Positions 1 through 64,000 of a stretch of DNA of 64,000 bases are shown in pieces. The notes beneath the pieces are model-generated. The model saw nothing but the letters and a program-made list of their open reading frames with translations. It did not search any database and had not been told where the DNA came from. This stretch comes from Candidatus Latescibacterota bacterium. GTDB lineage: Bacteria; Latescibacterota; UBA2968; UBA8231. The position numbers and the translations under genes are program-made. The DNA lies in the NCBI GenBank assembly GCA_965223905.1, contig CBDCXV010000011.1, positions 1,568,001 to 1,632,000 on the forward strand. The letters run 5' to 3'. Position 1 is the first letter of the stretch. Each line of letters starts with the position of its first letter.

Positions 1-1
1 C

Positions 2-1108
2 GCCATCCTGCAGGTTCTCGCCACCTCACCCGAAGGACTGCCTGTCAGCCAGATAGAAAGAAGGGTAACCCAGTCAATCGGGCCGACGCCCGGGTCCTCG
101 GTAAGGTCATGCCTGCGGCTGAAGACGCCGGATACTTTCATCAGGGAGGAACGCGGCGTCTACAGGGTGAGGCCCGAAGTCCTGGCGGATTTCCAGGGCG
201 ATCTTCAGATCGACGCCGAGCCATGGCGGCAACCCTTCATCTTCGGTCAAACGACATTGATCCATGGTGACTGCTTCGCCTGGCTGGAGGAGCGTGGAAA
301 CAACAGCATTCATGCCGTCGTCACCGACCCTCCGTACGGACTGCATGAGTACACGCCCCAGCAGCAGTTGAAAATGCGCCAGGGAATGGGGGGCGTGTGG
401 CGAATTCCGCCCTCATTCGATGGCCATGCGCGCTCCCCGTTGCCGCGGTTCACCATCCTTTCCGACCAGCAACGCGATCAGCTGGGCCGGTTCTTCACCC
501 TCTGGGGCCGGCTCCTGCTTCCCAAGCTCGTACCCGGTGCGAACGTCGTTGTCGCCTCAAACCCCCTCCTCGTCCATATCGTGGCAGGCGCCCTGGAAGA
601 AGCCGGCATGGAGTGCCGCGGCAGCATCACCAGACTGGTCATGACCATGCGAGGCGGCGACAGGCCGAAGGCCGCTCACGAGGAGTTCAGCGATGTGAGC
701 GTGATGCCGCGTTCTATGTGGGAGCCCTGGATCGTCTTCAGGAGGCCCGTCGAGGGACGAGTGCAGGACAATCTGCGGAAGTGGAAGACCGGCGGTTTCC
801 GGCGCCCATCCGAGGACAAACCGTTCGGCGACGTGATCAAGTCCGCCCCCACTCGGAAGAACGAGCGGGCCCTTGCACCGCATCCGAGCCTGAAACCGCA
901 AGCTTTTCTCAGGCAACTGGTCCGCGGAGTCCTGCCGCTGGGGGAAGGGGTCGTCCTGGACCCGTTCGCCGGCGCCGGTTCAACCCTCGCAGCGGCCGAA
1001 GCGGTCGGGTACGAAAGCATCGGCATCGAGAAGGATTCCCACTATTTCGATGTAGGGGTTCGCGCCGTTCCCGCCCTCTGCGCCTTCGAACCGAACGGAC
1101 GCCCTTAG
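2..1108 (+). CDS. DNA amino-methyltransferase (N4-C/N6-A, beta class), 5'-partial, with probable N-terminal winged-HTH extension
   Basis: Motif IV VTDPPY precedes motif I LDPFAGAGST; HPSLKP present. The frame is open from base 2 (AILQVLATSPEGLPVSQIERRV...FIREERGVYRV), so the real start lies outside the window. Confidence 0.9.
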   Translation, partial: AILQVLATSPEGLPVSQIERRVTQSIGPTPGSSVRSCLRLKTPDTFIREERGVYRVRPEVLADFQGDLQIDAEPWRQPFIFGQTTLIHGDCFAWLEERGNNSIHAVVTDPPYGLHEYTPQQQLKMRQGMGGVWRIPPSFDGHARSPLPRFTILSDQQRDQLGRFFTLWGRLLLPKLVPGANVVVASNPLLVHIVAGALEEAGMECRGSITRLVMTMRGGDRPKAAHEEFSDVSVMPRSMWEPWIVFRRPVEGRVQDNLRKWKTGGFRRPSEDKPFGDVIKSAPTRKNERALAPHPSLKPQAFLRQLVRGVLPLGEGVVLDPFAGAGSTLAAAEAVGYESIGIEKDSHYFDVGVRAVPALCAFEPNGRP

Positions 1109-1708
1109 AGCCTGTATATCCAGTTCGAGCGCAGCTTCTTCACTCCATCCTTGTGCAGCGTGGCCGTCCTGGTGCCAAGCTCGCTGCGCGGGTTCTTGCG
1201 GAAGTCCGTCGTGACCACGTGCCCCAGGTAGACCTCCCTGAACGACATCGCCGCCCGGTCCACGGCAGGTTCCCTCTCGGTATCAACGCCATAGACGAAT
1301 ACGCACATCCACTGCTCGCGCGCCCCGTGGGTGTCTACTGCTCCGCCCGCCTTCCGTGTGGTCTTGATCTCGATGCCGTCTTCTCCCGCCTTTGATGGCA
1401 TTGTCCGGATATCTTCCCTGGACGACCAGGTCGGGGTGGCCGTTGAAATACCGGTTCTCGGTCAAGGTCCTCGAGTGCTTCGCGAGACTTGCCGTAATCA
1501 TGTCCGACAGAACCCCGGACATGATTGCGGGGCGAAGCATGTCGTCGAGACGCTGCAGCCCCCTGCCTGCAAGGTGGGCGTTGACGTCGTAGAAGAAGTC
1601 GTAGACATCCTGCATTGCCATCTCGAAGTCCTCTAGGCGTAGCTCGTATGGCAGGTCTGCCTCCGGATTGAAACTGTTCGGGTCGACTTCGTTCCGTTCG
1701 ATTGTCAC
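1105..1708 (-). CDS. Putative type II restriction endonuclease (PD-(D/E)xK), one frameshift near 1391
   Basis: Joining ORFs 1283..1708 and 1105..1401 gives ~200 aa with GHPDLV...GIEIK. It is convergent with the MTase and the stop codons overlap. Confidence 0.7.
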
Positions 1709-1771
1709 CTCGCTTGCTCCATCTTCACTTTTTTTCGCAGGCCATCCTGACGGGAATGGCCGTCCCCACTG

Positions 1772-2878
1772 TCAGCCGGAGCGGTACTGCGCGAGCAGCT
1801 CGTAGTCCGGCTCCATCCCCAGGCCGGGGCGGTCCGGCACCGCCACGCAGCCCTCGGCGTCGAGCTTGAGCGGCTCCTTGAAGATGCGGCCCCGCAGCGG
1901 GTCGACGGTCTCGCGGTAGAACTCGAGGATCAGCCCGTTGGCGATCGCCGCCACCAGGTGGATGTGGATCTCCTGGGCGCCGTGCGGGGCGATGCGCAGG
2001 TCCTGCGCCGCGGCCAGGGCCGCGACGTTCATGAACTCGGTGATGCCCCCGAGGATCTGCGCGTCGGCGTTGAAGATGGCGGCCGACTCGTGCTCGATGA
2101 GGTCGCGGAAGCCGTAGCGGGTGTACTCGTTCTCGCCGGTGGCGATCGGGATCGGCGTCGCCCTGGCGACCTGGGCGTGGCCGCGGTAGTCGTCGGGGGC
2201 CACCGGCTCCTCGAACCAGAAGACGTCGAACGGCTCGATCTTACGCGCCAGCTCGATCGCCTCGTACGCGGCATAGGCGTTGTTGGCGTCGACGAGCAGC
2301 TTGATGTCCGGGCCGATCGCCTCGCGCACCACCCGCACGCGCTCGACGTCCTCGTTTATGGGCACGGCCCCGACCTTCATCTTCACCGCCTTCGCGCCGA
2401 GATCGAGGCTCTCCTCCATCTCCAGGGCCAGCTCCTTCAGCCCCTTCCCCTCCTCGTAGTAGCCCCCGGCGACGTAGGCCGGAATGCGGTCGGTGAAGCC
2501 GCCGAGCAGCTTGTGCACCGATTTCCCCAGGGCCTTGCCCATCAGGTCCCAGAGGGCGATGTCGATGGCGCTGATGATGTGCGTCGACATGCCGCGGCGG
2601 CCGACGATCTTCGGCAGCCACATGTTCTCCCAGAGGCGCCGGTAGGCGAACGGGTCCTCCCCGACCAGGGCTTCCCGGAAGTGGGCGACCAGGGCCTCGC
2701 CGACCGCTCCGGGGCGGGTGGCCGCGGTGCCGCCGCCCCAACCGATCCCCGACAGGCCTTCGTCGGTGTGCACGTGCACGAGGTTGAGCACCACCGTCTT
2801 GTAGGTGTACTTGCCGTTGCTGATCGGCTTCGGCTTCGGCCAGGCGTAGCAGTCGATGGTCACGTCGGTGATTTTCAC
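1772..2878 (-). CDS. Mandelate racemase/muconate lactonizing enzyme family enolase
   Basis: KMKVG, LVDAN, WFEEP, TGENE, APH motifs. Confidence 0.93.
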   Translation of the reverse strand: MKITDVTIDCYAWPKPKPISNGKYTYKTVVLNLVHVHTDEGLSGIGWGGGTAATRPGAVGEALVAHFREALVGEDPFAYRRLWENMWLPKIVGRRGMSTHIISAIDIALWDLMGKALGKSVHKLLGGFTDRIPAYVAGGYYEEGKGLKELALEMEESLDLGAKAVKMKVGAVPINEDVERVRVVREAIGPDIKLLVDANNAYAAYEAIELARKIEPFDVFWFEEPVAPDDYRGHAQVARATPIPIATGENEYTRYGFRDLIEHESAAIFNADAQILGGITEFMNVAALAAAQDLRIAPHGAQEIHIHLVAAIANGLILEFYRETVDPLRGRIFKEPLKLDAEGCVAVPDRPGLGMEPDYELLAQYRSG

Positions 2879-2882
2879 TTTG

Positions 2883-3899
2883 CTATCCCACCTTTACAGG
2901 CAGCACCCACGCGCAGGGGGCGCCGGCGTCGTACTCGGCCGCCGGCTCGAGGGCGCCCCGTCCGTCGATGGCGAACGAGATCAGAATGTTGGACTGGTCG
3001 GCTCCCGAGAGCAGGTAATCGCCATCGGCGTCGATCCCGAAGGAGCGGGGCATCCTGCCGGCCGGCTGCTGCCCCAGCGAGGCGATGGCGCCGCTTACCG
3101 GGTCGACGGCGAACATGGCGATGCTGTCCGGCCCCCGGTTCGAGGCGTACACGGCGCGCCCGTCCGGATGCAGATGGAGCTGCGCGTTCGACTTCTCCCC
3201 CTCGAACCTCGCAGCCGGCAGGGTCGACTCGGTCTGAACCGCCTTGAGCTTCCCGCTGGTTTTGTCGAGGTGGTATACGGTGACACTGCACTCCTGCTCG
3301 TTGTCGGCGTACATGACGTCGAGGCGGGGATGGAAGGCCATGTGGCGCGGGCCCTGGCCGGGACCTGCCGCGGTCTTTCCGTTGGGGGTCAGCCTGCCGC
3401 TGTTCTCGTCGAACAGGAACTGGTATATGGCGTTGGCGCCTTGGACGTGGGGCACGAAGGCGTAGCGGTTGGACGGGTCGGTCGCCACCCAGTGGGCGTA
3501 GCGCTCGGTTTCGCGGCGGTCCGCCCGCGGCCAGCAGGCGGCGCCGTCGGCCCCGATCGGGTGCACGGTGACCAGACCGTCGCTGTAACAGGCCGCCAGC
3601 AGGAAGCGGCCGCGGCGGTCGGTCGCCAGGTAGCAGGGGTGGCAGCCTTCGAGATCGACCTCGCCGATCAATGAAAGGCCGCCGCTGCCCGGGTCGATTG
3701 CGTAGGTGGCGACGGCGATGTCCGACTCCTGCCGGGTCGTCACGTACAGGTGCCTTCTGTCCGGGTCCGTGCACATGGCCGAGCCGGCCGCGCGCAGCTC
3801 GATCTCCTCCTTCAGGATCAGGCCGCCCGAGCCGGGGTCGAGCTCGAGGATCAGCAGTCTCGGTTCGCCGCCTGTTGGGACGTAGACGTAATGGCCCAT
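2883..3899 (-). CDS. pgl: 6-phosphogluconolactonase family beta-propeller lactonase
   Basis: GQGPRHMAFHP, YASNRG, PRSF motifs; ATG 3899 preceded by AAAGGA. Confidence 0.88.
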   Translation of the reverse strand: MGHYVYVPTGGEPRLLILELDPGSGGLILKEEIELRAAGSAMCTDPDRRHLYVTTRQESDIAVATYAIDPGSGGLSLIGEVDLEGCHPCYLATDRRGRFLLAACYSDGLVTVHPIGADGAACWPRADRRETERYAHWVATDPSNRYAFVPHVQGANAIYQFLFDENSGRLTPNGKTAAGPGQGPRHMAFHPRLDVMYADNEQECSVTVYHLDKTSGKLKAVQTESTLPAARFEGEKSNAQLHLHPDGRAVYASNRGPDSIAMFAVDPVSGAIASLGQQPAGRMPRSFGIDADGDYLLSGADQSNILISFAIDGRGALEPAAEYDAGAPCAWVLPVKVG

Positions 3900-3951
3900 T
3901 TTGCGTCCTTTCTGTCGATTGTCAGCGGCCTGAAACGAAGAGGAGGAGCCG

Positions 3952-4326
3952 ATGCAACGCAAGAACATCCCCGCCCCCGGAGAATTCCCCGCGGCCTACG
4001 GGTACTCCCGCGCCGTCAGGGTCGGCGATCAGATCCACGTCGCCGGCACCTGCGCCCAGCCACCGCACGACACCGGGGACGCCTACGAACAGGCCACCGG
4101 CGCGCTGCGGATCATCGAGAACGCCCTCGCCGAAGCCGGGGCCTCTCTCGCCGACGTTGTGCGCACTGTCGTCTACATCACCGGGGTGGAGCACGCCGAC
4201 GGGGTGACGCGCGCCCACGGAGAGGCCTTCCGAGGCGTCATGCCGGCGTCGACCATGGTGGTGATCGCCGCGCTCCTCAAACCGAACCTGTTCGTCGAGA
4301 TCGAAGCCTACGCGATCCTGTCGTGA
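3952..4326 (+). CDS. RidA/YjgF family protein
   Basis: YGYSRAVRVG, DVVRT, PASTMV, VEIEA; RBS GAGGAG. Confidence 0.9.
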   Translation: MQRKNIPAPGEFPAAYGYSRAVRVGDQIHVAGTCAQPPHDTGDAYEQATGALRIIENALAEAGASLADVVRTVVYITGVEHADGVTRAHGEAFRGVMPASTMVVIAALLKPNLFVEIEAYAILS

Positions 4327-4401
4327 AGGAGCGGTTGTCCGGTATGAACGGCGGCGCGGGGTCACAGCCGCCCGATTATATTCGATGTGCAAGGATGCGC
4401 C

Positions 4402-4746
4402 ATGGAAACAGCCGAGCCGCCCTGGGCGATAACCCAGGAAAAGGTCGACGAAACAGTCGCAAGGATCGTGCAGAAGTGTTCGCCCCGCCGGGTCATACTG
4501 TTCGGCTCCTTCGCGCGTGGCGAGAGCGATCGCAACAGCGATCTCGACCTGCTGGTTGTGACCCGGCACGAGGTCGAGAGCCCGCGGCGAGAAAGCGTGC
4601 GGATTCGCCGGGCATTACGCGGCATCTCCATGCCCATGGATATCCTGGTCGTGTCGGAGAGCAGGCTGCAGGCTCTGGCGGACGCCCCCGGACTGATCTA
4701 CCGCGAGGCACTGCGCAACGGCAAGGTCGTTTATGAGTCGCGGTGA
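4402..4746 (+). CDS. Minimal nucleotidyltransferase (MNT), antitoxin-type
   Basis: ILFGSFARG...SDLDLLV (GSx10DxD) motif. Confidence 0.9.
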   Translation: METAEPPWAITQEKVDETVARIVQKCSPRRVILFGSFARGESDRNSDLDLLVVTRHEVESPRRESVRIRRALRGISMPMDILVVSESRLQALADAPGLIYREALRNGKVVYESR

Positions 4747-5137
4747 CAGCCTTCCGCAGTCCGCCGCCGAGTGGCTGGCGCATGCGGAAAGCGACCTGCG
4801 CCTCGGCCGGCTGGGGTCGGGGGAGGAAGAGATTTTACCTGCTCAGATCTGCTTTCACGCCCAACAAGCAGCTGAGAAAGCCCTGAAAGCCGTTCTTCTT
4901 TCCGCGGGAACGGATTTTCCGCTGACACATGATCTCGGGCAACTTCTCGAGCTGTGCGGCCACGCCGGAATTGAGATCCCTCCCGAAATCCTGGAGACCG
5001 ACGGTCTGACCCCCTATGCTGTCGAGACCCGCTATCCCGGACAGCTTGACGAAGTCACTCGTGCGGAAATGAGGCACGCCCTCATGCTGGCGGCCGAGAC
5101 GGTCGCTTGGGCTCGCTCTCTGTTGGACGAAGGGTAG
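4733..5137 (+). CDS. HEPN domain protein
   Basis: CFHAQQAAEKALKA, THDL, YAVETRYP; overlaps the MNT gene. Confidence 0.9.
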   Translation: MSRGDSLPQSAAEWLAHAESDLRLGRLGSGEEEILPAQICFHAQQAAEKALKAVLLSAGTDFPLTHDLGQLLELCGHAGIEIPPEILETDGLTPYAVETRYPGQLDEVTRAEMRHALMLAAETVAWARSLLDEG

Positions 5138-5140
5138 TCC

Positions 5141-5569
5141 TCACGCCGGCTCGAAGGCGAGGAAGGTCCGCGCCCCTTCCGGACCGCCCCGGTGCAGGAA
5201 CTTCACCTTCACCGGCATGCCGACGGCGAGTGTTTCCGGCGCCCTCGGGTCGACCCCCTCGATGCGGGCGACGACCCGCGCCCCTTCCCGCAGCTCCACG
5301 ACCCCGGTGCAGTAGGGGTTGTCGCGGCCGTACCCCTCCTCGGACATGAACCGCGGCCCGATGGAGATGCTCGTGAACCCGGCCAGGGTCCCGGTCCCCT
5401 GCATCCGCTCCCACTCCATGCAGGTGCCGTAGCAGCGCGGGCAGAGGGATCGCGGCGGCACGAAGAGTGCGGCGCAGGAACGGCAGCGCGCCCCCATCAG
5501 CTTCTCCTCGCCGAGGAAGCGCTCGAACGAGTGGTCGTTGACCGGTCTGGCCGCGGCCCCTTCCGACAT
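5141..5569 (-). CDS. Zn-ribbon/OB-fold protein (DUF35 family)
   Basis: CxxC...PP...CPxC followed by OB-fold; directly downstream of the thiolase. Confidence 0.9.
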   Translation of the reverse strand: MSEGAAARPVNDHSFERFLGEEKLMGARCRSCAALFVPPRSLCPRCYGTCMEWERMQGTGTLAGFTSISIGPRFMSEEGYGRDNPYCTGVVELREGARVVARIEGVDPRAPETLAVGMPVKVKFLHRGGPEGARTFLAFEPA

Positions 5570-5571
5570 CC

Positions 5572-6837
5572 TTACCGCCTCTCCAGTATGGTGTAGGTGC
5601 AGGTGCCGCCGGTGCCGCCGAGGTTGTGGGCGGCGCCGAAGCGCAGGCCGCCGTTGCCGGCCTGCCGCGGTCCCGCCTGCTGCCGCAGCTGCTCCCAGAT
5701 CTCGATCAGCTGCGCCGAGCCGGTGGCCCCCACCGGGTGCCCCTTGCACTTCAGCCCGCCGGAGGTGTTGACCGGCATGGCTCCGTCGAGACGGGTCAGG
5801 CCGTCGGCGGCCGCCCGGCACCCCTCCCCCGGCGCGAAGAACCCGAGGTCCTCGATGTGGATCAGCTCGGCTATCGAGAAGCAGTCGTGCACCTCGGCGA
5901 CCCCGATCTCCTCCGGTCCGATGCCGGCCATGGCGTAGGCCTCGGCCGCGGCGGCCCGCGTCGCCTCGAAGCTGGTCAGGTCCTCCGCGGCGTGCAGGCC
6001 GCGGCCGCTTCCCTGGCCGAGACCGGCGACGTGGAGCGGGGCGTCGGTGAAGCTTGCGGCCATCTCCTCGCCGACGAGCAGCAGGCAGGCGGCGCCGTCG
6101 CTTATCGGGCAGCAGTCGAACAGGTGGATGGGCCAGGCGACGGCGGGGTTGGCCTTGGGGTCCCGCAGGAAGTCCTTTTCGTCCGCCCACCCGGGGACGG
6201 GCTGCCCCTTTGCTTTCGCGCGCTGGACCTTCCCCTTCATGATGTCCCCGATCGATACGTTGTACTGCGCCCTGGGATTGAGCGCGGCGTTCTCGTGGCT
6301 CTTGATGGTGACGTTCATCAGGTGCTCGCGGCCGGCCCCGTGCCTGTCGAAATAGGCGGTGGCGATGGTGCCGAAGACCCCGGGAAAGGTGAACCCGGCC
6401 TTGCGTTCGTACGGGACCGCGGCCAGGGCGAGCCCCTCGGCCACCTCCGCGGTGGTGCGCTTCGACATCTCCTCGACGCCGCCGACCAGCACCATGTCGT
6501 AGAACCCGGAGGCGATGGCGAACACCCCTTCGCGGAAGGCGAGCGCGCTCGAGGCGCATGCCCCCTCGGTGCGCGTCGCCGGCTTGGGCACCAGCCCGAT
6601 GGCGTCGGACAGGATGGCGCTCCAGTGCGACTGCGCGACGAAGTAGTCGTTGGTGAAGTTGCCGAGGTAGAGGGCGTCGATGTCGCGGGGGTCCAACCCC
6701 TTGTCGACCGATGCCAGCATGGCGGTGAAGGCATCGGTAAACAGGTCCTTCGAGTCCCTGTCGTCGAACATGCCGAACTCCGACATGCCGGCGCCGACCA
6801 CGGCGACGCCCCTGCCCAGCTTTCGTCTCTTTCCCAT
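5572..6837 (-). CDS. SCP2-type thiolase / acetyl-CoA acyltransferase
   Basis: EGACASS, EVHDCF, SGGL..KGHPVGATG, HNLGG motifs. Confidence 0.92.
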   Translation of the reverse strand: MGKRRKLGRGVAVVGAGMSEFGMFDDRDSKDLFTDAFTAMLASVDKGLDPRDIDALYLGNFTNDYFVAQSHWSAILSDAIGLVPKPATRTEGACASSALAFREGVFAIASGFYDMVLVGGVEEMSKRTTAEVAEGLALAAVPYERKAGFTFPGVFGTIATAYFDRHGAGREHLMNVTIKSHENAALNPRAQYNVSIGDIMKGKVQRAKAKGQPVPGWADEKDFLRDPKANPAVAWPIHLFDCCPISDGAACLLLVGEEMAASFTDAPLHVAGLGQGSGRGLHAAEDLTSFEATRAAAAEAYAMAGIGPEEIGVAEVHDCFSIAELIHIEDLGFFAPGEGCRAAADGLTRLDGAMPVNTSGGLKCKGHPVGATGSAQLIEIWEQLRQQAGPRQAGNGGLRFGAAHNLGGTGGTCTYTILERR

Positions 6838-6854
6838 TTCCGGCCCCCTGTCGG

Positions 6855-8420
6855 TCACACGACCTTGCGCTCCCGGCCCTTCCAGTACCTGTCGCGCAGT
6901 TCCCGCTTGAGGATCTTTCCGTAGTTGTTCTTCGGCAGCTCGTCGACGAACTCGACCCGCTTCGGCTTCTTGTAGCTGGCGATCCGCTCCCGGCAGAAGT
7001 CGATGAGCTCTTCTTCGGAGACCTCGCCGCCCGGAACGGTGGCGACCACCGCGGTCACGGCTTCCCCCCACTTCGGGTCGGGCGCCCCGACAACCGCCAC
7101 CTCGCGCACCGCCGGATGCCTGACGAGGACCTCCTCGATCTCGCGCGGGTAGATGTTCTCGCCGCCGCTGATGATCAGGTCCTTCGAGCGGTCCATCAGG
7201 AAGAGGTACCCCTTCTCGTCCATGCAGCCGACGTCCCCGGTGTGCAGCCAGCCGTTCCTCAGGGTCTCCGCGGTCGCCTCCGGGTCGCGCCAGTACCCCT
7301 TCATCACCAGGTCGGAGCGGGTCGCGATCTCCCCCATCTCGCCCGCGGGCAGCTCGTTGTCTTCGGCGTCGACGATCTTCACCTCGACCTCGGTGCGCGC
7401 AATCCCGGCCGATCCGAGGCGCGCCAGCTGCTCGGGAGTGCCGTCGGCGACGTGGTCGCGGTGGGAGAGGTAGGAGATCGTCATCGGCGATTCCCCCTGT
7501 CCGTACAGCTGCACGAGGCAGGGGCCGAGCTTGCGCAGCGCCGCCCGCGTGTCCTCGACCAGCATCGGGGCGCCGCCGTACACCAGCGCCTTCAGGGAGC
7601 CGAGGTCGAAGCGGTCCAGCCGCGGGTGGTCGAGCAGCAGCTTGATCATGGTCGGGGCGGCGAACAGGTTGGTGACCCGGTGCCGCTCGATCAGCCGCAG
7701 CACCTCTTCGGCGGCGAACGACCTGCCCGCGGGGATCACGTTGAGGGCCGCCTTGGCGACGTTGGGCAGGGCGTAGAGGCCGCTGCCGTGGGAGAGGGGG
7801 GCGGCGAGCAGGACCACGTCGTCCGGGCTGCAGCCCGGCATCATGTCGGCGTAGAAGCTCGACGTCATCGCCAGCAGGTTGCGGTGCGTCAGCATCGCCC
7901 CCTTGGGCTGCCCGGTGGTGCCGGAGGTGTAGAACAGCCAGGCGACCTCCCCGGGTTCGACGCCGGCGTCCTCGAACTCCCCGGATTCTGAGGCGAGCAG
8001 CTGCTCGTAGTCGAGGACCTCCCCCCCGGCCCCGGCGGTCGCGATCACCCGGGGGGCGCCTCCAATGAGCCCGGCGACCTCCTGCAACGGCCCGGCGAAC
8101 TCGGGAGAGGTCAGCACCGCTTTCGCTTCGCTGTGGTCGATGATGTAGGCGAACTCGCGCGGGTGCAGGCGGAAGTTGATCGGCACCGCGCCGCAGCCGG
8201 CCTTGAAGCAGGCGAACATCGACTCCAGCATCTGCGGGCAGTTGTACATCAGCACGGCGACGTGGTCCCCCCTGCCGGCTCCGAGGCGCCGCAGCCCGTT
8301 GGCCAGCTGGTTGGCGCGCCGGTTGAACTCCGCGTAGGTCTGCTTCCCGGAGCCCTGCACCGTGGCCGGATAGTCCGGAAAGCTGCGCGCGGACTTGGTC
8401 AGTAGCTTGCCGATGTTCAT
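6855..8420 (-). CDS. Acyl-CoA synthetase (AMP-forming, fatty acid-CoA ligase family)
   Basis: FYTSGTTGQPKG, YGQGE, GWLHTGD, SGGENIYP, PKNNYGKI; RBS AAAGGAG. Confidence 0.93.
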   Translation of the reverse strand: MNIGKLLTKSARSFPDYPATVQGSGKQTYAEFNRRANQLANGLRRLGAGRGDHVAVLMYNCPQMLESMFACFKAGCGAVPINFRLHPREFAYIIDHSEAKAVLTSPEFAGPLQEVAGLIGGAPRVIATAGAGGEVLDYEQLLASESGEFEDAGVEPGEVAWLFYTSGTTGQPKGAMLTHRNLLAMTSSFYADMMPGCSPDDVVLLAAPLSHGSGLYALPNVAKAALNVIPAGRSFAAEEVLRLIERHRVTNLFAAPTMIKLLLDHPRLDRFDLGSLKALVYGGAPMLVEDTRAALRKLGPCLVQLYGQGESPMTISYLSHRDHVADGTPEQLARLGSAGIARTEVEVKIVDAEDNELPAGEMGEIATRSDLVMKGYWRDPEATAETLRNGWLHTGDVGCMDEKGYLFLMDRSKDLIISGGENIYPREIEEVLVRHPAVREVAVVGAPDPKWGEAVTAVVATVPGGEVSEEELIDFCRERIASYKKPKRVEFVDELPKNNYGKILKRELRDRYWKGRERKVV

Positions 8421-8533
8421 CGCTGGCCGATGCTCCTTTCCCTCAAGCTCCCACATCCGCGGGAGGGCGGCAAGTGCTTGACCGGCATGGAGAGAAACGT
8501 CTTTGTAGGCCCCGCCAAGGAGGGAGCATTCCC

Positions 8534-9724
8534 ATGTCGAAGAAATACACCGCGGCCATCGTCGGCTGCGGTTCCATCGGCCACGCCCATGTCGAGGGCT
8601 ACCGGCGCGCCGGGGTCGAGATCGTCGCTGTCGCCGACCCGGTAGCCGAGGCACGACGCCAGTACATCCGCGAGTACGGACCCCTCGAGGAGTTCGGCAG
8701 CGTCCACGAGCTGCTCGCCGAGTCGCCGCCCGACCTGGTCAGCGTCTGCACCTGGCACCGGCTGCACCCGGAGCCGGTGATCGCCGCGGCCGGGGCCGGG
8801 GTCAAGGGGGTGATCTGCGAGAAGCCGATGGCGGTCTGCATGGCGGACGCCGACCGCATGGTCGAAGCCTGCGACGGCGGCGGCACCCGGCTCGTCGTCG
8901 GCCACCAGCGGCGCTTCACGCGCGGCTGGGAGCGCGCCAGGGAGCTGGTGCGGGAGGGGGCCGTCGGCAAGCCGCTCACCGTCGACAACAAGGTCGGCCA
9001 CGGGTTGTTGAACTGGGGCACCCACACCATCGACGGGGGGCGCTTCGTCCTCGGCGATCCGGACCCGGTCTGGGTGATGGGGGCGGTCGAGCGCCGCACC
9101 GACCGCCACGAGCGGGATACCCCGATAGAGGACTGCTGCATCGGCCTGGTCCATTTCGACAGCGGCGCCCAGATGACGATCCAGTGCGACCTCGACATGG
9201 ATGGGGCCTCGGCCGGGTCGTTTCTGATCCGCGGATCCGAGGGGATGATCGCCGTCAGCGAGGCCAGGGTGTCGCTGTTCAACGGCGAGACCGGGGGCTG
9301 GCGAGATGCCGACCTCGGGGAGGAGGAGATCGCCGCCATCGGAGGCAACACCAACGCCGCCCAGGTGCGCGAGCTGATCGCCTGGATCGAGGGGGGCCCG
9401 GAGCACCGCGGCGCCGGGTACCAGGCCCGGATGACCGTCGAGATCATGATGTCCCTCTACGAATCGGCGCGGCGGAACCGGGTCATCCACCTGCCGCTTC
9501 AGGAGCGGGAGTATCCGCTTGAGCTGATGATCGATGCAGGCGAGCTGCCGCTCGAGGAGAAGGGGCGTTACGACATCCGCGGCTTTCTCAGCTGGGAGGG
9601 GGTCGACTCCGGGCGCTTCGACGAGTTCCGAGACCAGGGCCTTGGGCACCACGAGATCATGATGCGGCTGCACGAGGAGAGGGAGCGGGCGCAGACGGGG
9701 GGAGCGGGGGCAAGTGGCGGGTGA
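8534..9724 (+). CDS. Gfo/Idh/MocA family oxidoreductase
   Basis: VGCGSIG, CEKPMA, GHQRRF, NWGTHTID. Confidence 0.92.
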   Translation: MSKKYTAAIVGCGSIGHAHVEGYRRAGVEIVAVADPVAEARRQYIREYGPLEEFGSVHELLAESPPDLVSVCTWHRLHPEPVIAAAGAGVKGVICEKPMAVCMADADRMVEACDGGGTRLVVGHQRRFTRGWERARELVREGAVGKPLTVDNKVGHGLLNWGTHTIDGGRFVLGDPDPVWVMGAVERRTDRHERDTPIEDCCIGLVHFDSGAQMTIQCDLDMDGASAGSFLIRGSEGMIAVSEARVSLFNGETGGWRDADLGEEEIAAIGGNTNAAQVRELIAWIEGGPEHRGAGYQARMTVEIMMSLYESARRNRVIHLPLQEREYPLELMIDAGELPLEEKGRYDIRGFLSWEGVDSGRFDEFRDQGLGHHEIMMRLHEERERAQTGGAGASGG

Positions 9725-10034
9725 TTACTCGGGGGGCCGCTGCCGGGCTCCGGTGGCGGATTCCGCGCTGCATCCGGCACGGCCGAAACCTCTAGGTCCG
9801 CAACCGGACCATTCCGAATGCCAGGCACCTGCAAAGCGACCTGCCCCGGGGGCTCTCGCGGCAGGGGACTGCGCTGGGGGAGTGTTGGCCGGCCTCGGTG
9901 CAGCCGCTTCTTCCGGCCACGCGGGCGCCGGCCTCCGGTTGGAGAACCTTCCCGGCTTCCCCGCGCACCTGCGTTTCGATGAGTGCCCCCGTGGCTGACG
10001 CTTTCTCCGGCACCTGCAAAGCTGCCGGCCAGCA

Positions 10035-10604
10035 ATGACCTCCGGGCCCCTCCTCGTCCTGGTGACAGGGCTTCCCTGCAGCGGCAAGACCGGCATCGCC
10101 TCCAGGCTGTCGGCCGAGCTCGCGCTCCCCATGCTCGCCAAGGACGACATCAAGGAGGGGCTGTTCGACACCCTTGGATACGGAGGCCGCGAGCGCTCGC
10201 TCGAGCTCAGCCGCGCCGCCTATGCGATCCTCTACCGCCAGGTGCGCCGCCTGCTGTCGGCGGGGCTGTCGCTGATCGCCGAGAGCAACTTCGACCCGGT
10301 GCAGGCCTCCGCGGCAGCTCGCGGCGATCCGGTCGGACCTCCCCTTCGGCATGTTCCAGATCCAGTGTCACGCGGCCGGCCCGGTGCTGGTGGAGCGCTT
10401 CCGGCAGCGGATGGAGAAGGGGCGCCACCCCGGGCACGCCGACGCCGAGCTCTTCGCCGAGATCCGCCCCCGAAACTCGAGCGCGGCAGGCTGGGGCTGC
10501 TCGATATGGAGGGCGAAAAAATGGAAGTCGATACCACCGATTTTTCAGCCGTCGACCACGACACGCTGGCCGCCGCGGTGCGCCGCGCCCTGAAAGCCCG
10601 TTGA
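10035..10604 (+). CDS. P-loop kinase (AAA_33-like), two compensating frameshifts (~10313, ~10470)
   Basis: GLPCSGKT Walker A and KDDIKE; the middle segment FQIQCHAAGPVLVERFRQR...RHPGH is in a different frame. Confidence 0.75.
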   Translation: MTSGPLLVLVTGLPCSGKTGIASRLSAELALPMLAKDDIKEGLFDTLGYGGRERSLELSRAAYAILYRQVRRLLSAGLSLIAESNFDPVQASAAARGDPVGPPLRHVPDPVSRGRPGAGGALPAADGEGAPPRARRRRALRRDPPPKLERGRLGLLDMEGEKMEVDTTDFSAVDHDTLAAAVRRALKAR

Positions 10605-10623
10605 CCCGAACCGGGAAAGAGCG

Positions 10624-11433
10624 ATGAACAACCTGCCCGCCATAGAGATCTACTCCATCGGAACCGAGCTGCTCAACGGCCAGATCCAGGACACCAACTC
10701 CTGGTGGATGGCGCGGCAGATCGCCGCCCTCGGGGGGTACGTGAGGCGTATCGCCATACTCGACGACGACGCGGAGGAGATATCCGGGGTGCTGTCCGAC
10801 GCCTGCCGCCGCGGCACGCGGATCGCGATCACCAGCGGCGGACTCGGACCGACGCCGGACGACCTCACCGTCGAGGTGATCGCCGGTATCATGGGGGTGG
10901 AGGTCGCAGTCGACGAGAGCCTGGTGGGCAGCTTCATGCGCAGCCGGGGAATCGAAAGGCGGGAGGAGGTCAACCCGGGGTTGCTGAAGATGGCGACGAT
11001 CCCGGAGGGGGCCACGGCGTATCCCAACCCCGCGGGAGTGGCCCCGTGCGTCGAGATCCGGGTCGGCGGGACCACCCTGTTCGCCCTGCCCGGACCGCCG
11101 CGCGAGGTGGAGGCCCTTTTCAGGCAGAGCGTCGAGCCGGTGATCGCCGAGCTCTACAGCCGCGCCCGCGTCTCCCGGCGCGTCGCCGTCAACCTGCCGG
11201 AGTCGCAGTGCGGTCCGATCCTGCAGAGCGTCATGGACGAGCTGCCCAACACCTACCTGAAGGCGTTCGTCGCTCTCGGCGAGCGCACCGCGGAGGGCCA
11301 GCGGCTTCCGGTCGACATCGTCGCCTGGGGGGACTCCGAAGGGGAAGCGGAGGAGCTGCTCGAACGGGCCCTGGCGATGTTCGCCGGGCAGGCCGCGGAG
11401 AAGGGAAGCGCCGTCGAGTCCGTGGAGGGCTGA
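10624..11433 (+). CDS. CinA-like molybdopterin-binding domain protein (no PncC domain)
   Basis: IGTELLNG..QDTNS, SGGLGPTPDDLT, LPGPPRE. Confidence 0.88.
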   Translation: MNNLPAIEIYSIGTELLNGQIQDTNSWWMARQIAALGGYVRRIAILDDDAEEISGVLSDACRRGTRIAITSGGLGPTPDDLTVEVIAGIMGVEVAVDESLVGSFMRSRGIERREEVNPGLLKMATIPEGATAYPNPAGVAPCVEIRVGGTTLFALPGPPREVEALFRQSVEPVIAELYSRARVSRRVAVNLPESQCGPILQSVMDELPNTYLKAFVALGERTAEGQRLPVDIVAWGDSEGEAEELLERALAMFAGQAAEKGSAVESVEG

Positions 11434-11768
11434 ATCGGGACGCCCTCGGAGCGGCGGTCATCCAGGGTGCCCTGAGGCCCGGTCAAGTACATGGCAGGGG
11501 ATCTCCACCCACCCGTCGCCGTCGGCGTTGGCCCCGGCAGCCCATATCCACGGGGTGATGGTCGGGTGGAAGAAATCGGCGGTGCGCCCAAGTTTCGGCG
11601 CGGGGAACGGTCGAGGTCGAAGGGTGGCTTAGGCCGGCGGCTGAGCCGGGCGCCGCGGCGCTCCCTTCACGGCAACGAGGCCCGGTCGAGAACCCGGATC
11701 GGCGCTGAATCCGCAGCGCGAGGACAGTCGAGGTCGGGAAGGCCGCTGAGTCCGGTGACCAAGCGTCG

Positions 11769-12642
11769 CTAATCCGGGCACGGATGGCCGGCGGCCAATG
11801 TCGGCCCTGGCGGCCAATCCCCGGCGCGGACCGCAGGGTCGAGGGCGTCGAAACAGAACTGCGCCGCGGCCCAGGGATCGTACCCCTCCTTACCCCAGAT
11901 CTGCCCGGTGACCTCGGGACAGAGATAGCGGTCCCAGCCCGCGGCCTTCACCACCTTCACGTACTCCTCGAGATCGAGGCCGCCGTCCCCGGGAAGCAGG
12001 TAGACGACGCGGCCATCGGCGTCCCTGTACCCGTCCTTGATGTGGTTGTGCGCCGCCAGCGGCACGTTGAGGTCGGCGCAGTGCTTCAGGTCCATCCCCT
12101 CGACCCGGAAATGGCTGAAATCGAAGTTGAGCCGCAGATGCTCGTGAGCGGCGCGCTCGATCAGCCAGACCGCCTTCTCCGGGGTCTCGAAGTCGCCGCC
12201 GGCGTGCGGCTCGATGGCGAGGACGGCGCCGTAGCGGGCCGCCATGTCGGCCACCTCGACGACCATCCCGGCGATCGCCTCCCTGCCGCTCTCCCAGGGC
12301 CGCTCGTGCCCCAGGGTCGACGCCACCACCAAGCGGCGCGTCGTCGATCTTCAGATCCCGGGCCAGGGCGAACGAGGCCTCGAACTGCGCCAGGGCCTCG
12401 GCGCGCCCCTCCCCCTCGGCGCAGGGCTTGAGCAGCGCCATGATGGCGGGGGTGGGAAAGCCGGCGCTCCGGAAAGCCGCGGCGAGGCGCCGGCGCGCCC
12501 CGGCGTCCATGCGGGCCGGCTCGGTCTGCCAGCCGGGCTGCACGGCCATCTCCATCCCCCGGTATCCCATGTCGCGCAGGCGCGGCAGGGCCTCGAACAC
12601 GTCGACGCCCTGCATGCCGTAGGTGCTGTAGTAGAGGTCCAT
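11769..12642 (-). CDS. Sugar phosphate isomerase/epimerase (xylose isomerase-like TIM barrel), frameshift ~12330
   Basis: ORFs 11890..12642 and 11769..12332 join; AIEPH, NFDFSHF, HIKDG, PGDG, EV motifs. Confidence 0.8.
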
Positions 12643-12652
12643 CCGGCCGGTT

Positions 12653-13721
12653 CTATCCCAGGTCGACGTCGAAGTCCGCGGGGTCGAGGCCGCTGTCCCC
12701 GGCCAGTCCGCGCAGGCTGATCAGCACGTCCTCCGGCATCTCGATCCCCTCGGCGAGCGCCTTCTCCCGGCGCTCCCACTCCATCTCGCCGGGCAGGAAG
12801 ATCTCCGCCCCTTCGGCGAGGTCGGCGCTCTTGATCTCCTCCGCCATCGCTGCCATGCGCCGGTGGAACTCCGCGGCCGGCATGATGGCGCCGACGTCGA
12901 TGGCGAGGAAGGCGTGCCCCTGGTTCGACGGCTCCGGGTCGTCGTACGACACCCAGCTGTGCACGCCGCTCATCACCGCGGACCCGCTGAGCACGGCCGT
13001 GAGGATCTCGACGAACACCGCCATGCCGTACCCCTTGTGCCCGGCCATCGGCAGCTGCGCCCCCTTTTCCGGGAAGATCGACGGGTCCGTCGTCGGCACC
13101 CCCTCCTCGTCGACCAGCCAGGTGTCGGGGATGGGGCGCCCCTCGTTGCGGGCGGCGAAGATCTTCGTCGCCGCGACGGCGCTGGTGGCGATGTCGAGCA
13201 TCACCGTGCGCTGGCCGCCGGTCGGCGCCGCCCAGGCGATCGGGTTGGTCCCGAGGATGCGGCTCTTCCCCCCCGGCACGGTCATGCAGGGCTCGACGTT
13301 GCACATCGACATGCCGAACATGCCGTGCTCGGCGATCATGTTGGCGTAGAAACCCGGCGGCCCCGTAATGGCTGCTGCCGCGCACCCCGACGTAGGCCAT
13401 GCCGGTCTCTCCCGCCTTGGCGAGGGCCAGCTTCACGGCGCGGCAGGATATCGCCGGCGGCATGCCGTCCCGGGCGTCGACGATGGCCCAGGAGGGTCCC
13501 TCGGCGACGACCTCCTCCCTGGCGCCGCCGTCGAGGCGGCCGCTGCGCGCGTTGATCATCAGGCCGCGGATCTGCCGCGTGCCGTGGGTGAAGGTGCCCC
13601 AGGTGTCGGTCTTGACGAACACGTGGGCGGACAGCTCGGCGTCCTCCTGGCCGATGCCGGCCCGGGTCATGGCGGCGACGCAGAACTTCTCGAGGTCTGC
13701 AGCTTGTATCCTGGTTGCCAT
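12653..13721 (-). CDS. Ldh_2 family (malate/L-lactate dehydrogenase-like) oxidoreductase, frameshift ~13350
   Basis: GTFTHG, SSHYGAAG, then GTNPIA, LDIATS, GHKGYG, LPGEME in the second frame. Confidence 0.85.
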
Positions 13722-13757
13722 TCGATGCTCCTGTGGATGCGGTATTCCGGTGCCTGA

Positions 13758-13839
13758 CAGCCCGGTAAAAAAGTCCATCCGGGCGGCGCCGGCCCTTGCG
13801 ACTCGGCCTCGCCTTCAGAGCAACTTTACCAACGGGATG
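13758..13839. repeat. Small MITE-like element, copy 1
   Basis: CAGCCCGGTAAAAAAGTCCATCCGGGC...CAACTTTACCAACGGGATG with imperfect terminal IRs; matches 31828..31889. Confidence 0.6.
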
Positions 13840-14064
13840 CAAAACGAAGCGGGGAGAATCAGGGCCGCGGCCTCGGCGGGGTCAACTGCCGCGCGAGCGC
13901 CATTTCCCTGTTCGCAAGGAGGGACAGCGGCGGCTTGCCGGCGACGGGAGCAACCGAAGCTGGAGGTCGACAGGGGACTGAAGGCATGAACCGAAAAACT
14001 GGGCTTCCTGTCCCGGGAAGGGGTATATTGCCTTTCGTCAAGTCAACACACTGGCAGACGACCT

Positions 14065-14080
14065 CATGTCGCGCGACATG
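14065..14080. promoter_or_regulatory. Perfect 16-bp palindrome, candidate operator
   Basis: CATGTCGCGCGACATG, flanked by TGGCAG/CTGCCA, ~100 bp upstream of the lipoprotein gene. Confidence 0.4.
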
Positions 14081-14184
14081 CTGAAAAACCTGCCAATCTG
14101 TGCTTCAACACCCCCTCACTGCCTGGAATCAATGCCAATCGGAGAAGAGTATTCCCACAACCTCACATTTCCGAGGAGGACGTT

Positions 14185-14700
14185 GTGAAAACGAAAATCA
14201 CCGGCAAGTCGACGACTTTGGTCGCGCTTTTTCTCATGGCTGCAATGGTCAGCGGTTGTACGATCGCCAAGATAAGTGGTCGGGGGTCGATACCAATGAT
14301 GCTCAACACTCCTCCTCAGCGAGTCGAGGTCATTGAGCACTTCACTGAGAGCAAGATGATCCTGTTTGACTACACCAGCGCGTTCGACGTCTCGGAGCTC
14401 CTGGCCAAGAAGTTGCAACAGAGCGATGGAGACGCCATAACCAACCTCGTGGTAAACGTTAAATCAGACTTCGCGTCCTTTATGGTGAACGTCTTCACCT
14501 TGGGCATAGCCAACGCCAAGATATTCTCGGTGGAGGGTGATCTGGTCAGGATCGAGGGGGGCGCAAGCGGCCTTCTCGGATACCATGAAGAAATAGCTGC
14601 CTTTGACAACCTGGACCAACTCCACCTGGAAAGCGCAGTTGCTCAGCATTCCAGCCTGGTGCGTCTCGACGAAGGCTTCGCCCTGGTGCGACAGAAGTGA
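14185..14700 (+). CDS. Hypothetical lipoprotein
   Basis: Signal peptide with lipobox VSGC; RBS GAGGAGG. Confidence 0.8.
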   Translation: MKTKITGKSTTLVALFLMAAMVSGCTIAKISGRGSIPMMLNTPPQRVEVIEHFTESKMILFDYTSAFDVSELLAKKLQQSDGDAITNLVVNVKSDFASFMVNVFTLGIANAKIFSVEGDLVRIEGGASGLLGYHEEIAAFDNLDQLHLESAVAQHSSLVRLDEGFALVRQK

Positions 14701-14849
14701 GGCGACATACAAGAGATCCTTTGCCAAAACTCCACCAACTGTTCATTGAGGCATAAGGATCACACAGAGGATGCAGTTCAAGCCCTGGATTCCCGACGGG
14801 ATTCAGGGCTTCTTCGTTGAAAAGGGGCTCAAACCAAACCCACGTCTTA

Positions 14850-14917
14850 TGACCCTGCCCAGCCACCGGGTTTTGTTGTCGCTCCTCCGGCCGCACGGAC
14901 TTTCGGGATCGAGAAGA
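14850..14917 (+). promoter_or_regulatory. Duplicated promoter/leader, copy A (upstream of GH32)
   Basis: Aligns with 16808..16876 (TTGTCGCTCC..CACGGACT..GGATCGAGAAGA). Confidence 0.5.
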
Positions 14918-15052
14918 CCCCCCCAGCCTTCGGCCGGTGCACATTTTCCGTATCGAATCGCGCCTCCCGTTGGACCGGCTGCCATGCCGGCAACCCGGGC
15001 TGTCCGGGGATGGCCGCGGAAATAGTCGCAGACAACAGGGAGACAGGCAGCG

Positions 15053-16600
15053 ATGAAATACCCCTCCAAGGTACCACGGCGAACCTACGCCCCGCAGCTG
15101 GAAGAACAGCTCCGGCAGCTCGAGACGGACGAGCTGGCGCTCCGCTTCGCCGAATCGCGGCGGCGTCTGTCTTGCGACCGCTACCGCCCGGTCTACCACT
15201 ACGTCAACCCGGAAGGTCCCTCGAACGATCCCAACGGATTCTGCAGGTGGCAGGGACGGTTCCACCTGTTTTATCAGCAGTACCCCCCGGAGGACAGGCG
15301 CCAGCACTGGGGCCACGCCGTCAGTGAAGACCTCGTGTACTGGCGGGATCTGCCCATCGCCATCTATCCCGGCATCGAGGAGAAATGCTACAGCGGCAGC
15401 GCCCTCACCGAGGAGGACCGCGTCCTCGCCTGCTACCACGGCACCAGCGCCGGCACGATGATCGCCGAAGCTTCGGATCCCCTGCTCCTCAACTGGGAGA
15501 AGATCCCCGGCAACCCCGTCATCCCGGAGGACGAGACGGCCGCGCCCGGGGACCCCTACTGCATCGGCGACCCCTGTCTGTGGAAGGGAGAGAAGGGCTA
15601 CTACTCCCTGTCGGGATCGCAGCAGGGCACGCGCCTGGTCGACTCGAAGCCGGTTGCCCACCTGTTCTTCTCCGAGGACCTGCGCCACTGGTCCTACCGG
15701 GGCCCGTTCCTGGAAGGCGACGTCTTCACCACCGCCGGTGAGGATTGTGCCGTGCCCTACTTCTGGCCCCTCGGCGACAAGCACCTCCTCGTCTTCGGCA
15801 GTCACCAGCGGGGGTCGCAGTACCTGCTCGGCGACTGGGACGAAGAGGACGGCAAGTTCAAACCGTTCGCCCACGACCGTTTCTGTTTCGGTCCGATAAA
15901 CAACGGCGGCACCAACGCGCCCACGGCCGCGCCGGACGGCAACGGCGGCGTCTACATCATGCACATGCTCAGCTTCGGCCTGGACACCAAGGGCTGGAAC
16001 GGCATGATGTCCCTGCCGAGCCGGCTCGGCCTGGGGCCGGGCAACACCGTCATCAACGAGCCCGTGGCCGCGCTCGAATCGCTGCGCACCGACCACCGGC
16101 GGATCGGTGAAACGACGCTGCCCGCCAACCGCGACGTGCCTCTCGAAGGTGTACGGGGAAATGCCATGGAGCTCGTGGCGCGGATCGATCCGAAGGATTC
16201 CCGGGAAGTCTGCATCGAGGTGCTGCGCTCTCCCGACGGAGAAGAGACCACGAGCATCCGCTATCTCCGCAACGGCGGAGCGGTAAAGACGAAAGGGCCG
16301 GAAACCTGGCACGACGCGCTCGTTATAGACACCTGCCGCACCTCGGTGCTGAAGGAGGTCCTCGCCCGTCCACCGGAGACGGCCCGGTTCAAGCTCGGCG
16401 ACGGCGAGTTGCTGGAGCTGCGGATTTTCATCGACACGAGCATCCTCGAGGTCTTCGCCAACAGCCGGCGCTACATGACCGTGCGGGTACACCCGGGAGG
16501 CGACGACAGCCTCGGGGTCCGCATGCGCGCCCAGGGCAGCGATGCCGTCCTGCTTTCCCTCGATGCCTGGCGGATGAAGAGTATCTGGGAGAGGCAGTGA
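15053..16600 (+). CDS. Glycoside hydrolase family 32 protein
   Basis: NDPNG, HLFYQ, HWGHAVSEDL, YSGSA, C-terminal beta-sandwich IFIDTSILEVF. Confidence 0.9.
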   Translation: MKYPSKVPRRTYAPQLEEQLRQLETDELALRFAESRRRLSCDRYRPVYHYVNPEGPSNDPNGFCRWQGRFHLFYQQYPPEDRRQHWGHAVSEDLVYWRDLPIAIYPGIEEKCYSGSALTEEDRVLACYHGTSAGTMIAEASDPLLLNWEKIPGNPVIPEDETAAPGDPYCIGDPCLWKGEKGYYSLSGSQQGTRLVDSKPVAHLFFSEDLRHWSYRGPFLEGDVFTTAGEDCAVPYFWPLGDKHLLVFGSHQRGSQYLLGDWDEEDGKFKPFAHDRFCFGPINNGGTNAPTAAPDGNGGVYIMHMLSFGLDTKGWNGMMSLPSRLGLGPGNTVINEPVAALESLRTDHRRIGETTLPANRDVPLEGVRGNAMELVARIDPKDSREVCIEVLRSPDGEETTSIRYLRNGGAVKTKGPETWHDALVIDTCRTSVLKEVLARPPETARFKLGDGELLELRIFIDTSILEVFANSRRYMTVRVHPGGDDSLGVRMRAQGSDAVLLSLDAWRMKSIWERQ

Positions 16601-16807
16601 ACGTCACGGGACCGGCGACCCGACGCTGGCGAACGCCTTTGCCGGGTGATACTCCCGGGTTTGCCATCCCCCCCCGGCCGCATCCAACAGCCGGAAGACG
16701 TCGCCGGCAGCGTGTTTGGGGATCCTGCCCTGCTGATGGGGACGATCCCGAAGGGCGGTTGCAGAAAGACTGCTGAGCGGGGGTGATACCCCCCGGCCCC
16801 GCGGCTT

Positions 16808-16876
16808 TGACGCTTGCCGGCCGCCGGAACTTATTGTCGCTCCCCCGACCCCCACGGACTCCCCGGATCGAGAAGA
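16808..16876 (+). promoter_or_regulatory. Duplicated promoter/leader, copy B (upstream of sulfatase)
   Basis: Begins at TTGACG (16807) with TATTGT downstream; homologous to 14850..14917. Confidence 0.5.
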
Positions 16877-16880
16877 AGCC

Positions 16881-18335
16881 TTGAGCGCCCACCTGCCCAA
16901 CATCCTGCTGATCATGTCCGACGAGCACGCCCCCATGTACAGCTCGACCTACGGACACCCGCTGGTGCGCACCCCGGCGATGGACCGGCTCGCCGCCGAG
17001 GGGGTCACCTTCGACAACGCCTACTGCAACTCCCCGCTCTGCCTGCCCTCGCGCATGTCGTTCATGACCGGCCGCTTCGTGCACCGGATCGGAGCCTGGG
17101 ACAACGCCTCCCCTCTCCCCCAGGAGGAGGTCACCTGGGCCCATCTGCTGCGGGACGCCGGCTACGACGCGGTGCTGTGCGGCAAGCAGCACTTCTGCGG
17201 GCTCGACCAGCTGCACGGCTTTCGCGCCCAGCTGGCGCGGGACCTGCACGCCGAGCTGTGGACCGAGGACGGCGTGCCGCGCGGGGTGCCCGACTGGTCG
17301 CGGGGAACGCCGCCGGCAGCCAAGCCCTGGCCCGCACTCGCGGACGCCGGCCCCGGCCGGACCGAGGAGATCGACGTCGACGACCTCGTCGAGCAACGCG
17401 CCCTCGAGTACCTGCGCGACCCGGCGCGCCGGCGGCAGCCCTGGGTGCTGACCGCCTCCTTCATCGCCCCCCACTTTCCCTTCGTCGTGCCGCGAAGGTT
17501 CTGGGACATGTATCCCCTCGCGGAGATCGACCTGCCGGCGATTCCCCCGGGGCATCTCGAAAACCAGCACCCGGTGTACCGGCGCATGCGCAGCCACTTC
17601 GGCAGCGTCGACTTCCCCGAGGAGCTGGTGCGCCGGGGACGATCCGGGTACTACGGCCTGATCAGCTACCTCGACGAGAAGATCGGCAACCTGCTGCAGG
17701 CCCTCGACGACACCGGGCAGAGCGGGGATACCCTCCTCATCCACCTCAGCGACCACGGCGAGATGAACGGCGAGCACGGCATGTGGCGGAAGTCGAATTT
17801 CTTCGAGGCCTCTTCCCGGGTGCCGCTGCAGATCCGCTGGCCCGGGGAGATCGCTGCCGGAAGGCGCGTGCGCGAAGTCGTTTCTCTGGTTGACGTCGCC
17901 GCTACCCTGGCGGACGTCGCCGGGACGGCCGCCGAAGCCGAGCTCGACGGGGACAGCCTGCTGCCGCTGATGAGGGAGGGAGGGCCCTGGAAGGACGAGG
18001 CCTTCTGCGAGTACCTCGCCCACGGCGTCGCCGGGCCGATGGCGATGCTGCGCCGCGGGCGCTACAAGCTCAACTGCAGCCTCGGGGATCCCCCCGAGCT
18101 GTACGACATCGAAACCGATCCCGGCGAGTTCACCGATCTCGCCGGCGAGGCCGCCTTCGCGAGCGTGGCCGCGGAGCTGCAGGAGGACCTGCTGTCGCGC
18201 TGGGACCCCGTCGCCCTCGACCCGCAGGTCCGCCGCAGCCAGGCCCGCCGCGGGCTGATAGAGCGGGTCCACAACCCCGAGGTGCAGGAGGACGTCCAGG
18301 AGCTCGGGAATCAGCGCATTGGCGCGCGCCGATGA
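16881..18335 (+). CDS. Formylglycine-dependent sulfatase (choline-sulfatase-like)
   Basis: PNILLIMSDEH, CLPSR (CxPxR), GKQH, SDHGE, LYD..TDPGE; TTG start. Confidence 0.92.
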   Translation: MSAHLPNILLIMSDEHAPMYSSTYGHPLVRTPAMDRLAAEGVTFDNAYCNSPLCLPSRMSFMTGRFVHRIGAWDNASPLPQEEVTWAHLLRDAGYDAVLCGKQHFCGLDQLHGFRAQLARDLHAELWTEDGVPRGVPDWSRGTPPAAKPWPALADAGPGRTEEIDVDDLVEQRALEYLRDPARRRQPWVLTASFIAPHFPFVVPRRFWDMYPLAEIDLPAIPPGHLENQHPVYRRMRSHFGSVDFPEELVRRGRSGYYGLISYLDEKIGNLLQALDDTGQSGDTLLIHLSDHGEMNGEHGMWRKSNFFEASSRVPLQIRWPGEIAAGRRVREVVSLVDVAATLADVAGTAAEAELDGDSLLPLMREGGPWKDEAFCEYLAHGVAGPMAMLRRGRYKLNCSLGDPPELYDIETDPGEFTDLAGEAAFASVAAELQEDLLSRWDPVALDPQVRRSQARRGLIERVHNPEVQEDVQELGNQRIGARR

Positions 18336-18402
18336 GAGCGGCTCGCGGGCAGGGTGCGCCGGCGCCCGAATTCCGCCGAGCTGTCACCGGGACAGGAGAC
18401 CA

Positions 18403-18539
18403 GTGAATCCGATCGACGTCGAGACTGCGAAAACGGTTACCAGGTGCTCGGGCAGCTGCTCACCCGCGGGGAAGCGGAGCGCATGGCGGAGCTGTGCATG
18501 GCCCCCGGAGAACACCCCCCTGGTCCCGGCCGCGGGTAG
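18403..18539 (+). pseudogene. N-terminal remnant of a PhyH-family dioxygenase
   Basis: RBS GGAG + GTG, then ENGYQVLGQLLTRGEAERMAEL, resembling the 'NGY/NGF' N-termini of the intact PhyH genes here. Confidence 0.4.
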
Positions 18540-18575
18540 TCGGAGGGGCTGGAGGGGTTCGCGGACCGCCCCTGT

Positions 18576-20205
18576 CTACCTCAGCAGGGTCATCTTGCGC
18601 ACCAGGGCCTTGTCCCCTGCGGTGAGGCGATAGAAGTAGACGCCGGCGGCCACGGGGCGGCCCTGCTCGTCGCGGCCCTCCCAGGACACCTCGTGAATTC
18701 CGGCGGTCAGGGTGCGGTTGGGTATCAGGGTTTTGACCACCTGCCCGGCGAGGCTGTAGATAACCGGGGAGGCCTCCCCGGTTTCGGTCAGCTGGAAATA
18801 GAGGGTCGTACTGGAGTTGAAGGGGTTGGGCGCGGCCAGGGCGGCCAGTCCTTTCATCCCGGTCACTGCCAGCTGCCCGGCCAGGGCCTTGGCCGCGGCC
18901 GAGCGGGTGCGGCCGGTGGCCCGCGCCGACCAGCCGCTGGTGCCTTCGGCGTTGCGGGCCCGCACCCGCACCGTGTATCCGGTGTGGGAGGACAGTCCGG
19001 TCAGCAGGGTGCCGGTGGCCGAGCCGCCGGCCGTCAGCGAGGACCAGATGCCGTAGCTGTCGCAAAAGAAGACCTCGTTGGTCTTGCAGTAGTGCACGTC
19101 GTTGCCGCTGAGCGCCGGCCGGCCGCGGTTGTCCGGGGCCGTCCAGCTCACCTCCAGGCGCTCATGGCCCATGTTGTCCGGCGCGCTCACCCTCACCCCG
19201 GAGGGCGGCTCCGGCGGCTCGGACACGTCGGTCACCCTCACCCTCACCGTTCGCTCCGCCTGCAGCGACCCGTCGCTGACCTCGAGGGTCACCTGGTGGG
19301 ACCTCCCGGCCTCGTAGTCGGGCGCCGTGTCGAAGGTGAGGGTGCGCGTCGTGCCGGTCCCCTCCAGCTGGAAAGCGCTCGCCTCCGTACCCGTCCTCGA
19401 CCAGGTGATGGCGTCGCCGTCCGGGTCCCTGGCCGTGTACCGGCCCACCGGGCCGCTGCCGTTCTCGGCGAAGGAGACGCTGGTGGGGCCACTGGTGAAA
19501 TACGGGCCCCGGTTGGGCTGGACCGGGGTCGCCGAGGCGCTGGCCGCCGCACCCGCCCCGGCCGCGTTGCGCGCCCGCACCTCGAAGCGGTAGCGAGTGC
19601 CGTTGCTCAGCCCGGTCACCGTCCGGGTCGTATTCGTGCCCACCCCGGTCCAGCCCGACCAGGAGCCGCTGCCGGCCCGGCGCCGGTACTCGTAGCCCGT
19701 CAGGGACAGGCCGCCGTCGGAGACCGGCGCCCGCCACGACAGCGCCACCTGCCTGTTGCCGGCTTCTGCGGTGAAATCCCTCGGCACCGACGGCACGGTG
19801 ACCACCGGGGCGGTCTCGCCGCTGGCCGCCGCCTTGTCCGGCCCGTGCCCGTCGTCGTAGTCCACCCGCGCCCGCAGCTGCTTCCCCACATCCGCCGTCA
19901 CCGGCGTGTAGCGGGACGTGGCCGCAATGGGGTAGCGCGCCGACCGCTCGATAGGCACCCACCCCGAACTCGCGTCCGCCCGCCGCTGCCACTGCCAGGC
20001 CACCGCCTCCAAGTGGCCGTCGACGTCCGTCAGGGTGGCCGTCATCCGCTGATCCACCTCCGGCGACGCCGTCGACAGTCTCACCGTGCCGGGGGTGTCG
20101 GCCGGCCTCACCGACGACGTCGCCGCGCTCTGCGCGCTCTTGTTCGGACCGTGGGCGTCGGTGTAGCCGACCGTGGCCCGCAGCTGCTTGCCCCGGTCGG
20201 CGGCC
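18576..20205 (-). pseudogene. 5'-truncated adhesin: Ig-like repeat, FN3, cadherin, FN3, T9SS type-A/FlgD-Ig C-terminal domain
   Basis: WQWQRR..YTP..DVGKQLRARVDY repeat; FN3 (LSW..P..GLSNGTRYRFEVRARN); cadherin (AEN..DPDGD..DYE); tail PNPFNS..WEGRDEQG..GVYFYRL..KMTLLR. The ORF's first ~10 codons come from unrelated AT-rich DNA. Confidence 0.82.
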
Positions 20206-20529
20206 AATGTGTAGGTATCTTGTTGCCATGCCATTTAAGTTACCTGAACTATGATCTATCCAGAACCGGTAGGTGGTGTCGACTTTCGAAACACCATTCA
20301 TTTCATAACTATGTTTGTCTATTTGGTAAGAAAGTTCTCCGACCGCTACAGCACGTACTATATTGTCAGTGTCACGTGGGATCATATCAACTCCCCCGTG
20401 AAAATGAGTTGACCTATACTCCATAAATGTTCCCGTTATTTCTGGATCTTGAAGCGGAAATCTATCGGATCCCAAGGAAGAGGAGCAAAAAGCACCAGCT
20501 GCAAAGATTGATAATCTAATCTTTTTCAT
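20206..20529 (-). pseudogene. 3'-truncated secreted M23-family peptidase-domain gene
   Basis: MKKIRL signal-like start, TFMEYRSTHFHGGVD (HxxxD) and TRYLH, then an abrupt junction into adhesin DNA. Confidence 0.7.
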
Positions 20530-21541
20530 CAGTCCCTCCACTATCCGTATTTAGCATCTGAAAAAGGTACATTCTATTATCCTCGCTGAATATTCCTTGG
20601 CTTCCATTCTTTAACAGCCTGAATTCAGCAATCCCCGAAAGATGTCGACCTCCGCTTTTTCTTCGGGCTTCAACAGCGTCAGGCTTAAGGATGCGTTTTA
20701 TAGCATCTCGGAACTGCTGAGTTTCTCGGGCTTCTCCCTCACCGGTCCTCTTTTGTAGAAATTCCCCATGTTGATTCAAAATCATTAGGTCACCCATTTT
20801 GAATGCGTCAATAATTACCATATTTCCGTCTTCTGTGAACCCAATACTCCAAGGATCAAAACTATATTCATTAAATTGATTTATCCCAAACCGTTTAATA
20901 AGTACCCCTTCATTATCGAAAAAATTAATATATGGCAAGGGAGAAAAAGCAAATGCATTATAAAAAACAACTAAATAATTTCCATTTGGGGCTATGTGAA
21001 TCTTCTCGTATCCGTCCCCTGACACTTTTTCCGGACCCTCTAAATCATTTTGCCCCAACTCAAACCGCACACTTTCATCAGGATTAAAACCGCGAACACC
21101 GGTAAGCCTCTTTTCCCATGCTCTGCTTTCGATTGTGTAAATAATAAAAAATTGGCCATCAGGGGCTGTCGTTCCGTACTCATTAACGAACACCCGTTTG
21201 TCCCCCTTCTCTACTTCAGGTACATTTTCCCGTTTGAGAGGTATTTTTCTTTCCACATTTCCTTGTGCATTTAAGACATATACAGATTTATATGTGGCCA
21301 CCATACTTATTGGGTTTACCCTATCCTTATCCAAGGATACGCCGGCATCAGGTTCAATAATGTTATGGAAATATTCCCTCTGCACGATAATACTATCAAA
21401 TTCCTTTTCCCAAATCATCCTCACTTGAAAGTTAGTCTCCATTCCCTCGGCATTAGAAACTTTCGGTATTAAAGAGATCACCAAAAGAACGACTCCAAGA
21501 TTTCTGAAACTTTTCCAATTTTGGGAATTCATCTTTCGCAC
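20516..21541 (-). CDS. Hypothetical secreted protein (AT-rich, possibly beta-propeller-like)
   Basis: 341-aa ORF in AT-rich DNA; signal peptide ending VSNA; repeated APDG/APNG/TEDG turns. Confidence 0.78.
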   Translation of the reverse strand: MRKMNSQNWKSFRNLGVVLLVISLIPKVSNAEGMETNFQVRMIWEKEFDSIIVQREYFHNIIEPDAGVSLDKDRVNPISMVATYKSVYVLNAQGNVERKIPLKRENVPEVEKGDKRVFVNEYGTTAPDGQFFIIYTIESRAWEKRLTGVRGFNPDESVRFELGQNDLEGPEKVSGDGYEKIHIAPNGNYLVVFYNAFAFSPLPYINFFDNEGVLIKRFGINQFNEYSFDPWSIGFTEDGNMVIIDAFKMGDLMILNQHGEFLQKRTGEGEARETQQFRDAIKRILKPDAVEARRKSGGRHLSGIAEFRLLKNGSQGIFSEDNRMYLFQMLNTDSGGTDEKD

Positions 21542-21591
21542 CTTTATAAGAAAATCGTTTTACACTTTTCTCACTTTAAATTGGTTAAAAA

Positions 21592-23261
21592 CCTGAATCC
21601 GTGATCGCTTCTATAGCGAGTGATCCAATTTTATATTTAAGCTGGGTCATTGCACTCCTCAACAGGATTTGGGTGTCAACGACAGGCCATTACTGCGGAT
21701 TCCGCTACCGATGGCTCTCCAAGTCGATGGGAGCCGCAAGAGCGCGCATACGCGTGCTTTGAGTGCTCCGGGGAGTCGAAGGCGGGGGAAATCGTCGCCT
21801 TTATTCACACACTCTCAGGCAGGTCCGTTTCTAGACATCGAACCAGGGGTTGAAGCACCCGAAGCTCAGGCCTAGACGGCGCCCATGCCGTACCCAGCGA
21901 GCGGCCTGATACATGAGATCCAGAATGACCGTGCGGAGCCGACGACGGCCGGCCTTTTTACGAAAAGTCACGTGCTTTTCCGGGGACAGATGACGCTCCT
22001 CGCGCAGGCTGGTCTGGCCGCACAGGCGCAGGGCGTTGTAGGCCATCATGCCCAGCAGCAACACCAGGGCGTTGGTGGCGAACTTGCCCGACGGCAGGCG
22101 TTCGAGGTCCATGTCCGTCTTCAGCTCGGAGTGGAATTGCTCGCAGGTGCTGTGCTCGCGGTAGAGCCGGATCACGTGCGCCGGCGGCGCCATCAGGTTG
22201 GTCCACCCGGTCTGCACCTCGATTTCGGGGATCAGCAGCGCCTGACCGTCGACGCTGATCGTGCGCCGCACGACCTCGTAAACGACGCGTTCGAAGGTGT
22301 CCTTGCGCTCGCACACCAGCGAGCCGGTGAAGATCTCCTTGCCGGGCCGCGGACAGGTGCGCTCGCCCAGGGCTTCGGCGTCCTCCAGCCAGGTCTGTTT
22401 CGATTCGCTGCGCAGGGTGCGCTTGACGATGAAGTCGGTCTTGGGAGTTCGGCGCAACTGCTGTACGGTGGCGATGTCGTCATGGGCGCTGTCCATGCGC
22501 ACCAGCAGCTTTTCCTTGGTGATGCGGCGCGCCAGCCGCAGCGTCTCTCGAATAAAGTCCGGGGCTCCTTCCTGAGAGTGCTGGCGGCCTTCGCGCAGCT
22601 GGCAGTTGAGCAGATACCCTTCCTCGCCCAGGTAGGCGAAGATCGGGGCAAAGCCGTCGACCTTCTTGTAGGTCCACGACACCCCTTGTTTTTTGGTGTC
22701 CGAGTTGTCGAACACCGACACGTCGATATCCAGCGCGATCCAGGGACCGTAGCGTCCGTCGGCGACTTCGTAACAGGGGGAGAGCGGCGGCGCGTGACGG
22801 GCCACCATGTCGGCCGACTCCTCTCGAATGGCGGTCTCCCCCTGTGCGCCCAAGCCATCGAGCCGCTGCCGCAGGGTGGCCGCCGACGGCACCGCATCCA
22901 GGCCCAGGGCCTGGGCGAAGAAGGGATCGGTGCGAAACGCTTCCACCGCCTCGAAATCCGGCTTGCCCAGCGCCAGCAAGCCGATCATCGACGCCATCAC
23001 GTCGCCGTGAGAAACCTCGGGCAGGGGTCGTTCCGGCAAGATGATCTCATCGGCCCGCGCTGGCAGGCGCGTGCGTCCCATCAAGGCCTCGATCAAGGCC
23101 AAGCCCGAATGCGAGGTCAGCGCTTCTTCGCCCTGCGTAATTTGAAACGAAACCGGTCTCAATTCTTCACCTCCAGGGTGAGTTCAAATCCTGCTCTACT
23201 ATACCCTGGATTCCCCTCGGAAAGCAACCAAAAATCAGGCTCTCGACTTCACGGATTCAGG
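21592..23261 (-). mobile_element. IS1380-family insertion sequence
   Basis: 13-bp perfect TIRs CCTGAATCCGTGA (21592) / TCACGGATTCAGG (23249-23261) enclosing the transposase. Confidence 0.9.
21831..23162 (-). CDS. IS1380-family DDE transposase
   Basis: LTSHSGL, LDIDVS, YKKVDGFAP, VRMDSA, EQFHSELKTD, LPSGKFATN; TTG start with GGAGGTG. Confidence 0.93.
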   Translation of the reverse strand: MRPVSFQITQGEEALTSHSGLALIEALMGRTRLPARADEIILPERPLPEVSHGDVMASMIGLLALGKPDFEAVEAFRTDPFFAQALGLDAVPSAATLRQRLDGLGAQGETAIREESADMVARHAPPLSPCYEVADGRYGPWIALDIDVSVFDNSDTKKQGVSWTYKKVDGFAPIFAYLGEEGYLLNCQLREGRQHSQEGAPDFIRETLRLARRITKEKLLVRMDSAHDDIATVQQLRRTPKTDFIVKRTLRSESKQTWLEDAEALGERTCPRPGKEIFTGSLVCERKDTFERVVYEVVRRTISVDGQALLIPEIEVQTGWTNLMAPPAHVIRLYREHSTCEQFHSELKTDMDLERLPSGKFATNALVLLLGMMAYNALRLCGQTSLREERHLSPEKHVTFRKKAGRRRLRTVILDLMYQAARWVRHGRRLGLSFGCFNPWFDV

Positions 23262-23456
23262 TTGCAATAAATTGGTTTTTCCTATGATGTAATTAATCGC
23301 GCCTTTCTAACCACATTTCCTTCCCCTCTCCCCCAAAAATGTGGATGAATTTGATGAAGCCTTTTCATTCTTTTTCCTAAATTATTTTTGGCAATGGATG
23401 TTGCACGGGCAGGGGGGACTCGCGTCCTGCCGCGGTTTTTCCCCCAGTGACCGGCT

Positions 23457-23714
23457 CCCGGCATCGCCATCGAGGGCGAGACCAACCACCGGGGCGTCGA
23501 TCCGGACGCCCGCGACTTCGACGCCTGGTTCGCCTACACCGGCGAGACCGCGGCTTCGCGCCCGGTGACGCGGCGTGAGGACATCCTGTGGGAGGAAACG
23601 CTCTACGAGGAGCAGCAACTGCCGGTCTGCGCGGCGGGCCCCTGCTCTACGACCTGGGACGGGACGCCGACTGGGCGTACTGGTTCGCCCGCCAGGGCCA
23701 GTCCACGCCGGACC
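23457..23714 (+). pseudogene. LysR (GcvA-like) substrate-binding domain fragment 1
   Basis: PGIAIEGETNHRGVDP..DFDAWFAYTG..EETLYEE..LLYDLG..DWAYWFARQG; near-duplicate of 24373..24542. Confidence 0.65.
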
Positions 23715-23732
23715 AGAAGACCTGCGCATGGA

Positions 23733-24218
23733 TCACCCGGGCGGTGGAATCGCTCTGCGCGCGCTTGTCCGGGCCGTGGGCATCCGCATAGCCGACCGTC
23801 GCCCGCAGCCGCTTGCCCGCATTCCCTGCTTGCGGCGTATAGCTGGTCAGCCCCGGATAGCGCCCCGCGGGCAGGGGGGGCTCCCACGCGTCCGTATCCC
23901 GGTCCCGGTGCTGCCAATGCCACCCGTCCACCCGGATGTCCCCGTCCGGGTCGGTGAGCACCGCGGTCAGTTGCGTGCCCACCCGCGGCGTCGACGAGAT
24001 CGGTGAACTCCCCGAGATCGTCCTCGTTGGTCACCCGCACCGACACCGGCAAGGTCGCATCCGCCGGCGGCTGACCGTCGGCGTCGGCCTTCACCGTCAC
24101 TTCGTACACCGTGTCTCGGTTGGCGTCGGCCGGATTCTCGTAGTCCGGCGGCTCCTCGAAGCGGAGCCGGCCCGCATCATCGATCACCAGGGTGTCGGCT
24201 TTGGCATCGGCCCCCCGA
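23733..24218 (-). pseudogene. Adhesin fragment (cadherin + Ig-like repeat)
   Basis: LRFEEPPDYENPADANRDTVYEVTV..VTNEDD, then LTDPDG..WHWQ..YTP..GKRLRATVGYADAHG, homologous to the repeat at ~19800-20205. Confidence 0.72.
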
Positions 24219-24226
24219 GAGACCAG

Positions 24227-24542
24227 GACAAGGAGGTGCAGCGCATCCTCGCCGAGGTCCACGGCGTCTCCGAACGGCAGCGCCTGTAGCCCCGCCGCGT
24301 GCGCATCGTCTCGGTCGAGGCGGTCGCCGAAAAGTGGCTGGTCCCGAGGCTGGCCACCTTCAAGGCCGACCACCCCGGCATCGCCATCGAGGTCGAGACC
24401 AACCACCGGGGCGTCGATCCGGACCGCCGCGACTTCGACGCCTGGTTCGCCTACACCGGCGAGACCGTGGCCCCGCGCCCGGTGACGCGGCGCCAGGACA
24501 TCCTGTTGGAGGAGACGCTCTACGAGGAGGAGCTGCTGCCGG
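24227..24542 (+). pseudogene. LysR substrate-binding domain fragment 2
   Basis: RIVSVEAVAEKWLVPRLATFKADHPGIAIEVET; in-frame TAG at ~24286; no HTH. Confidence 0.68.
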
Positions 24543-24543
24543 C

Positions 24544-24952
24544 ACCATACGACAAAAGCCCGCGCCCAAGTCCTTCAGGCGGCGAGGCCAAGGGCAGCTC
24601 GCCGGACCGGGTGGACTCAGGGACACGGGTTTGCAGGGGGGCGCTACTGATTGAAATCGATCGTCTTCAGGGTCGGCTCGCCCAACAACTGTGGCAATTC
24701 ATCGGTGGTGCCGTCTCGCAGGTCGATCTGACTCAGCATGTCGTCGGTGATCTCCAGGATCGAATACACCCGGTCACCTTCATGCGCGGCAACGTACCGA
24801 GGAAGCAGTGCTGTGCCTGTGATGGCGGCGATGAAGAAGAACGGCCTTCTCCCGCCGGATAGATTGCAGAGCTTCACTTCATTCCGTCCCTTCCTTTGTC
24901 ATCCTTTCCTCCTGAAACCATACGAAAAAAAGCCCGCGGCCAAGTCCTTCAG
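24544..24952. repeat. ~35-bp direct repeats (24544-24578, 24917-24952)
   Basis: ACCATACGA(C/A)AAAAGCCCGCG(C/G)CCAAGTCCTTCAG occurs twice. Confidence 0.8.
24644..24877 (-). pseudogene. N-terminal fragment of a secreted protein paralogous to 50593..51365
   Basis: DRVYSILEITDDMLSQIDLRDG..LLGEPTL..IDF versus DRLYPFVELTDEMRARIDLKDG..VLGEPTL..LDF. Confidence 0.7.
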
Positions 24953-24982
24953 TCGGGCAAAGGTGGCCGCTCCGCCCGCCCG

Positions 24983-26368
24983 TCATGACTCGGCGGCCGC
25001 CGGCCCCAGCTCCGCCTCCACCCTCCGCAGCCGCCGGGAGATCCAGGTCACCGACAGCAGCGACGAGGCGACCGCGGAAGCGACGAACGTCCACCAGACC
25101 GCGGTCAGTCCGAAGCCCCAGTAGCGGGTCAGCGCGTAGGCGAGGGGCACGGCGATCAGCACCACGCGGAGGGCGGTGATGATCATCGCCGGCATGCCGC
25201 TGCCGAGGCCCTGGAAGACCCTGCTGCTGATCAGTCCCGCCGCTATGAACGGAAAGGCGACGACGAAGACCCGCAGGTAGGAGGTCGCCACCCGGGCGAT
25301 GCGCTCGTCGTCGGTGAAGGCCCCTGACAGCTGCGGCGCGAACAGGTAGAAGCCGACGCCGAAAACGACGGCGAGCACCTCCGCCCTGAGGATGGTGTAG
25401 ACCAGGGTCTTTCTGACCAGGTCGATGCGCCCGGCGCCGGAGAACATCCCCGCCAGGGTCACCTGGCTGGTGGCGAGGGCGAACACCGGCATGAAGAAGA
25501 TCGAGTCCATGCGCCCGGCGACGCCGAGCCCGGCCACCGCCTCGGAGCCGAACACCGACACGATGCGGTTGTAGAAAATGCCGCCGCCCGAGATCAGCAG
25601 CATCGACGCCGAGGAGGGCAGGCCGACCTTGAGGATGAGGCTCGCCGTTGCCCGCGTCAGCATCCACGGTCCCGAGCCGAAATTGAGGAAGCTGCTCCGG
25701 CGCACGAAGAGGTAGAACAGGAAGAGCAGCATCACCGCGAACTGGCTGATGACCGTCGCCCAGGCGGCCCCGGCGATCCCCAGGCCGGCCGTGAAGATCA
25801 GGAGCGGATCGAGAGCGACGTTGAGGAGGGTGCCCCCGGCCTGGAAGAGGACGGGGGTCTTCGTGTTGCCTTCCCCGGTCATGATCGACCGGAAGCAGGT
25901 GTTGAGCACGACGAAGGCGAACCCGGGGGCGGCGACCTCGAAGTAGCGGACCGCGAGGGCGGCGACCTCGCCGCTGGCCCCCAGCGCCGCCATGATCCCC
26001 CCCTTGTAGAGGAGGGCGGCGGCGATGACCGCGGCGGCGAACAGGAGCCCCATGGCGATGGTCTGGCGGGCGGCGTCCTCGGCCGCCTTCTTGTCGCCGG
26101 ATCCCAGCGAGCGGGCGATGGCGCTCGTCGCCCCGGTTCCGAGCCCGAAGACCATGCCGATGGCGAGGAACACTACCGGCATGTTGAAGCTCAGGGCGGC
26201 GAGGGCGTCCCCCCCGAGCATGCCGACGAAGAACATGTCGGTCAGGTTGTAGAAGGTGTAGACCGCCATGCCCATCATCACCGGCATCGACAGGGTCCAG
26301 ACGGCGCGGCGCGGATCGGCGATGAACTCCCCTACCCGGCCCTGGCCCTTTTCCGTCGCTCCACTCAT
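24983..26368 (-). CDS. MATE family efflux transporter
   Basis: YNLTDMFFVG, GNTKTP, NVALDPLLI..GIAGAAWATV; ~12 hydrophobic segments. Confidence 0.92.
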   Translation of the reverse strand: MSGATEKGQGRVGEFIADPRRAVWTLSMPVMMGMAVYTFYNLTDMFFVGMLGGDALAALSFNMPVVFLAIGMVFGLGTGATSAIARSLGSGDKKAAEDAARQTIAMGLLFAAAVIAAALLYKGGIMAALGASGEVAALAVRYFEVAAPGFAFVVLNTCFRSIMTGEGNTKTPVLFQAGGTLLNVALDPLLIFTAGLGIAGAAWATVISQFAVMLLFLFYLFVRRSSFLNFGSGPWMLTRATASLILKVGLPSSASMLLISGGGIFYNRIVSVFGSEAVAGLGVAGRMDSIFFMPVFALATSQVTLAGMFSGAGRIDLVRKTLVYTILRAEVLAVVFGVGFYLFAPQLSGAFTDDERIARVATSYLRVFVVAFPFIAAGLISSRVFQGLGSGMPAMIITALRVVLIAVPLAYALTRYWGFGLTAVWWTFVASAVASSLLSVTWISRRLRRVEAELGPAAAES

Positions 26369-26682
26369 CGATCCGAAGTTACGCTATTGCCCCGGAAGGG
26401 GATCAAATAGGAATCCCGCGGGGTGCGGTGATCGGGGTTGGCCGCCGCGGAGAGCCTGGACGAAACCGCCGTCCCGGGCGCCCGGGCTCCGTGACATCTG
26501 CAATCACCCTGGGTTAGTTTCCGGACATCGCCCGGACAAACCGCCGCCAACATTCCGCGCTCCCATCCGGGGAGCCGGTGCCTTCCGGCGAAACCGGGAA
26601 AACCGATGCTGCCGCTCGCGGCCTCGACGGCACGGCCGCGGCCGCCTCCGACGCACAAAGAATCCGCCTGAAGGAGATGCAA

Positions 26683-27594
26683 GTGAACTACGACGCTACG
26701 ACGCGAACCTTCGATTGCGAACCGACTCTCACCGACTTCGAGGTGCTCGACTTCTGCATCAACGGGTACATCATGCTGGAGGGAGTGGTGCCCGACGAAG
26801 TCAACCGGCGCGCCTGCGACTACCTCGACGGCAAGGTCCCGGCGAACCCCTCCTGGATCCCCGACGGCCTCGACGAGGAGCAGCTCGAGCGTATCCGCAA
26901 CTCGCACGAGCCGAGCTCGATCTTCCTCGAGGACTGGTACCTCGAGCACGTGCTGCTCAACCCGGTGCTCTGCGGGGCCATACGCTCCCTCCTGGGAAGG
27001 AACGTCGGCCTGCCGGTGCTGGCCAGCCTGCACAAGACCGAAGGACCGAGAGAGGCCCAGGGATGGCACCAGGACGCCGACCGCGTCTTCGGCCCCGAGC
27101 TCGAGTTCGTCGAGGTCTTCTACTTCCCCCAGGACACCCCGGCCGAGCTGGGGCCGACCGAGTTCGTCCCCGGGACCCACTTCAGGATGCAGGACCACCA
27201 GGGGGACCACCAGGGGGTGCTCGCCTCCGGGCCGGCCGGCACCATCGGCATCCACCACCAGAGCATCCTGCACCGCCGCGGCGAGTCGACGCGGCCCGGG
27301 GTCCGGCGCATGCTCAAGTACAACTACTGGCGCACCGCGCCCCCGCAGAGGGACTGGGTGGCGGCGCCGGAGTTCGACTTCCGCAGCGCCTGGTACGGGG
27401 GCCACATCGTCGCCCGCTACGCCGCCCACATGTTCTACTGGCTGTGCGGAAAGGGGGAGGAGTACCGCATCGTCGGCGGCCAGGGCTGGCCGTGGCGCAC
27501 GGAGAACCAGATCGGCCCCTCCTGGGGGTACGGCAGGACCGAGGGGTACCTGCCGGACTGGCGCGACGGCAACCGCGACGGGTACTCGCGTTAG
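26683..27594 (+). CDS. Phytanoyl-CoA dioxygenase (PhyH) family Fe(II)/2OG oxygenase
   Basis: WHQD, GPTEFVPGTH, ILHRRG; AAGGAG 6 nt before GTG. Confidence 0.85.
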   Translation: MNYDATTRTFDCEPTLTDFEVLDFCINGYIMLEGVVPDEVNRRACDYLDGKVPANPSWIPDGLDEEQLERIRNSHEPSSIFLEDWYLEHVLLNPVLCGAIRSLLGRNVGLPVLASLHKTEGPREAQGWHQDADRVFGPELEFVEVFYFPQDTPAELGPTEFVPGTHFRMQDHQGDHQGVLASGPAGTIGIHHQSILHRRGESTRPGVRRMLKYNYWRTAPPQRDWVAAPEFDFRSAWYGGHIVARYAAHMFYWLCGKGEEYRIVGGQGWPWRTENQIGPSWGYGRTEGYLPDWRDGNRDGYSR

Positions 27595-27625
27595 ACGCCC
27601 CCCGGCCGGGGGCGCCGGCTCCCGG

Positions 27626-28378
27626 TCAGCCAGGCGGCTCGACGTTGCGCCTCAGCAACTGCTGCTCCAGCTCCGGCAAGCTCTCCCAGAACTCCCGGCG
27701 CACCGGGTTGTGGTGGCTCAGGCTGACGAGCCGGTACCAGGAGCGCTCGAAGCAGAGCACGGCAACCGGACGCGGGGTCGCGGTCCTGTTCGGGGTGCCG
27801 CGGTGAAGGCAGCGGGGGTCGCGGATCAGCACGTCCCCGACCTTCATCAGCAGCTCCCGCCGTGCGAACTCGCCGCGCCCGATTCTCTCCAGCCCCTCCG
27901 GGCGCGGCAGGTGGTGGCTGCCGTCGGCGACCTCGAAAGGGCCGTTCTCGCGGCCGACGTCGACGAAGGAAAAGTTGACGGCGATGAGGGCCGGCGGCGT
28001 CACCAGGTCCGGCTCCTCCGGAAAGAGGGAGGGCACGTCGCCGTGCCAGTCCTGAAAGACGCTGCCTTTCGCCGGGGTATCCGTGGCGTACTGAACCAGC
28101 TCGACATCCTCGCCGAGGAGCTGGCGCACGACCCCGACGATGCCGGAATCCCCGTGGATCCGCGGCTGGTAGAAGGGGGGCTCGAACGGCAGCTGTATGT
28201 AGTGGCGCATGGGGCCGCGGTTGGGGTTGGCGCCGATCTCTTCGAGGTGGTCCTCCCAGACCGGGGCGAACGCCGCGGCGACCTCGGCCACCGCGTCTGC
28301 CGGGATCTGGTCCCGCAGGATGGTGTAGCCGGTGCGGCGCACCTCCGCGGCGCGCTCGGCCAGCTGTTCTTGGGTCAT
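27626..28378 (-). CDS. PhyH family dioxygenase
   Basis: QDWHGD, NGPFEV.DGSH, GDVLI..LHRGTPN. Confidence 0.88.
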   Translation of the reverse strand: MTQEQLAERAAEVRRTGYTILRDQIPADAVAEVAAAFAPVWEDHLEEIGANPNRGPMRHYIQLPFEPPFYQPRIHGDSGIVGVVRQLLGEDVELVQYATDTPAKGSVFQDWHGDVPSLFPEEPDLVTPPALIAVNFSFVDVGRENGPFEVADGSHHLPRPEGLERIGRGEFARRELLMKVGDVLIRDPRCLHRGTPNRTATPRPVAVLCFERSWYRLVSLSHHNPVRREFWESLPELEQQLLRRNVEPPG

Positions 28379-28475
28379 CTTCGATATTCCCGGAAGTGGC
28401 CGGACCCGCGGTCCCCTTGGTCCCTGTCGCGATCGCCCGCGTCCCGGAAGGTCCCGGCTCCCGCCAGCAGCCCGT

Positions 28476-29636
28476 CTACCGCTCGGCGACCACCAGCGAC
28501 TGGTACTTCTCCTCATCCCATTCCGCCCCCCAGCCCGGCAGGTCCGTGGGAGCGAGGCAGCCGTCCTCGACCAGCGGCGCGTTCATCATCCCCCAGGTCT
28601 CGCCCTGTTTTCTCAGGGCGTCCGCGTCGAGGCTCATGTACTCGTAGTAGGTGGTGTTGTCGATGCAGCAGCCCAGGGTCGCGTGGATGTGGCCGTACAC
28701 CCCGCCGGTGGCGTTCATCTCGACGGTGGTGTCGTACATCTCGGCGAAGTGGGCCATCTTGAGGACGAGGGTGGTGCCGTGGCGGGCGTTGGCGCGCAGC
28801 AGGTCGGTTCCCCCCTGGATCAGCCACTGCGTCGAGATCCCTATGTCGTGCATCAGCATCTCCGTCCCCATCACCGGAACCGTCAGCTCGCGGCACAGCT
28901 CCTGGTACTGGTTGAGCTTCTGCTCATGGAACGGCTCTTCCAGCCAGATGAAGTCGAGCTCCTCCATGACGTGGCCGACCTCGATCGCCTCGCGCAGGTC
29001 GTAGGAGCAGACCGGGTCGTTGAGCAGCTCGTAGTCCGGTCCGACGGCGTCGCGCACCTCGCGGAAGATCGGTATGTCGTACTTGCCCCCCTTGTAGGTG
29101 TGAAACTTGTAGGCGTCGATGCCGATCTTCCGCCCCTCCTCGATGTGGTGGAAGTATCCCTGCAGGTCCATGTCCCCGCCGGTGAGATAGCAGGGTATGC
29201 GCTCCCGCACCCGGCCGATGAGGGCGTGCACCGGCAGCCCCGCGGCCCTGCCGGCGATGTCCCACAGGCAGTTGTCGAAGTCGCCGAACCAGCCCGGTTT
29301 CTGGTACACCCAGCGCGTCCCCTTGTGGAACATCTGGTAGAGACGCTCGCGGTGCAGGGGGTTCTCCCCGAGGGCCATCGAGTTGACGATGCCGAGGTGG
29401 TAGCCATCCATCGTCGACACCGGGACGCGGCCGGTGATCCCTTCGTCGGTGCGCACCTCGAGGAAGGTCTCGCGCGGCTTCGACGGCGGCGTCTCGACCG
29501 GAATCCGCTCCGGGTTGTGGCCGGCGCGGTACTGGATGCGCCGCAGTCCGGGCACCTGCACGAGCTGCGGCATGCGGCCGGGGCCTCCCCCTTCGCGCAG
29601 TTCCAGGGTGACCATCTTGATCTCGGTGATTTTCAT
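28476..29636 (-). CDS. Mandelate racemase/enolase superfamily protein
   Basis: DNCLWDIAG, YKFH, LNDP, WLEEP, GTE, PGWG. Confidence 0.88.
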   Translation of the reverse strand: MKITEIKMVTLELREGGGPGRMPQLVQVPGLRRIQYRAGHNPERIPVETPPSKPRETFLEVRTDEGITGRVPVSTMDGYHLGIVNSMALGENPLHRERLYQMFHKGTRWVYQKPGWFGDFDNCLWDIAGRAAGLPVHALIGRVRERIPCYLTGGDMDLQGYFHHIEEGRKIGIDAYKFHTYKGGKYDIPIFREVRDAVGPDYELLNDPVCSYDLREAIEVGHVMEELDFIWLEEPFHEQKLNQYQELCRELTVPVMGTEMLMHDIGISTQWLIQGGTDLLRANARHGTTLVLKMAHFAEMYDTTVEMNATGGVYGHIHATLGCCIDNTTYYEYMSLDADALRKQGETWGMMNAPLVEDGCLAPTDLPGWGAEWDEEKYQSLVVAER

Positions 29637-29733
29637 GTCTCGTCCTGTGGAAGGAGAGTCGGTGGCTATATTGAGCACCGCTTTTTTCCGCGCGTCAATT
29701 CCACAGCCGAACCAGGTCGACCGGGAGAAACCG

Positions 29734-30129
29734 ATGCCCTCAGTGCGCCACATCGCCCTGCGCTGCCGCGACGTAGAGGTCACGCGGCGCTTCTACGCCG
29801 AAGTGCTCGGTATGCGCTTCGTCGACTACCGGGGCAGCGGCCCGGCCCTCGACATGAGCGACGGCTACTTCAACCTGACCCTGCTGCCCCACGACGGGGA
29901 GCGGCCCCCCGTGGTCGAGGGGGAGGAGTACATCCACTTCGGCCTGGTCGTCGACGACCTGCAGGAAACCTGGCGGCGGGTGCGCGCCTGGGGGGCGGAT
30001 GCGCCGAAGACGGTGAAGGGCGGCGTGGCGATCAGCGCCGACGAGCCGCCCTCGGTCGCCTTCAAGGCCTGTGATCCCGACGGCAACGTCCTCGACATTA
30101 CCAGCGACGAAGGGGAGTGGAGGATTTAG
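29734..30129 (+). CDS. VOC/glyoxalase family protein
   Basis: RHIALRC..FYAEVLGM, HFGLVVDD, DPDGNVLDI. Confidence 0.88.
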   Translation: MPSVRHIALRCRDVEVTRRFYAEVLGMRFVDYRGSGPALDMSDGYFNLTLLPHDGERPPVVEGEEYIHFGLVVDDLQETWRRVRAWGADAPKTVKGGVAISADEPPSVAFKACDPDGNVLDITSDEGEWRI

Positions 30130-30329
30130 CCGACCGCTTCCGGGCAGGTTCCCCGGTTGAATCCGCGCTGCGGCTGTCCAAAGGGGCCACCCCCTGCGAA
30201 CGGAAAGGGGCCGTTCCCGGCGGCCGGCTCGCCCAAGGTGCCTGGGCACCCATTCCGCGTGAATTCGGCCAACGCTGAATCCCGCGCTAGTGTCGCGTCC
30301 CACGGATGACTTGAAAAATTCCGGCGCTG

Positions 30330-30500
30330 AGGCGCCCGGCTCGCAAGGCGCCTGAGGGAGTCGTACCGGGGGTGTACGGGCGAGCGAAGGCAACGCGGCG
30401 AGACGGGATTGAGGGAAAAAATCGCACAGGATGAGGTTCCATTTAAAACCGCGGTTTTTCCCTCCAATGGATCGGCGCCGGAAATCGCAAGGGATTCCTG
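30330..30500. repeat. Intergenic repeat with central inverted repeat, copy 1
   Basis: GAGGGAAAAAATCGC (30411)...GCGGTTTTTCCCTC (30464); reverse complement of ~56600..56770; outer limits approximate. Confidence 0.7.
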
Positions 30501-30510
30501 GGACGCGACA

Positions 30511-31563
30511 CTATTCCTCGACTTCCACCCCCAGCTTCTTCGCGGTCGCGACCACGCTCTCCCAGATGTCGTCGGCCACCGGTATCCCCTCCCGCTCCCG
30601 TTCCGCCTGCGCCCGCGTCTCCGGATCGCCGGGAGCCAGCACTTCGCTGTGCCCCGGGGCCGGCGCCACCTTGCGCAGCCGCCCCGCCATCTCCGCGGCG
30701 CTCGCCCGAAACTCCTCCAGCGGCCGGAACAGGTCCGCCCTGATCGCCAGGATGGTGGTGCCGTGGTGGCGCATGATGTCGGTACTGCGGTGATCCTCGG
30801 CCCAGGTGTCGCTGCCGGTCAGGATGCGGCTCAAGTACTCGACTGCCACGTTGAGGGCGTACCCCTTGTGCGCGGCGAACGGCAGCTGGGCGCCCCCTTC
30901 CTCGTAGGCCCGGGGATCGGTGGTCGGCCTGCCTTCCCGGTCGACGATGCACCCGGGGGGCAGCTGCTCCCCGCGACGGCTCGCGTTCAGGACCTTCACC
31001 CCCGATATCCCCGTGGTCGCGAAGTCGAACATCACCGGATCCGCTCCTTCGCCGACGGGGAAGCCCATGGCGACCGGGTTGGTGCTCAGCACCCGCTCCC
31101 GCCCGCCGAAGGGGGCGGCCACCGGCAGGATCTCGGAAAACCCTCCGGCGACGACGATGCCGACGCATCCCTTCGCCGCGGCCATCTCGACGAAGTGGCC
31201 GACGCGCCCGATGTGATTGCAGCGCACCGTGCCGACGGCCGCCATTCCCCGGTCGAGCGCCTTCTCCACGGCGATTTCGGTGGCCACCATGGCGGTGGTC
31301 TGCCCGAAGGTCCAGTTGCCGTCCACGAGCGCGGAGACCCCGGTCTCGCGGATGACCTGCGGCCAGTTCGCCGGCAGCAGCTGCTCCGCCAGGATCTGAT
31401 CGACGTAGAGCGGCAGGTGCCAGATGCCGTGGGTGTCGACGCCGCGCAGGTTGGACCGCACCTGGTGGTCGGCGAGACAGGAGGCGTTGCGCTCGTCCGC
31501 CCCGGCGGCGATGCAGATATCGAAAACCAGCTTGTGCAGCTTGTCAGCGGCTATGACGTGCAT
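30511..31563 (-). CDS. Ldh_2 family oxidoreductase
   Basis: RGVDTHG, NHIGR, STNP, FDFATT, AHKGY, PGDPE. Confidence 0.92.
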   Translation of the reverse strand: MHVIAADKLHKLVFDICIAAGADERNASCLADHQVRSNLRGVDTHGIWHLPLYVDQILAEQLLPANWPQVIRETGVSALVDGNWTFGQTTAMVATEIAVEKALDRGMAAVGTVRCNHIGRVGHFVEMAAAKGCVGIVVAGGFSEILPVAAPFGGRERVLSTNPVAMGFPVGEGADPVMFDFATTGISGVKVLNASRRGEQLPPGCIVDREGRPTTDPRAYEEGGAQLPFAAHKGYALNVAVEYLSRILTGSDTWAEDHRSTDIMRHHGTTILAIRADLFRPLEEFRASAAEMAGRLRKVAPAPGHSEVLAPGDPETRAQAEREREGIPVADDIWESVVATAKKLGVEVEE

Positions 31564-31591
31564 CCTGTGTCTCTCTCTTTCTTTCAGGGGG

Positions 31592-31638
31592 GCGGGCAGC
31601 AGGGCAACCGGGTGTGCGGGCAGCAGGGCAACCGGGTG
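31592..31638 (+). repeat. 24-bp tandem duplication
   Basis: GCGGGCAGCAGGGCAACCGGGTG(T) x2. Confidence 0.9.
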
Positions 31639-31730
31639 GTTTCACCGGAGGGACTCAGCGGGCTCGGACGGGCCCGGTAGGAGGCCGACGCGGCCTCATG
31701 GCGAGCTCCGTTCCCGCCTCCCCTTCCGCA

Positions 31731-31758
31731 TTGACGCGGCCCGGGGTCATCCTATGTT
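31731..31758 (+). promoter_or_regulatory. Candidate sigma70 promoter for the aldo/keto reductase
   Basis: TTGACG-16 nt-TATGTT. Confidence 0.4.
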
Positions 31759-31827
31759 CCGACGCGCCGCCGGCCCGGTGAAGTCATTCTCGTTTCTCCA
31801 ACAGGCCCAACGCGTTTCCGCATTTTG

Positions 31828-31889
31828 CAGCCGTTGAAAAAGTCCATCCGGGCTGCGGCCTCCTGCAGATCAACTTTATCGACGCGCTG
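31828..31889. repeat. Small MITE-like element, copy 2
   Basis: CAGCCGTTGAAAAAGTCCATCCGGGC...CAACTTTATCGACGCGCTG. Confidence 0.6.
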
Positions 31890-31903
31890 GCAAGGATGAA
31901 GGC

Positions 31904-32932
31904 ATGAAACTCAACGAGAGACAAGCGATCGGCAAACTCGGCCTGGAAGTGACCCGCATGGGGTTCGGCGGGGCCCCCTTCGGCAACCTCTTCAACCCGA
32001 TCTCCGAGGAGGACGTCGCCGACTGCCTCGAGGCGGCGTACGGCGCCGGTGTCCGCTACTTCGACACCGCCCCCCTCTACGGCTTCGGGCTCAGCGAGAG
32101 CCGCTACGGCGCCCACCTGGCGCGCCGGCGGGACGAGATCGTCCTGTCGACCAAGGTGGGCTACTCCCTGGTCCCGAGGGAAAGCGGCGATCCCGAGGAC
32201 GGCTTCTTCGTCGACCATCCACCGCTGAAATCGGTATTCGACTACTCCGCCGAGGCCGTGAAGCGCTCCCTCGGAGAAAGCCTCGAGCGCCTCCGCACCG
32301 ACCGCATCGACATCGTCTTCATCCACGACCCGGACGAGGGCATCAGCCTGCAGCCCGGCTTCGATCCTTACGCCGTCAGCCATTTCAGGGAGGCGATGGA
32401 GGAGACCTATCCGGTGCTCGACGAGCTGCGCTCGCAGGGGGTGATCCGGGCGGTCGGCGCCGGCATGAATCAGTGGCAGGTCCTGGCCGACTTCGCGCGC
32501 GCCGGCGATTTCGACTGCTTCCTGCTCGCCGGGCGCTACACCCTGCTCGAGCAGACGTCGCTGGAGGGGCTGCTGTCGCTCTGCGTGGAAAAAGGGGTGC
32601 GCATCGTCATCGGCGGCCCCTACAACTCGGGGGTCCTCGCTACCGGCGTGGTCGAAGGGGCGTACTACAACTACGCTCCCGCCCCGCTCCACATCCTCGG
32701 CCTCGTCGCCCGCATCGAGGCGGTCTGCGAACGGCACGGGGTGCGGCTGCCCGCCGCGGCCCTGCAGTTCCCGCTGGCGCACCCGGCCGTCGCCTGCGTC
32801 ATCCCCGGCGGCCGCACCCGCGCCGAAACCGAGGCCAACGCCGCCCTGCTCGAGGAGGAGATCCCGGCAGCGTTCTGGTCCGAGCTGCAGGAGCAGGGAC
32901 TGGTGGACCCGGCCGCGCCGCTGCCCTCCTGA
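31904..32932 (+). CDS. Aldo/keto reductase (D-threo-aldose 1-dehydrogenase-like)
   Basis: GFGGAPFGN, FDTAPLYG, STKVG, IHDPD, LLAGRYTLL. Confidence 0.92.
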   Translation: MKLNERQAIGKLGLEVTRMGFGGAPFGNLFNPISEEDVADCLEAAYGAGVRYFDTAPLYGFGLSESRYGAHLARRRDEIVLSTKVGYSLVPRESGDPEDGFFVDHPPLKSVFDYSAEAVKRSLGESLERLRTDRIDIVFIHDPDEGISLQPGFDPYAVSHFREAMEETYPVLDELRSQGVIRAVGAGMNQWQVLADFARAGDFDCFLLAGRYTLLEQTSLEGLLSLCVEKGVRIVIGGPYNSGVLATGVVEGAYYNYAPAPLHILGLVARIEAVCERHGVRLPAAALQFPLAHPAVACVIPGGRTRAETEANAALLEEEIPAAFWSELQEQGLVDPAAPLPS

Positions 32933-33240
32933 GCGGAGGCCGGGGCGCCCCGGAAAAAAACCCCTTCCCCTCGCCGCAGAAGTCGTCAGCCGGTCCGGTG
33001 AAGCCGCGGCGCCGATCAGGCGGAGGACCCGTCGAGAGAAACCGAATCGCGCGCCCCGCGGCCGGCCCGGTGGAAGTGAGTGCAGGCGATCCGGCCGGGG
33101 ACCCGGAGGAAAGCACGGGATCACGTTCCGTCGCGGCCGCCGCATAGGACCTTCTGCCGCTGCCGCTCCGAAACCTCGTTATCTTCCACCGACGCTGCCC
33201 GAACCTGACATAACCGCACCACCAACCCACGAAAGCCGCC

Positions 33241-34560
33241 ATGACCGTCGAAGCCCTGAAGAGCCTTGATCTCCGCCGAGAGGCCGCCCGCTACATGCCG
33301 GGCGGCGTCGGCGCCGCCGGCCGCATCAACTCCTGCCTCGGCTACGCCCTGCACATCCAGTCCGCGGAAGGCTGCCGCATCCGCGACGTCGACGGCAACG
33401 AGTACATCGACTTCAACCTCGCACACGGCGCCGCCTTCCTCGGATACAACCACCCGGCGACGAAACAGGCGATGGAGTCGGTTCTCGAAACCGGCATCCT
33501 GTGCGGGTACGAAACCGAGGCCCACGTCGAGCTGGCCCGCCGCATCACCGAGATCATCCCCTGCGCGGAAGGGGTGCGCTACGGCAACACCGGTTCGGAA
33601 GGGACGATGATCTGCGTGCGCCTGGCCCGCGCCCACACCGGCAAACGCAAGATCCTGAAGTTCTGGGGGCACTTTCACGGGCTCTACGACTACGTGATGT
33701 ACAACTCCCACTCGCCGCTCACCCCCGTAGAACCCGGCAGCCTGATACCGCCGCAGCGGGAATCGGCCGGCATGCCGGAGGTGCTCGACGACCTCGTCGT
33801 CGTCGTCCCGTGGAAGGACGAGGCCGCTCTCGAGCACGCCATGGAGAAGCACGGGGACGAGATCGGCGGCATCATCATGGAGCCCATCAACTACAACCAG
33901 GGCTGCATCGCCGCGGATGCCGGGTACATGCGCTTCGTCCGCGAGCAGGCCACGGCCAACGGCATCGCCCTCATCTACGACGAGACCCTGTCGGCCTTCC
34001 GCACCGGCCCGGGCTGCGCCCAGGGGTACTACGGCGTCACCCCCGACCTCTGCGTGCTCGGCAAGGCGGTCGCCAACGGCGGCGCCGTGGTCGTAATCGC
34101 GGGCAAGGCCGAGATAATGAACCAGGTGAACCCACAAGGGGAGGTTTGCCAGAGCGGGACCTTCACCGGGAACCCGCCGGCGATCAACTGCGCCCTCGCT
34201 TCCATCAACGAGATCACCAGCTTTGGTTTCTACGACCACATGGAGATGGCTTCGCAGCGGTTGTATGCAGGAATGGCGGAGATCTTCGACCGGGCAGGGG
34301 TTCCCGCACGCGTGCAGGGGCTGGGCGCCCGCTTCGGAATCTTCTTCGGATTCACCGATCCGGTGGAACGCTTCGACGACACCCTGAAGCGGGACCGCGA
34401 AATGGGCACGCGCTTCATCCGCGCCTGCGCCGACAGCGGCGTCTACTTCCACGACTACGGCGACCTGGTCGCCGGGCATCACGGCGTTTCGGCCTCCCAC
34501 TCCCTCGCCGATATCGACGAAGCCCTCAACCGCATCGAGGACGCCGTCGCCGCCATGTAG
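33241..34560 (+). CDS. Class III PLP aminotransferase (glutamate-1-semialdehyde aminomutase-like)
   Basis: MPGG, DVDGNEYID, NTGSEG, FHG, YDE..AFR, GKAVANG, GTFTGNP. Confidence 0.9.
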   Translation: MTVEALKSLDLRREAARYMPGGVGAAGRINSCLGYALHIQSAEGCRIRDVDGNEYIDFNLAHGAAFLGYNHPATKQAMESVLETGILCGYETEAHVELARRITEIIPCAEGVRYGNTGSEGTMICVRLARAHTGKRKILKFWGHFHGLYDYVMYNSHSPLTPVEPGSLIPPQRESAGMPEVLDDLVVVVPWKDEAALEHAMEKHGDEIGGIIMEPINYNQGCIAADAGYMRFVREQATANGIALIYDETLSAFRTGPGCAQGYYGVTPDLCVLGKAVANGGAVVVIAGKAEIMNQVNPQGEVCQSGTFTGNPPAINCALASINEITSFGFYDHMEMASQRLYAGMAEIFDRAGVPARVQGLGARFGIFFGFTDPVERFDDTLKRDREMGTRFIRACADSGVYFHDYGDLVAGHHGVSASHSLADIDEALNRIEDAVAAM

Positions 34561-34813
34561 TACAACCGCTCCGGATCGCCCTATCCGTGGGTAGCGGTAC
34601 TTTCCGGTCGCTCTCCTTCCACCTGCCGGGGCATTCCCGGAGTTCCACGGGTGGAAAACAAGGCCCCATTGTTTCCATGGGTGCCGAATTCGCCGTTCCT
34701 ACTTATATTTTCAAAATCAGCCGCTATTGTGTGCCGGATTCGCCAGGCGCTTATATGATTGTCACATTGGCCATTTAACCAACTTCAAACTCTTGATTTA
34801 AGGAAGGAGCTTC

Positions 34814-35242
34814 ATGCCTGACCTAGGTAAAGCATTCAGGGAAGAAATTTCGCGGGTGGCTGGCAAGGACCTGCGCGCTGCCGTAAACCAGCTGAACGAG
34901 CAAATCCGCAGCCTGCAGGGGGAGGTGTCGGAGCTTAAGTCGCAGATTGCCGGCAACCAGGGGACGACCGGCGAGCCATCCGGGCAGCCCGCAGGCGACG
35001 CCAAGCCGGCGTCCAAGGAGACAGTCAGCGTCAGAGTGACCCCGTCGTCGATCAAGAAGCACCGCAAACGGCTGCGCCTGTCGCAGGCCCAGATGGGCAA
35101 GCTGCTCGGAGTCAGTGCCATAACGATCTTGAACTGGGAGCAGGGCAAGTCGAAACCGCGCGCCGCCAACAGGGAAGCGATCGCCGAGCTGCGCACCATG
35201 AAACTGAAAGATGCCGAGCTGATGCTCGAGGGTATGAGCTAA
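34814..35242 (+). CDS. XRE-family HTH protein with N-terminal coiled coil
   Basis: RKRLRLSQAQMGKLLGVSAITILNWEQGKSKP; RBS AAGGAG. Confidence 0.88.
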   Translation: MPDLGKAFREEISRVAGKDLRAAVNQLNEQIRSLQGEVSELKSQIAGNQGTTGEPSGQPAGDAKPASKETVSVRVTPSSIKKHRKRLRLSQAQMGKLLGVSAITILNWEQGKSKPRAANREAIAELRTMKLKDAELMLEGMS

Positions 35243-35437
35243 AGAGGCAGCACGCCAACAACAGAACACCTCGCGGCTGACTATTCAGGTGTTTCTGTTT
35301 GTTCCTGGTTGGTGTTGGCACACGGCAGTTTCCAGTTGGGAGCCCCGCACGGCGGCTACGCTGGCTGCAGTCGGTATGTTTCGGATCCAGTTTCGCCCTT
35401 CACTCACCGAGTGGAGTCACAAACGGCAATGATCCTT

Positions 35438-35482
35438 CGGCAGTGAATTCGGGTGGCTTGGCCCCACCCGAATTCACTGCCG
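35438..35482. terminator. Perfect 19-bp hairpin between convergent genes (terminator or REP-like)
   Basis: CGGCAGTGAATTCGGGTGG-CTTGGCC-CCACCCGAATTCACTGCCG; no long U-tract. Confidence 0.55.
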
Positions 35483-35569
35483 TTCTGCCGACCCCGGAAG
35501 ATCCTCGCTCATCCCCCCTCGCTTCAGACCTGTGCAACCGCGGAACCGCCCGGGGGCGCAAACAGTCCT

Positions 35570-37228
35570 TCACTCTTCCCCTTTTCGAATCCACAAGCTC
35601 GCCGCTACCCGCCTTATTCGTTCGTCGCGCCATTCGACGTCGCTCCGGTAGCGGTCGCGTAACCCCTCGACGTACCTCTCGAACGCCTCCCTGTTCCTGG
35701 CCTGCCTGACCTGGTGCCGCAGGATCCGGGTCAGCTCCTCGAACGCGCGCGGCCTCCGGGGCAGCCGCTTTTCGACGCGCACGACCGCGAACCCGCCTTC
35801 GATTTCAAGCGGACCCAGAAGCGCTCCTTCTTCCGCTTCCCGGACGAGATCGAAGAGCCGTTCCCGTTTTTCCCCTTCCCCATCTTTCAGGTGTAAATGC
35901 CCGCCGGTTCCGTCGGCCCCCGGACGGATGCTGTGGTCCCGGGCCAACTTCTCCATGTCCGCGCCCGCCTCGATCCGCAGCCGCAGCGCGGCCGCGGCGG
36001 CCCGTGACTCGACCAGGATCTCTATCACCTCAACCGACGCCGGCAGCATGAACTCTCCCTTGACTTCCTCGTACCGGTCGCGCAGCTCCTCCTCCCCGGG
36101 AGGGCCGACCTGGTCCAAAACCTCCCGCCGCAGCCGGTCGATGAGCAGCTTCTTCTGCTCCAGCTCCAACGCCGACGCGAACTCCTCGGTTTGGTGAAGG
36201 CCGCGGCGCTCCGCTTCCAGCACCGCCAGGGTGTCGGCGATCACCCAGTAGCGGAGAGCCCTGGCGACTGAGACGCTGTCCACCAGGGCGGGGGGTTTCA
36301 TCCCCTTTCCCACCAGGATTCGTCCGGCCTCCTGCGCGGAGATCACCCTGTCGCCCCCCCAGGTCAGGGCCGGGTCCTCCAAGGCGAGCCCGGCCCGGGG
36401 ATCCTGCCGGCCCGCCCGCACCATCGCGACGACCGCTTCGGGGTGGTAGGCGACCGCGAATCTCTGTTCGAGCTCCTCGAGCCAGGCCTCGCGCCGCGCC
36501 ATGGCTTTGCGGCGCTTCAGGGCCGCGGCGACCGCCGCCCCTGCCTGCTCGATGGGGACAGGGACCGCATCGAGAACCTTGAGCAACTCGAAACCGCTTC
36601 CCGCGGCCAGCGGTCCGGCGATTTCGCCCGGCGACAGTCCGCGCACCGCCGCCCAGAGCTCCCGGGGCAGCTCTCCGGGCCCGAGGTAGCGCCCAAGGTC
36701 CCCACCCCCTTCTGCGTCCGGGGCGGTCGAGCGCTGCTTCGCCACCTCGGCGAAGTCCGCCCCCTCGCCCAGGGCGCGTGCGGCCTCTTCCGCCTCGGCT
36801 TTCGTAGCGCAGGAGATATGGGCGATCCGCAGCTTCACGTCCCATCCGTCCCGCCGGTACGCCGCCTCGATCTCCTCCTCCCCGACGGAGACGGAATCCC
36901 CCAAGGCCTCGGCGAGGACCTGTTCCCTGAGCCGCTTCACGTAGATTTTGCGGAGCGGCCTGACGATCTCGGGTTTTTCAGGGTACCCGACGGCCCTCGC
37001 CTCGGCGAGCATCAGCTCGCGGTCGACGAGGCTCCGGAGCAGATCGCGGACCGTCTCCTCGCGCGATTCGGCCGCGGCCGAATCCTGCCTCAGGCCGTCC
37101 GGCAGCCTCGACGCGAACTCGGCAAGCTCCCTCTCTCCAATGGGGACGTCCAGCACCCGCACCAGGGGTTCGTCGGCGGGCCCGCCACAGCCGGTCAGGA
37201 GGAGGAGCGCCGGCGCCGCCCGGGTCAC
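35570..37228 (-). CDS. Parvulin (PpiC)-type peptidyl-prolyl isomerase lipoprotein, SurA/PrsA-like, two rotamase domains
   Basis: Lipobox LTGC; IAHI..FAEVAKQRS..GGDLG and EILV..LARDHS..GGHL; GTG overlaps the upstream TGA. Confidence 0.88.
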   Translation of the reverse strand: MTRAAPALLLLTGCGGPADEPLVRVLDVPIGERELAEFASRLPDGLRQDSAAAESREETVRDLLRSLVDRELMLAEARAVGYPEKPEIVRPLRKIYVKRLREQVLAEALGDSVSVGEEEIEAAYRRDGWDVKLRIAHISCATKAEAEEAARALGEGADFAEVAKQRSTAPDAEGGGDLGRYLGPGELPRELWAAVRGLSPGEIAGPLAAGSGFELLKVLDAVPVPIEQAGAAVAAALKRRKAMARREAWLEELEQRFAVAYHPEAVVAMVRAGRQDPRAGLALEDPALTWGGDRVISAQEAGRILVGKGMKPPALVDSVSVARALRYWVIADTLAVLEAERRGLHQTEEFASALELEQKKLLIDRLRREVLDQVGPPGEEELRDRYEEVKGEFMLPASVEVIEILVESRAAAAALRLRIEAGADMEKLARDHSIRPGADGTGGHLHLKDGEGEKRERLFDLVREAEEGALLGPLEIEGGFAVVRVEKRLPRRPRAFEELTRILRHQVRQARNREAFERYVEGLRDRYRSDVEWRDERIRRVAASLWIRKGEE

Positions 37229-39864
37229 AGCTGGACCCCGGCATATATGGTGATGAAGCTCCGCGTCGTCACTTCCGGCCTGAGTCCCTCGGGGTCCGTG
37301 CGCACCAGCTCGAAACCGAAGGTCGTCATCAGGTCGTAGCCCATGTACGCGGAGGCGTTGCGCAGCTGCACCGCGGTCGTCAGCCCGGTCGAGCTGTCCT
37401 CGCTGTCGGGCGGAGGCGGGTCCCGCAGCTGCCTGAAGATCTCGTACTCGAGGCCCAGCTCGACGAAGCTCTTCCGCATCACCGGAAAGCGCAGCATCGC
37501 CATGAACAGCTCGGTCAGCTCGCGGCGCTTGAACTCGTCGGCGAACACCGGCACCTGGCGCCGGAACTCGCTCTTCCAGCGCGGCACCAGGGTCCAGCGG
37601 CCGAGCTCGAGGGTGTACTCCGCCTTGTTGATCAGGCCCAGGAAGGAGCCGTCCCGCCGCGTCCTTCGCAGGCGCAGCTCGAGGTCGTCGTCGAGCTGGT
37701 GGTAACGCTGCCATTTCAGTTTGTGAGTCAGCCTGATCCCGGCGGGAATCCGGTGGTAGAACCCGAGCCAGGTGGTGTTGATCCAGGTGTTCCTCGCCGG
37801 CAGCCGGTCCACTACCAGCTGCAGGGCTCCGCGCGTCCCCGCCGGCTGCCGCCACTGCAGGAGATCGTCGGCGATCGTGTCCCTGACCCGGCGCAGATCC
37901 TGAAAAACCAGGAGGCGGCCCCAGCGGGGGTGGTCCCGCTCTCCTGCCAGCGTGAGGTACGACGCCTCGGTGACGCGGTCGTCGGTCAGCTGATCCATCT
38001 GCAGGCGCCCGATCATCAGGCGCGAGTCCGGACCGAGGTTGGCCCCGCCGAACAGGTTGAAACCCTCGCGGTCCCGCTTGTACGGGTAGTCCGGCTCCTC
38101 GTCGTTCTCGAAGCGGTCGACGACGGCGTTGTGGTTCATGTCGACGCCGTAGAGGAACTCCGGGCGGTCGGCGTGGAAACGCAGGAACGGCTCCTCGTAG
38201 TCGGGAATCAGGTTGGGGCGGTCCTCGTTGTCGTTCTGGTTGAAGTCGGAGATGAAGTCGTTGTTCTCGTCCCAGCCCGGGAACACCTCGTCGTCGCCGG
38301 CCCCCCAGCCCTTGCGCCGCCAGTCCGGCCGCCGGTCCTGGTCGTCGTTGTCCTCTACCATCTCGTAGAGCTCGAAATCGTTCCCGAAGGCGAGCACCCC
38401 GGTCTCGTCCGAGGTGACGAACGAGGTCGAGTAGCGCGGCGAGACGCTGAAAAGCTCGACGAAACCGAACCAGGGCAGGGCCGTCTTCGACAGGTTGGCC
38501 ATCCAGGCCAGCGCCTGGCTGCTCGCCGAGTGGTGGCTCTTCAGTCCGGGGTTGGGGTACTGGCGGAACTGGTGGTTGACGTCGATCTCGGCGTACCCCT
38601 TGAACCCGTGCAGTTCGGCGACCTCGAGGGTGAACCCGGCGATCTGGTTGGCCGTCGGCAGGCCGTAGTCGAGCGCCAGCACGCGCTGGTTGGAGCCGTC
38701 CTTGACGTTGCCCGACGCCTGCGCCGCCGGCAGAAAGACCCGCTGGTCCCGGTCGTTGTACTGGCGGTCGGACGACATCTCGATCAGGTAGTCGTTGGCG
38801 ACCACCAGTTCCACCTGGACCTGTTCGATGTCCGTGGTGCTCGGACCGATGTAGCTGACGTCGGTGAAGTCGTAGCGCAGCTGGATCTCCTCGGTGCCGT
38901 CGGCGGAGAGATAGCCGCGGCGCTCGAAGCCGCCGTCGACGAAGGGACGGAACCCGATCTCGCTACCGCGCACCTCGTTCCCCTCTACGTCCCGGATGAG
39001 GATGTCGCTGGAGAAGAAGGCGCCGCCCCCCTCGTTGTCCTCGGGGGAGTCGTCCTTTATCGCCACGGCGATCTCCGTCACCGGGGCGAAGTTCATCGCC
39101 TCGGTCAACTGCCCCTGGAAGATGTCGCCGTTGACCGCCTCGAGCTGGGACTGCGAGTGGTGGGAGTTGACGTAGGTGCCGCCGATGCGGGCGAAGTCGC
39201 CGACCTGGGCGACCACCCTGCCGCCGAAGAGGTTGGTGTTGTTGGTCCGCGCCTCCGCGGCGAATCCCGACAAGTTGGGGGCGCTGGCACGCGACATCAG
39301 CACCGTGGCCTCGTACTTGTCGGAGGAGAAATCCCACTGGACGCCGTTGAACAGCGGCTTGGAGAAGGTCATCGGAGTCAGGGTGGTGCGGATCCGGCTG
39401 CCCACGGTGATCGCGTAGTGGTACTGCCCCTTGTGGTCGGCGGCGACGACGAGGTTGTTGAACCAGAAGTTGAACTCCCTGCTCTTTTCGAGGGTGCTGC
39501 CGAACGGCTGCGGATTGCGCTGCCGCCAGTCGTAGATCAGCCACCCCCGCGTCAGGTAGTTGCCGTACACGTCGTAGAAGTACTCCCCCTCGAGGGCGGT
39601 GCCGACGTAGCGCTGGTACTGGCGCCGCGAGTAGTTGGAGTACTCCCGCTGGCGCCACTGGTACTCGACGTACAGCTCCTGGGGCACGTACCACTTGTGC
39701 ACCGCCGGATCGAGGGCGTCGGTGAGAATCCCCGGGCCGGTCGGCTCGAAGGTCACCCGTCCCCCTCGCGTCACCGTTCCCAGGCGGGCGCCGAACTCCT
39801 GGGCCTCGAGGCCGGCTGCGGCCAGCAGCAGACCGGCCGCGAAAATGAGAATCGGACGTGTCAT
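37225..39864 (-). CDS. Large exported protein, putative outer-membrane beta-barrel (paralog B2)
   Basis: Signal peptide ..LEA/QE; many amphipathic strands; C-terminus FITIYAGVQL; paralog of 41903..44578. Confidence 0.82.
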   Translation of the reverse strand: MTRPILIFAAGLLLAAAGLEAQEFGARLGTVTRGGRVTFEPTGPGILTDALDPAVHKWYVPQELYVEYQWRQREYSNYSRRQYQRYVGTALEGEYFYDVYGNYLTRGWLIYDWRQRNPQPFGSTLEKSREFNFWFNNLVVAADHKGQYHYAITVGSRIRTTLTPMTFSKPLFNGVQWDFSSDKYEATVLMSRASAPNLSGFAAEARTNNTNLFGGRVVAQVGDFARIGGTYVNSHHSQSQLEAVNGDIFQGQLTEAMNFAPVTEIAVAIKDDSPEDNEGGGAFFSSDILIRDVEGNEVRGSEIGFRPFVDGGFERRGYLSADGTEEIQLRYDFTDVSYIGPSTTDIEQVQVELVVANDYLIEMSSDRQYNDRDQRVFLPAAQASGNVKDGSNQRVLALDYGLPTANQIAGFTLEVAELHGFKGYAEIDVNHQFRQYPNPGLKSHHSASSQALAWMANLSKTALPWFGFVELFSVSPRYSTSFVTSDETGVLAFGNDFELYEMVEDNDDQDRRPDWRRKGWGAGDDEVFPGWDENNDFISDFNQNDNEDRPNLIPDYEEPFLRFHADRPEFLYGVDMNHNAVVDRFENDEEPDYPYKRDREGFNLFGGANLGPDSRLMIGRLQMDQLTDDRVTEASYLTLAGERDHPRWGRLLVFQDLRRVRDTIADDLLQWRQPAGTRGALQLVVDRLPARNTWINTTWLGFYHRIPAGIRLTHKLKWQRYHQLDDDLELRLRRTRRDGSFLGLINKAEYTLELGRWTLVPRWKSEFRRQVPVFADEFKRRELTELFMAMLRFPVMRKSFVELGLEYEIFRQLRDPPPPDSEDSSTGLTTAVQLRNASAYMGYDLMTTFGFELVRTDPEGLRPEVTTRSFITIYAGVQL

Positions 39865-41903
39865 CACCAAGCCACCGCCAGGACGCCGGAGTGGGTCTCC
39901 TCGAATGCATCCGCGGCGACCCGGAGCACCCAGACGTAGGTCCCGGGAAGCGCCCGGCGTCCCCCGGCGGTGCGCCCGTCCCAGGTGAAGGAAGCAGGCC
40001 CCAGGTCCCGCTCCGCCTGCAGCGAGGCGATGGAGCGCCCCGAGAGATCGTACAGGTCGAGGGAGACCGGCACCGACCGGACCACCTGCAGCAGGTTGAA
40101 GCGGACCCTCAGCTCGTCGTTGGCGCCGTCCCCGTTCGGGGTGACGACGCGGCTGTCGAGGACGATCTCCCCGACCAGCCGGCCGATCTGCTCCTTGGGG
40201 ATCTCGACGGTGAGGTGGGACAGCTCGTCGATGTCGCCGGGCCCGAAGTCGACGGCGTTGCCCGGCTCGAGCCGCTGCGGCACCGTGGGGAAGCGGCTGT
40301 CGAACACCCTGCCGGTGAAGGTCGTGCCGAAGCGGAAGATCGGGATGTCGAAGGTCAGCTCGAGGACCGAGCCGTCGCGGTCGATCCTCGGCAGGCTGAT
40401 GCGGAAACCGTCCCGGGTCGAGGACTCGATCTCGAACTCGACCGGGACGCCGGCGACCTGGACGTTGCGGATCCCCTCGACCGGGGCGTTGCTGTCGATC
40501 TCCAGGCGGTCGTACCCGTGGATATCCCCCCGGCCGCGCAGGAGCACGGCGTAGCGGAAGGTCGCCGGCTCCTCCGCTCGGGCCAGCCGCGGGAACACCT
40601 CGGCGCGCAAGGTGTCGGCGATCGGGGGCTGCAGGTAGTCGAACTCGAGCCGCTCGAGGAGCCGCGTGTCGAAGAGGCCCCCGGCGAACTCCATGCGGAA
40701 GCGGACGAATCGCCGCGGCGCCGGCGCCGGGTTGAGGCCGCGGTTCTCCAGCGTCTTCCAGGGACTCCAGTTTTCCAGGTCTTCCTGGAGCGTCACCTGC
40801 TCGGACCGGGGCAATCCCCAGTACTCCTCCGCGGTCACCTCGACGATGCGAACGGACATGAACTCCTGGATCCGCTGCAGAAACAGGATCGGCGTATCGT
40901 CGAGGCCGGAGCGCATGCCGACGGTCAGGTTGGAGAAGAGCTCCTCCCCCGCGACCTGCTCGCGCCAGCGGATCGACCCGATGGTAGCCGGCGCACCCAG
41001 GTCGATCAGGTCCGACAGGTAGGTGCCCTGGGGCAGGTACCCGGTCCCGTAGACCTCGATCTCGTCGACTTCGAACGGCAGCTCGGTCAGCGAACGCAGC
41101 TTGATCAGGCGCACGTACTGCGGGGTCAGCGGCACGTCGACCACCGGCTCCTCGTTGTCGTGCTCCCGCACCGCCAGGCGGTCGGGGACCCCCTTGATCG
41201 TGCTGGTCAGCTGCTCGTTCAGCCAGACCTCGTAGCCGCGCAGGAAGTCGTTGTGGAAGGGATGGTCGGGACTGGCGACCACGGTGTTGCGAGGGTAGAA
41301 GCGGATGCGCTCGATCCCCACCCGCTGCCCGAAGTCGAGGATGATCCAGATGCCGAACGCCGGCACCACCGGGTTGAACGGCACCGGCTTGCGCTCGAAG
41401 GCGACCTCGTGATCGCCGTTGACCGTGCCCTCGAGCTGCGCTCTGCGCAGCACCGTCGCCGAGGTCGAGGAGTTGGGCGCCGTGATTGAGCCCTTCCCCT
41501 CGAGAACCAGCCCCGCGATGTTGCGGCTGCCGTCGAAGAAGGTCGGGCTGATCCAGCCGCGCCGCGCCGCGAACTCGATGCCGTTGCCGGGGGTGTTGGT
41601 CGTGTCGAGGGTGGGGCTGAAGCGGCTGCCTGCAAGGATCACCGGATCGGTGCCGTCGCCGCCCTCCTCCCAGGGGTGCTCGCTGCCCCCGAGGACGAAG
41701 GTCCGCACCTCGGCGGCGGCCGCGGACAGCGCCAGCAGGAGACCTGCGGCGGCCAGCAGCCCGCAGCGAACCTCCTGCCCCAGTTGCGGTCGTACCCCCG
41801 GGAAGGCTCCGCCAGGACCGCGCACCGGGGGCCGGCCGGACGCCGAGACGCCCCCGGGGGCCCGCAGGCCCGGTCGCCTGGCTGCCGCCAGGGTCGGCTC
41901 CAT
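39864..41903 (-). CDS. Secreted protein with discoidin-like domain and C-terminal TPNGDG/FlgD-Ig domain (paralog A3)
   Basis: LDFG..IERIRFYP, EIEVYG, TPNGDGAND, LYDLSGR, WDGR..PGTY; ATG overlaps the upstream TGA. Confidence 0.85.
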   Translation of the reverse strand: MEPTLAAARRPGLRAPGGVSASGRPPVRGPGGAFPGVRPQLGQEVRCGLLAAAGLLLALSAAAAEVRTFVLGGSEHPWEEGGDGTDPVILAGSRFSPTLDTTNTPGNGIEFAARRGWISPTFFDGSRNIAGLVLEGKGSITAPNSSTSATVLRRAQLEGTVNGDHEVAFERKPVPFNPVVPAFGIWIILDFGQRVGIERIRFYPRNTVVASPDHPFHNDFLRGYEVWLNEQLTSTIKGVPDRLAVREHDNEEPVVDVPLTPQYVRLIKLRSLTELPFEVDEIEVYGTGYLPQGTYLSDLIDLGAPATIGSIRWREQVAGEELFSNLTVGMRSGLDDTPILFLQRIQEFMSVRIVEVTAEEYWGLPRSEQVTLQEDLENWSPWKTLENRGLNPAPAPRRFVRFRMEFAGGLFDTRLLERLEFDYLQPPIADTLRAEVFPRLARAEEPATFRYAVLLRGRGDIHGYDRLEIDSNAPVEGIRNVQVAGVPVEFEIESSTRDGFRISLPRIDRDGSVLELTFDIPIFRFGTTFTGRVFDSRFPTVPQRLEPGNAVDFGPGDIDELSHLTVEIPKEQIGRLVGEIVLDSRVVTPNGDGANDELRVRFNLLQVVRSVPVSLDLYDLSGRSIASLQAERDLGPASFTWDGRTAGGRRALPGTYVWVLRVAADAFEETHSGVLAVAW

Positions 41904-44578
41904 CACTCCAACCCCGCGTTCACGGTGAAGAACATCAGGTTCGCCCGCTCCCGCCGCCCGAGCTCGAACGCCCGCCGCGTCCACTGCATTCCGGTGCGCG
42001 TCACCACCCGGTATCCCTGGTAGGCGACCTGGTTGGTCAGCTGCACGACCACCGTCCAGGTGCGCAGGTCCTGGTCGATTTCCGCCCGCCTCCCCTTCAG
42101 CATCCACAGCTTCGACAGCTCGAGGCCGGCCTGCAGCCCGGTGTCGAAGATCTGCCGGCCGTAACGGGCGAAGTACGACGCCCGCGTCTGTTCGGCGAGC
42201 AGCGGCTGCGACCAGATCAGGAAGACCGTCTCCTCGACGCTGGCCGCCTTCTCCAGGCGGATCCGGTAGGGGCGGTCGAAGCGCAGCTCGCTCTTCCAGC
42301 GCGGCTGAAAGAACCCGAGGCCGACCGGCACCGACCACTCCGCCTTGTCGATGAGGCCGACGAAACCCGAGCGCCTGCGGGCCAGCCTGCGCGCCACGGC
42401 CTTGTCGCCGTCGCGCTGGAGGGCGATGTCCCACTTGAAGCGGTGCATCATGCGCAGGCCCTCGACGAGGCGGTGGCTGAGGTCGGCGTAGAAGGAGTTC
42501 TTCCAGGTGTTGCGCGCCGCCAGCGGATCCTCGACGTCCCGCATGCGCCCGATGGCGCCGACCGGCTGCACCCACTGCTGCAGGTCGTCGGGGACGTCGT
42601 CCCGGACCAGGGCGCCGAAGTCGAAGACCCGCACCTTCCCGAACCCGGACAGCTCCCGCTTCCAGGCCGCCATCCCGTAGAGCGCCCGGGTGTGCCCGTC
42701 GCCGGAGATCAGGCCGCTGTTCTGGCCGCCGACGAGGAGACTGCCGCCCCCTCCGGCCCGCACCTTCAGGTAGAGGTTGTAGCCGCGGTGATCCCTTCGG
42801 TACGGATAGTCGGGGAGGCGGTCGTTCTCGAACCGGTCGATGGTTCCGTTGTGGTTCATGTCGGTGCCGAAGAGGAACTCCGGGCGGTCCGACCGGTAGC
42901 GCAGGAACGGCTCGTCGTAGTCGGGGAACAGGTTGAGGTTCTGGTTGTGGTCGTGGATGAAGTCGCCGTTCTCGTCGTACCCCGGCCAGGCCACCTCCCG
43001 CGTCGAGCGCTGGAACGGCCGCTCCCACTCCGGGACGGCGTTGAAGTCGTCGTCGTCGTCGACGAACTCGTAGAGGTCCGCTATGCGCGCCTTGAAGCGG
43101 ATGGTGCCGTCGGACTGGGTTAGCCAGTAGGCGGTCGCGTAGGCGTCGTCGATGGAGAACAGCTCGGCGTACAGCTTCCACGGGAAGCGCTGATATGCGG
43201 CCTGGGCATAGCCGGCGCGCGCGTTGCGGGTCGCGTGGTGCTGGAGCCCCTCCTCGAGGTTGGGGTACTTGCCGTGACGCCGGTTCAGCACTGCCTCCCC
43301 CTGCAGCGACAGGCCGCCGAGGTCGACGACGTTGAAGTCGACGCCGATCAGCTCGTTCCCGGTCGGCAGCAGGTAGTCGAGCTTCAGCACCCTGCTGTTG
43401 CTGTTGTCGCGGACGTTGCCGCGGGCGCGGCTGACGGTGGTGAAGACCGGCTCGGCGTTGCGGACCTCGCCGTCGGTCTGCAGGTTGGAGGCCATCTCGA
43501 CCCGGTAGTCGTCGGCCACCGCCAGCTCGAAGCTGACGCGCTGCAGGTCGAGAGACTCCATCCCGTGCTCCTCGCCGAGGGAGGCGAGGTCGTACTCGAG
43601 CACCGCGGCCTCGCTACCGTCCGCGGCGATCGCCCCTTCGCGCAGCACCCCGCCCTTTATCCTCGGCACCAGGCCGATGTCCCGGCCCCGGTGCACGCGC
43701 CCCGACTGGTCGACGAGGATGATCTCGTGGCGGAACAGCGAGGCCCCCCCGCTCCCGTCTTCCGGGGAGTCGTCCCGCAGGCGCACCCACACCTTCTTCA
43801 GCGGCTGGTTCTGCTTCGTCGTCAGCGCCCCGTGCAGCGGGTTGCCGACGTTGAAGTCGACCTGCGTCTGGGCGTTGTGAGCGTTGACGTAGGTGACCCC
43901 CATGGCGACGGCGTCGAGGACGCGGAACGAGGTGTGGCCGCCGAACAGGTGGGTAGAGTTGCTGCGCCGCGCCTGGTCCGGGCTGCTGGGGCGCGACAGC
44001 AGCAGCGACGACTGGTGGCGGTCGGAGGCGACCTCGAGCCGCAGGCCGTTGAAGCGGGGCTTGTTGAAGGTGAGCGGCGTCAGGTGGGTGGAGATCTGGT
44101 CGCCGATCATCAGGCGGAACTGGTGGTCCCAGTGCCCCTCCGAGGCGATGACGAGGTTCTGGAAGATGCTGCCGTAGAAATCGGTGGCGCCCGGGTCGGA
44201 CGGCCTCTTGCGCAGGAAGCTGCCGTTGCGCAGCGACTGCTGCTGCTCCCAGGAGTAGACCAGCCAGCCGCGGCCGAGATGGTTGCCGAACGAGTCGTAC
44301 CACTCGTCCCCTTCGAGCCTGCGGTCGAGGTAGCGCTTGTAGAATTCGGTCGCGTAGCGGGTGTCGGTGGCGAACCACGGATAGCGGTGGTACTCCGGCA
44401 GGTGGATGGGGACGTAGTTCTTGTGGACCTCCGGGACGACGTTCTCCATGCCGAAGGAGGGGGCAAGGCCCCGGGGAAGGGCCGACGGCGTCGCCCCGGG
44501 AACGGCGCCCGGGTACTGGGCCCAGCAGAGCTGCACCGCGGCCCCGGCAACGGCGAAGGAGGCCAGCAGCCTGCCCAT
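41903..44578 (-). CDS. Large exported protein, putative outer-membrane beta-barrel (paralog B1)
   Basis: Signal peptide ..CWA/QY; C-terminus FFTVNAGLE; paralog of 37225..39864. Confidence 0.82.
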   Translation of the reverse strand: MGRLLASFAVAGAAVQLCWAQYPGAVPGATPSALPRGLAPSFGMENVVPEVHKNYVPIHLPEYHRYPWFATDTRYATEFYKRYLDRRLEGDEWYDSFGNHLGRGWLVYSWEQQQSLRNGSFLRKRPSDPGATDFYGSIFQNLVIASEGHWDHQFRLMIGDQISTHLTPLTFNKPRFNGLRLEVASDRHQSSLLLSRPSSPDQARRSNSTHLFGGHTSFRVLDAVAMGVTYVNAHNAQTQVDFNVGNPLHGALTTKQNQPLKKVWVRLRDDSPEDGSGGASLFRHEIILVDQSGRVHRGRDIGLVPRIKGGVLREGAIAADGSEAAVLEYDLASLGEEHGMESLDLQRVSFELAVADDYRVEMASNLQTDGEVRNAEPVFTTVSRARGNVRDNSNSRVLKLDYLLPTGNELIGVDFNVVDLGGLSLQGEAVLNRRHGKYPNLEEGLQHHATRNARAGYAQAAYQRFPWKLYAELFSIDDAYATAYWLTQSDGTIRFKARIADLYEFVDDDDDFNAVPEWERPFQRSTREVAWPGYDENGDFIHDHNQNLNLFPDYDEPFLRYRSDRPEFLFGTDMNHNGTIDRFENDRLPDYPYRRDHRGYNLYLKVRAGGGGSLLVGGQNSGLISGDGHTRALYGMAAWKRELSGFGKVRVFDFGALVRDDVPDDLQQWVQPVGAIGRMRDVEDPLAARNTWKNSFYADLSHRLVEGLRMMHRFKWDIALQRDGDKAVARRLARRRSGFVGLIDKAEWSVPVGLGFFQPRWKSELRFDRPYRIRLEKAASVEETVFLIWSQPLLAEQTRASYFARYGRQIFDTGLQAGLELSKLWMLKGRRAEIDQDLRTWTVVVQLTNQVAYQGYRVVTRTGMQWTRRAFELGRRERANLMFFTVNAGLE

Positions 44579-44826
44579 CAGCGTCCGGTCCCGGAAGCGG
44601 ATCCCCTGAATCCTGTGGCCCCGGCCTCGGGCTCGCGAGCCATCCGGGCGAGGCGCACCGGGTGCGTACTGCCCTCCAAGGCAGGCCCGCGGGACGGGAT
44701 GGCGGGGAAGATCACCGATGGAACAGATGGAGTTGTTCTGGATTCTACCGCGATTCCGCCCATCACAATGAGCCGCACGAAGAAGGGGGAGATACTGTCG
44801 GGACAGGACACCCGTTCCCCCGCCAT
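44578..44826 (-). other. 248-bp segment between 7-bp direct repeats, carrying an 82-aa ORF coupled at both ends
   Basis: CCATCAG at 44575 and 44823; TGATG overlaps on both sides. Confidence 0.45.
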
Positions 44827-47468
44827 CAGTACGCCACCCCGACCGCGGCCAGGGCCGATCCTGCGGCATCGGCATCGGTAGGGACGGCGACGCGCACGAG
44901 GTAGAGGCCGGGACCCACCCGCCTGCCCTCGTCGTCGCTGCCGTCCCATGCGACGGCGTGCTGCCCGCTGGGAATCTGCCGCACTCCCCCGAGGTCGCGG
45001 ACCTTGCGGCCGGACAGGTCGTACACCCCCACCTGCAGGTCGCGCTCCCCCTTGATCCGGAACACCGAGAACAGGATCCGGGTGCCCTCGTTGACGCCGT
45101 CGCCGTTCGGCGTGAACAGCGCCGGTTGCGCCCGTACCTGATCGAGGATGGGGGCGTCCTCGACGTCGGCGACCACCACCATCGACTCGCTGCGGACGTC
45201 GCCGACCGCGTCCCCTTCCGTGAAGGCCTGCACCACCCCGGGCCGCTGCGAGTTCAGCAGCTCCACGGTGAACGTGGTCCCGCTCAGGAACACCTTCGTC
45301 CGTATCTCCGCCCTGTAGAGCAGGGCGCCGCCGCTGACCCGGCGCGGCAGCTCGACGACCACCCCGCCCTCCTCCAGGGTCTCGATGCGGGCGCTGCCGG
45401 GCCACAGCGCCCTGCCGCGGCCGCCGCGCAGCTGCGCGGCGCTCCCGGACTGCAGCGACACCAGCTCGATCGGGGCCGCCGACGACGAGCGCAGCCGCAT
45501 GCGATCGAACCCGGAATCGCCGCTCTGGAACTCGGGGCGCAGGTAGATGGCGAACTCCTCCTCGGCCCCGGGGCGCACTCCCTGGTTCGGCCAGATCTCG
45601 GCGAAGGTCTGCTCGACGAGCGGCGCTTCCAGCCCCAGCTCGATACGCCGGATGCTCGCGGCGCGCAGCGGGTCGGCCGTAAACAGGCGCACCTGCAGCA
45701 TCAGCATGCGCCGCGGACTGGGGGACCTGAACGACTCCCCCTGGTCCCGGTAGGGCTCGCTCCAGGCACTCCAGCCTTCGCCGGTGAACTCCTCCGTGGT
45801 CGTGAATCCCCGGTTGCGCTCCGAGGTCTCCTCCCACTGCTCCTCGCTGATCTCGCGCCCGAACAGGTCGTAGTAGCGCTTGACCAGCAGCAGGTCGTCG
45901 CCGCTGCGGCTGCGCACCTCGAGACGCGTGCCCTCCGGCGCCTCCCCCTCCCAGTGGACCCCGGTGAAGATGCGCGACGTCCCCAGCTTGACGATGGGGG
46001 ATTCCAGAACGACTTCGGAGACGTGCCCCTCGCCGTACGCCTGCAGCTCGCTCAGGCTGCGGTTGATCTCGGTCCGCGCCCCGGAGAGCTCGAGCCGGCG
46101 CAGCTCGATCAGCCGCACCTCCCGCGGCGGGAATCGCTCCTCGAGCTGCAGGAACGCCTCCCTGTTGTGGCGCTCCTCGAAGTCCTCCCAGACGCGGTTG
46201 CCGTTCGGGTCGACGGAGCCGTCCGATACGCGCAGCTGGTAGGCGGTGAGGGCATCCTGGGCGCTGAGCAGGCGGATGCGGTCGATCCAGAACCTGGCGC
46301 CGAGGTCGACGAGCAACTGGTTGCGATTGCGCAGGGGGTCGTACAGGCGCAGCGGGTAGAAGGAGGAGTAGAGACCGTCGGTCGAAACGGTGAGGACGAT
46401 GTCCTCGAACAGGTCGGTGGCGCGGTTGCGCAGGCGCTGGGTCAACCCGACGGCGTTGTCCCCGAGAGCGATGACCTCGAGCTCGGCCACCCGCGGGCGC
46501 TCGTGCCGGTAGTGGCGGACCGGGCCCTGCTCCTCGGCCGGCAGCTCCTCCCAGGTTTCCTCCTCGACCAGGATCTCTCGGCCGGCGACGGTCTGGCGGA
46601 AATGCTCGACGGCCCCCTGGTCATGGGCCGACAGCAGGGCATACTCCTCAGCGGTGACCTCCTCGCCTCGCGGACCGTCGGTGTCGAGGGCCTCGAGCCA
46701 GACCATCTGCGCCACCTCGCCGGCGACGCCTGGAGGGAGCGGGCGCTGCCGCGGCACCTCGAACTCGAACTCCCGCTGCTCCTTGTTGCGGCGGGTCACC
46801 TGGGCGACGCGGTAGAACTCGGCGTCGTAGCGGGTCGCGGTGTTGGTGGTGGCGCGTCCGTTCGACAGCAGCACGCGGAACTTCAGGAAGGGGTCTCCGG
46901 CCCCTTCCCCGGCGAACTTCACCCGCACCCGGTCGGCGATCACCGCGCGCCCGAGGTCCACTTCCAGGAACCAGTTCCGCAGCGAGTCCGGATCCTCCGG
47001 CTCCCAGTAGGTAAGCGGGTCGCCGTCCATGACCAGCGCCGCGGTCTCCCGGCTGGTGCCGGCCTGGCGCACCCCCCCGACGACCGTATCCCCAATGGCG
47101 ATCACCTCGAAGTCGGTGGCGTTCAGCATGGCGTTGATGCGGCGCCGCAGGAATCTCGGCCTCACTTCCCCCTCCTCGATCAGGTGCCCCCCCACGGCCC
47201 CCTTCCAATCCCGCCAGTGGCCGTCCCCGCGCACGGTCAGGCGGTTCCCGGCGACGGTGTAGCCGCGCTGTGCATCGGTCGCGCCGGCGCCGAGAAAGAC
47301 CACGGAGAGCAGGATCCAATGGCGGAATCGGATGCCGAGGTTCACGGCTGAATTGTGCGGCCTTTTCGCGACCGCGGCGATCCTGTGCCGCCCTTTTGCC
47401 GGAATGCTCCGGTCCGGATGCTTCCCCGGGGAGGATAGCCGGCAGGTCCGTGGGCCGCGGCGGGTCAT
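44826..47468 (-). CDS. Secreted protein with two discoidin-like domains and C-terminal TPNGDG/FlgD-Ig domain (paralog A2)
   Basis: MDGDPLTYW..LEVDLG, VDLG..IDRIRL, ELQAYG, FTPNGDGVNE, VYDLSGR, WDG..PGLY; start uncertain. Confidence 0.85.
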   Translation of the reverse strand: MTRRGPRTCRLSSPGKHPDRSIPAKGRHRIAAVAKRPHNSAVNLGIRFRHWILLSVVFLGAGATDAQRGYTVAGNRLTVRGDGHWRDWKGAVGGHLIEEGEVRPRFLRRRINAMLNATDFEVIAIGDTVVGGVRQAGTSRETAALVMDGDPLTYWEPEDPDSLRNWFLEVDLGRAVIADRVRVKFAGEGAGDPFLKFRVLLSNGRATTNTATRYDAEFYRVAQVTRRNKEQREFEFEVPRQRPLPPGVAGEVAQMVWLEALDTDGPRGEEVTAEEYALLSAHDQGAVEHFRQTVAGREILVEEETWEELPAEEQGPVRHYRHERPRVAELEVIALGDNAVGLTQRLRNRATDLFEDIVLTVSTDGLYSSFYPLRLYDPLRNRNQLLVDLGARFWIDRIRLLSAQDALTAYQLRVSDGSVDPNGNRVWEDFEERHNREAFLQLEERFPPREVRLIELRRLELSGARTEINRSLSELQAYGEGHVSEVVLESPIVKLGTSRIFTGVHWEGEAPEGTRLEVRSRSGDDLLLVKRYYDLFGREISEEQWEETSERNRGFTTTEEFTGEGWSAWSEPYRDQGESFRSPSPRRMLMLQVRLFTADPLRAASIRRIELGLEAPLVEQTFAEIWPNQGVRPGAEEEFAIYLRPEFQSGDSGFDRMRLRSSSAAPIELVSLQSGSAAQLRGGRGRALWPGSARIETLEEGGVVVELPRRVSGGALLYRAEIRTKVFLSGTTFTVELLNSQRPGVVQAFTEGDAVGDVRSESMVVVADVEDAPILDQVRAQPALFTPNGDGVNEGTRILFSVFRIKGERDLQVGVYDLSGRKVRDLGGVRQIPSGQHAVAWDGSDDEGRRVGPGLYLVRVAVPTDADAAGSALAAVGVAY

Positions 47469-49393
47469 CAGTACACCACCGCCACGATCCCCTGCCGCAC
47501 CTCGGGATCGCCGTCCCCGCGCACCTGCAGCCGGTAGATGTAGGTCCCGGGCGCCACGAGCGCGCCGTCACTGCCGCGGCCGTCCCATACCTGCCTGTGG
47601 TTGCCGACCGGCTGCACCGCCTCGACAGCCGCCACCCGGCGCCCGCTGAGATCGAACAGCGACAGCTCCACCTGCGCCGGCCGGGTCACCGTCAGCAGGG
47701 AGTAGCCGATCCCGAGCCCGTCGTTGACGCCGTCCCCGTTGGGCGTCAGCACCGGATGATCGAGCCCGAAGTTGGCGAGCAGCGGGGCGCGTTCCCCCTC
47801 TTTCTCCAGGGTGACGACCAGCCCCTGCGCCGCGGTCTCGGCGTCGGCGTCGCCCGGAATCGCGAATTGGTACCCCGTCTCTTCCAACGTGATGGTTCCC
47901 TTCGTGACCCGCTTCTCGATGACGCGGTCGTCGAAAACGCGGATCCGGAACGCGGTCTTGTCGCGGTACACGGTGCCCCGGAAGAACACCTGGACGAACG
48001 ACCCGTCCTGCTCGACCGGGCGCAGCAGGTTGACGAGCATGCCCCCGGGGTGACGCCGGGAGGTGAAGGCGACGTTCCGGTCGTCGACCCGGACCTGCCG
48101 CACCCGCCGGATGTGGGCATCGGTCTCGATCAGGATGCGCTCGAAGCCGGTGTCGCTGCTGCGACCCCGGCTTCCGGAAGAGGAAATCTTCATGTGGGCC
48201 AGCATCGCCAGGGAGAACTCCGTCTCCACCCCCGCGGCCACCGTGTCGGGGCTCACCTCGGCGACGAGGCTGCGCACCAGCGGCGGACTGATCATCTCGA
48301 ACACCAGGCGGTCGAGACGCACCCCGGGGGTGAACAGGCGCACCCGGAACTGCATGAAACCCTTGAGGTTCGGGGAGCGCACTATTCCCTGCGACACCGG
48401 CTCCCAGCCGGTCCAGTTGGGGTTCGGGCGGATGGGTCCTCGCAGGTGAGGGTAAGCCCTCATGTACACCGCCCTGTCCTTTGCCCGGACGATCTCGTCC
48501 CCATCCTCCTCGAGAAGGAAATACCACTCCGGTTCCTTGTCGGGCCCCACCCGGGTATGGATCAGCACCGGGGAAGAATCGACCCCCCTGCCTTCGTAGC
48601 GGACAAGGCCGAACACCCTCGATCCCGACCGGATCGGCTTCGAGAGGAACTCCCCCGTCGGCAGCGAGCCGTCCCCGTAGACCTCGAGCTCGGCGATCTC
48701 CCAGGGCCGCTCGGAGGTCGCGGCGATGCGGACGAAGCGCACGTCCCGGGACTCGAACCGCTTCTCGACAACGGGCTGAAAGTTGGGCAGGGCAGGATAG
48801 AAGGAGAACAGCTCCTCGAACTCGCCGAGGACATACGAGGGGTGGGTGGCGACGGAGAACTCCTGCAGAAAGCGGCGCTGGTTGCGCGGGTCGAGGCGGG
48901 GAAAGAAGCGCAGCCGGTTGACGCGGAAAGTGCCGCCGAGGTCGAGGTAAATCGGTGTCGTCCGCCCGAAACCCTCCCTCCGGGACTGCCCGGAGATCAC
49001 GTCGGCGTCGTAATAGGTCAGCGGGTCGCCGTCGGCGAGCACCTCGGCGCCGGGGATCGATATCGCTGCCGGCCCCATGAACCCCCGGACGATCCGAATG
49101 ACCAACCCCCCTCGCCGACTCATGGTCAGGGAGAGGTTGGCGTCCGGCTCGACACCCCACATCCAGATGGAGTCCGCACCGACACCGATGAAGCGGGAGG
49201 CCTCAAGTTGCTTGTTCCAGCCGCCCTGCCGGGAGTTCAGGCCGACCACAAGGGAGTCGATGGCGCCGGCGGATTCGACCAGGACGAGGAGGAGAAGAAA
49301 AATGGATGCGGGAACCACCGGGGTGAACTTCAGGGCAAGGAGCGGGAATCGGACCGCAAGCGCATCGTACCTCTTTTCCTGCGCTGGGCTCAT
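47468..49393 (-). CDS. Secreted protein with discoidin-like domain and C-terminal TPNGDG/FlgD-Ig domain (paralog A1)
   Basis: DGDPLTYY, LDLGG..VNRLRFFP, ELEVYG, LTPNGDGVND, LFDLSGR, WDGR..PGTY; alternative start GTG 49318. Confidence 0.85.
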   Translation of the reverse strand: MSPAQEKRYDALAVRFPLLALKFTPVVPASIFLLLLVLVESAGAIDSLVVGLNSRQGGWNKQLEASRFIGVGADSIWMWGVEPDANLSLTMSRRGGLVIRIVRGFMGPAAISIPGAEVLADGDPLTYYDADVISGQSRREGFGRTTPIYLDLGGTFRVNRLRFFPRLDPRNQRRFLQEFSVATHPSYVLGEFEELFSFYPALPNFQPVVEKRFESRDVRFVRIAATSERPWEIAELEVYGDGSLPTGEFLSKPIRSGSRVFGLVRYEGRGVDSSPVLIHTRVGPDKEPEWYFLLEEDGDEIVRAKDRAVYMRAYPHLRGPIRPNPNWTGWEPVSQGIVRSPNLKGFMQFRVRLFTPGVRLDRLVFEMISPPLVRSLVAEVSPDTVAAGVETEFSLAMLAHMKISSSGSRGRSSDTGFERILIETDAHIRRVRQVRVDDRNVAFTSRRHPGGMLVNLLRPVEQDGSFVQVFFRGTVYRDKTAFRIRVFDDRVIEKRVTKGTITLEETGYQFAIPGDADAETAAQGLVVTLEKEGERAPLLANFGLDHPVLTPNGDGVNDGLGIGYSLLTVTRPAQVELSLFDLSGRRVAAVEAVQPVGNHRQVWDGRGSDGALVAPGTYIYRLQVRGDGDPEVRQGIVAVVY

Positions 49394-49611
49394 TCCCGTT
49401 CCCTCCGCGGAGCGGGCCGAAAGGGGGCCGGCTCCAACCCAAAGGTTCACCTAAAAATCGCGGGTAATTTAGCGGAAACGAATACGCAAACCAACCTTGA
49501 AAAAAGATTTCCCAAGGACGGGATGTTCAGGACGTATTCTTTGTAAAAAAAACGGCTCATGGGTTCGACGTCCGGCTCCAATGCAATTCAGGATTGGATT
49601 TGCCCAAGACT

Positions 49612-50076
49612 CTAATCAATCATGGAAGCCTTGATTCGACCCCAGGAAACCGACTCCACCGCGCTGTCACCCGGGTGGGCAGGGTCGGCGGACAGCAGCA
49701 GCCCATCGAGAAATGTATCCGCCCGATGGAGAAACATGTTCCAGAGCGTGCGGTCGCTCTCGTCTGATCGCTGAACATCGAGCGCCCAATTACTCCACTC
49801 GATATCGCCAGGTGGGTCATGGTCAAAGACTACAATCGAAAAACCGATCACCTGTCCCGCGGCAAAATGGCTGACCACGCTCCCCTCGGGGTGGACCCAC
49901 GTTTCCCCCCAGCGGTCGAACGGGGTCACTTACATCTCGATCACCCAGAGGATCGGCGGTTCTCCGGCCACGCCGAGGTGAGCCTCCGCAGACAGCCCGA
50001 ATCCGAGGAGCAGAACGAGGGCGGCGGACAATTCCTTCTTGATACAACGGTTCACGAACTTTAAAAAACGGTTCAC
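49612..50076 (-). pseudogene. Internally deleted secreted protein with SWGRIKA tail
   Basis: Signal peptide (..AEA/HLG) joined directly to C-terminal part WVIEM*VTPFD..IGFSI..DSAVESVSWGRIKA; in-frame TAA at 49930-49932. Confidence 0.72.
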
Positions 50077-50452
50077 GAGTCCTTTACCTGTGGTCCGGAG
50101 ACCTGGAAATCCCACGCAGATTCCGGCCTGCTCACGTAAAGTATGAACCCTCTATGTCCTCTGCGGGGGCCGTTCGAGCGAGGGTTCGAACTGCCTGGTG
50201 GGGTGGAGGAGTGGTCGCGGAGGGGTTAGGGTGAACGCCTGGTAGAAACGGAGGGTGCTTGCCTGGGAGTAGAAGCGGGGGATAACGGCGACTACGGCGG
50301 TCAAGTCGAGGGTCATGCCTCAGAAGCAGTACTGCAGGCTTGTGGAAATTCATACCCCCAACTCCGCCTGACAGTGAAAAGGATCACCTCGGCTTCGCTT
50401 CGCCGACCTCCCAACCCCCGGCGCTTGCCGATGGTGACCAAGATGGGCAATC

Positions 50453-50479
50453 AGCATAATGGGGGGGAGAAATAGTCAA
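50453..50479 (-). promoter_or_regulatory. Candidate sigma70 promoter with C7 tract in spacer
   Basis: TTGACT-15 nt-TATGCT on minus strand. Confidence 0.35.
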
Positions 50480-50592
50480 GGGTAAGGGTTTTTTTCATGG
50501 GCCGATGCCAACGAATGCAGAATGATCGATAACCCCGGGAGTGAAAGATCCCGCGGCTCGGACCAACTACACTACATGCGCGAGACCATCGA

Positions 50593-51365
50593 CTACTTGA
50601 GGTGGTTTCCGGTCGAAAGGCTGGCCTTGATACGGCCCCAGGAGACGCTTTCCACGGGGGTACCATCCGTACGGCCGTCTGCGCCCAGAAGAATCCCTTG
50701 CGCCCACAGGTTAGACTCGTAAGCCAACTTGTCCGGCTCGTCGAATGAGGCGTCCGGTCCGAGCAATACGTGGGCACGGTCGGCGAGGAGCGGCTTTGTC
50801 TCCGTGTCAGTGTCCATCATTGTCATAGCGAACCCTATCGTCTTTCCTTTGCTGTCGTTGCCATAATTTTTCGCAAAAGCGGAATATGTTTGTGCCTGTA
50901 CATTCGAACTTTCCTGAATCACCATACTAGCATCACCAAATTCCCGAACGGTCCCGCCACTCTTGTCGCCGTCGACGGCAAAGGACACGAATGCATCGAC
51001 GGCGGGCAACGGCAGAGGCCCATAGCGGTCGTACTCGGTTACGAGGACATCGTCCACGATTTCCGCGGCCACGAACAGGTGGTCGCCGGCATCGTGCAGG
51101 CCAGCCAGATGCGAAAGTCGAACGAGGAAGGATCGTACTCCCCACCTCCGTACGCCCATGGGGAAGTAACGAAATCCAAGGGGGTCAACGTCGGCTCCCC
51201 GAGGACCTCCGCCCAGTCTCCAACCGAACCGTCCTTGAGGTCGATTCGGGCCCGCATCTCGTCGGTCAGCTCGACAAACGGATACAGCCGATCCTGAAAT
51301 TGGGCTTCGAGGCGAAGTGCCGTCAGCAACAGGGGAAGGGCAATACCAAACGACAGGGGTTGCAT
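50593..51365 (-). pseudogene. Secreted CBM9/DOMON-like protein with SWGRIKA tail; frameshift ~51098 and probable internal deletion
   Basis: Signal peptide, IDLKDG..DW, LFVAAEIVDD, VDGDKSGG, IGFAM, VESVSWGRIKAS; RBS GGAGG; fold assignment is inference. Confidence 0.7.
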
Positions 51366-51525
51366 ATGGGAATTCCTCCATTGATTATACCCGTGTGATC
51401 GGAACTGCGGTACTGAATCGAATCAAAAGAACATCGGCCATCCTCCCCCACGTAGCGACCGCGACCTGAATGCAGGTCGCCATTACGGCGCTGGTTCTTT
51501 AGAGAGCTTTTTTCGCTGAAAGTCG

Positions 51526-52401
51526 ATGCCTGGCCCGCCATCATGTCCTGCTGAATTCCGCTCCCCTTCGCGGCGGCGCAGGGCGGCCTTCTTCTGCGTC
51601 GCCCTCACCCTGGCGATCCCGCACGCCGCCTATGCCGGAGCCTGGGCACAGAAAACAGGGGAGTACTATTTCAAGCTCTCGGCCCTGACCGCCACCTACC
51701 GCGAGGAGTTCGACGAAGCCGGCACGCGCGTCCCGCGCTCCGGGGGCATGGGGGAGCTCTCCGACTTCAGCCTCGGCGCCTATCTCGAGTACGGCATCGA
51801 CGACGACTGGACCCTCGTCGCCTCCGCCCCGTACAAGCGGCTCACCGACGAACGCACTCTCGCCGCCGGCATCGCCCGCGAGTCGAACCGCCGCCTTGGG
51901 GACCTCGAGCTGCGCCTGCGGCGCCCGCTCCGGCTGCAGCCCCTGGTGATTTCGGTCGCCGCGGGAGGCAAGATCCCCCTCGGGTACCCCGCCCGTCTCG
52001 ATACGCGGGTGCCGGTCGGCACCGGCAAGATCGATACCGACCTCCGCCTGCTGGTTGGGCGCTCGTTCCATCCCGTCCCGGCGTACGCCACCGGGGAGCT
52101 GGGGTTTCGCCTGCGGGGCGGCGACTTCGGCAACGAGACCTTCTTCAGCATCGAAACCGGTGCGAGCTCAGGGCGTCTGCTGCTGAAAGCCCGCCTCGAC
52201 GGGGTGCGCACCCTGGGAGAGTGCGGCGCTTCCGGACAGGGGGGCCTGATCGGCGACCAGGACATCCTTAAATTGTCGCCGGGCGTCATCTACGGTTTGC
52301 CGGGTGACGCGGAATTGAGCTTCGAGCTGATACGGACCGCCGCCGGCTGCAACACCACGAGCGGCAACACCTGGATCTTGGGGATCGCGAGGAAACGATG
52401 A
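51526..52401 (+). CDS. Hypothetical exported protein, probable outer-membrane beta-barrel
   Basis: Signal peptide AYA/GAW; YLEYGI, LGDLELRLR, GTGKID; amphipathic strands. Confidence 0.75.
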   Translation: MPGPPSCPAEFRSPSRRRRAAFFCVALTLAIPHAAYAGAWAQKTGEYYFKLSALTATYREEFDEAGTRVPRSGGMGELSDFSLGAYLEYGIDDDWTLVASAPYKRLTDERTLAAGIARESNRRLGDLELRLRRPLRLQPLVISVAAGGKIPLGYPARLDTRVPVGTGKIDTDLRLLVGRSFHPVPAYATGELGFRLRGGDFGNETFFSIETGASSGRLLLKARLDGVRTLGECGASGQGGLIGDQDILKLSPGVIYGLPGDAELSFELIRTAAGCNTTSGNTWILGIARKR

Positions 52402-53411
52402 CAGGCATACGACGCAGACGGGGCTGGGAAATCCCGGACCGGGAAGCGACTCCGGAAGAGGTCTTCCTCAATCGCCGGCGGTTCCTGCGCTCGGCCGGCC
52501 TCGCCGGACTGGGACTGGCCGCGGGCTGCGGCAGCGAGAGGACCTTCGCCCCCTTCGAGCCGGAAGAGGAGGGGGAGGCCTCACCGGCGGTGCAGGCGCC
52601 GGCGGAGCCGGATCCCGTCGCGGCCGACCCGGACCAGCCCCTGTACCCGGCGAAGCTCAACCCCGGGTTCGCCACCCTGGACCGACCCCTGACCGAGGAA
52701 GAGGTCGCGAGCAGCTACAACAACTTCTACGAGTTCACGCAGTCGAAGCAGGTGTACCTGTTCGTCGACGACTTCGAGACGCGGCCCTGGACGGTGGAGA
52801 TATCCGGGCTCGTCGAAAAGCCGGCGACCTGGGACGTCGACGACCTGGTCCGCCGCATGCCGCTGGAGGAGCGGCTCTACCGCCTCCGCTGCGTCGAGGC
52901 ATGGTCGATGGCGGTGCCGTGGACGGGGTTTCCGATGCGGGCCCTGATCGACCTCGTCAAGCCGCTGTCCTCGGCGAGGTTCGTCCGATTCACCAGCTTC
53001 CTCGACACCGGGAACGCCCGCGGCCAGTGGGACACCCCGGAGCTGCCTTGGCCCTACGTCGAGGGGCTGTCGATGGCCGAGGCGGTCAACGAGCTGACCA
53101 TGCTGGTGACGGGGATCTACGGGCACGAGCTGCCGGTGCAGCACGGCGCCCCGATACGGCTGATCGTGCCCTGGAAGTACGGCATGAAGAGCATCAAGTC
53201 GATCGTGCGCATCGAGTTCGTCGCCGAGCAGCCGGCCAACTTCTGGAACATCGTCATCCCCCGGGAGTACGATTTCTGGCTCAACGTCAACCCCGAGGTG
53301 CCCCACCCGCGCTGGTCGCAGGCAAGGGAGCGGATGATCGGCATCTGGGAATGGCGGCCTACCCTGCTCTACAACGGCTACGGAGAGTACGTGGCCGATC
53401 TCTACGCCTGA
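52398..53411 (+). CDS. msrP: Protein-methionine-sulfoxide reductase catalytic subunit MsrP (YedY)
   Basis: Tat motif NRRRFL; YNNFYEF, ERLYRLRCVEAWSM, GAPIRLIVPWKYG.KSIKSI, HPRWSQA, NGYGE. Confidence 0.95.
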   Translation: MTGIRRRRGWEIPDREATPEEVFLNRRRFLRSAGLAGLGLAAGCGSERTFAPFEPEEEGEASPAVQAPAEPDPVAADPDQPLYPAKLNPGFATLDRPLTEEEVASSYNNFYEFTQSKQVYLFVDDFETRPWTVEISGLVEKPATWDVDDLVRRMPLEERLYRLRCVEAWSMAVPWTGFPMRALIDLVKPLSSARFVRFTSFLDTGNARGQWDTPELPWPYVEGLSMAEAVNELTMLVTGIYGHELPVQHGAPIRLIVPWKYGMKSIKSIVRIEFVAEQPANFWNIVIPREYDFWLNVNPEVPHPRWSQARERMIGIWEWRPTLLYNGYGEYVADLYA

Positions 53412-53547
53412 GCTTTCCCGCCTCCGGTGAGCCCGACCGGGAGAGGAGCGGAGGTTCGCCCGCTTCCGGTGCGTAAACCACCGGCCGACCGCACTGGCCA
53501 TGCTCTACGCGCGGCAGGGCCCGGCTCCGCTTCCCGGCACCTTTCTT

Positions 53548-54591
53548 CTACAGCTCTACCCCGACCTTGAGCGCCGCCTGCGTAAACATCTCCCAGACGT
53601 CCTCGGCGAACGGGATGCCCGAGGCCCAGCGCCTCCGCGTCGCCTCCTCCTTCTGACCGGGGTAGAGCACCTCGTCGAAACCGGCCGCAGGCGCGCTGCC
53701 GCTGATGCCGTCGAGGGTGGCGTCGACGCGGGTAATGAACTCCTCCATCGGGCCGAGGGCGTCGGCGCGCAGGACCAGGAAGGTCACCCCCTGGTGGCGC
53801 ATCATCGGCGTCCCCTCCCCTTCGACGGCGTGGCCGTCCGCCCCGGCGAACACCCTTCCCATCAGCTCGACGACGGTCATGATCGCGTACCCCTTGTGGC
53901 CGCCGAACGGGGCCAGCGCCCCGCCGCCGTAGAAGTCTCCGGGGTCGGTGGTCGGCCTGCCCTCGCTGTCGACGATCATCCCGGGAGGCAGCTCTTCGCC
54001 GCGGCGCTGCGCGTTCATCACCTTCACCGCGGAGCCCTGGGTGGTGGCGAAGTCGACGATCACCGGGGGCCTGCCCCCACCCGCGGGTATGCCGACGCAG
54101 TACGGGTTGGTGTCGAGGACGCGGTCGCGGCCCCCGAACGGGGCGGCGCGGGCGTTGGTCACCGAGTACCCCGATCCCCAGATCATCGAGATCATCCCCT
54201 GCTCCGCGGCGATCTCGGCGTAGTGGCCGAGGCGGCCTATGTGGTTGGCCCTGACGAGCCCGACCAGCGCGAGGCCGTGCTCGCGGGCCTTAGTCGCCGC
54301 CAGCCGCACCGAGAAGTCGGCGGCGGCGTGGCCGAAGCCGACGTTGCCGGTGACCGTGGCGCGGTTCCCGGCGTCGCTGGGCACCTCGGGCCAGGCGTCG
54401 GGGATCAGCTCCTTCTTTTCGATCTGCTCGATGTACGACGGAATCTGGAAGATCCCGTGGGTCTGGACGCCGCACAGCTCCGCCCCTTTGAGGTGGTCGG
54501 CGACGATCTCGACGTTGCGGCCGTCGGCGCCGGCGGCGCGCAGCACGCGGGCGATGTCGTCCTGAAGGACGTCGGGGTGCCGGGTGATCAT
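53548..54591 (-). CDS. Ldh_2 family oxidoreductase
   Basis: GVQTHG, NHIGRLG, DTNP, DFATT, GHKGY. Confidence 0.92.
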   Translation of the reverse strand: MITRHPDVLQDDIARVLRAAGADGRNVEIVADHLKGAELCGVQTHGIFQIPSYIEQIEKKELIPDAWPEVPSDAGNRATVTGNVGFGHAAADFSVRLAATKAREHGLALVGLVRANHIGRLGHYAEIAAEQGMISMIWGSGYSVTNARAAPFGGRDRVLDTNPYCVGIPAGGGRPPVIVDFATTQGSAVKVMNAQRRGEELPPGMIVDSEGRPTTDPGDFYGGGALAPFGGHKGYAIMTVVELMGRVFAGADGHAVEGEGTPMMRHQGVTFLVLRADALGPMEEFITRVDATLDGISGSAPAAGFDEVLYPGQKEEATRRRWASGIPFAEDVWEMFTQAALKVGVEL

Positions 54592-54753
54592 GGTTTCCTG
54601 CTTTCTGGATTCAGCGCTGTGTTTTGCGGGAGGATGCGGCAGCCGGGCCTGCGGCCCCGCCAACGCCGAAATAATCGCGAAAAAGAAAACCGGGGCCGCG
54701 GCGAAAACCTCGACCACGACGGCCCCGGACCGCTTCAGCGGACGAGAGCCGAC

Positions 54754-55497
54754 TCAGCTCACCACGAGGTACGACAGCCAGCCGTCGTACCCCTCGTTGA
54801 CGATCTGGTGGCCGACGCCACGCGGCAGGTACACCGTATCCCCTTCGCCGACCCGGTGCACCCACCGGCCGGCGATCACCAGCCCCTCTCCCTCGAGGAT
54901 GTAGTAGACCTGCTCCTTGTCGTCGTGGACGTGGAAGTCGGAGGCCTTGCCGCGCATGACCGCCTGTCTGGCCAGGTAGTAGGCCTTCAGCAGGCAGGGC
55001 TGGTCGGTGTCGGGCTCGGGCTCGTCGACCGATTCCAGCAGCTTCCAGGTCACCGCGTCGCCGTGGACGCCGAAGGCCGGGGTCACGTCGCGCCAGTTGA
55101 GCACGCGCGGGGCGCTGCCTTTCCGCTCCGTCGGGAAGGTGATGATCAGGTGCTCGGCCCAGGCATCGGTGTTTTCGTTGAAGTACTGGTGCGGGGTGCC
55201 GGGCGGGAAGTAGGTGACCGAGCCTTCGCGCACCGGGTGGCGCTCGTCCCCGATCAGCACCTCTCCTTCTCCGGAGAGGATGTAGTAGTACTGCTCGGCG
55301 CTCGCGTGGGCGTGGCGGTCGGAGTTCTTGCGCCCCTGCAGCGAGTGCCGGGCGAAGGCGCCGATGTACTGCAGGCAGGAGGAAATGCCGTTGTCCCCTC
55401 CCTCCGCGGTCAGTATCGGCGACACGACGGCGTTGTCGTGCCCGAGGTAGGTGCGCGATTCCCTCCAGTTGACGACGATCGCTTCGGTAAGTGCCAT
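54754..55497 (-). CDS. Bicupin (two cupin domains)
   Basis: HAHASAEQYYYILSGEG..PH and HVHDDKEQVYYILEGEG..GH. Confidence 0.9.
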   Translation of the reverse strand: MALTEAIVVNWRESRTYLGHDNAVVSPILTAEGGDNGISSCLQYIGAFARHSLQGRKNSDRHAHASAEQYYYILSGEGEVLIGDERHPVREGSVTYFPPGTPHQYFNENTDAWAEHLIITFPTERKGSAPRVLNWRDVTPAFGVHGDAVTWKLLESVDEPEPDTDQPCLLKAYYLARQAVMRGKASDFHVHDDKEQVYYILEGEGLVIAGRWVHRVGEGDTVYLPRGVGHQIVNEGYDGWLSYLVVS

Positions 55498-55503
55498 GCG
55501 ATT

Positions 55504-56454
55504 TCAGTATCCTCTCTTTCTGTCGCAAACGAACCTCAGGGGCTCTCCTGCGAGATAGCGGCCGAGGTTCTCCTTGAAGATCTGCCTGCGCCGCTCCCAC
55601 AGCTGCGGCGAGTGGGCGGACGAGTGCGGCGAGATCAGCATGTTGGGAAGGTCCCACAGGGGGCTGTCCGGGGCGGGGGGTTCCGGCCACAGGGCGTCGC
55701 AGCCGGCTCCGGCGATCTCTCCCGAGGCCAGCGCCGCGGCGAGTGCCTCCTCGTCGACGATGCCGCCGCGCGAGACGACGATCAGGTGGGCGCTGCGCTT
55801 CATGATCCCGAACCGGCGGGCGTCGATCAGCCCCTCGGTCTGCGGGGTGCGCGGCGCCGTGACCACGAACCAGTCCGAGATCTTCAGCAGATCGTCGAGG
55901 CGTTCGGGGCCCCACACCTCGCGCACTCCCGGCGGCGGCTCCATCGGGGCGACGTCGACGGCGTACACCTCCACGTCGAACCCCTGCGCCCGGCGCGCCA
56001 CCGCTCGGCCGATGTCCCCCATGGCCAGCACCCCCATCGTCGAGCCGGCCAGCTCGGCGACCCTCCATTTCTGCGAGTCCCAGCGGCGGGCCCTCTGGTC
56101 CTCGATCAGCCCGGGGATGCAATGGGCGAACGACAGGATCATGGCGAAGACGTGATCGGCTATCGGGATCACGTGGGTCTCGCGGTTCATCGTCATGACC
56201 ACGGGGCTGTCGAGCAGCTCCGGGACGCGGCCCAGCTCGTTGTCGAACCCGATGCCGATGTACTGGTACCACTTCAGCCGGGTCGCGGCGAGAAACGCGG
56301 CGCGGCTGATCGTACCGAAGAAGATCTCGGCGTCCGGGGCCTGCGCGAGCTGCTCCTCCTCGCTGTAGGCGAGGGCGAACTCGACCTCGGGGAAGGCGGC
56401 GCGCAGGCCGGCGACGAACTCCTCCCCGAGGTCGTATGCTATGACTGCCTTCAT
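55504..56454 (-). CDS. D-2-hydroxyacid dehydrogenase family protein
   Basis: MGDIG, PRTPQT, SRGGIVDE, PEP, LISPH. Confidence 0.92.
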   Translation of the reverse strand: MKAVIAYDLGEEFVAGLRAAFPEVEFALAYSEEEQLAQAPDAEIFFGTISRAAFLAATRLKWYQYIGIGFDNELGRVPELLDSPVVMTMNRETHVIPIADHVFAMILSFAHCIPGLIEDQRARRWDSQKWRVAELAGSTMGVLAMGDIGRAVARRAQGFDVEVYAVDVAPMEPPPGVREVWGPERLDDLLKISDWFVVTAPRTPQTEGLIDARRFGIMKRSAHLIVVSRGGIVDEEALAAALASGEIAGAGCDALWPEPPAPDSPLWDLPNMLISPHSSAHSPQLWERRRQIFKENLGRYLAGEPLRFVCDRKRGY

Positions 56455-56599
56455 CGGACCTCCCTGTTTTCGATGCATGGGGGCGCATTCTGCATGCGGG
56501 CGCAAATACCACCCGGCCCGGGACCGGTTGTCAACCCTTCGGAGAGGAATCTATATTCCGCCGCCGCTGCCCCAACCGGGAGCCTGTTCGCATCCCCGG

Positions 56600-56770
56600 G
56601 CGGCAATTCCGCGTGAATCCGGCCGCCGCTGCATCTTGAGGGAAAAATCGCGGTTCAATCCAAACCATTCATCTGTGCGATTTTTCCCTCATCCCGGCAT
56701 CGGCGCCCTCCTTTGCGCTTACCGACACGCGCAGGCACCAGCTCCTCCGCCCGCGGCCCGGATTCGCTTC
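56600..56770. repeat. Intergenic repeat with central inverted repeat, copy 2
   Basis: Perfect 14-bp IR GAGGGAAAAATCGC (56638) / GCGATTTTTCCCTC (56690) with 25-bp spacer; outer limits approximate. Confidence 0.7.
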
Positions 56771-56808
56771 CCGGGCAGCTTGCCTGCAACGGACTGCCGA
56801 CAACCCCA

Positions 56809-57570
56809 GTGACTGCCGCCGCCGAATACGACATCGACGCCAAGGTCCTCGAGTTCCGCATCAACGGGTTCGCCGTGTTCGAGGACCTGATCCCGCACGG
56901 GAAGATCGACCGCATCCTCGAAGCCTGGGAGCCGGTGCGCGACGCCGGCATCGAAAGGCAGGGGGAAAACCCGAGCCGGGGCTGGGGCCGCTACAACGTC
57001 AGGGTCCCCTTCCGCGAGCCCTTCGTCGACCCGGAGATCTTCGAGCACCCCGCGGTCGTCGCCTTTGTCCGGCAGGTGCTCGGCGACGACTACGTCTGGA
57101 CCCATTTCGATTCCAACGTCCCGCTGCCGGGCACCGACTACCAGCGCTGGCACCGGGACGGCCGCGCCAACCTCTTCCCGGGAATCATGACGCCGGCCCC
57201 GGACATCGGGGTCAAGTTCCCCTTGTGCGACACCTCCGAGGAGAACGGCAGCTTCGAGGTGCTGCCGCGGGAAGACCTCGACGAGGTGCTCGGCAGGGGC
57301 GCCGGCATCAACCCGGCCTTCAAGCCGGTCCGGCTCAACCTGCGCAAGGGCTCGCTGTGGATGCAGGACGGCCGCAGCTATCACCGCGGCACTCCCAACC
57401 GCTCCGGCCGCCCGCGCGACGAGTTCTGCATGGCGATGTCGCGCCCCTTCCTGTTCAACGGCTGGCTGCACGAGCATACCGCCGGGCAGTTCCCGCGAAC
57501 CCTGTGGGAATCGCTGCCCGACCACGGCAGGCAGGTGCTGCGGCTGATGCGCGTGGAGGAGGCCCGATGA
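56809..57570 (+). CDS. PhyH family dioxygenase (tandem copy 1, 9-aa internal deletion)
   Basis: QRWHRD, NGSFEVLP, YHRGTPN; start uncertain. Confidence 0.85.
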   Translation: MTAAAEYDIDAKVLEFRINGFAVFEDLIPHGKIDRILEAWEPVRDAGIERQGENPSRGWGRYNVRVPFREPFVDPEIFEHPAVVAFVRQVLGDDYVWTHFDSNVPLPGTDYQRWHRDGRANLFPGIMTPAPDIGVKFPLCDTSEENGSFEVLPREDLDEVLGRGAGINPAFKPVRLNLRKGSLWMQDGRSYHRGTPNRSGRPRDEFCMAMSRPFLFNGWLHEHTAGQFPRTLWESLPDHGRQVLRLMRVEEAR

Positions 57571-58340
57571 GCCGGGACGTCGCCGCCAAGGTGCAGCAGT
57601 TCCGCATCAACGGGTTCGCCGTCTTCGAGGACTTGGTCCCGCACGAGAAGATCGACCGCATCCTCGAGGCCTGGGAGCCGGTCCGCGACGCCGGCATCGC
57701 CAGCCAGGGAGAGAACCCCCCGACCCGGGGCTGGGGCCGCTACAACGTGCCGGTGCCGTACGAGCCCCCCTTCCTCGACCCGGAGATCTTCGAGCACCCC
57801 GACCTCGTGGCCTTTCTCGAGGAGATCCTCGGAAAGGACTACGTCTGGTTCGTGTTCGACTCGAACATCCCGCTGCCGGGGACCGACTACCAGCGCTGGC
57901 ACCGCGACGGCATCAACAGCCTGTTCCCCGGCATCGCCACCCCCTGTTACCAGGTCGGCGTCAAGTTCCCCCTGTGCGACACCTCGGAGGAGAACGGCAG
58001 CTTCGAGGTGATGCCGTGCACCCAGTACGTCGGCGAGCTGCCCGCGGAAAACCTCGACGACCTCTTCGGACACGGCGCCGCCTTCAGCGACCGCTACACC
58101 TCGCGCCGGCTCAACCTGAGCAAGGGCTCCCTGTGGGTTCACGACAACCGCGTCATCCACCGGGGCACGCCCAACCGCTCCGGCAGGCCGCGCGACGAGC
58201 TCTGCATGGCGATGAGCAGCTCATGGGTCTTCAGCCGCTGGCAGCACGAGAACACCCAGTCCCACTTCTCCCGCGAGCTCTGGGACTCCCTCTCCAACCA
58301 CGCCAGGCAGGTGCTGCGCTGGCAGCGCCTCGAGGAGTAA
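57567..58340 (+). CDS. PhyH family dioxygenase (tandem copy 2)
   Basis: QRWHRD, NGSFEVMP, IHRGTPN; ATGA overlap. Confidence 0.88.
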   Translation: MSRDVAAKVQQFRINGFAVFEDLVPHEKIDRILEAWEPVRDAGIASQGENPPTRGWGRYNVPVPYEPPFLDPEIFEHPDLVAFLEEILGKDYVWFVFDSNIPLPGTDYQRWHRDGINSLFPGIATPCYQVGVKFPLCDTSEENGSFEVMPCTQYVGELPAENLDDLFGHGAAFSDRYTSRRLNLSKGSLWVHDNRVIHRGTPNRSGRPRDELCMAMSSSWVFSRWQHENTQSHFSRELWDSLSNHARQVLRWQRLEE

Positions 58341-58347
58341 CCGCCCC

Positions 58348-59691
58348 ATGCTCTACCAGAGACTGCGCGAACGGCAGGAAAGCGGCGACCCGATCCAGGT
58401 CGGCCTGATCGCCGCCGGTACCTTCGGCACCCAGATCGCCTCGCAGATGGCCGCGGCCCCGGGGATGCGCCTGGCGGTCATCGCCGAGCTCGACCCCGGC
58501 AAGGCGGTGCGCGCCTTCCGCACCGGCGGCGCCGGGGATAAGGAGGTGATCGAGGCGGACACAGCGGACGCCGTCGAGGCCGCCATCGCTTCCGGGCGCC
58601 ATGCGGTCACCCGCGATGCCCGGGTCCTGATCGAGAGCGGCGTCGACGTCGTCATCGAGGCCACCGGCAACGTCGAGGCCGGAGCCGGCCACGGGCGCGA
58701 CGCCATCGCCGCGGGCAAGCACGTGGTGATGGTGACCGTCGAGGCCGACGTCGTCGTCGGCTGGCAGCTGAAACGGCTCGCCGACGAGGCCGGGGTCCTC
58801 TACAGCGCCGCGTACGGCGACGAGCCCGCGGTCGCCCTCGGGCTCTGGGACTGGGCCCGCGCCCTCGGCTTCCGGGTGGTGGCCGCGGGCAAGGGGACGC
58901 GCTTCAGAACCTCGTTCCGCAAGGCCAACCCCGACGACGTGCCGCGGCTGTACGGCTTCACCGGGGACGACTACAACGCGCAGATGTTCGGCAGCTTCCT
59001 CGACGGCACCAAGCACGCCATCGAGATGGCCTGCCTCGCCAACATGTCCGGCCTCGTGCCGGACGTGCGCGGCATGCACTTCCCCTGCTCCGACCTGCGC
59101 GACATTCCCGACGTCGTCTGCCACCGCGACAAGGGCGGAGTGCTCTCGCGGGAAGGGGTGGTCGAGGCGGTCAGCTCCATCGACGAGAACGAGGCCGCGG
59201 TCGAGCGCAGCCTGCGCGGCGGCCTCTACTGCGTCGTCGACGGGCCGACCGGCTTCACCGCGGAATCGCTGGGGTCGTACGGGGAGATCATCGGCATGAT
59301 CATCGGCAGGCGCAGCAACTACGCGATGATCTACCGGCCACAGCACTGGATCGGCCACGAGATGCCGATTTCGGTGGCGACCATCATGCTCGACAACCAG
59401 ACCTGCGGCGCCCCGGTCGGGTGGCACGCCGAGGTCGTGTCCGCGGCCAAGAAGCCGCTGAAGGCGGGGACCGTCCTCGACGGAGAGGGGGGCTTCTGTC
59501 TCTACGGGCTGCTCGAGAAGGCCGCGGTGGCGAGAGAGGAGAACCTGCTGCCGGTGGGGCTTTCGCGCGGCGCCGTGCTGACCCGGGACGTTCCGGAAGA
59601 CGGCACGATCACCCGGGACGACGTCGAACTGGCCGAATCCCCCGCCCTCGAGCTGCGCATCCAGCAGGAGGCGGGGCTCGCCGCGGGCTGA
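58348..59691 (+). CDS. NAD(P)-dependent oxidoreductase with C-terminal SAF domain (homoserine dehydrogenase-like)
   Basis: VIEATG, GDEP, GKG, SFLDGTK.AIEM, AKKPLKAG.VLDGEGG. Confidence 0.88.
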   Translation: MLYQRLRERQESGDPIQVGLIAAGTFGTQIASQMAAAPGMRLAVIAELDPGKAVRAFRTGGAGDKEVIEADTADAVEAAIASGRHAVTRDARVLIESGVDVVIEATGNVEAGAGHGRDAIAAGKHVVMVTVEADVVVGWQLKRLADEAGVLYSAAYGDEPAVALGLWDWARALGFRVVAAGKGTRFRTSFRKANPDDVPRLYGFTGDDYNAQMFGSFLDGTKHAIEMACLANMSGLVPDVRGMHFPCSDLRDIPDVVCHRDKGGVLSREGVVEAVSSIDENEAAVERSLRGGLYCVVDGPTGFTAESLGSYGEIIGMIIGRRSNYAMIYRPQHWIGHEMPISVATIMLDNQTCGAPVGWHAEVVSAAKKPLKAGTVLDGEGGFCLYGLLEKAAVAREENLLPVGLSRGAVLTRDVPEDGTITRDDVELAESPALELRIQQEAGLAAG

Positions 59692-59713
59692 GCGCCTTCA
59701 CGCTCACCGGCCG

Positions 59714-60046
59714 TCAGCCGGCTTCCCAGAAATAGACCTCCGGCAGGCCCTCGGGGTAGGGGTTCGCCGGGTCGTAGTCGGCCCCCTCGGCGTTCTCCAT
59801 GATCGGGGCCATGTACTCCTCCCAGCGCACCGACTCCGGGCTGTTCTCCAGGACCGCGCAGGCCGCGGCGTAGTCCTCGACCTCCATGTACAGGAACAGC
59901 TGCCTCCCGGACATGAAGATGCTCATCCTGTGCACGCCGGCCCGGCTCATGTCGGCCTCCACCTGCGGCCAGACCTCGCGGTGGCGGCGGGCGTACTCCT
60001 CCTCCCGGCCCGGTTTCACCTGCATGACGAACGCTACCCGCTGCAT
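59714..60046 (-). CDS. rhaM: L-rhamnose mutarotase family protein
   Basis: FVMQVKPG..EYARRH..VWP..SIF..RWEEYM. Confidence 0.88.
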   Translation of the reverse strand: MQRVAFVMQVKPGREEEYARRHREVWPQVEADMSRAGVHRMSIFMSGRQLFLYMEVEDYAAACAVLENSPESVRWEEYMAPIMENAEGADYDPANPYPEGLPEVYFWEAG

Positions 60047-60058
60047 CGCATGCCTCCC

Positions 60059-60952
60059 CTACTCGAAGGCGGCACGGAATTCCGGCTTGCCCCTGACGTC
60101 CACCCGCAGCCGGTAGACGGGGCCGCCCATGTTCGGCGCCCCGAAGTCGTACCCCGGGGGGGCGACGTCGCTCGGCCAGGAGGCGCCGGCGCTGGTGATG
60201 TACAGCTCGTCGAGGCCGGGGCCGCCGAAGGCGACCGCGGAGACCTGCTTCACCGGCATCGGCAGGCGGCGCTCGACGCTGCCGCCGGGATCGTAGCGGA
60301 CCACCTGCCCGCCGTACCACTGGGCGCTCCAGACGAAGCCCTCGGCGTCGACGGTCATGCCGTCGGGGATCCCCTCGTCGCCGGGCACCTGCACGAACAC
60401 CCGCCGGTTCTCCAGCCTGCCGGTGGCCGCGTCGACGTCGAAAGCGTAGATCCTCCGGGCGGCCGAGTCGGAGTAGTAGAGGGTCCCCTCGTCCGGGCTG
60501 AACCCCAGGCCGTTGGACAGCTCGATCCCCTCGGCGACGACCTCGACGACGCCGCTCGGGCCGAACATATAAAGCTTGCCGTCCCTTTCCTTGCCGTTCT
60601 CCCCCCAGTACATGGTGCCGGCGTACACCCGCCCCTGCGGCCCGACGATCATGTCGTTGAAGGAGAGCGCCTCCCCTTCGTGCTCCGAGGCGATGTTGCG
60701 GTGCTCCCCTTCCCCGCTCCACAGGAACAGCCCGCCCGCCCCGGAAAAGACGAGGCGGCCGTCGCCATTGAGGCCGATGCCGTTCACGACCAGGTCGCGG
60801 TTGATGATGCTCTTGGTGCCGGCGGCGTCCATCTGGTAGACGAGGGAGCTGCTGATGTCCGTCCACAGCAGGCGGTTGCGTTCCCCGTCCCAGATCGGGC
60901 CTTCCCCAATCAGGTTGCCGTCGTCGGCGATCACTTCGAGTCCTGCGCTCAT
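60059..60952 (-). CDS. SMP-30/gluconolactonase/LRE family protein
   Basis: GEGPIWD, FND, SNGLGFSPD, PDGMTVD, FGG..LYITSA. Confidence 0.93.
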   Translation of the reverse strand: MSAGLEVIADDGNLIGEGPIWDGERNRLLWTDISSSLVYQMDAAGTKSIINRDLVVNGIGLNGDGRLVFSGAGGLFLWSGEGEHRNIASEHEGEALSFNDMIVGPQGRVYAGTMYWGENGKERDGKLYMFGPSGVVEVVAEGIELSNGLGFSPDEGTLYYSDSAARRIYAFDVDAATGRLENRRVFVQVPGDEGIPDGMTVDAEGFVWSAQWYGGQVVRYDPGGSVERRLPMPVKQVSAVAFGGPGLDELYITSAGASWPSDVAPPGYDFGAPNMGGPVYRLRVDVRGKPEFRAAFE

Positions 60953-61401
60953 CTCTTTCCTTTCTCCCTGGTCACCTCGCCTGGCGGCGGCGGCGGACAG
61001 GTTTGGGGCATGGCGGTTTGGCTGGGTTTTCGGGTTGGGAAACCGGGAGTAACAAGGTGGCTTCGTTGCGCAGGAACCGGGAGCCTTGGCCACCGGACCT
61101 TTGACGACACTTTGGAATGGGTGCGCTTCTCCTGGCGGGGCGTACCCGGCATGTGGACGAATCTTCACACTCCTGCGCGCTGACCACACCGTCCTACAGC
61201 AGGTTCCCAGGCTCCGACGGATACGAGAACGGGTGGCGTTCCCGCGGACGGCGGGAGCCGGCCGGGCATCTCGCTGACCGACGGAGACCTCAGGCTTCCG
61301 GGAAGATCGTCATTGACGAGGTAGAAGTCCGGGTGCAGCCGAATGGCCCCTGACCCACCGGGCGTGGCTTCTTCCGCCCTGCGGCCTCGCCGCGCCCACA
61401 G

Positions 61402-62664
61402 TCAAGGCCGCGGCCGCCGCTGCCACCGCGGCCAGGCAACCGATTCCTGAGCGGGCGAACCTGTCGCGTCGACGCCGAAGGGCAACTCGTACAGATGCAC
61501 CGCATACGGCGCGAAGGAGTCTTCGAAAACTCCGTCCCTGACTTCCACGAGCCGATTCTCCGAACGCACCGCAGCGCCGTCCGCGGCCAGTCCGCCGGCA
61601 GGAACCGGAACAGTGAATCGCGCTTTGACCGGCGAATCGAAGCCGTTGACGGCGATCAGGAAATAACCGCCCTCGATCTGCCGCAGTGACAGGTGCAGCG
61701 CCGTGTATCCGAAATTGGCGGGTTCTTTGGATCCTTCGACGATTTCCGACACGAGCCCGGGCACCTCCGGCGCCAGGAGACAGGGAGCCAGAAGGCGCAG
61801 TTCCGCGGTCAGGTCCGCCCACTGCGCCCAGTACGCCGGCTCCGACTGGTTCGCCCACCAGTCCATGTCACCCACATTGTAGTGGAAGCTGAAGTAATTG
61901 ATGCCGCTGATGCCGTGCGCCACGGCCAGGTAGGTCATGCACCGGACCTCGGTCATGGTCGGGGAACGATCGGCCGGGCCGCCTCGCAGAGGCCCCATCT
62001 GCACCCACATCCATCCCGGCTTCCCCGCCGCGCCTTTGACTACGCTGTCGGAGTACTGGGCAACATGGGTAAGGGGATAGAGGGGAACCGGGTAGACGTC
62101 GTCCGAGTGGATGTCGGCCACATCCCGGTAGTCCTGATGGTCCTTGAGACGCCCCAGGGCGAGGTTGAGCATCACCGGGTGAGCCGGGTCGAGCCGCTTG
62201 ATCAGGTCGTACGCCGGCTTGAGCGCCTCGGGTGGAACCCTGTAGTCGCCACCGCTGCCGCCATGGTTGGGTTCATCCTCCAACTCCCACACCAGCAGTC
62301 CGGGGGCGTCGCGACAGGCCATTACTATCCGCTCGACCTGCTCCAGGTCCTCCCACACACCATTGCCGACGGAAGCCATCGCGTACATGCCGTTTGCATA
62401 CGCGTCATCTATGTCGGCACGGAAGGTCCACGGCTCGGTCCGGTCCCCGTGGGTAGTGGCAAGATTGAAGCCCTTCTCCCCGGCCTCGGGCAGAGAAAAA
62501 TGCCCGTGTGCGACCCAGCCTATACCCACCGGGAAAAACGGCTCTCCGTTTACGATCAGATGTCCTTGGCGGATCTCGACACTCTCCACCGGAGGGGGGG
62601 GCTTCGCCCACGCCGCCAATCCGCTCATAGCTATGGTCCCCGTAAGAATCAGCGCTGCTTTCAA
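61402..62664 (-). CDS. Secreted glycoside hydrolase-like TIM-barrel protein
   Basis: TTG start with CAGGAG; signal peptide; VNGEPFFPVG, GFN, WELEDEPN, DVYP, YLAVAHG. Confidence 0.75.
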   Translation of the reverse strand: MKAALILTGTIAMSGLAAWAKPPPPVESVEIRQGHLIVNGEPFFPVGIGWVAHGHFSLPEAGEKGFNLATTHGDRTEPWTFRADIDDAYANGMYAMASVGNGVWEDLEQVERIVMACRDAPGLLVWELEDEPNHGGSGGDYRVPPEALKPAYDLIKRLDPAHPVMLNLALGRLKDHQDYRDVADIHSDDVYPVPLYPLTHVAQYSDSVVKGAAGKPGWMWVQMGPLRGGPADRSPTMTEVRCMTYLAVAHGISGINYFSFHYNVGDMDWWANQSEPAYWAQWADLTAELRLLAPCLLAPEVPGLVSEIVEGSKEPANFGYTALHLSLRQIEGGYFLIAVNGFDSPVKARFTVPVPAGGLAADGAAVRSENRLVEVRDGVFEDSFAPYAVHLYELPFGVDATGSPAQESVAWPRWQRRPRP

Positions 62665-63000
62665 AAGTTCAGACTCCTGGTTGAATGGATCATGGTAAAC
62701 CGGATTACCCGTGAGGGACAGTCCCGAGGGGAGCCTTGCCCCTGGTACCCGGTAGGGCGGGGCCGCTACGAGTCCCGGGTTCTCCGCGCGAAAATGCCCC
62801 GCGGCCGCCGATGACGCTGCCGGCATCGATGAAGTTGCAGCCCGGCGTATGAGGAGCACCCTCCTCGGGTATGCGCACGGGACGGAATCTCAGTGCCCGC
62901 CTCCGGATCCGGTTCAGCTGCCTCCTCCAGACCGCGGTGGGCATCCACCAGATTGCTGACCAGCATCTCATGGATGAAATCGGTACCGAAAAAAATGAGC

Positions 63001-64000
63001 CATGAATCGGGGGCGTCGCAAGACTAGACCCAAAATAAGCGTGATGTACCCCCGCAGGCCTGTACAAAAAAGGCCGGAAAGGCTTATCTTTGTTGGAGTT
63101 AGCAAGGTTTCAGGTGAAGTCACTAACTCCCCCCTAGGAGGCCTTTCCGGTGAAGAGAATATCGACCAAACAGAGTCGCAGGAACAGTGCCCGGCGCCAG
63201 CGCAAGGTGAGGGCTCGCCACCAGAAAGCCGGCCACTGGTCGCCTCAGGCGCAGCCGATGTTCACCGCGGCGCCGATGCACTTGGAGATCGGCGCTCATC
63301 CCGAGGCGATGAGCTATGGCGGCATCGGGGTAGTGCATCGGCTGGTGACCAAGCTGGGCTTGCCCGAACAGATCGACGAGCGTCTGCAGCTGTTGAAGGT
63401 GCACTTGCCCTATCACGAGTCCGACCATGTGCTGAATCTGGCCTACAACGCGCTGTGTGGCGGTACGCGGCTGCAGGACATCGAGATTCGTCGTCATGAC
63501 CCCGCCTACATGAACGCTGTGGGTGCGGAGTTGATCCCCGACCCGACCACGACGGGGGATTTCTGTCGCCGTTTCCACGCCTCGGATGTCGTCGACCTGA
63601 TGGAGGCCATCAACGCGGTGCGACCCAAGATGTGGCAAGGGCGCGGGCAGGACCTGTTGGGAGCGGTCGCCTACCTCGATGTCGACGGGGTGCTGGCGCC
63701 GAGCGGCGGCGAGCGCAAGCAGGGCATGGACATTTCCTACAAAGGCATCTGGGGCTACCATCCGCTGATCGTGTCGTTGGCCAACACCCGGGAGGTGCTC
63801 TACGTGGTCAACCGGCCGGGGAACGTGCCCAGCCACACCGAGGCGGCCGTTTGGATCGACAAGGCGATCGCGCAGCTGGAGCCCCATGCTCGGCGCCTCT
63901 GCCTGCGCGGCGACACCGACTTTTCGTTGACGCGCCATTTCGACCGCTGGGCGGAACGGGTCGACTTCGTGTTCGGCATGGACTGCACCGCGGCTATGCG
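63001..64000 (+). mobile_element. IS1380-family element, partial
   Basis: Transposase runs off the window; putative left end CATGAATCGG resembles the TIR of the other IS1380. Confidence 0.75.
63150..64000 (+). CDS. IS1380-family transposase, 3'-partial (not in ORF track)
   Basis: AGGAGG + GTG; LKVHLPYHESDHVLN, IPDPTT.GDFCRRF, LDVDG, YKGIWGYHPL, LRGDTDF. Confidence 0.9.
   Translation, partial: MKRISTKQSRRNSARRQRKVRARHQKAGHWSPQAQPMFTAAPMHLEIGAHPEAMSYGGIGVVHRLVTKLGLPEQIDERLQLLKVHLPYHESDHVLNLAYNALCGGTRLQDIEIRRHDPAYMNAVGAELIPDPTTTGDFCRRFHASDVVDLMEAINAVRPKMWQGRGQDLLGAVAYLDVDGVLAPSGGERKQGMDISYKGIWGYHPLIVSLANTREVLYVVNRPGNVPSHTEAAVWIDKAIAQLEPHARRLCLRGDTDFSLTRHFDRWAERVDFVFGMDCTAAM

Follow-up and report, generated by a model that had tools for sequence, protein, structure and literature searches.

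To our knowledge, the biology of the T9SS (type IX secretion system) has been learned almost entirely from Bacteroidota, where type-B cargo relies on small PorP/SprF barrels. In the same phylum, Sus pairs are multiplied within each genome, and the susC-susD order puts the barrel gene first and the binder gene second. Type-B CTD proteins are described as binding PorP-like barrels (PMC9143113), and the account given for F. johnsoniae is that they require cognate, genetically linked PorP/SprF shuttles (PMC12618676). Here we describe an operon in which an uncultured FCB lineage joins the same kind of tail to a different, much larger and wholly unannotated barrel family, which we call B and which takes the PorP/SprF position beside type-B-like cargo. 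If the pairing is functional, it would make B a class of outer-membrane partner new to type IX secretion, and a testable handle on polysaccharide binding, perhaps import, in abundant sediment and water-column bacteria; at minimum, the analysis gives names and context to several large groups of "hypothetical proteins", namely the B family, the body of the A proteins and a ~300-aa D family.

The window (the whole 64,000-nucleotide stretch of DNA that was analysed) contains six genes, all on the minus strand, in the order A1-A2-B1-A3-B2-P. The three A proteins are putatively secreted. A1 (47468..49393, 641 aa) was assigned from its ORF and start, Pfam and paralogy; A2 (44826..47468) has 880 aa, with another possible start at GTG 47345, and A3 (39864..41906) has 653-680 aa, its candidate starts being GTG 41906, ATG 41903 and GTG 41825. 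B1 (41903..44578, 891 aa) and B2 (37225..39864, 879 aa) are predicted outer-membrane β-barrels, and P (35570..37228, 552 aa) is a predicted lipoprotein with two parvulin PPIase domains. Direct reading of the junctions bears out the gene order and the TGATG/GTGA coupling claimed in the first-pass annotation, with TGATG at A1/A2, GTGATG at B1/A3, GTGATGA at A3/B2 and GTGA at B2/P. Signal peptides and the lipobox of P were read by eye from the N-termini. A promoter and terminator scan of 34800-51600 gave counts no higher than the shuffled expectation, and Rfam matched nothing on 34000-52500.

Between A2 and B1 there is an 82-codon ORF (44578..44826, minus strand), located within a 245-nt insertion; its ATG overlaps the A2 stop and its stop overlaps the B1 ATG, so that the coupling for which it had been described as a small coupled ORF is real. 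Its membership in the system is another matter: since the insertion is missing in the closest relative (L028, with a B2 95% identical), in which the stop codon of A2 directly overlaps the B1 ATG, and since it has no other copy in the window's own genome, comparison of the loci suggests that the ORF is a private addition and probably not a conserved gene of the system. A mobile element was considered for this spacer and ruled out, again because a second genome copy was lacking.

The three A proteins are paralogs, as had been proposed, with 30% identity between A1 and A3 (BLASTP E 1e-48), 27% between A1 and A2 (E 1e-28) and 27% between A2 and A3 (E 3e-29); judged by these alignments, paralogy among them, as well as between B1 and B2 (37% identity over 866 aa, E 2e-176), which had likewise been called mutual paralogs, is far above chance. 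A1 consists of a hydrophobic, signal-like N-terminal segment, a β-sandwich body and a tail at residues 548-637 that matches both CHU_C (35.0 bits, Pfam cut-off 27) and FlgD_ig (27.3 bits). The A3 tail scores 33.1 bits with CHU_C, above the same cut-off of 27, while the A2 tail scores 28.1 bits with FlgD_ig and 17.4 with CHU_C, under the 27-bit cut-off. The original description of a FlgD-Ig tail is therefore correct as far as it goes, with CHU_C, a T9SS type-B sorting domain, matching as well. On the NCBIfam type-B model TIGR04131 (cut-off 35 bits) A1 reaches 17.2, under the cut-off, and A2 and A3 are absent from the matches. Because TIGR04131 failed, A2 is under the CHU_C cut-off and FlgD_ig matched about equally, "type B" as used here for the A tail denotes resemblance at the level of sequence profiles, not clean membership. 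CHU_C was matched by 28/28 aligned A-type proteins at E<=0.01, and there are 46 CHU_C matches over cut-off in the own genome. The tail motif TPNGDGxN(D/E), noticed at the outset in the window, proved to be real: it occurs in 45 genome copies, every one of which is placed 60-110 residues ahead of a stop codon.

The bodies of the A proteins appear lectin-like. A2 carries an extra N-terminal discoidin domain (F5_F8_type_C_2 36.8 bits, F5_F8_type_C 30.0; PF00754/PF22633, over cut-off), whereas A1 and A3 have no F5/8 type C match in Pfam, so that, of the A proteins first described as sharing discoidin-like motifs, A2 alone reaches the Pfam cut-off for the domain. Among 43 own-genome A proteins, 13 contain F5/8 type C at E<=1e-5; the domain families found in this set are CHU_C, FlgD_ig and F5_F8_type_C only, with no enzyme domains. 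An AlphaFold2 model of A3 (pLDDT 85.5) shows three β-sandwich domains followed by the CHU_C tail, and the folds that it matches are, among others, those of galactose oxidase (CBM32 plus Ig), PorU, the Fn3 domains of C5a-peptidase and the CBM32 of ZmpB, with galactose oxidase and ZmpB CBM32 among the best, at low TM-score.

B, which begins in B1 with MGRLLASFAVAGAAVQLCWAQ, should by prediction form a large β-barrel of roughly 24 strands in the outer membrane, and structure prediction and fold searches both support the initial view of it as a large barrel. In B2 we distinguish a conserved, aromatic-rich N-terminal region (~23-135), an inserted β domain (~264-365) and an Asp-rich loop (~500-598). 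Neither B1 nor B2 matches a Pfam family even at E<=10, an NCBIfam family at E<=0.01 or the PorP/SprF HMMs (PF11751, TIGR03519), and the B alignment, used as a profile to search PDB sequences, returned only two chance-level LSm4 rows (E ~0.5). With Foldseek and VIA-align, the B2 model hits outer-membrane barrels only, at Z 12-14, in a generic manner with no standout; a BtuB-like chain (8p97_A, Z 10.5) is found among many such generic barrels, and no T9SS barrel is among the fold matches listed. The family comprises 1232 representative clusters at E<=0.001, all unnamed, as are the 30 ESM Atlas clusters obtained with the B homologue P0005. DUF6029, the nearest named ESM Atlas cluster for that query (0.89), is under the trust level and was rejected as the identity of B. 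B matches no described family, only generic barrel folds, and the early suspicion that it lies outside the named families has thus held in Pfam, NCBIfam, PDB profile and ESM Atlas searches, none of which gave a trusted name.

The pairing of A and B is repeated well beyond the window. The own genome (7.9 Mb, Latescibacterota-like) has ~35 B barrel genes, the window's two included, in 22 B-containing blocks, the window operon being one of them, and an A match is present in 21 of the 22. In the window, A2 is ahead of B1 and A3 ahead of B2; likewise, across 80 related loci, 95 of 106 B genes have the end of a same-strand A tail no more than 450 nt upstream, and the co-occurrence predicted for a synteny survey is therefore found. 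Counted from the tail, 18 of the 45 own-genome motifs have B directly next and 38 have B within 10 kb. The adjacency holds from a B identity of 95% down to ~47%, also in differently arranged loci. B is present in 75/75 genomes of its own family; sister families lack both the tail class and B, and same-class genomes without B have CHU_C at E<=1e-5 in 0/5 cases. With some twenty repeats of the pairing in one genome, the A-B operon has the look of a module specific to the lineage, with surface display or uptake as its putative function.

P is less faithful. Its Pfam matches (Rotamase_2 86.0 bits, Rotamase 70.8, Rotamase_3 45.7; PF00639/PF13145, over cut-off) each fall in two stretches, and an LLTGC lipobox can be seen by eye; its scores against NCBIfam equivalogs are all under cut-off (PRK00059 65.8/303, PpiD-like PRK10788 53.6/493, SurA 29.7/394). 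The P family occupies 19 genome places, 11 of them inside A-B blocks (11/22 blocks), and of the orthologous loci just the two closest have P after B2, so that it cannot be kept as the fixed member of the module that it was first thought to be.

The first-pass annotation had also called for a search for core T9SS genes, which here covered SprA, PorU, PorV, GldK and GldM and gave a mixed outcome. SprA (607.6 bits summed) and PorU (617 bits) are encoded in the own genome over cut-off, and directly after PorU there is a PorV-like gene with a best match of 91 bits, under the cut-off of 250. A GldM search of the same genome gave no match and all GldK-like matches are under cut-off, so the T9SS is here divergent or incompletely detected. 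SprA was also found in 5/5 B-bearing genomes from five other families (6/6 with the own genome). Given the CHU_C tails together with SprA, PorU and the adjoining PorV-like gene, the gene content suggests that the A-B module is probably an accessory of the T9SS and not the self-contained secretion system that had been envisaged. PorP/SprF (TIGR03519, PF11751) had no match in the own genome, an absence that is weakly founded since 14 control genomes gave none either; within the own family it was found in 0/75 genomes, while in another family (f4) PorP_SprF was found in 26/31, at 20-28 bits and so near the cut-off. A complementary PorP/B distribution was set aside as support for a replacement of PorP by B, in view of these near-cut-off scores and of two f4 genomes without CHU_C tails.

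Based on this, our preferred reading, to which we give a probability of about 0.45, is that the A proteins are T9SS cargo of a type-B kind for which the downstream-encoded B barrel acts as holder or receiver at the surface, with P as an accessory periplasmic chaperone. The three lectin-like, non-enzymatic A proteins would cross the inner membrane by Sec, and their type-B-like C-terminal domain (TPNGDGxND...DLSGR...WDG) would direct outer-membrane passage through the T9SS translocon SprA. On the cell surface, the barrel encoded directly downstream would then take up each A protein and retain it there, a step that we model on the PorP/SprF shuttle or anchor barrels in the same genetic position beside Bacteroidota type-B cargo. 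The double-parvulin lipoprotein P may serve as an optional periplasmic folding helper for very large barrels or cargo.

The main rival, which we consider unlikely on balance, is nutrient capture of the Sus kind, in which A would bind surface glycans and feed a B import channel, possibly energised, with the rest of a PUL-like locus supplied by DUF6785/6784 as permease of the inner membrane and by catabolic enzymes encoded nearby; such a scheme is compatible with T9SS delivery of A. The discoidin/CBM32-like domains of A, with no enzyme domain, and the multiplication of the cassette into 22 blocks, as for Sus pairs, speak for it, and so do the neighbours. The window operon is flanked by GH32, sulfatase, rhamnose mutarotase, gluconolactonase and a GH42-like gene, and other loci by GH32/43, sulfatases, BNR, UxuA and GHL10 (20 of 78 flanking proteins were scanned in the second batch). 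At 7 loci there are polytopic DUF6785/6784 membrane proteins (9-11 hydrophobic segments), and distant B clusters adjoin ExbB, ExbD and a TonB_C protein. These recurring DUF6785/6784 and sugar-catabolic neighbours fit uptake at least as well as display. Many locus flanks, however, carry unrelated genes, and the catalytic CAZymes are neighbours, not fixed members. A SusC chain (5t3r_D, Z 11.3) is among the B2 fold matches, but it is not distinct from ~50 other barrel families; B1 and B2 have no Pfam match to Plug (PF07715) or TonB_dep_Rec at E<=10, and the stretch of B2 that could correspond to the N-terminal plug closing the 22-strand barrel of TonB-dependent transporters (18-138) has a pLDDT below 50 in the model. 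The binder-then-barrel order is also the opposite of susC-susD. Separately, a TonB link for ~250-aa lipoproteins that cluster with the TonB_C protein was dropped because these have no Pfam match of their own.

Our preferred reading and uptake could be merged, and we speculate, as a long shot of much the same standing as the Sus-like scheme, that B is a hitherto unrecognised T9SS-coupled outer-membrane partner class. Each barrel of roughly 24 strands would use conserved surface loops, probably binding calcium, to dock the type-B-like tail of the lectin encoded next to it, and would pass captured glycan inward to the DUF6785/6784 permease; the 20-odd A-B cassettes would then be the Latescibacterota counterpart of the Bacteroidota Sus/PUL, built from unrelated parts.

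That B on its own serves the adjoining A as a dedicated translocon or usher, two-partner-like or usher-like and independent of the T9SS, with the tail as a signal recognised by B, seems to us clearly improbable. It would agree with the export half of the idea first put forward, with the strict cargo-then-barrel adjacency and with the joint presence or absence of tail and B across genomes, and with ~24 strands the barrel is of a size with ushers and LptD, with FimD/PapC and FhaC/CdiB chains among the B2 fold matches. Against it stand the homology of the A tail to a known T9SS signal and the finding of SprA, a core gene of the T9SS, in all six B-bearing genomes tested; B has no POTRA or usher domains in Pfam and only generic fold matches. 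Least probable of all is that A, B and P are envelope proteins linked by co-regulation, A and B making no specific contact (B a structural or porin-like outer-membrane protein, A ordinary T9SS adhesins that travel with it in a duplicating cassette). In its favour, duplication of a cassette by itself preserves neighbours, 7 of the 45 tail-bearing genes lack a B match within 10 kb, and some related-locus B genes are in B-B tandems with no A of their own; against it, the adjacency persists from 95% to ~47% B identity across differently arranged loci, and sister families are without both partners.

Compared with known systems, P resembles SurA/PrsA/PpiD in its two PPIC-type parvulin domains and predicted envelope lipoprotein nature, but belongs to an expanded family in place of a single housekeeping SurA. 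The A-B pair is like SusC/SusD of PULs in combining a putative surface carbohydrate-binding protein with a large outer-membrane barrel, multiplied per genome, and in often having sugar-catabolic genes and a permease-like protein of the inner membrane close by; it differs in a B that has neither TonB-dependent receptor nor Plug domains, in an A that is a β-sandwich with a T9SS-type tail and not a SusD-like TPR lipoprotein, and in the reversed gene order. The closest comparison is with the type-B cargo and PorP/SprF systems of Bacteroidota (SprB-SprF, Fjoh_3952-Fjoh_3951, PG1035-PorP). Here, too, a ~90-aa C-terminal sorting domain matching CHU_C is found on adhesin- or lectin-like, non-enzymatic cargo, the cargo gene is immediately 5' of the outer-membrane barrel gene, there are many paralogous pairs and some orphan cargo genes per genome, and SprA and PorU are encoded in the genome. 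In contrast, B has ~880 aa against ~300, with ~24 predicted strands, conservation in its N-terminal region and a loop rich in Asp, and no HMM or specific fold match; the A tail fails TIGR04131 and matches FlgD_ig equally; and the host is Latescibacterota-like, with a far higher copy number, 45 tails and ~35 barrels in one genome as against the 12 type-B substrates stated for F. johnsoniae (PMC12618676).

The operon spans 35570-49393 and consists of six genes, all on the minus strand: A1 (47468-49393, 641 aa), A2 (44826-47468, 880 aa, with an alternative GTG start at 47345), B1 (41903-44578, 891 aa), A3 (39864-41906, 680 aa from the GTG at 41906), B2 (37225-39864, 879 aa) and P (35570-37228, 552 aa), where A stands for secreted lectin-like proteins, B for large predicted outer-membrane barrels and P for a parvulin lipoprotein. 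For A3, an alternative GTG at 41825 gives a protein of 653 aa with a cleaner signal peptide, matching the orthologs; signal peptides in general, as well as the P lipobox LLTGC, were judged by eye from the N-termini. The stop/start overlaps described in the first-pass annotation are indeed there: TGATG at A1/A2, GTGATG at B1/A3, GTGATGA at A3/B2 and GTGA at B2/P. The same annotation had A2 and B1 joined through a small coupled ORF. This 82-codon frame (44578-44826, minus) has an ATG overlapping the A2 stop and a stop overlapping the B1 ATG, with TGATG at both ends; in the closest public relative (locus L028, with a B2 of 95% identity), no insertion is present and the stop of A2 itself overlaps the ATG of B1. 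The ORF thus sits in a 245-nt insertion that is private to our genome when compared to L028, and of which no second copy was found in our genome; we leave it out of the system.

The B2 frame is open for 1564 codons (37225-41919, minus), spanning all of A3 in another frame, which is a high-G+C artefact; a longer B2 gene was rejected because the orthologs begin at the B2 signal peptide. The ~2 kb upstream of A1 (49450-51500) have a lower G+C content (0.60-0.63) and hold weak ORFs only; there was no Rfam match in this stretch, promoter-like sites were not above chance, and the ORFs at 50593-51381 (minus) and 51520-52401 (plus), upstream of A1, had no Pfam match. Elsewhere in the window, a 2-kb stretch of low G+C (20001-22000; 0.465 vs ~0.68 around it) adjoins a DDE_Tnp_1_4 transposase gene (21831-23183), and a second transposase of this type (63138-63998) is cut by the window end.

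Judged by sequence comparison, the proposed paralogy within both protein sets is beyond doubt, with E values of 2e-176 for B1-B2, 1e-48 for A1-A3 and ~1e-28 for both A1-A2 and A2-A3. In Pfam, A1 and A3 score 35.0 and 33.1 bits against CHU_C, the type-B sorting domain of type IX secretion (T9SS; cut-off 27), with FlgD_ig about at its cut-off; A2 is matched by F5/8 type C (discoidin) as well as by FlgD_ig, and its CHU_C score of 17.4 stays under the cut-off. Neither of the NCBIfam tail models reached its cut-off on the A tails (type-B TIGR04131, 17.2 against 35; type-A TIGR04183, 16 against 23). Built on an alignment of 28 A-type proteins, the AlphaFold2 model of A3 has high confidence (pLDDT 85.5) and comprises three beta-sandwich domains followed by the tail. 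Foldseek matched it to galactose oxidase (CBM32 plus Ig-like), PorU, C5a-peptidase Fn3 and ZmpB CBM32 modules; the TM-scores were low in every case, which is no surprise with a chain of several domains. Against solved structures, the A-alignment profile matched Ig domains of FlgD as well as the C-terminus of PorU. Among 43 A-type proteins from other loci of our genome, 13 have discoidin domains, 34 a tail match and 6 nothing (Pfam, E≤1e-5), and no Pfam family besides CHU_C, FlgD_ig and F5_F8_type_C(_2) appears at this threshold, which argues that the A proteins are of a binding type rather than enzymes.

The B proteins belong to a family for which Pfam (2025 copy) and NCBIfam (June 2026) have no model: B1 and B2 match nothing in either, in Pfam not even at E≤10, and the B family profile found nothing among PDB sequences. 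AlphaFold2 modelled B2 with only moderate confidence (pLDDT 63.8, pTM 0.57), and its N-terminal 120 residues poorly, but the confident parts form a large beta-barrel, in line with the first-pass prediction. In the DSSP assignment we read 23 clear strands, and one more is expected in the poorly modelled N-terminus, so the model suggests a barrel of ~24 strands. In outer-membrane barrels the short connections are usually the periplasmic turns, a rule that also guided the strand count; an inserted beta domain (~264-365) and an Asp-rich segment (~475-598) would presumably lie on the side of the long loops, outside the cell. Across distant paralogs, conservation in B is highest in the Asp-rich segment, with D505, D507, D532, D536, D540, N544, D555, E558, D575, N579, D583 and D588 invariant, and its spacing (DxNxN...D..E) is one that we take to resemble calcium-binding loops. 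Searches with the B2 model (Foldseek, and VIA-align over 48,161 chains) returned outer-membrane barrels only, from many families (SlpA, MtrB, LptD, FimD/PapC, CymA, FhaC, BamA, porins and SusC), at Z 12-14 and TM ~0.2, and none of these stands out. In the ESM Atlas, queried via a stored B homologue, 30/30 of the nearest clusters are without a family.

Our assembly (7.9 Mb, 11 contigs, 93.6% complete), of which the window is C11:1568001-1632000, contains the A-B cassette many times over. B2 finds 51 matching segments in it, including ~20 full-length paralogs of 39-49% identity and more distant tandem clusters. By hand count on a tblastn map there are 22 blocks with B, and 21 of them have a same-strand A match, usually in the order A then B. 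CHU_C exceeds its cut-off 46 times, 37 of these within 10 kb of a B match. The six-frame translation contains the tail motif [TS]P[ND]GD[GN].N[DE] 45 times, always 60-110 residues before a stop; B comes directly next for 18 motifs and lies within 10 kb of 38, leaving 7 with no B match within that distance. Sugar-catabolic neighbours of A-B loci are frequent, without being fixed; the window itself has GH32, a sulfatase, rhamnose mutarotase, gluconolactonase, a GH42-like protein and several dehydrogenases. TPR and FG-GAP/ASPIC proteins also recur in A-B loci. For these neighbourhoods a first set of 88 flanking proteins was scanned completely, together with 20 proteins from a second set of 78; gene calls at other loci came from a crude GC3 filter.

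Two further families accompany the cassettes. A secreted family of ~300 aa has 11 copies, usually just upstream of a cassette's first A (C1:143196-144095, C10:1836992-1837906, C10:1920321-1921229, C11:527420-528397, C11:1702973-1703875, C11:1745791-1746708, C11:1946900-1947826 and four more); it is missing from the window's locus, and had no Pfam match except one weak CBM9_1 (27 bits). Proteins of ~650 aa with DUF6785 and DUF6784 and 9-11 hydrophobic segments stand beside A-B cassettes in seven copies, with both domains confirmed in four (C1:150241-152244, C1:1219100-1221094, C1:1359185-1361125, C10:1116064-1117839) and assignment by BLAST clustering in three (C11:539368-541350, C11:1747043-1748908, C11:1925767-1928076); one possibility is that they act as a transport partner in the inner membrane. 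B paralogs more remote from B2 (24-27% identity) occur two or three in tandem after one A gene (C1:1487000-1504627, C2:278827-297481, C8:34856-42548, C10:2100261-2115939, C11:904786-918105). Near these clusters we find TPR proteins of 1080 aa that have a YfiO-like part, as well as DUF4159, and at individual ones FG-GAP/ASPIC, ExbB, ExbD, a TonB_C protein and an FGE-sulfatase-domain protein; these clusters may represent a second version of the system with a different set of components.

Outside our genome, a word-indexed search gave 1202 B homologs at E≤0.001; none of the 120 listed has a Pfam domain, and those with a name are all 'hypothetical protein', from MAGs labelled Latescibacteria/-ota, Gemmatimonadetes/-ota or Handelsmanbacteria. 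An exhaustive profile search gave 1232 representative clusters at E≤0.001 (422 at E≤1e-30), the best 150 of which were inspected. Species-representative genomes hold at least 598 loci with a B relative; the best 80, which were fetched, are by record label mostly Latescibacterota, with some Gemmatimonadota and one Planctomycetota MAG. In these 80 loci, 106 B genes are preceded by 1500 nt of sequence or more, and for 95 of them an A-type gene on the same strand, with an alignment that extends into the C-terminal tail, ends within 450 nt upstream. Eight of the 11 exceptions come second in a tandem of two B genes; in the other three the upstream A ends more than 450 nt away, or there is none on the same strand. 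Among the 35 loci nearest to the window's B2 (L028-L062), 26 have the order A-B-A-B by hand count, eight run off the end of a contig, and one (L046) is without a same-strand A upstream of its first B. Across a phylum sample, B is found at E≤1e-20 in 105/168 genomes, with 75/75 in the window's family and 0/61 across four families, of which three belong to the same class. CHU_C at E≤1e-5 was absent from 5/5 genomes of three B-less families; the tail class and B are thus present or absent together, a joint presence that, with sampled genomes that are kin, is not a statistical test.

The parvulin is less tightly bound to this arrangement. P has two parvulin domains (Rotamase_2, 86 bits in Pfam) and reaches none of the SurA, PrsA or PpiD equivalog cut-offs of NCBIfam. 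By hand count from a tblastn listing, P-type matches occur in 19 places in our genome, 11 of them inside B-containing blocks; among the 80 related loci, 35 have one anywhere (hand count), and P directly follows the B2 ortholog in L028 and L029 only. In many relatives that place is taken by a lipoprotein of ~500 aa with a leucine-rich-repeat-like end (…DLRGNPLS…), not a parvulin, as read by eye (L042:10412-12346, L045:10508-12133, L049:10478-12134, L059:10558-12066). ORFs resembling an ECF sigma factor and an anti-sigma factor, also by eye, lie 3' of the B2 ortholog at L030:11620-13853 and L033:10635-13054.

A search for the T9SS core recovered SprA (three pieces in one frame, 607.6 bits) and PorU (617 bits) in our genome. 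The best PorV-like match directly follows PorU; its scores of 91 and 48 bits miss the cut-off of 250. None of the GldK-like matches reaches its cut-off, and GldM was not found in our genome. SprA is also present in 5/5 B-bearing genomes from five other families. For PorP/SprF, the Bacteroidota shuttle barrels, neither TIGR03519 nor PF11751 gave a match in our genome, an absence that is weakly founded since control genomes were also matchless. Across the phylum sample, PF11751 matches 31/168 genomes (0/75 in the window's family, 26/31 in one B-less family), all at 20-28 bits, near the cut-off of 22.3, and a PorP_SprF match coincides with B in four genomes.

What the analysis shows are the domains of the proteins, the predicted barrel, the conserved gene order, the co-distribution of the tail with B and the presence of SprA and PorU. 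All steps of transport and contact are inferred in the reading that we tentatively prefer, at a probability of roughly 0.45: the A proteins would be exported by Sec and then pass through the T9SS via their type-B-like tail, and the downstream B barrel would receive and hold them on the cell surface, with P as an optional periplasmic folding helper. The main alternative, possible but doubtful and compatible with the former, is that A and B form a Sus-like device for capture and import together with the DUF6785/6784 membrane protein; discoidin domains, multiplied cassettes and nearby sugar genes would fit it, whereas B lacks any signature of a TonB-dependent receptor. That the operon encodes a dedicated translocon appears improbable to us beside the SprA and PorU of the same genome, and that A and B make no specific contact, beside their recurrent pairing, slightly more so.

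That type-B cargo comes with a cognate barrel is an established concept; the novelty lies in the lineage and in the barrel family, with its size and expansion. Outside subscription journals, our search found no paper joining 'Latescibacter*' with 'type IX secretion' or 'T9SS', and none joining Latescibacterota, outer membrane and polysaccharide utilization; in a 2015 genome analysis of Latescibacteria, the excerpted passages speak of non-specific porins and of TonB-dependent import only (PMC4454575). In Bacteroidota, according to excerpts of the respective papers, PorP-like barrels are bound by type-B CTD proteins (PMC9143113), and type-B CTD proteins of F. johnsoniae need cognate, often genetically linked PorP/SprF shuttles, with some orphan cargo sharing a shuttle (PMC12618676). 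The A-B system resembles these type-B/PorP-SprF pairs in that an A cargo gene is followed by a barrel gene, in many pairs and with some orphans; unlike PorP/SprF, however, B is unrelated by every test that we ran, and three times larger.
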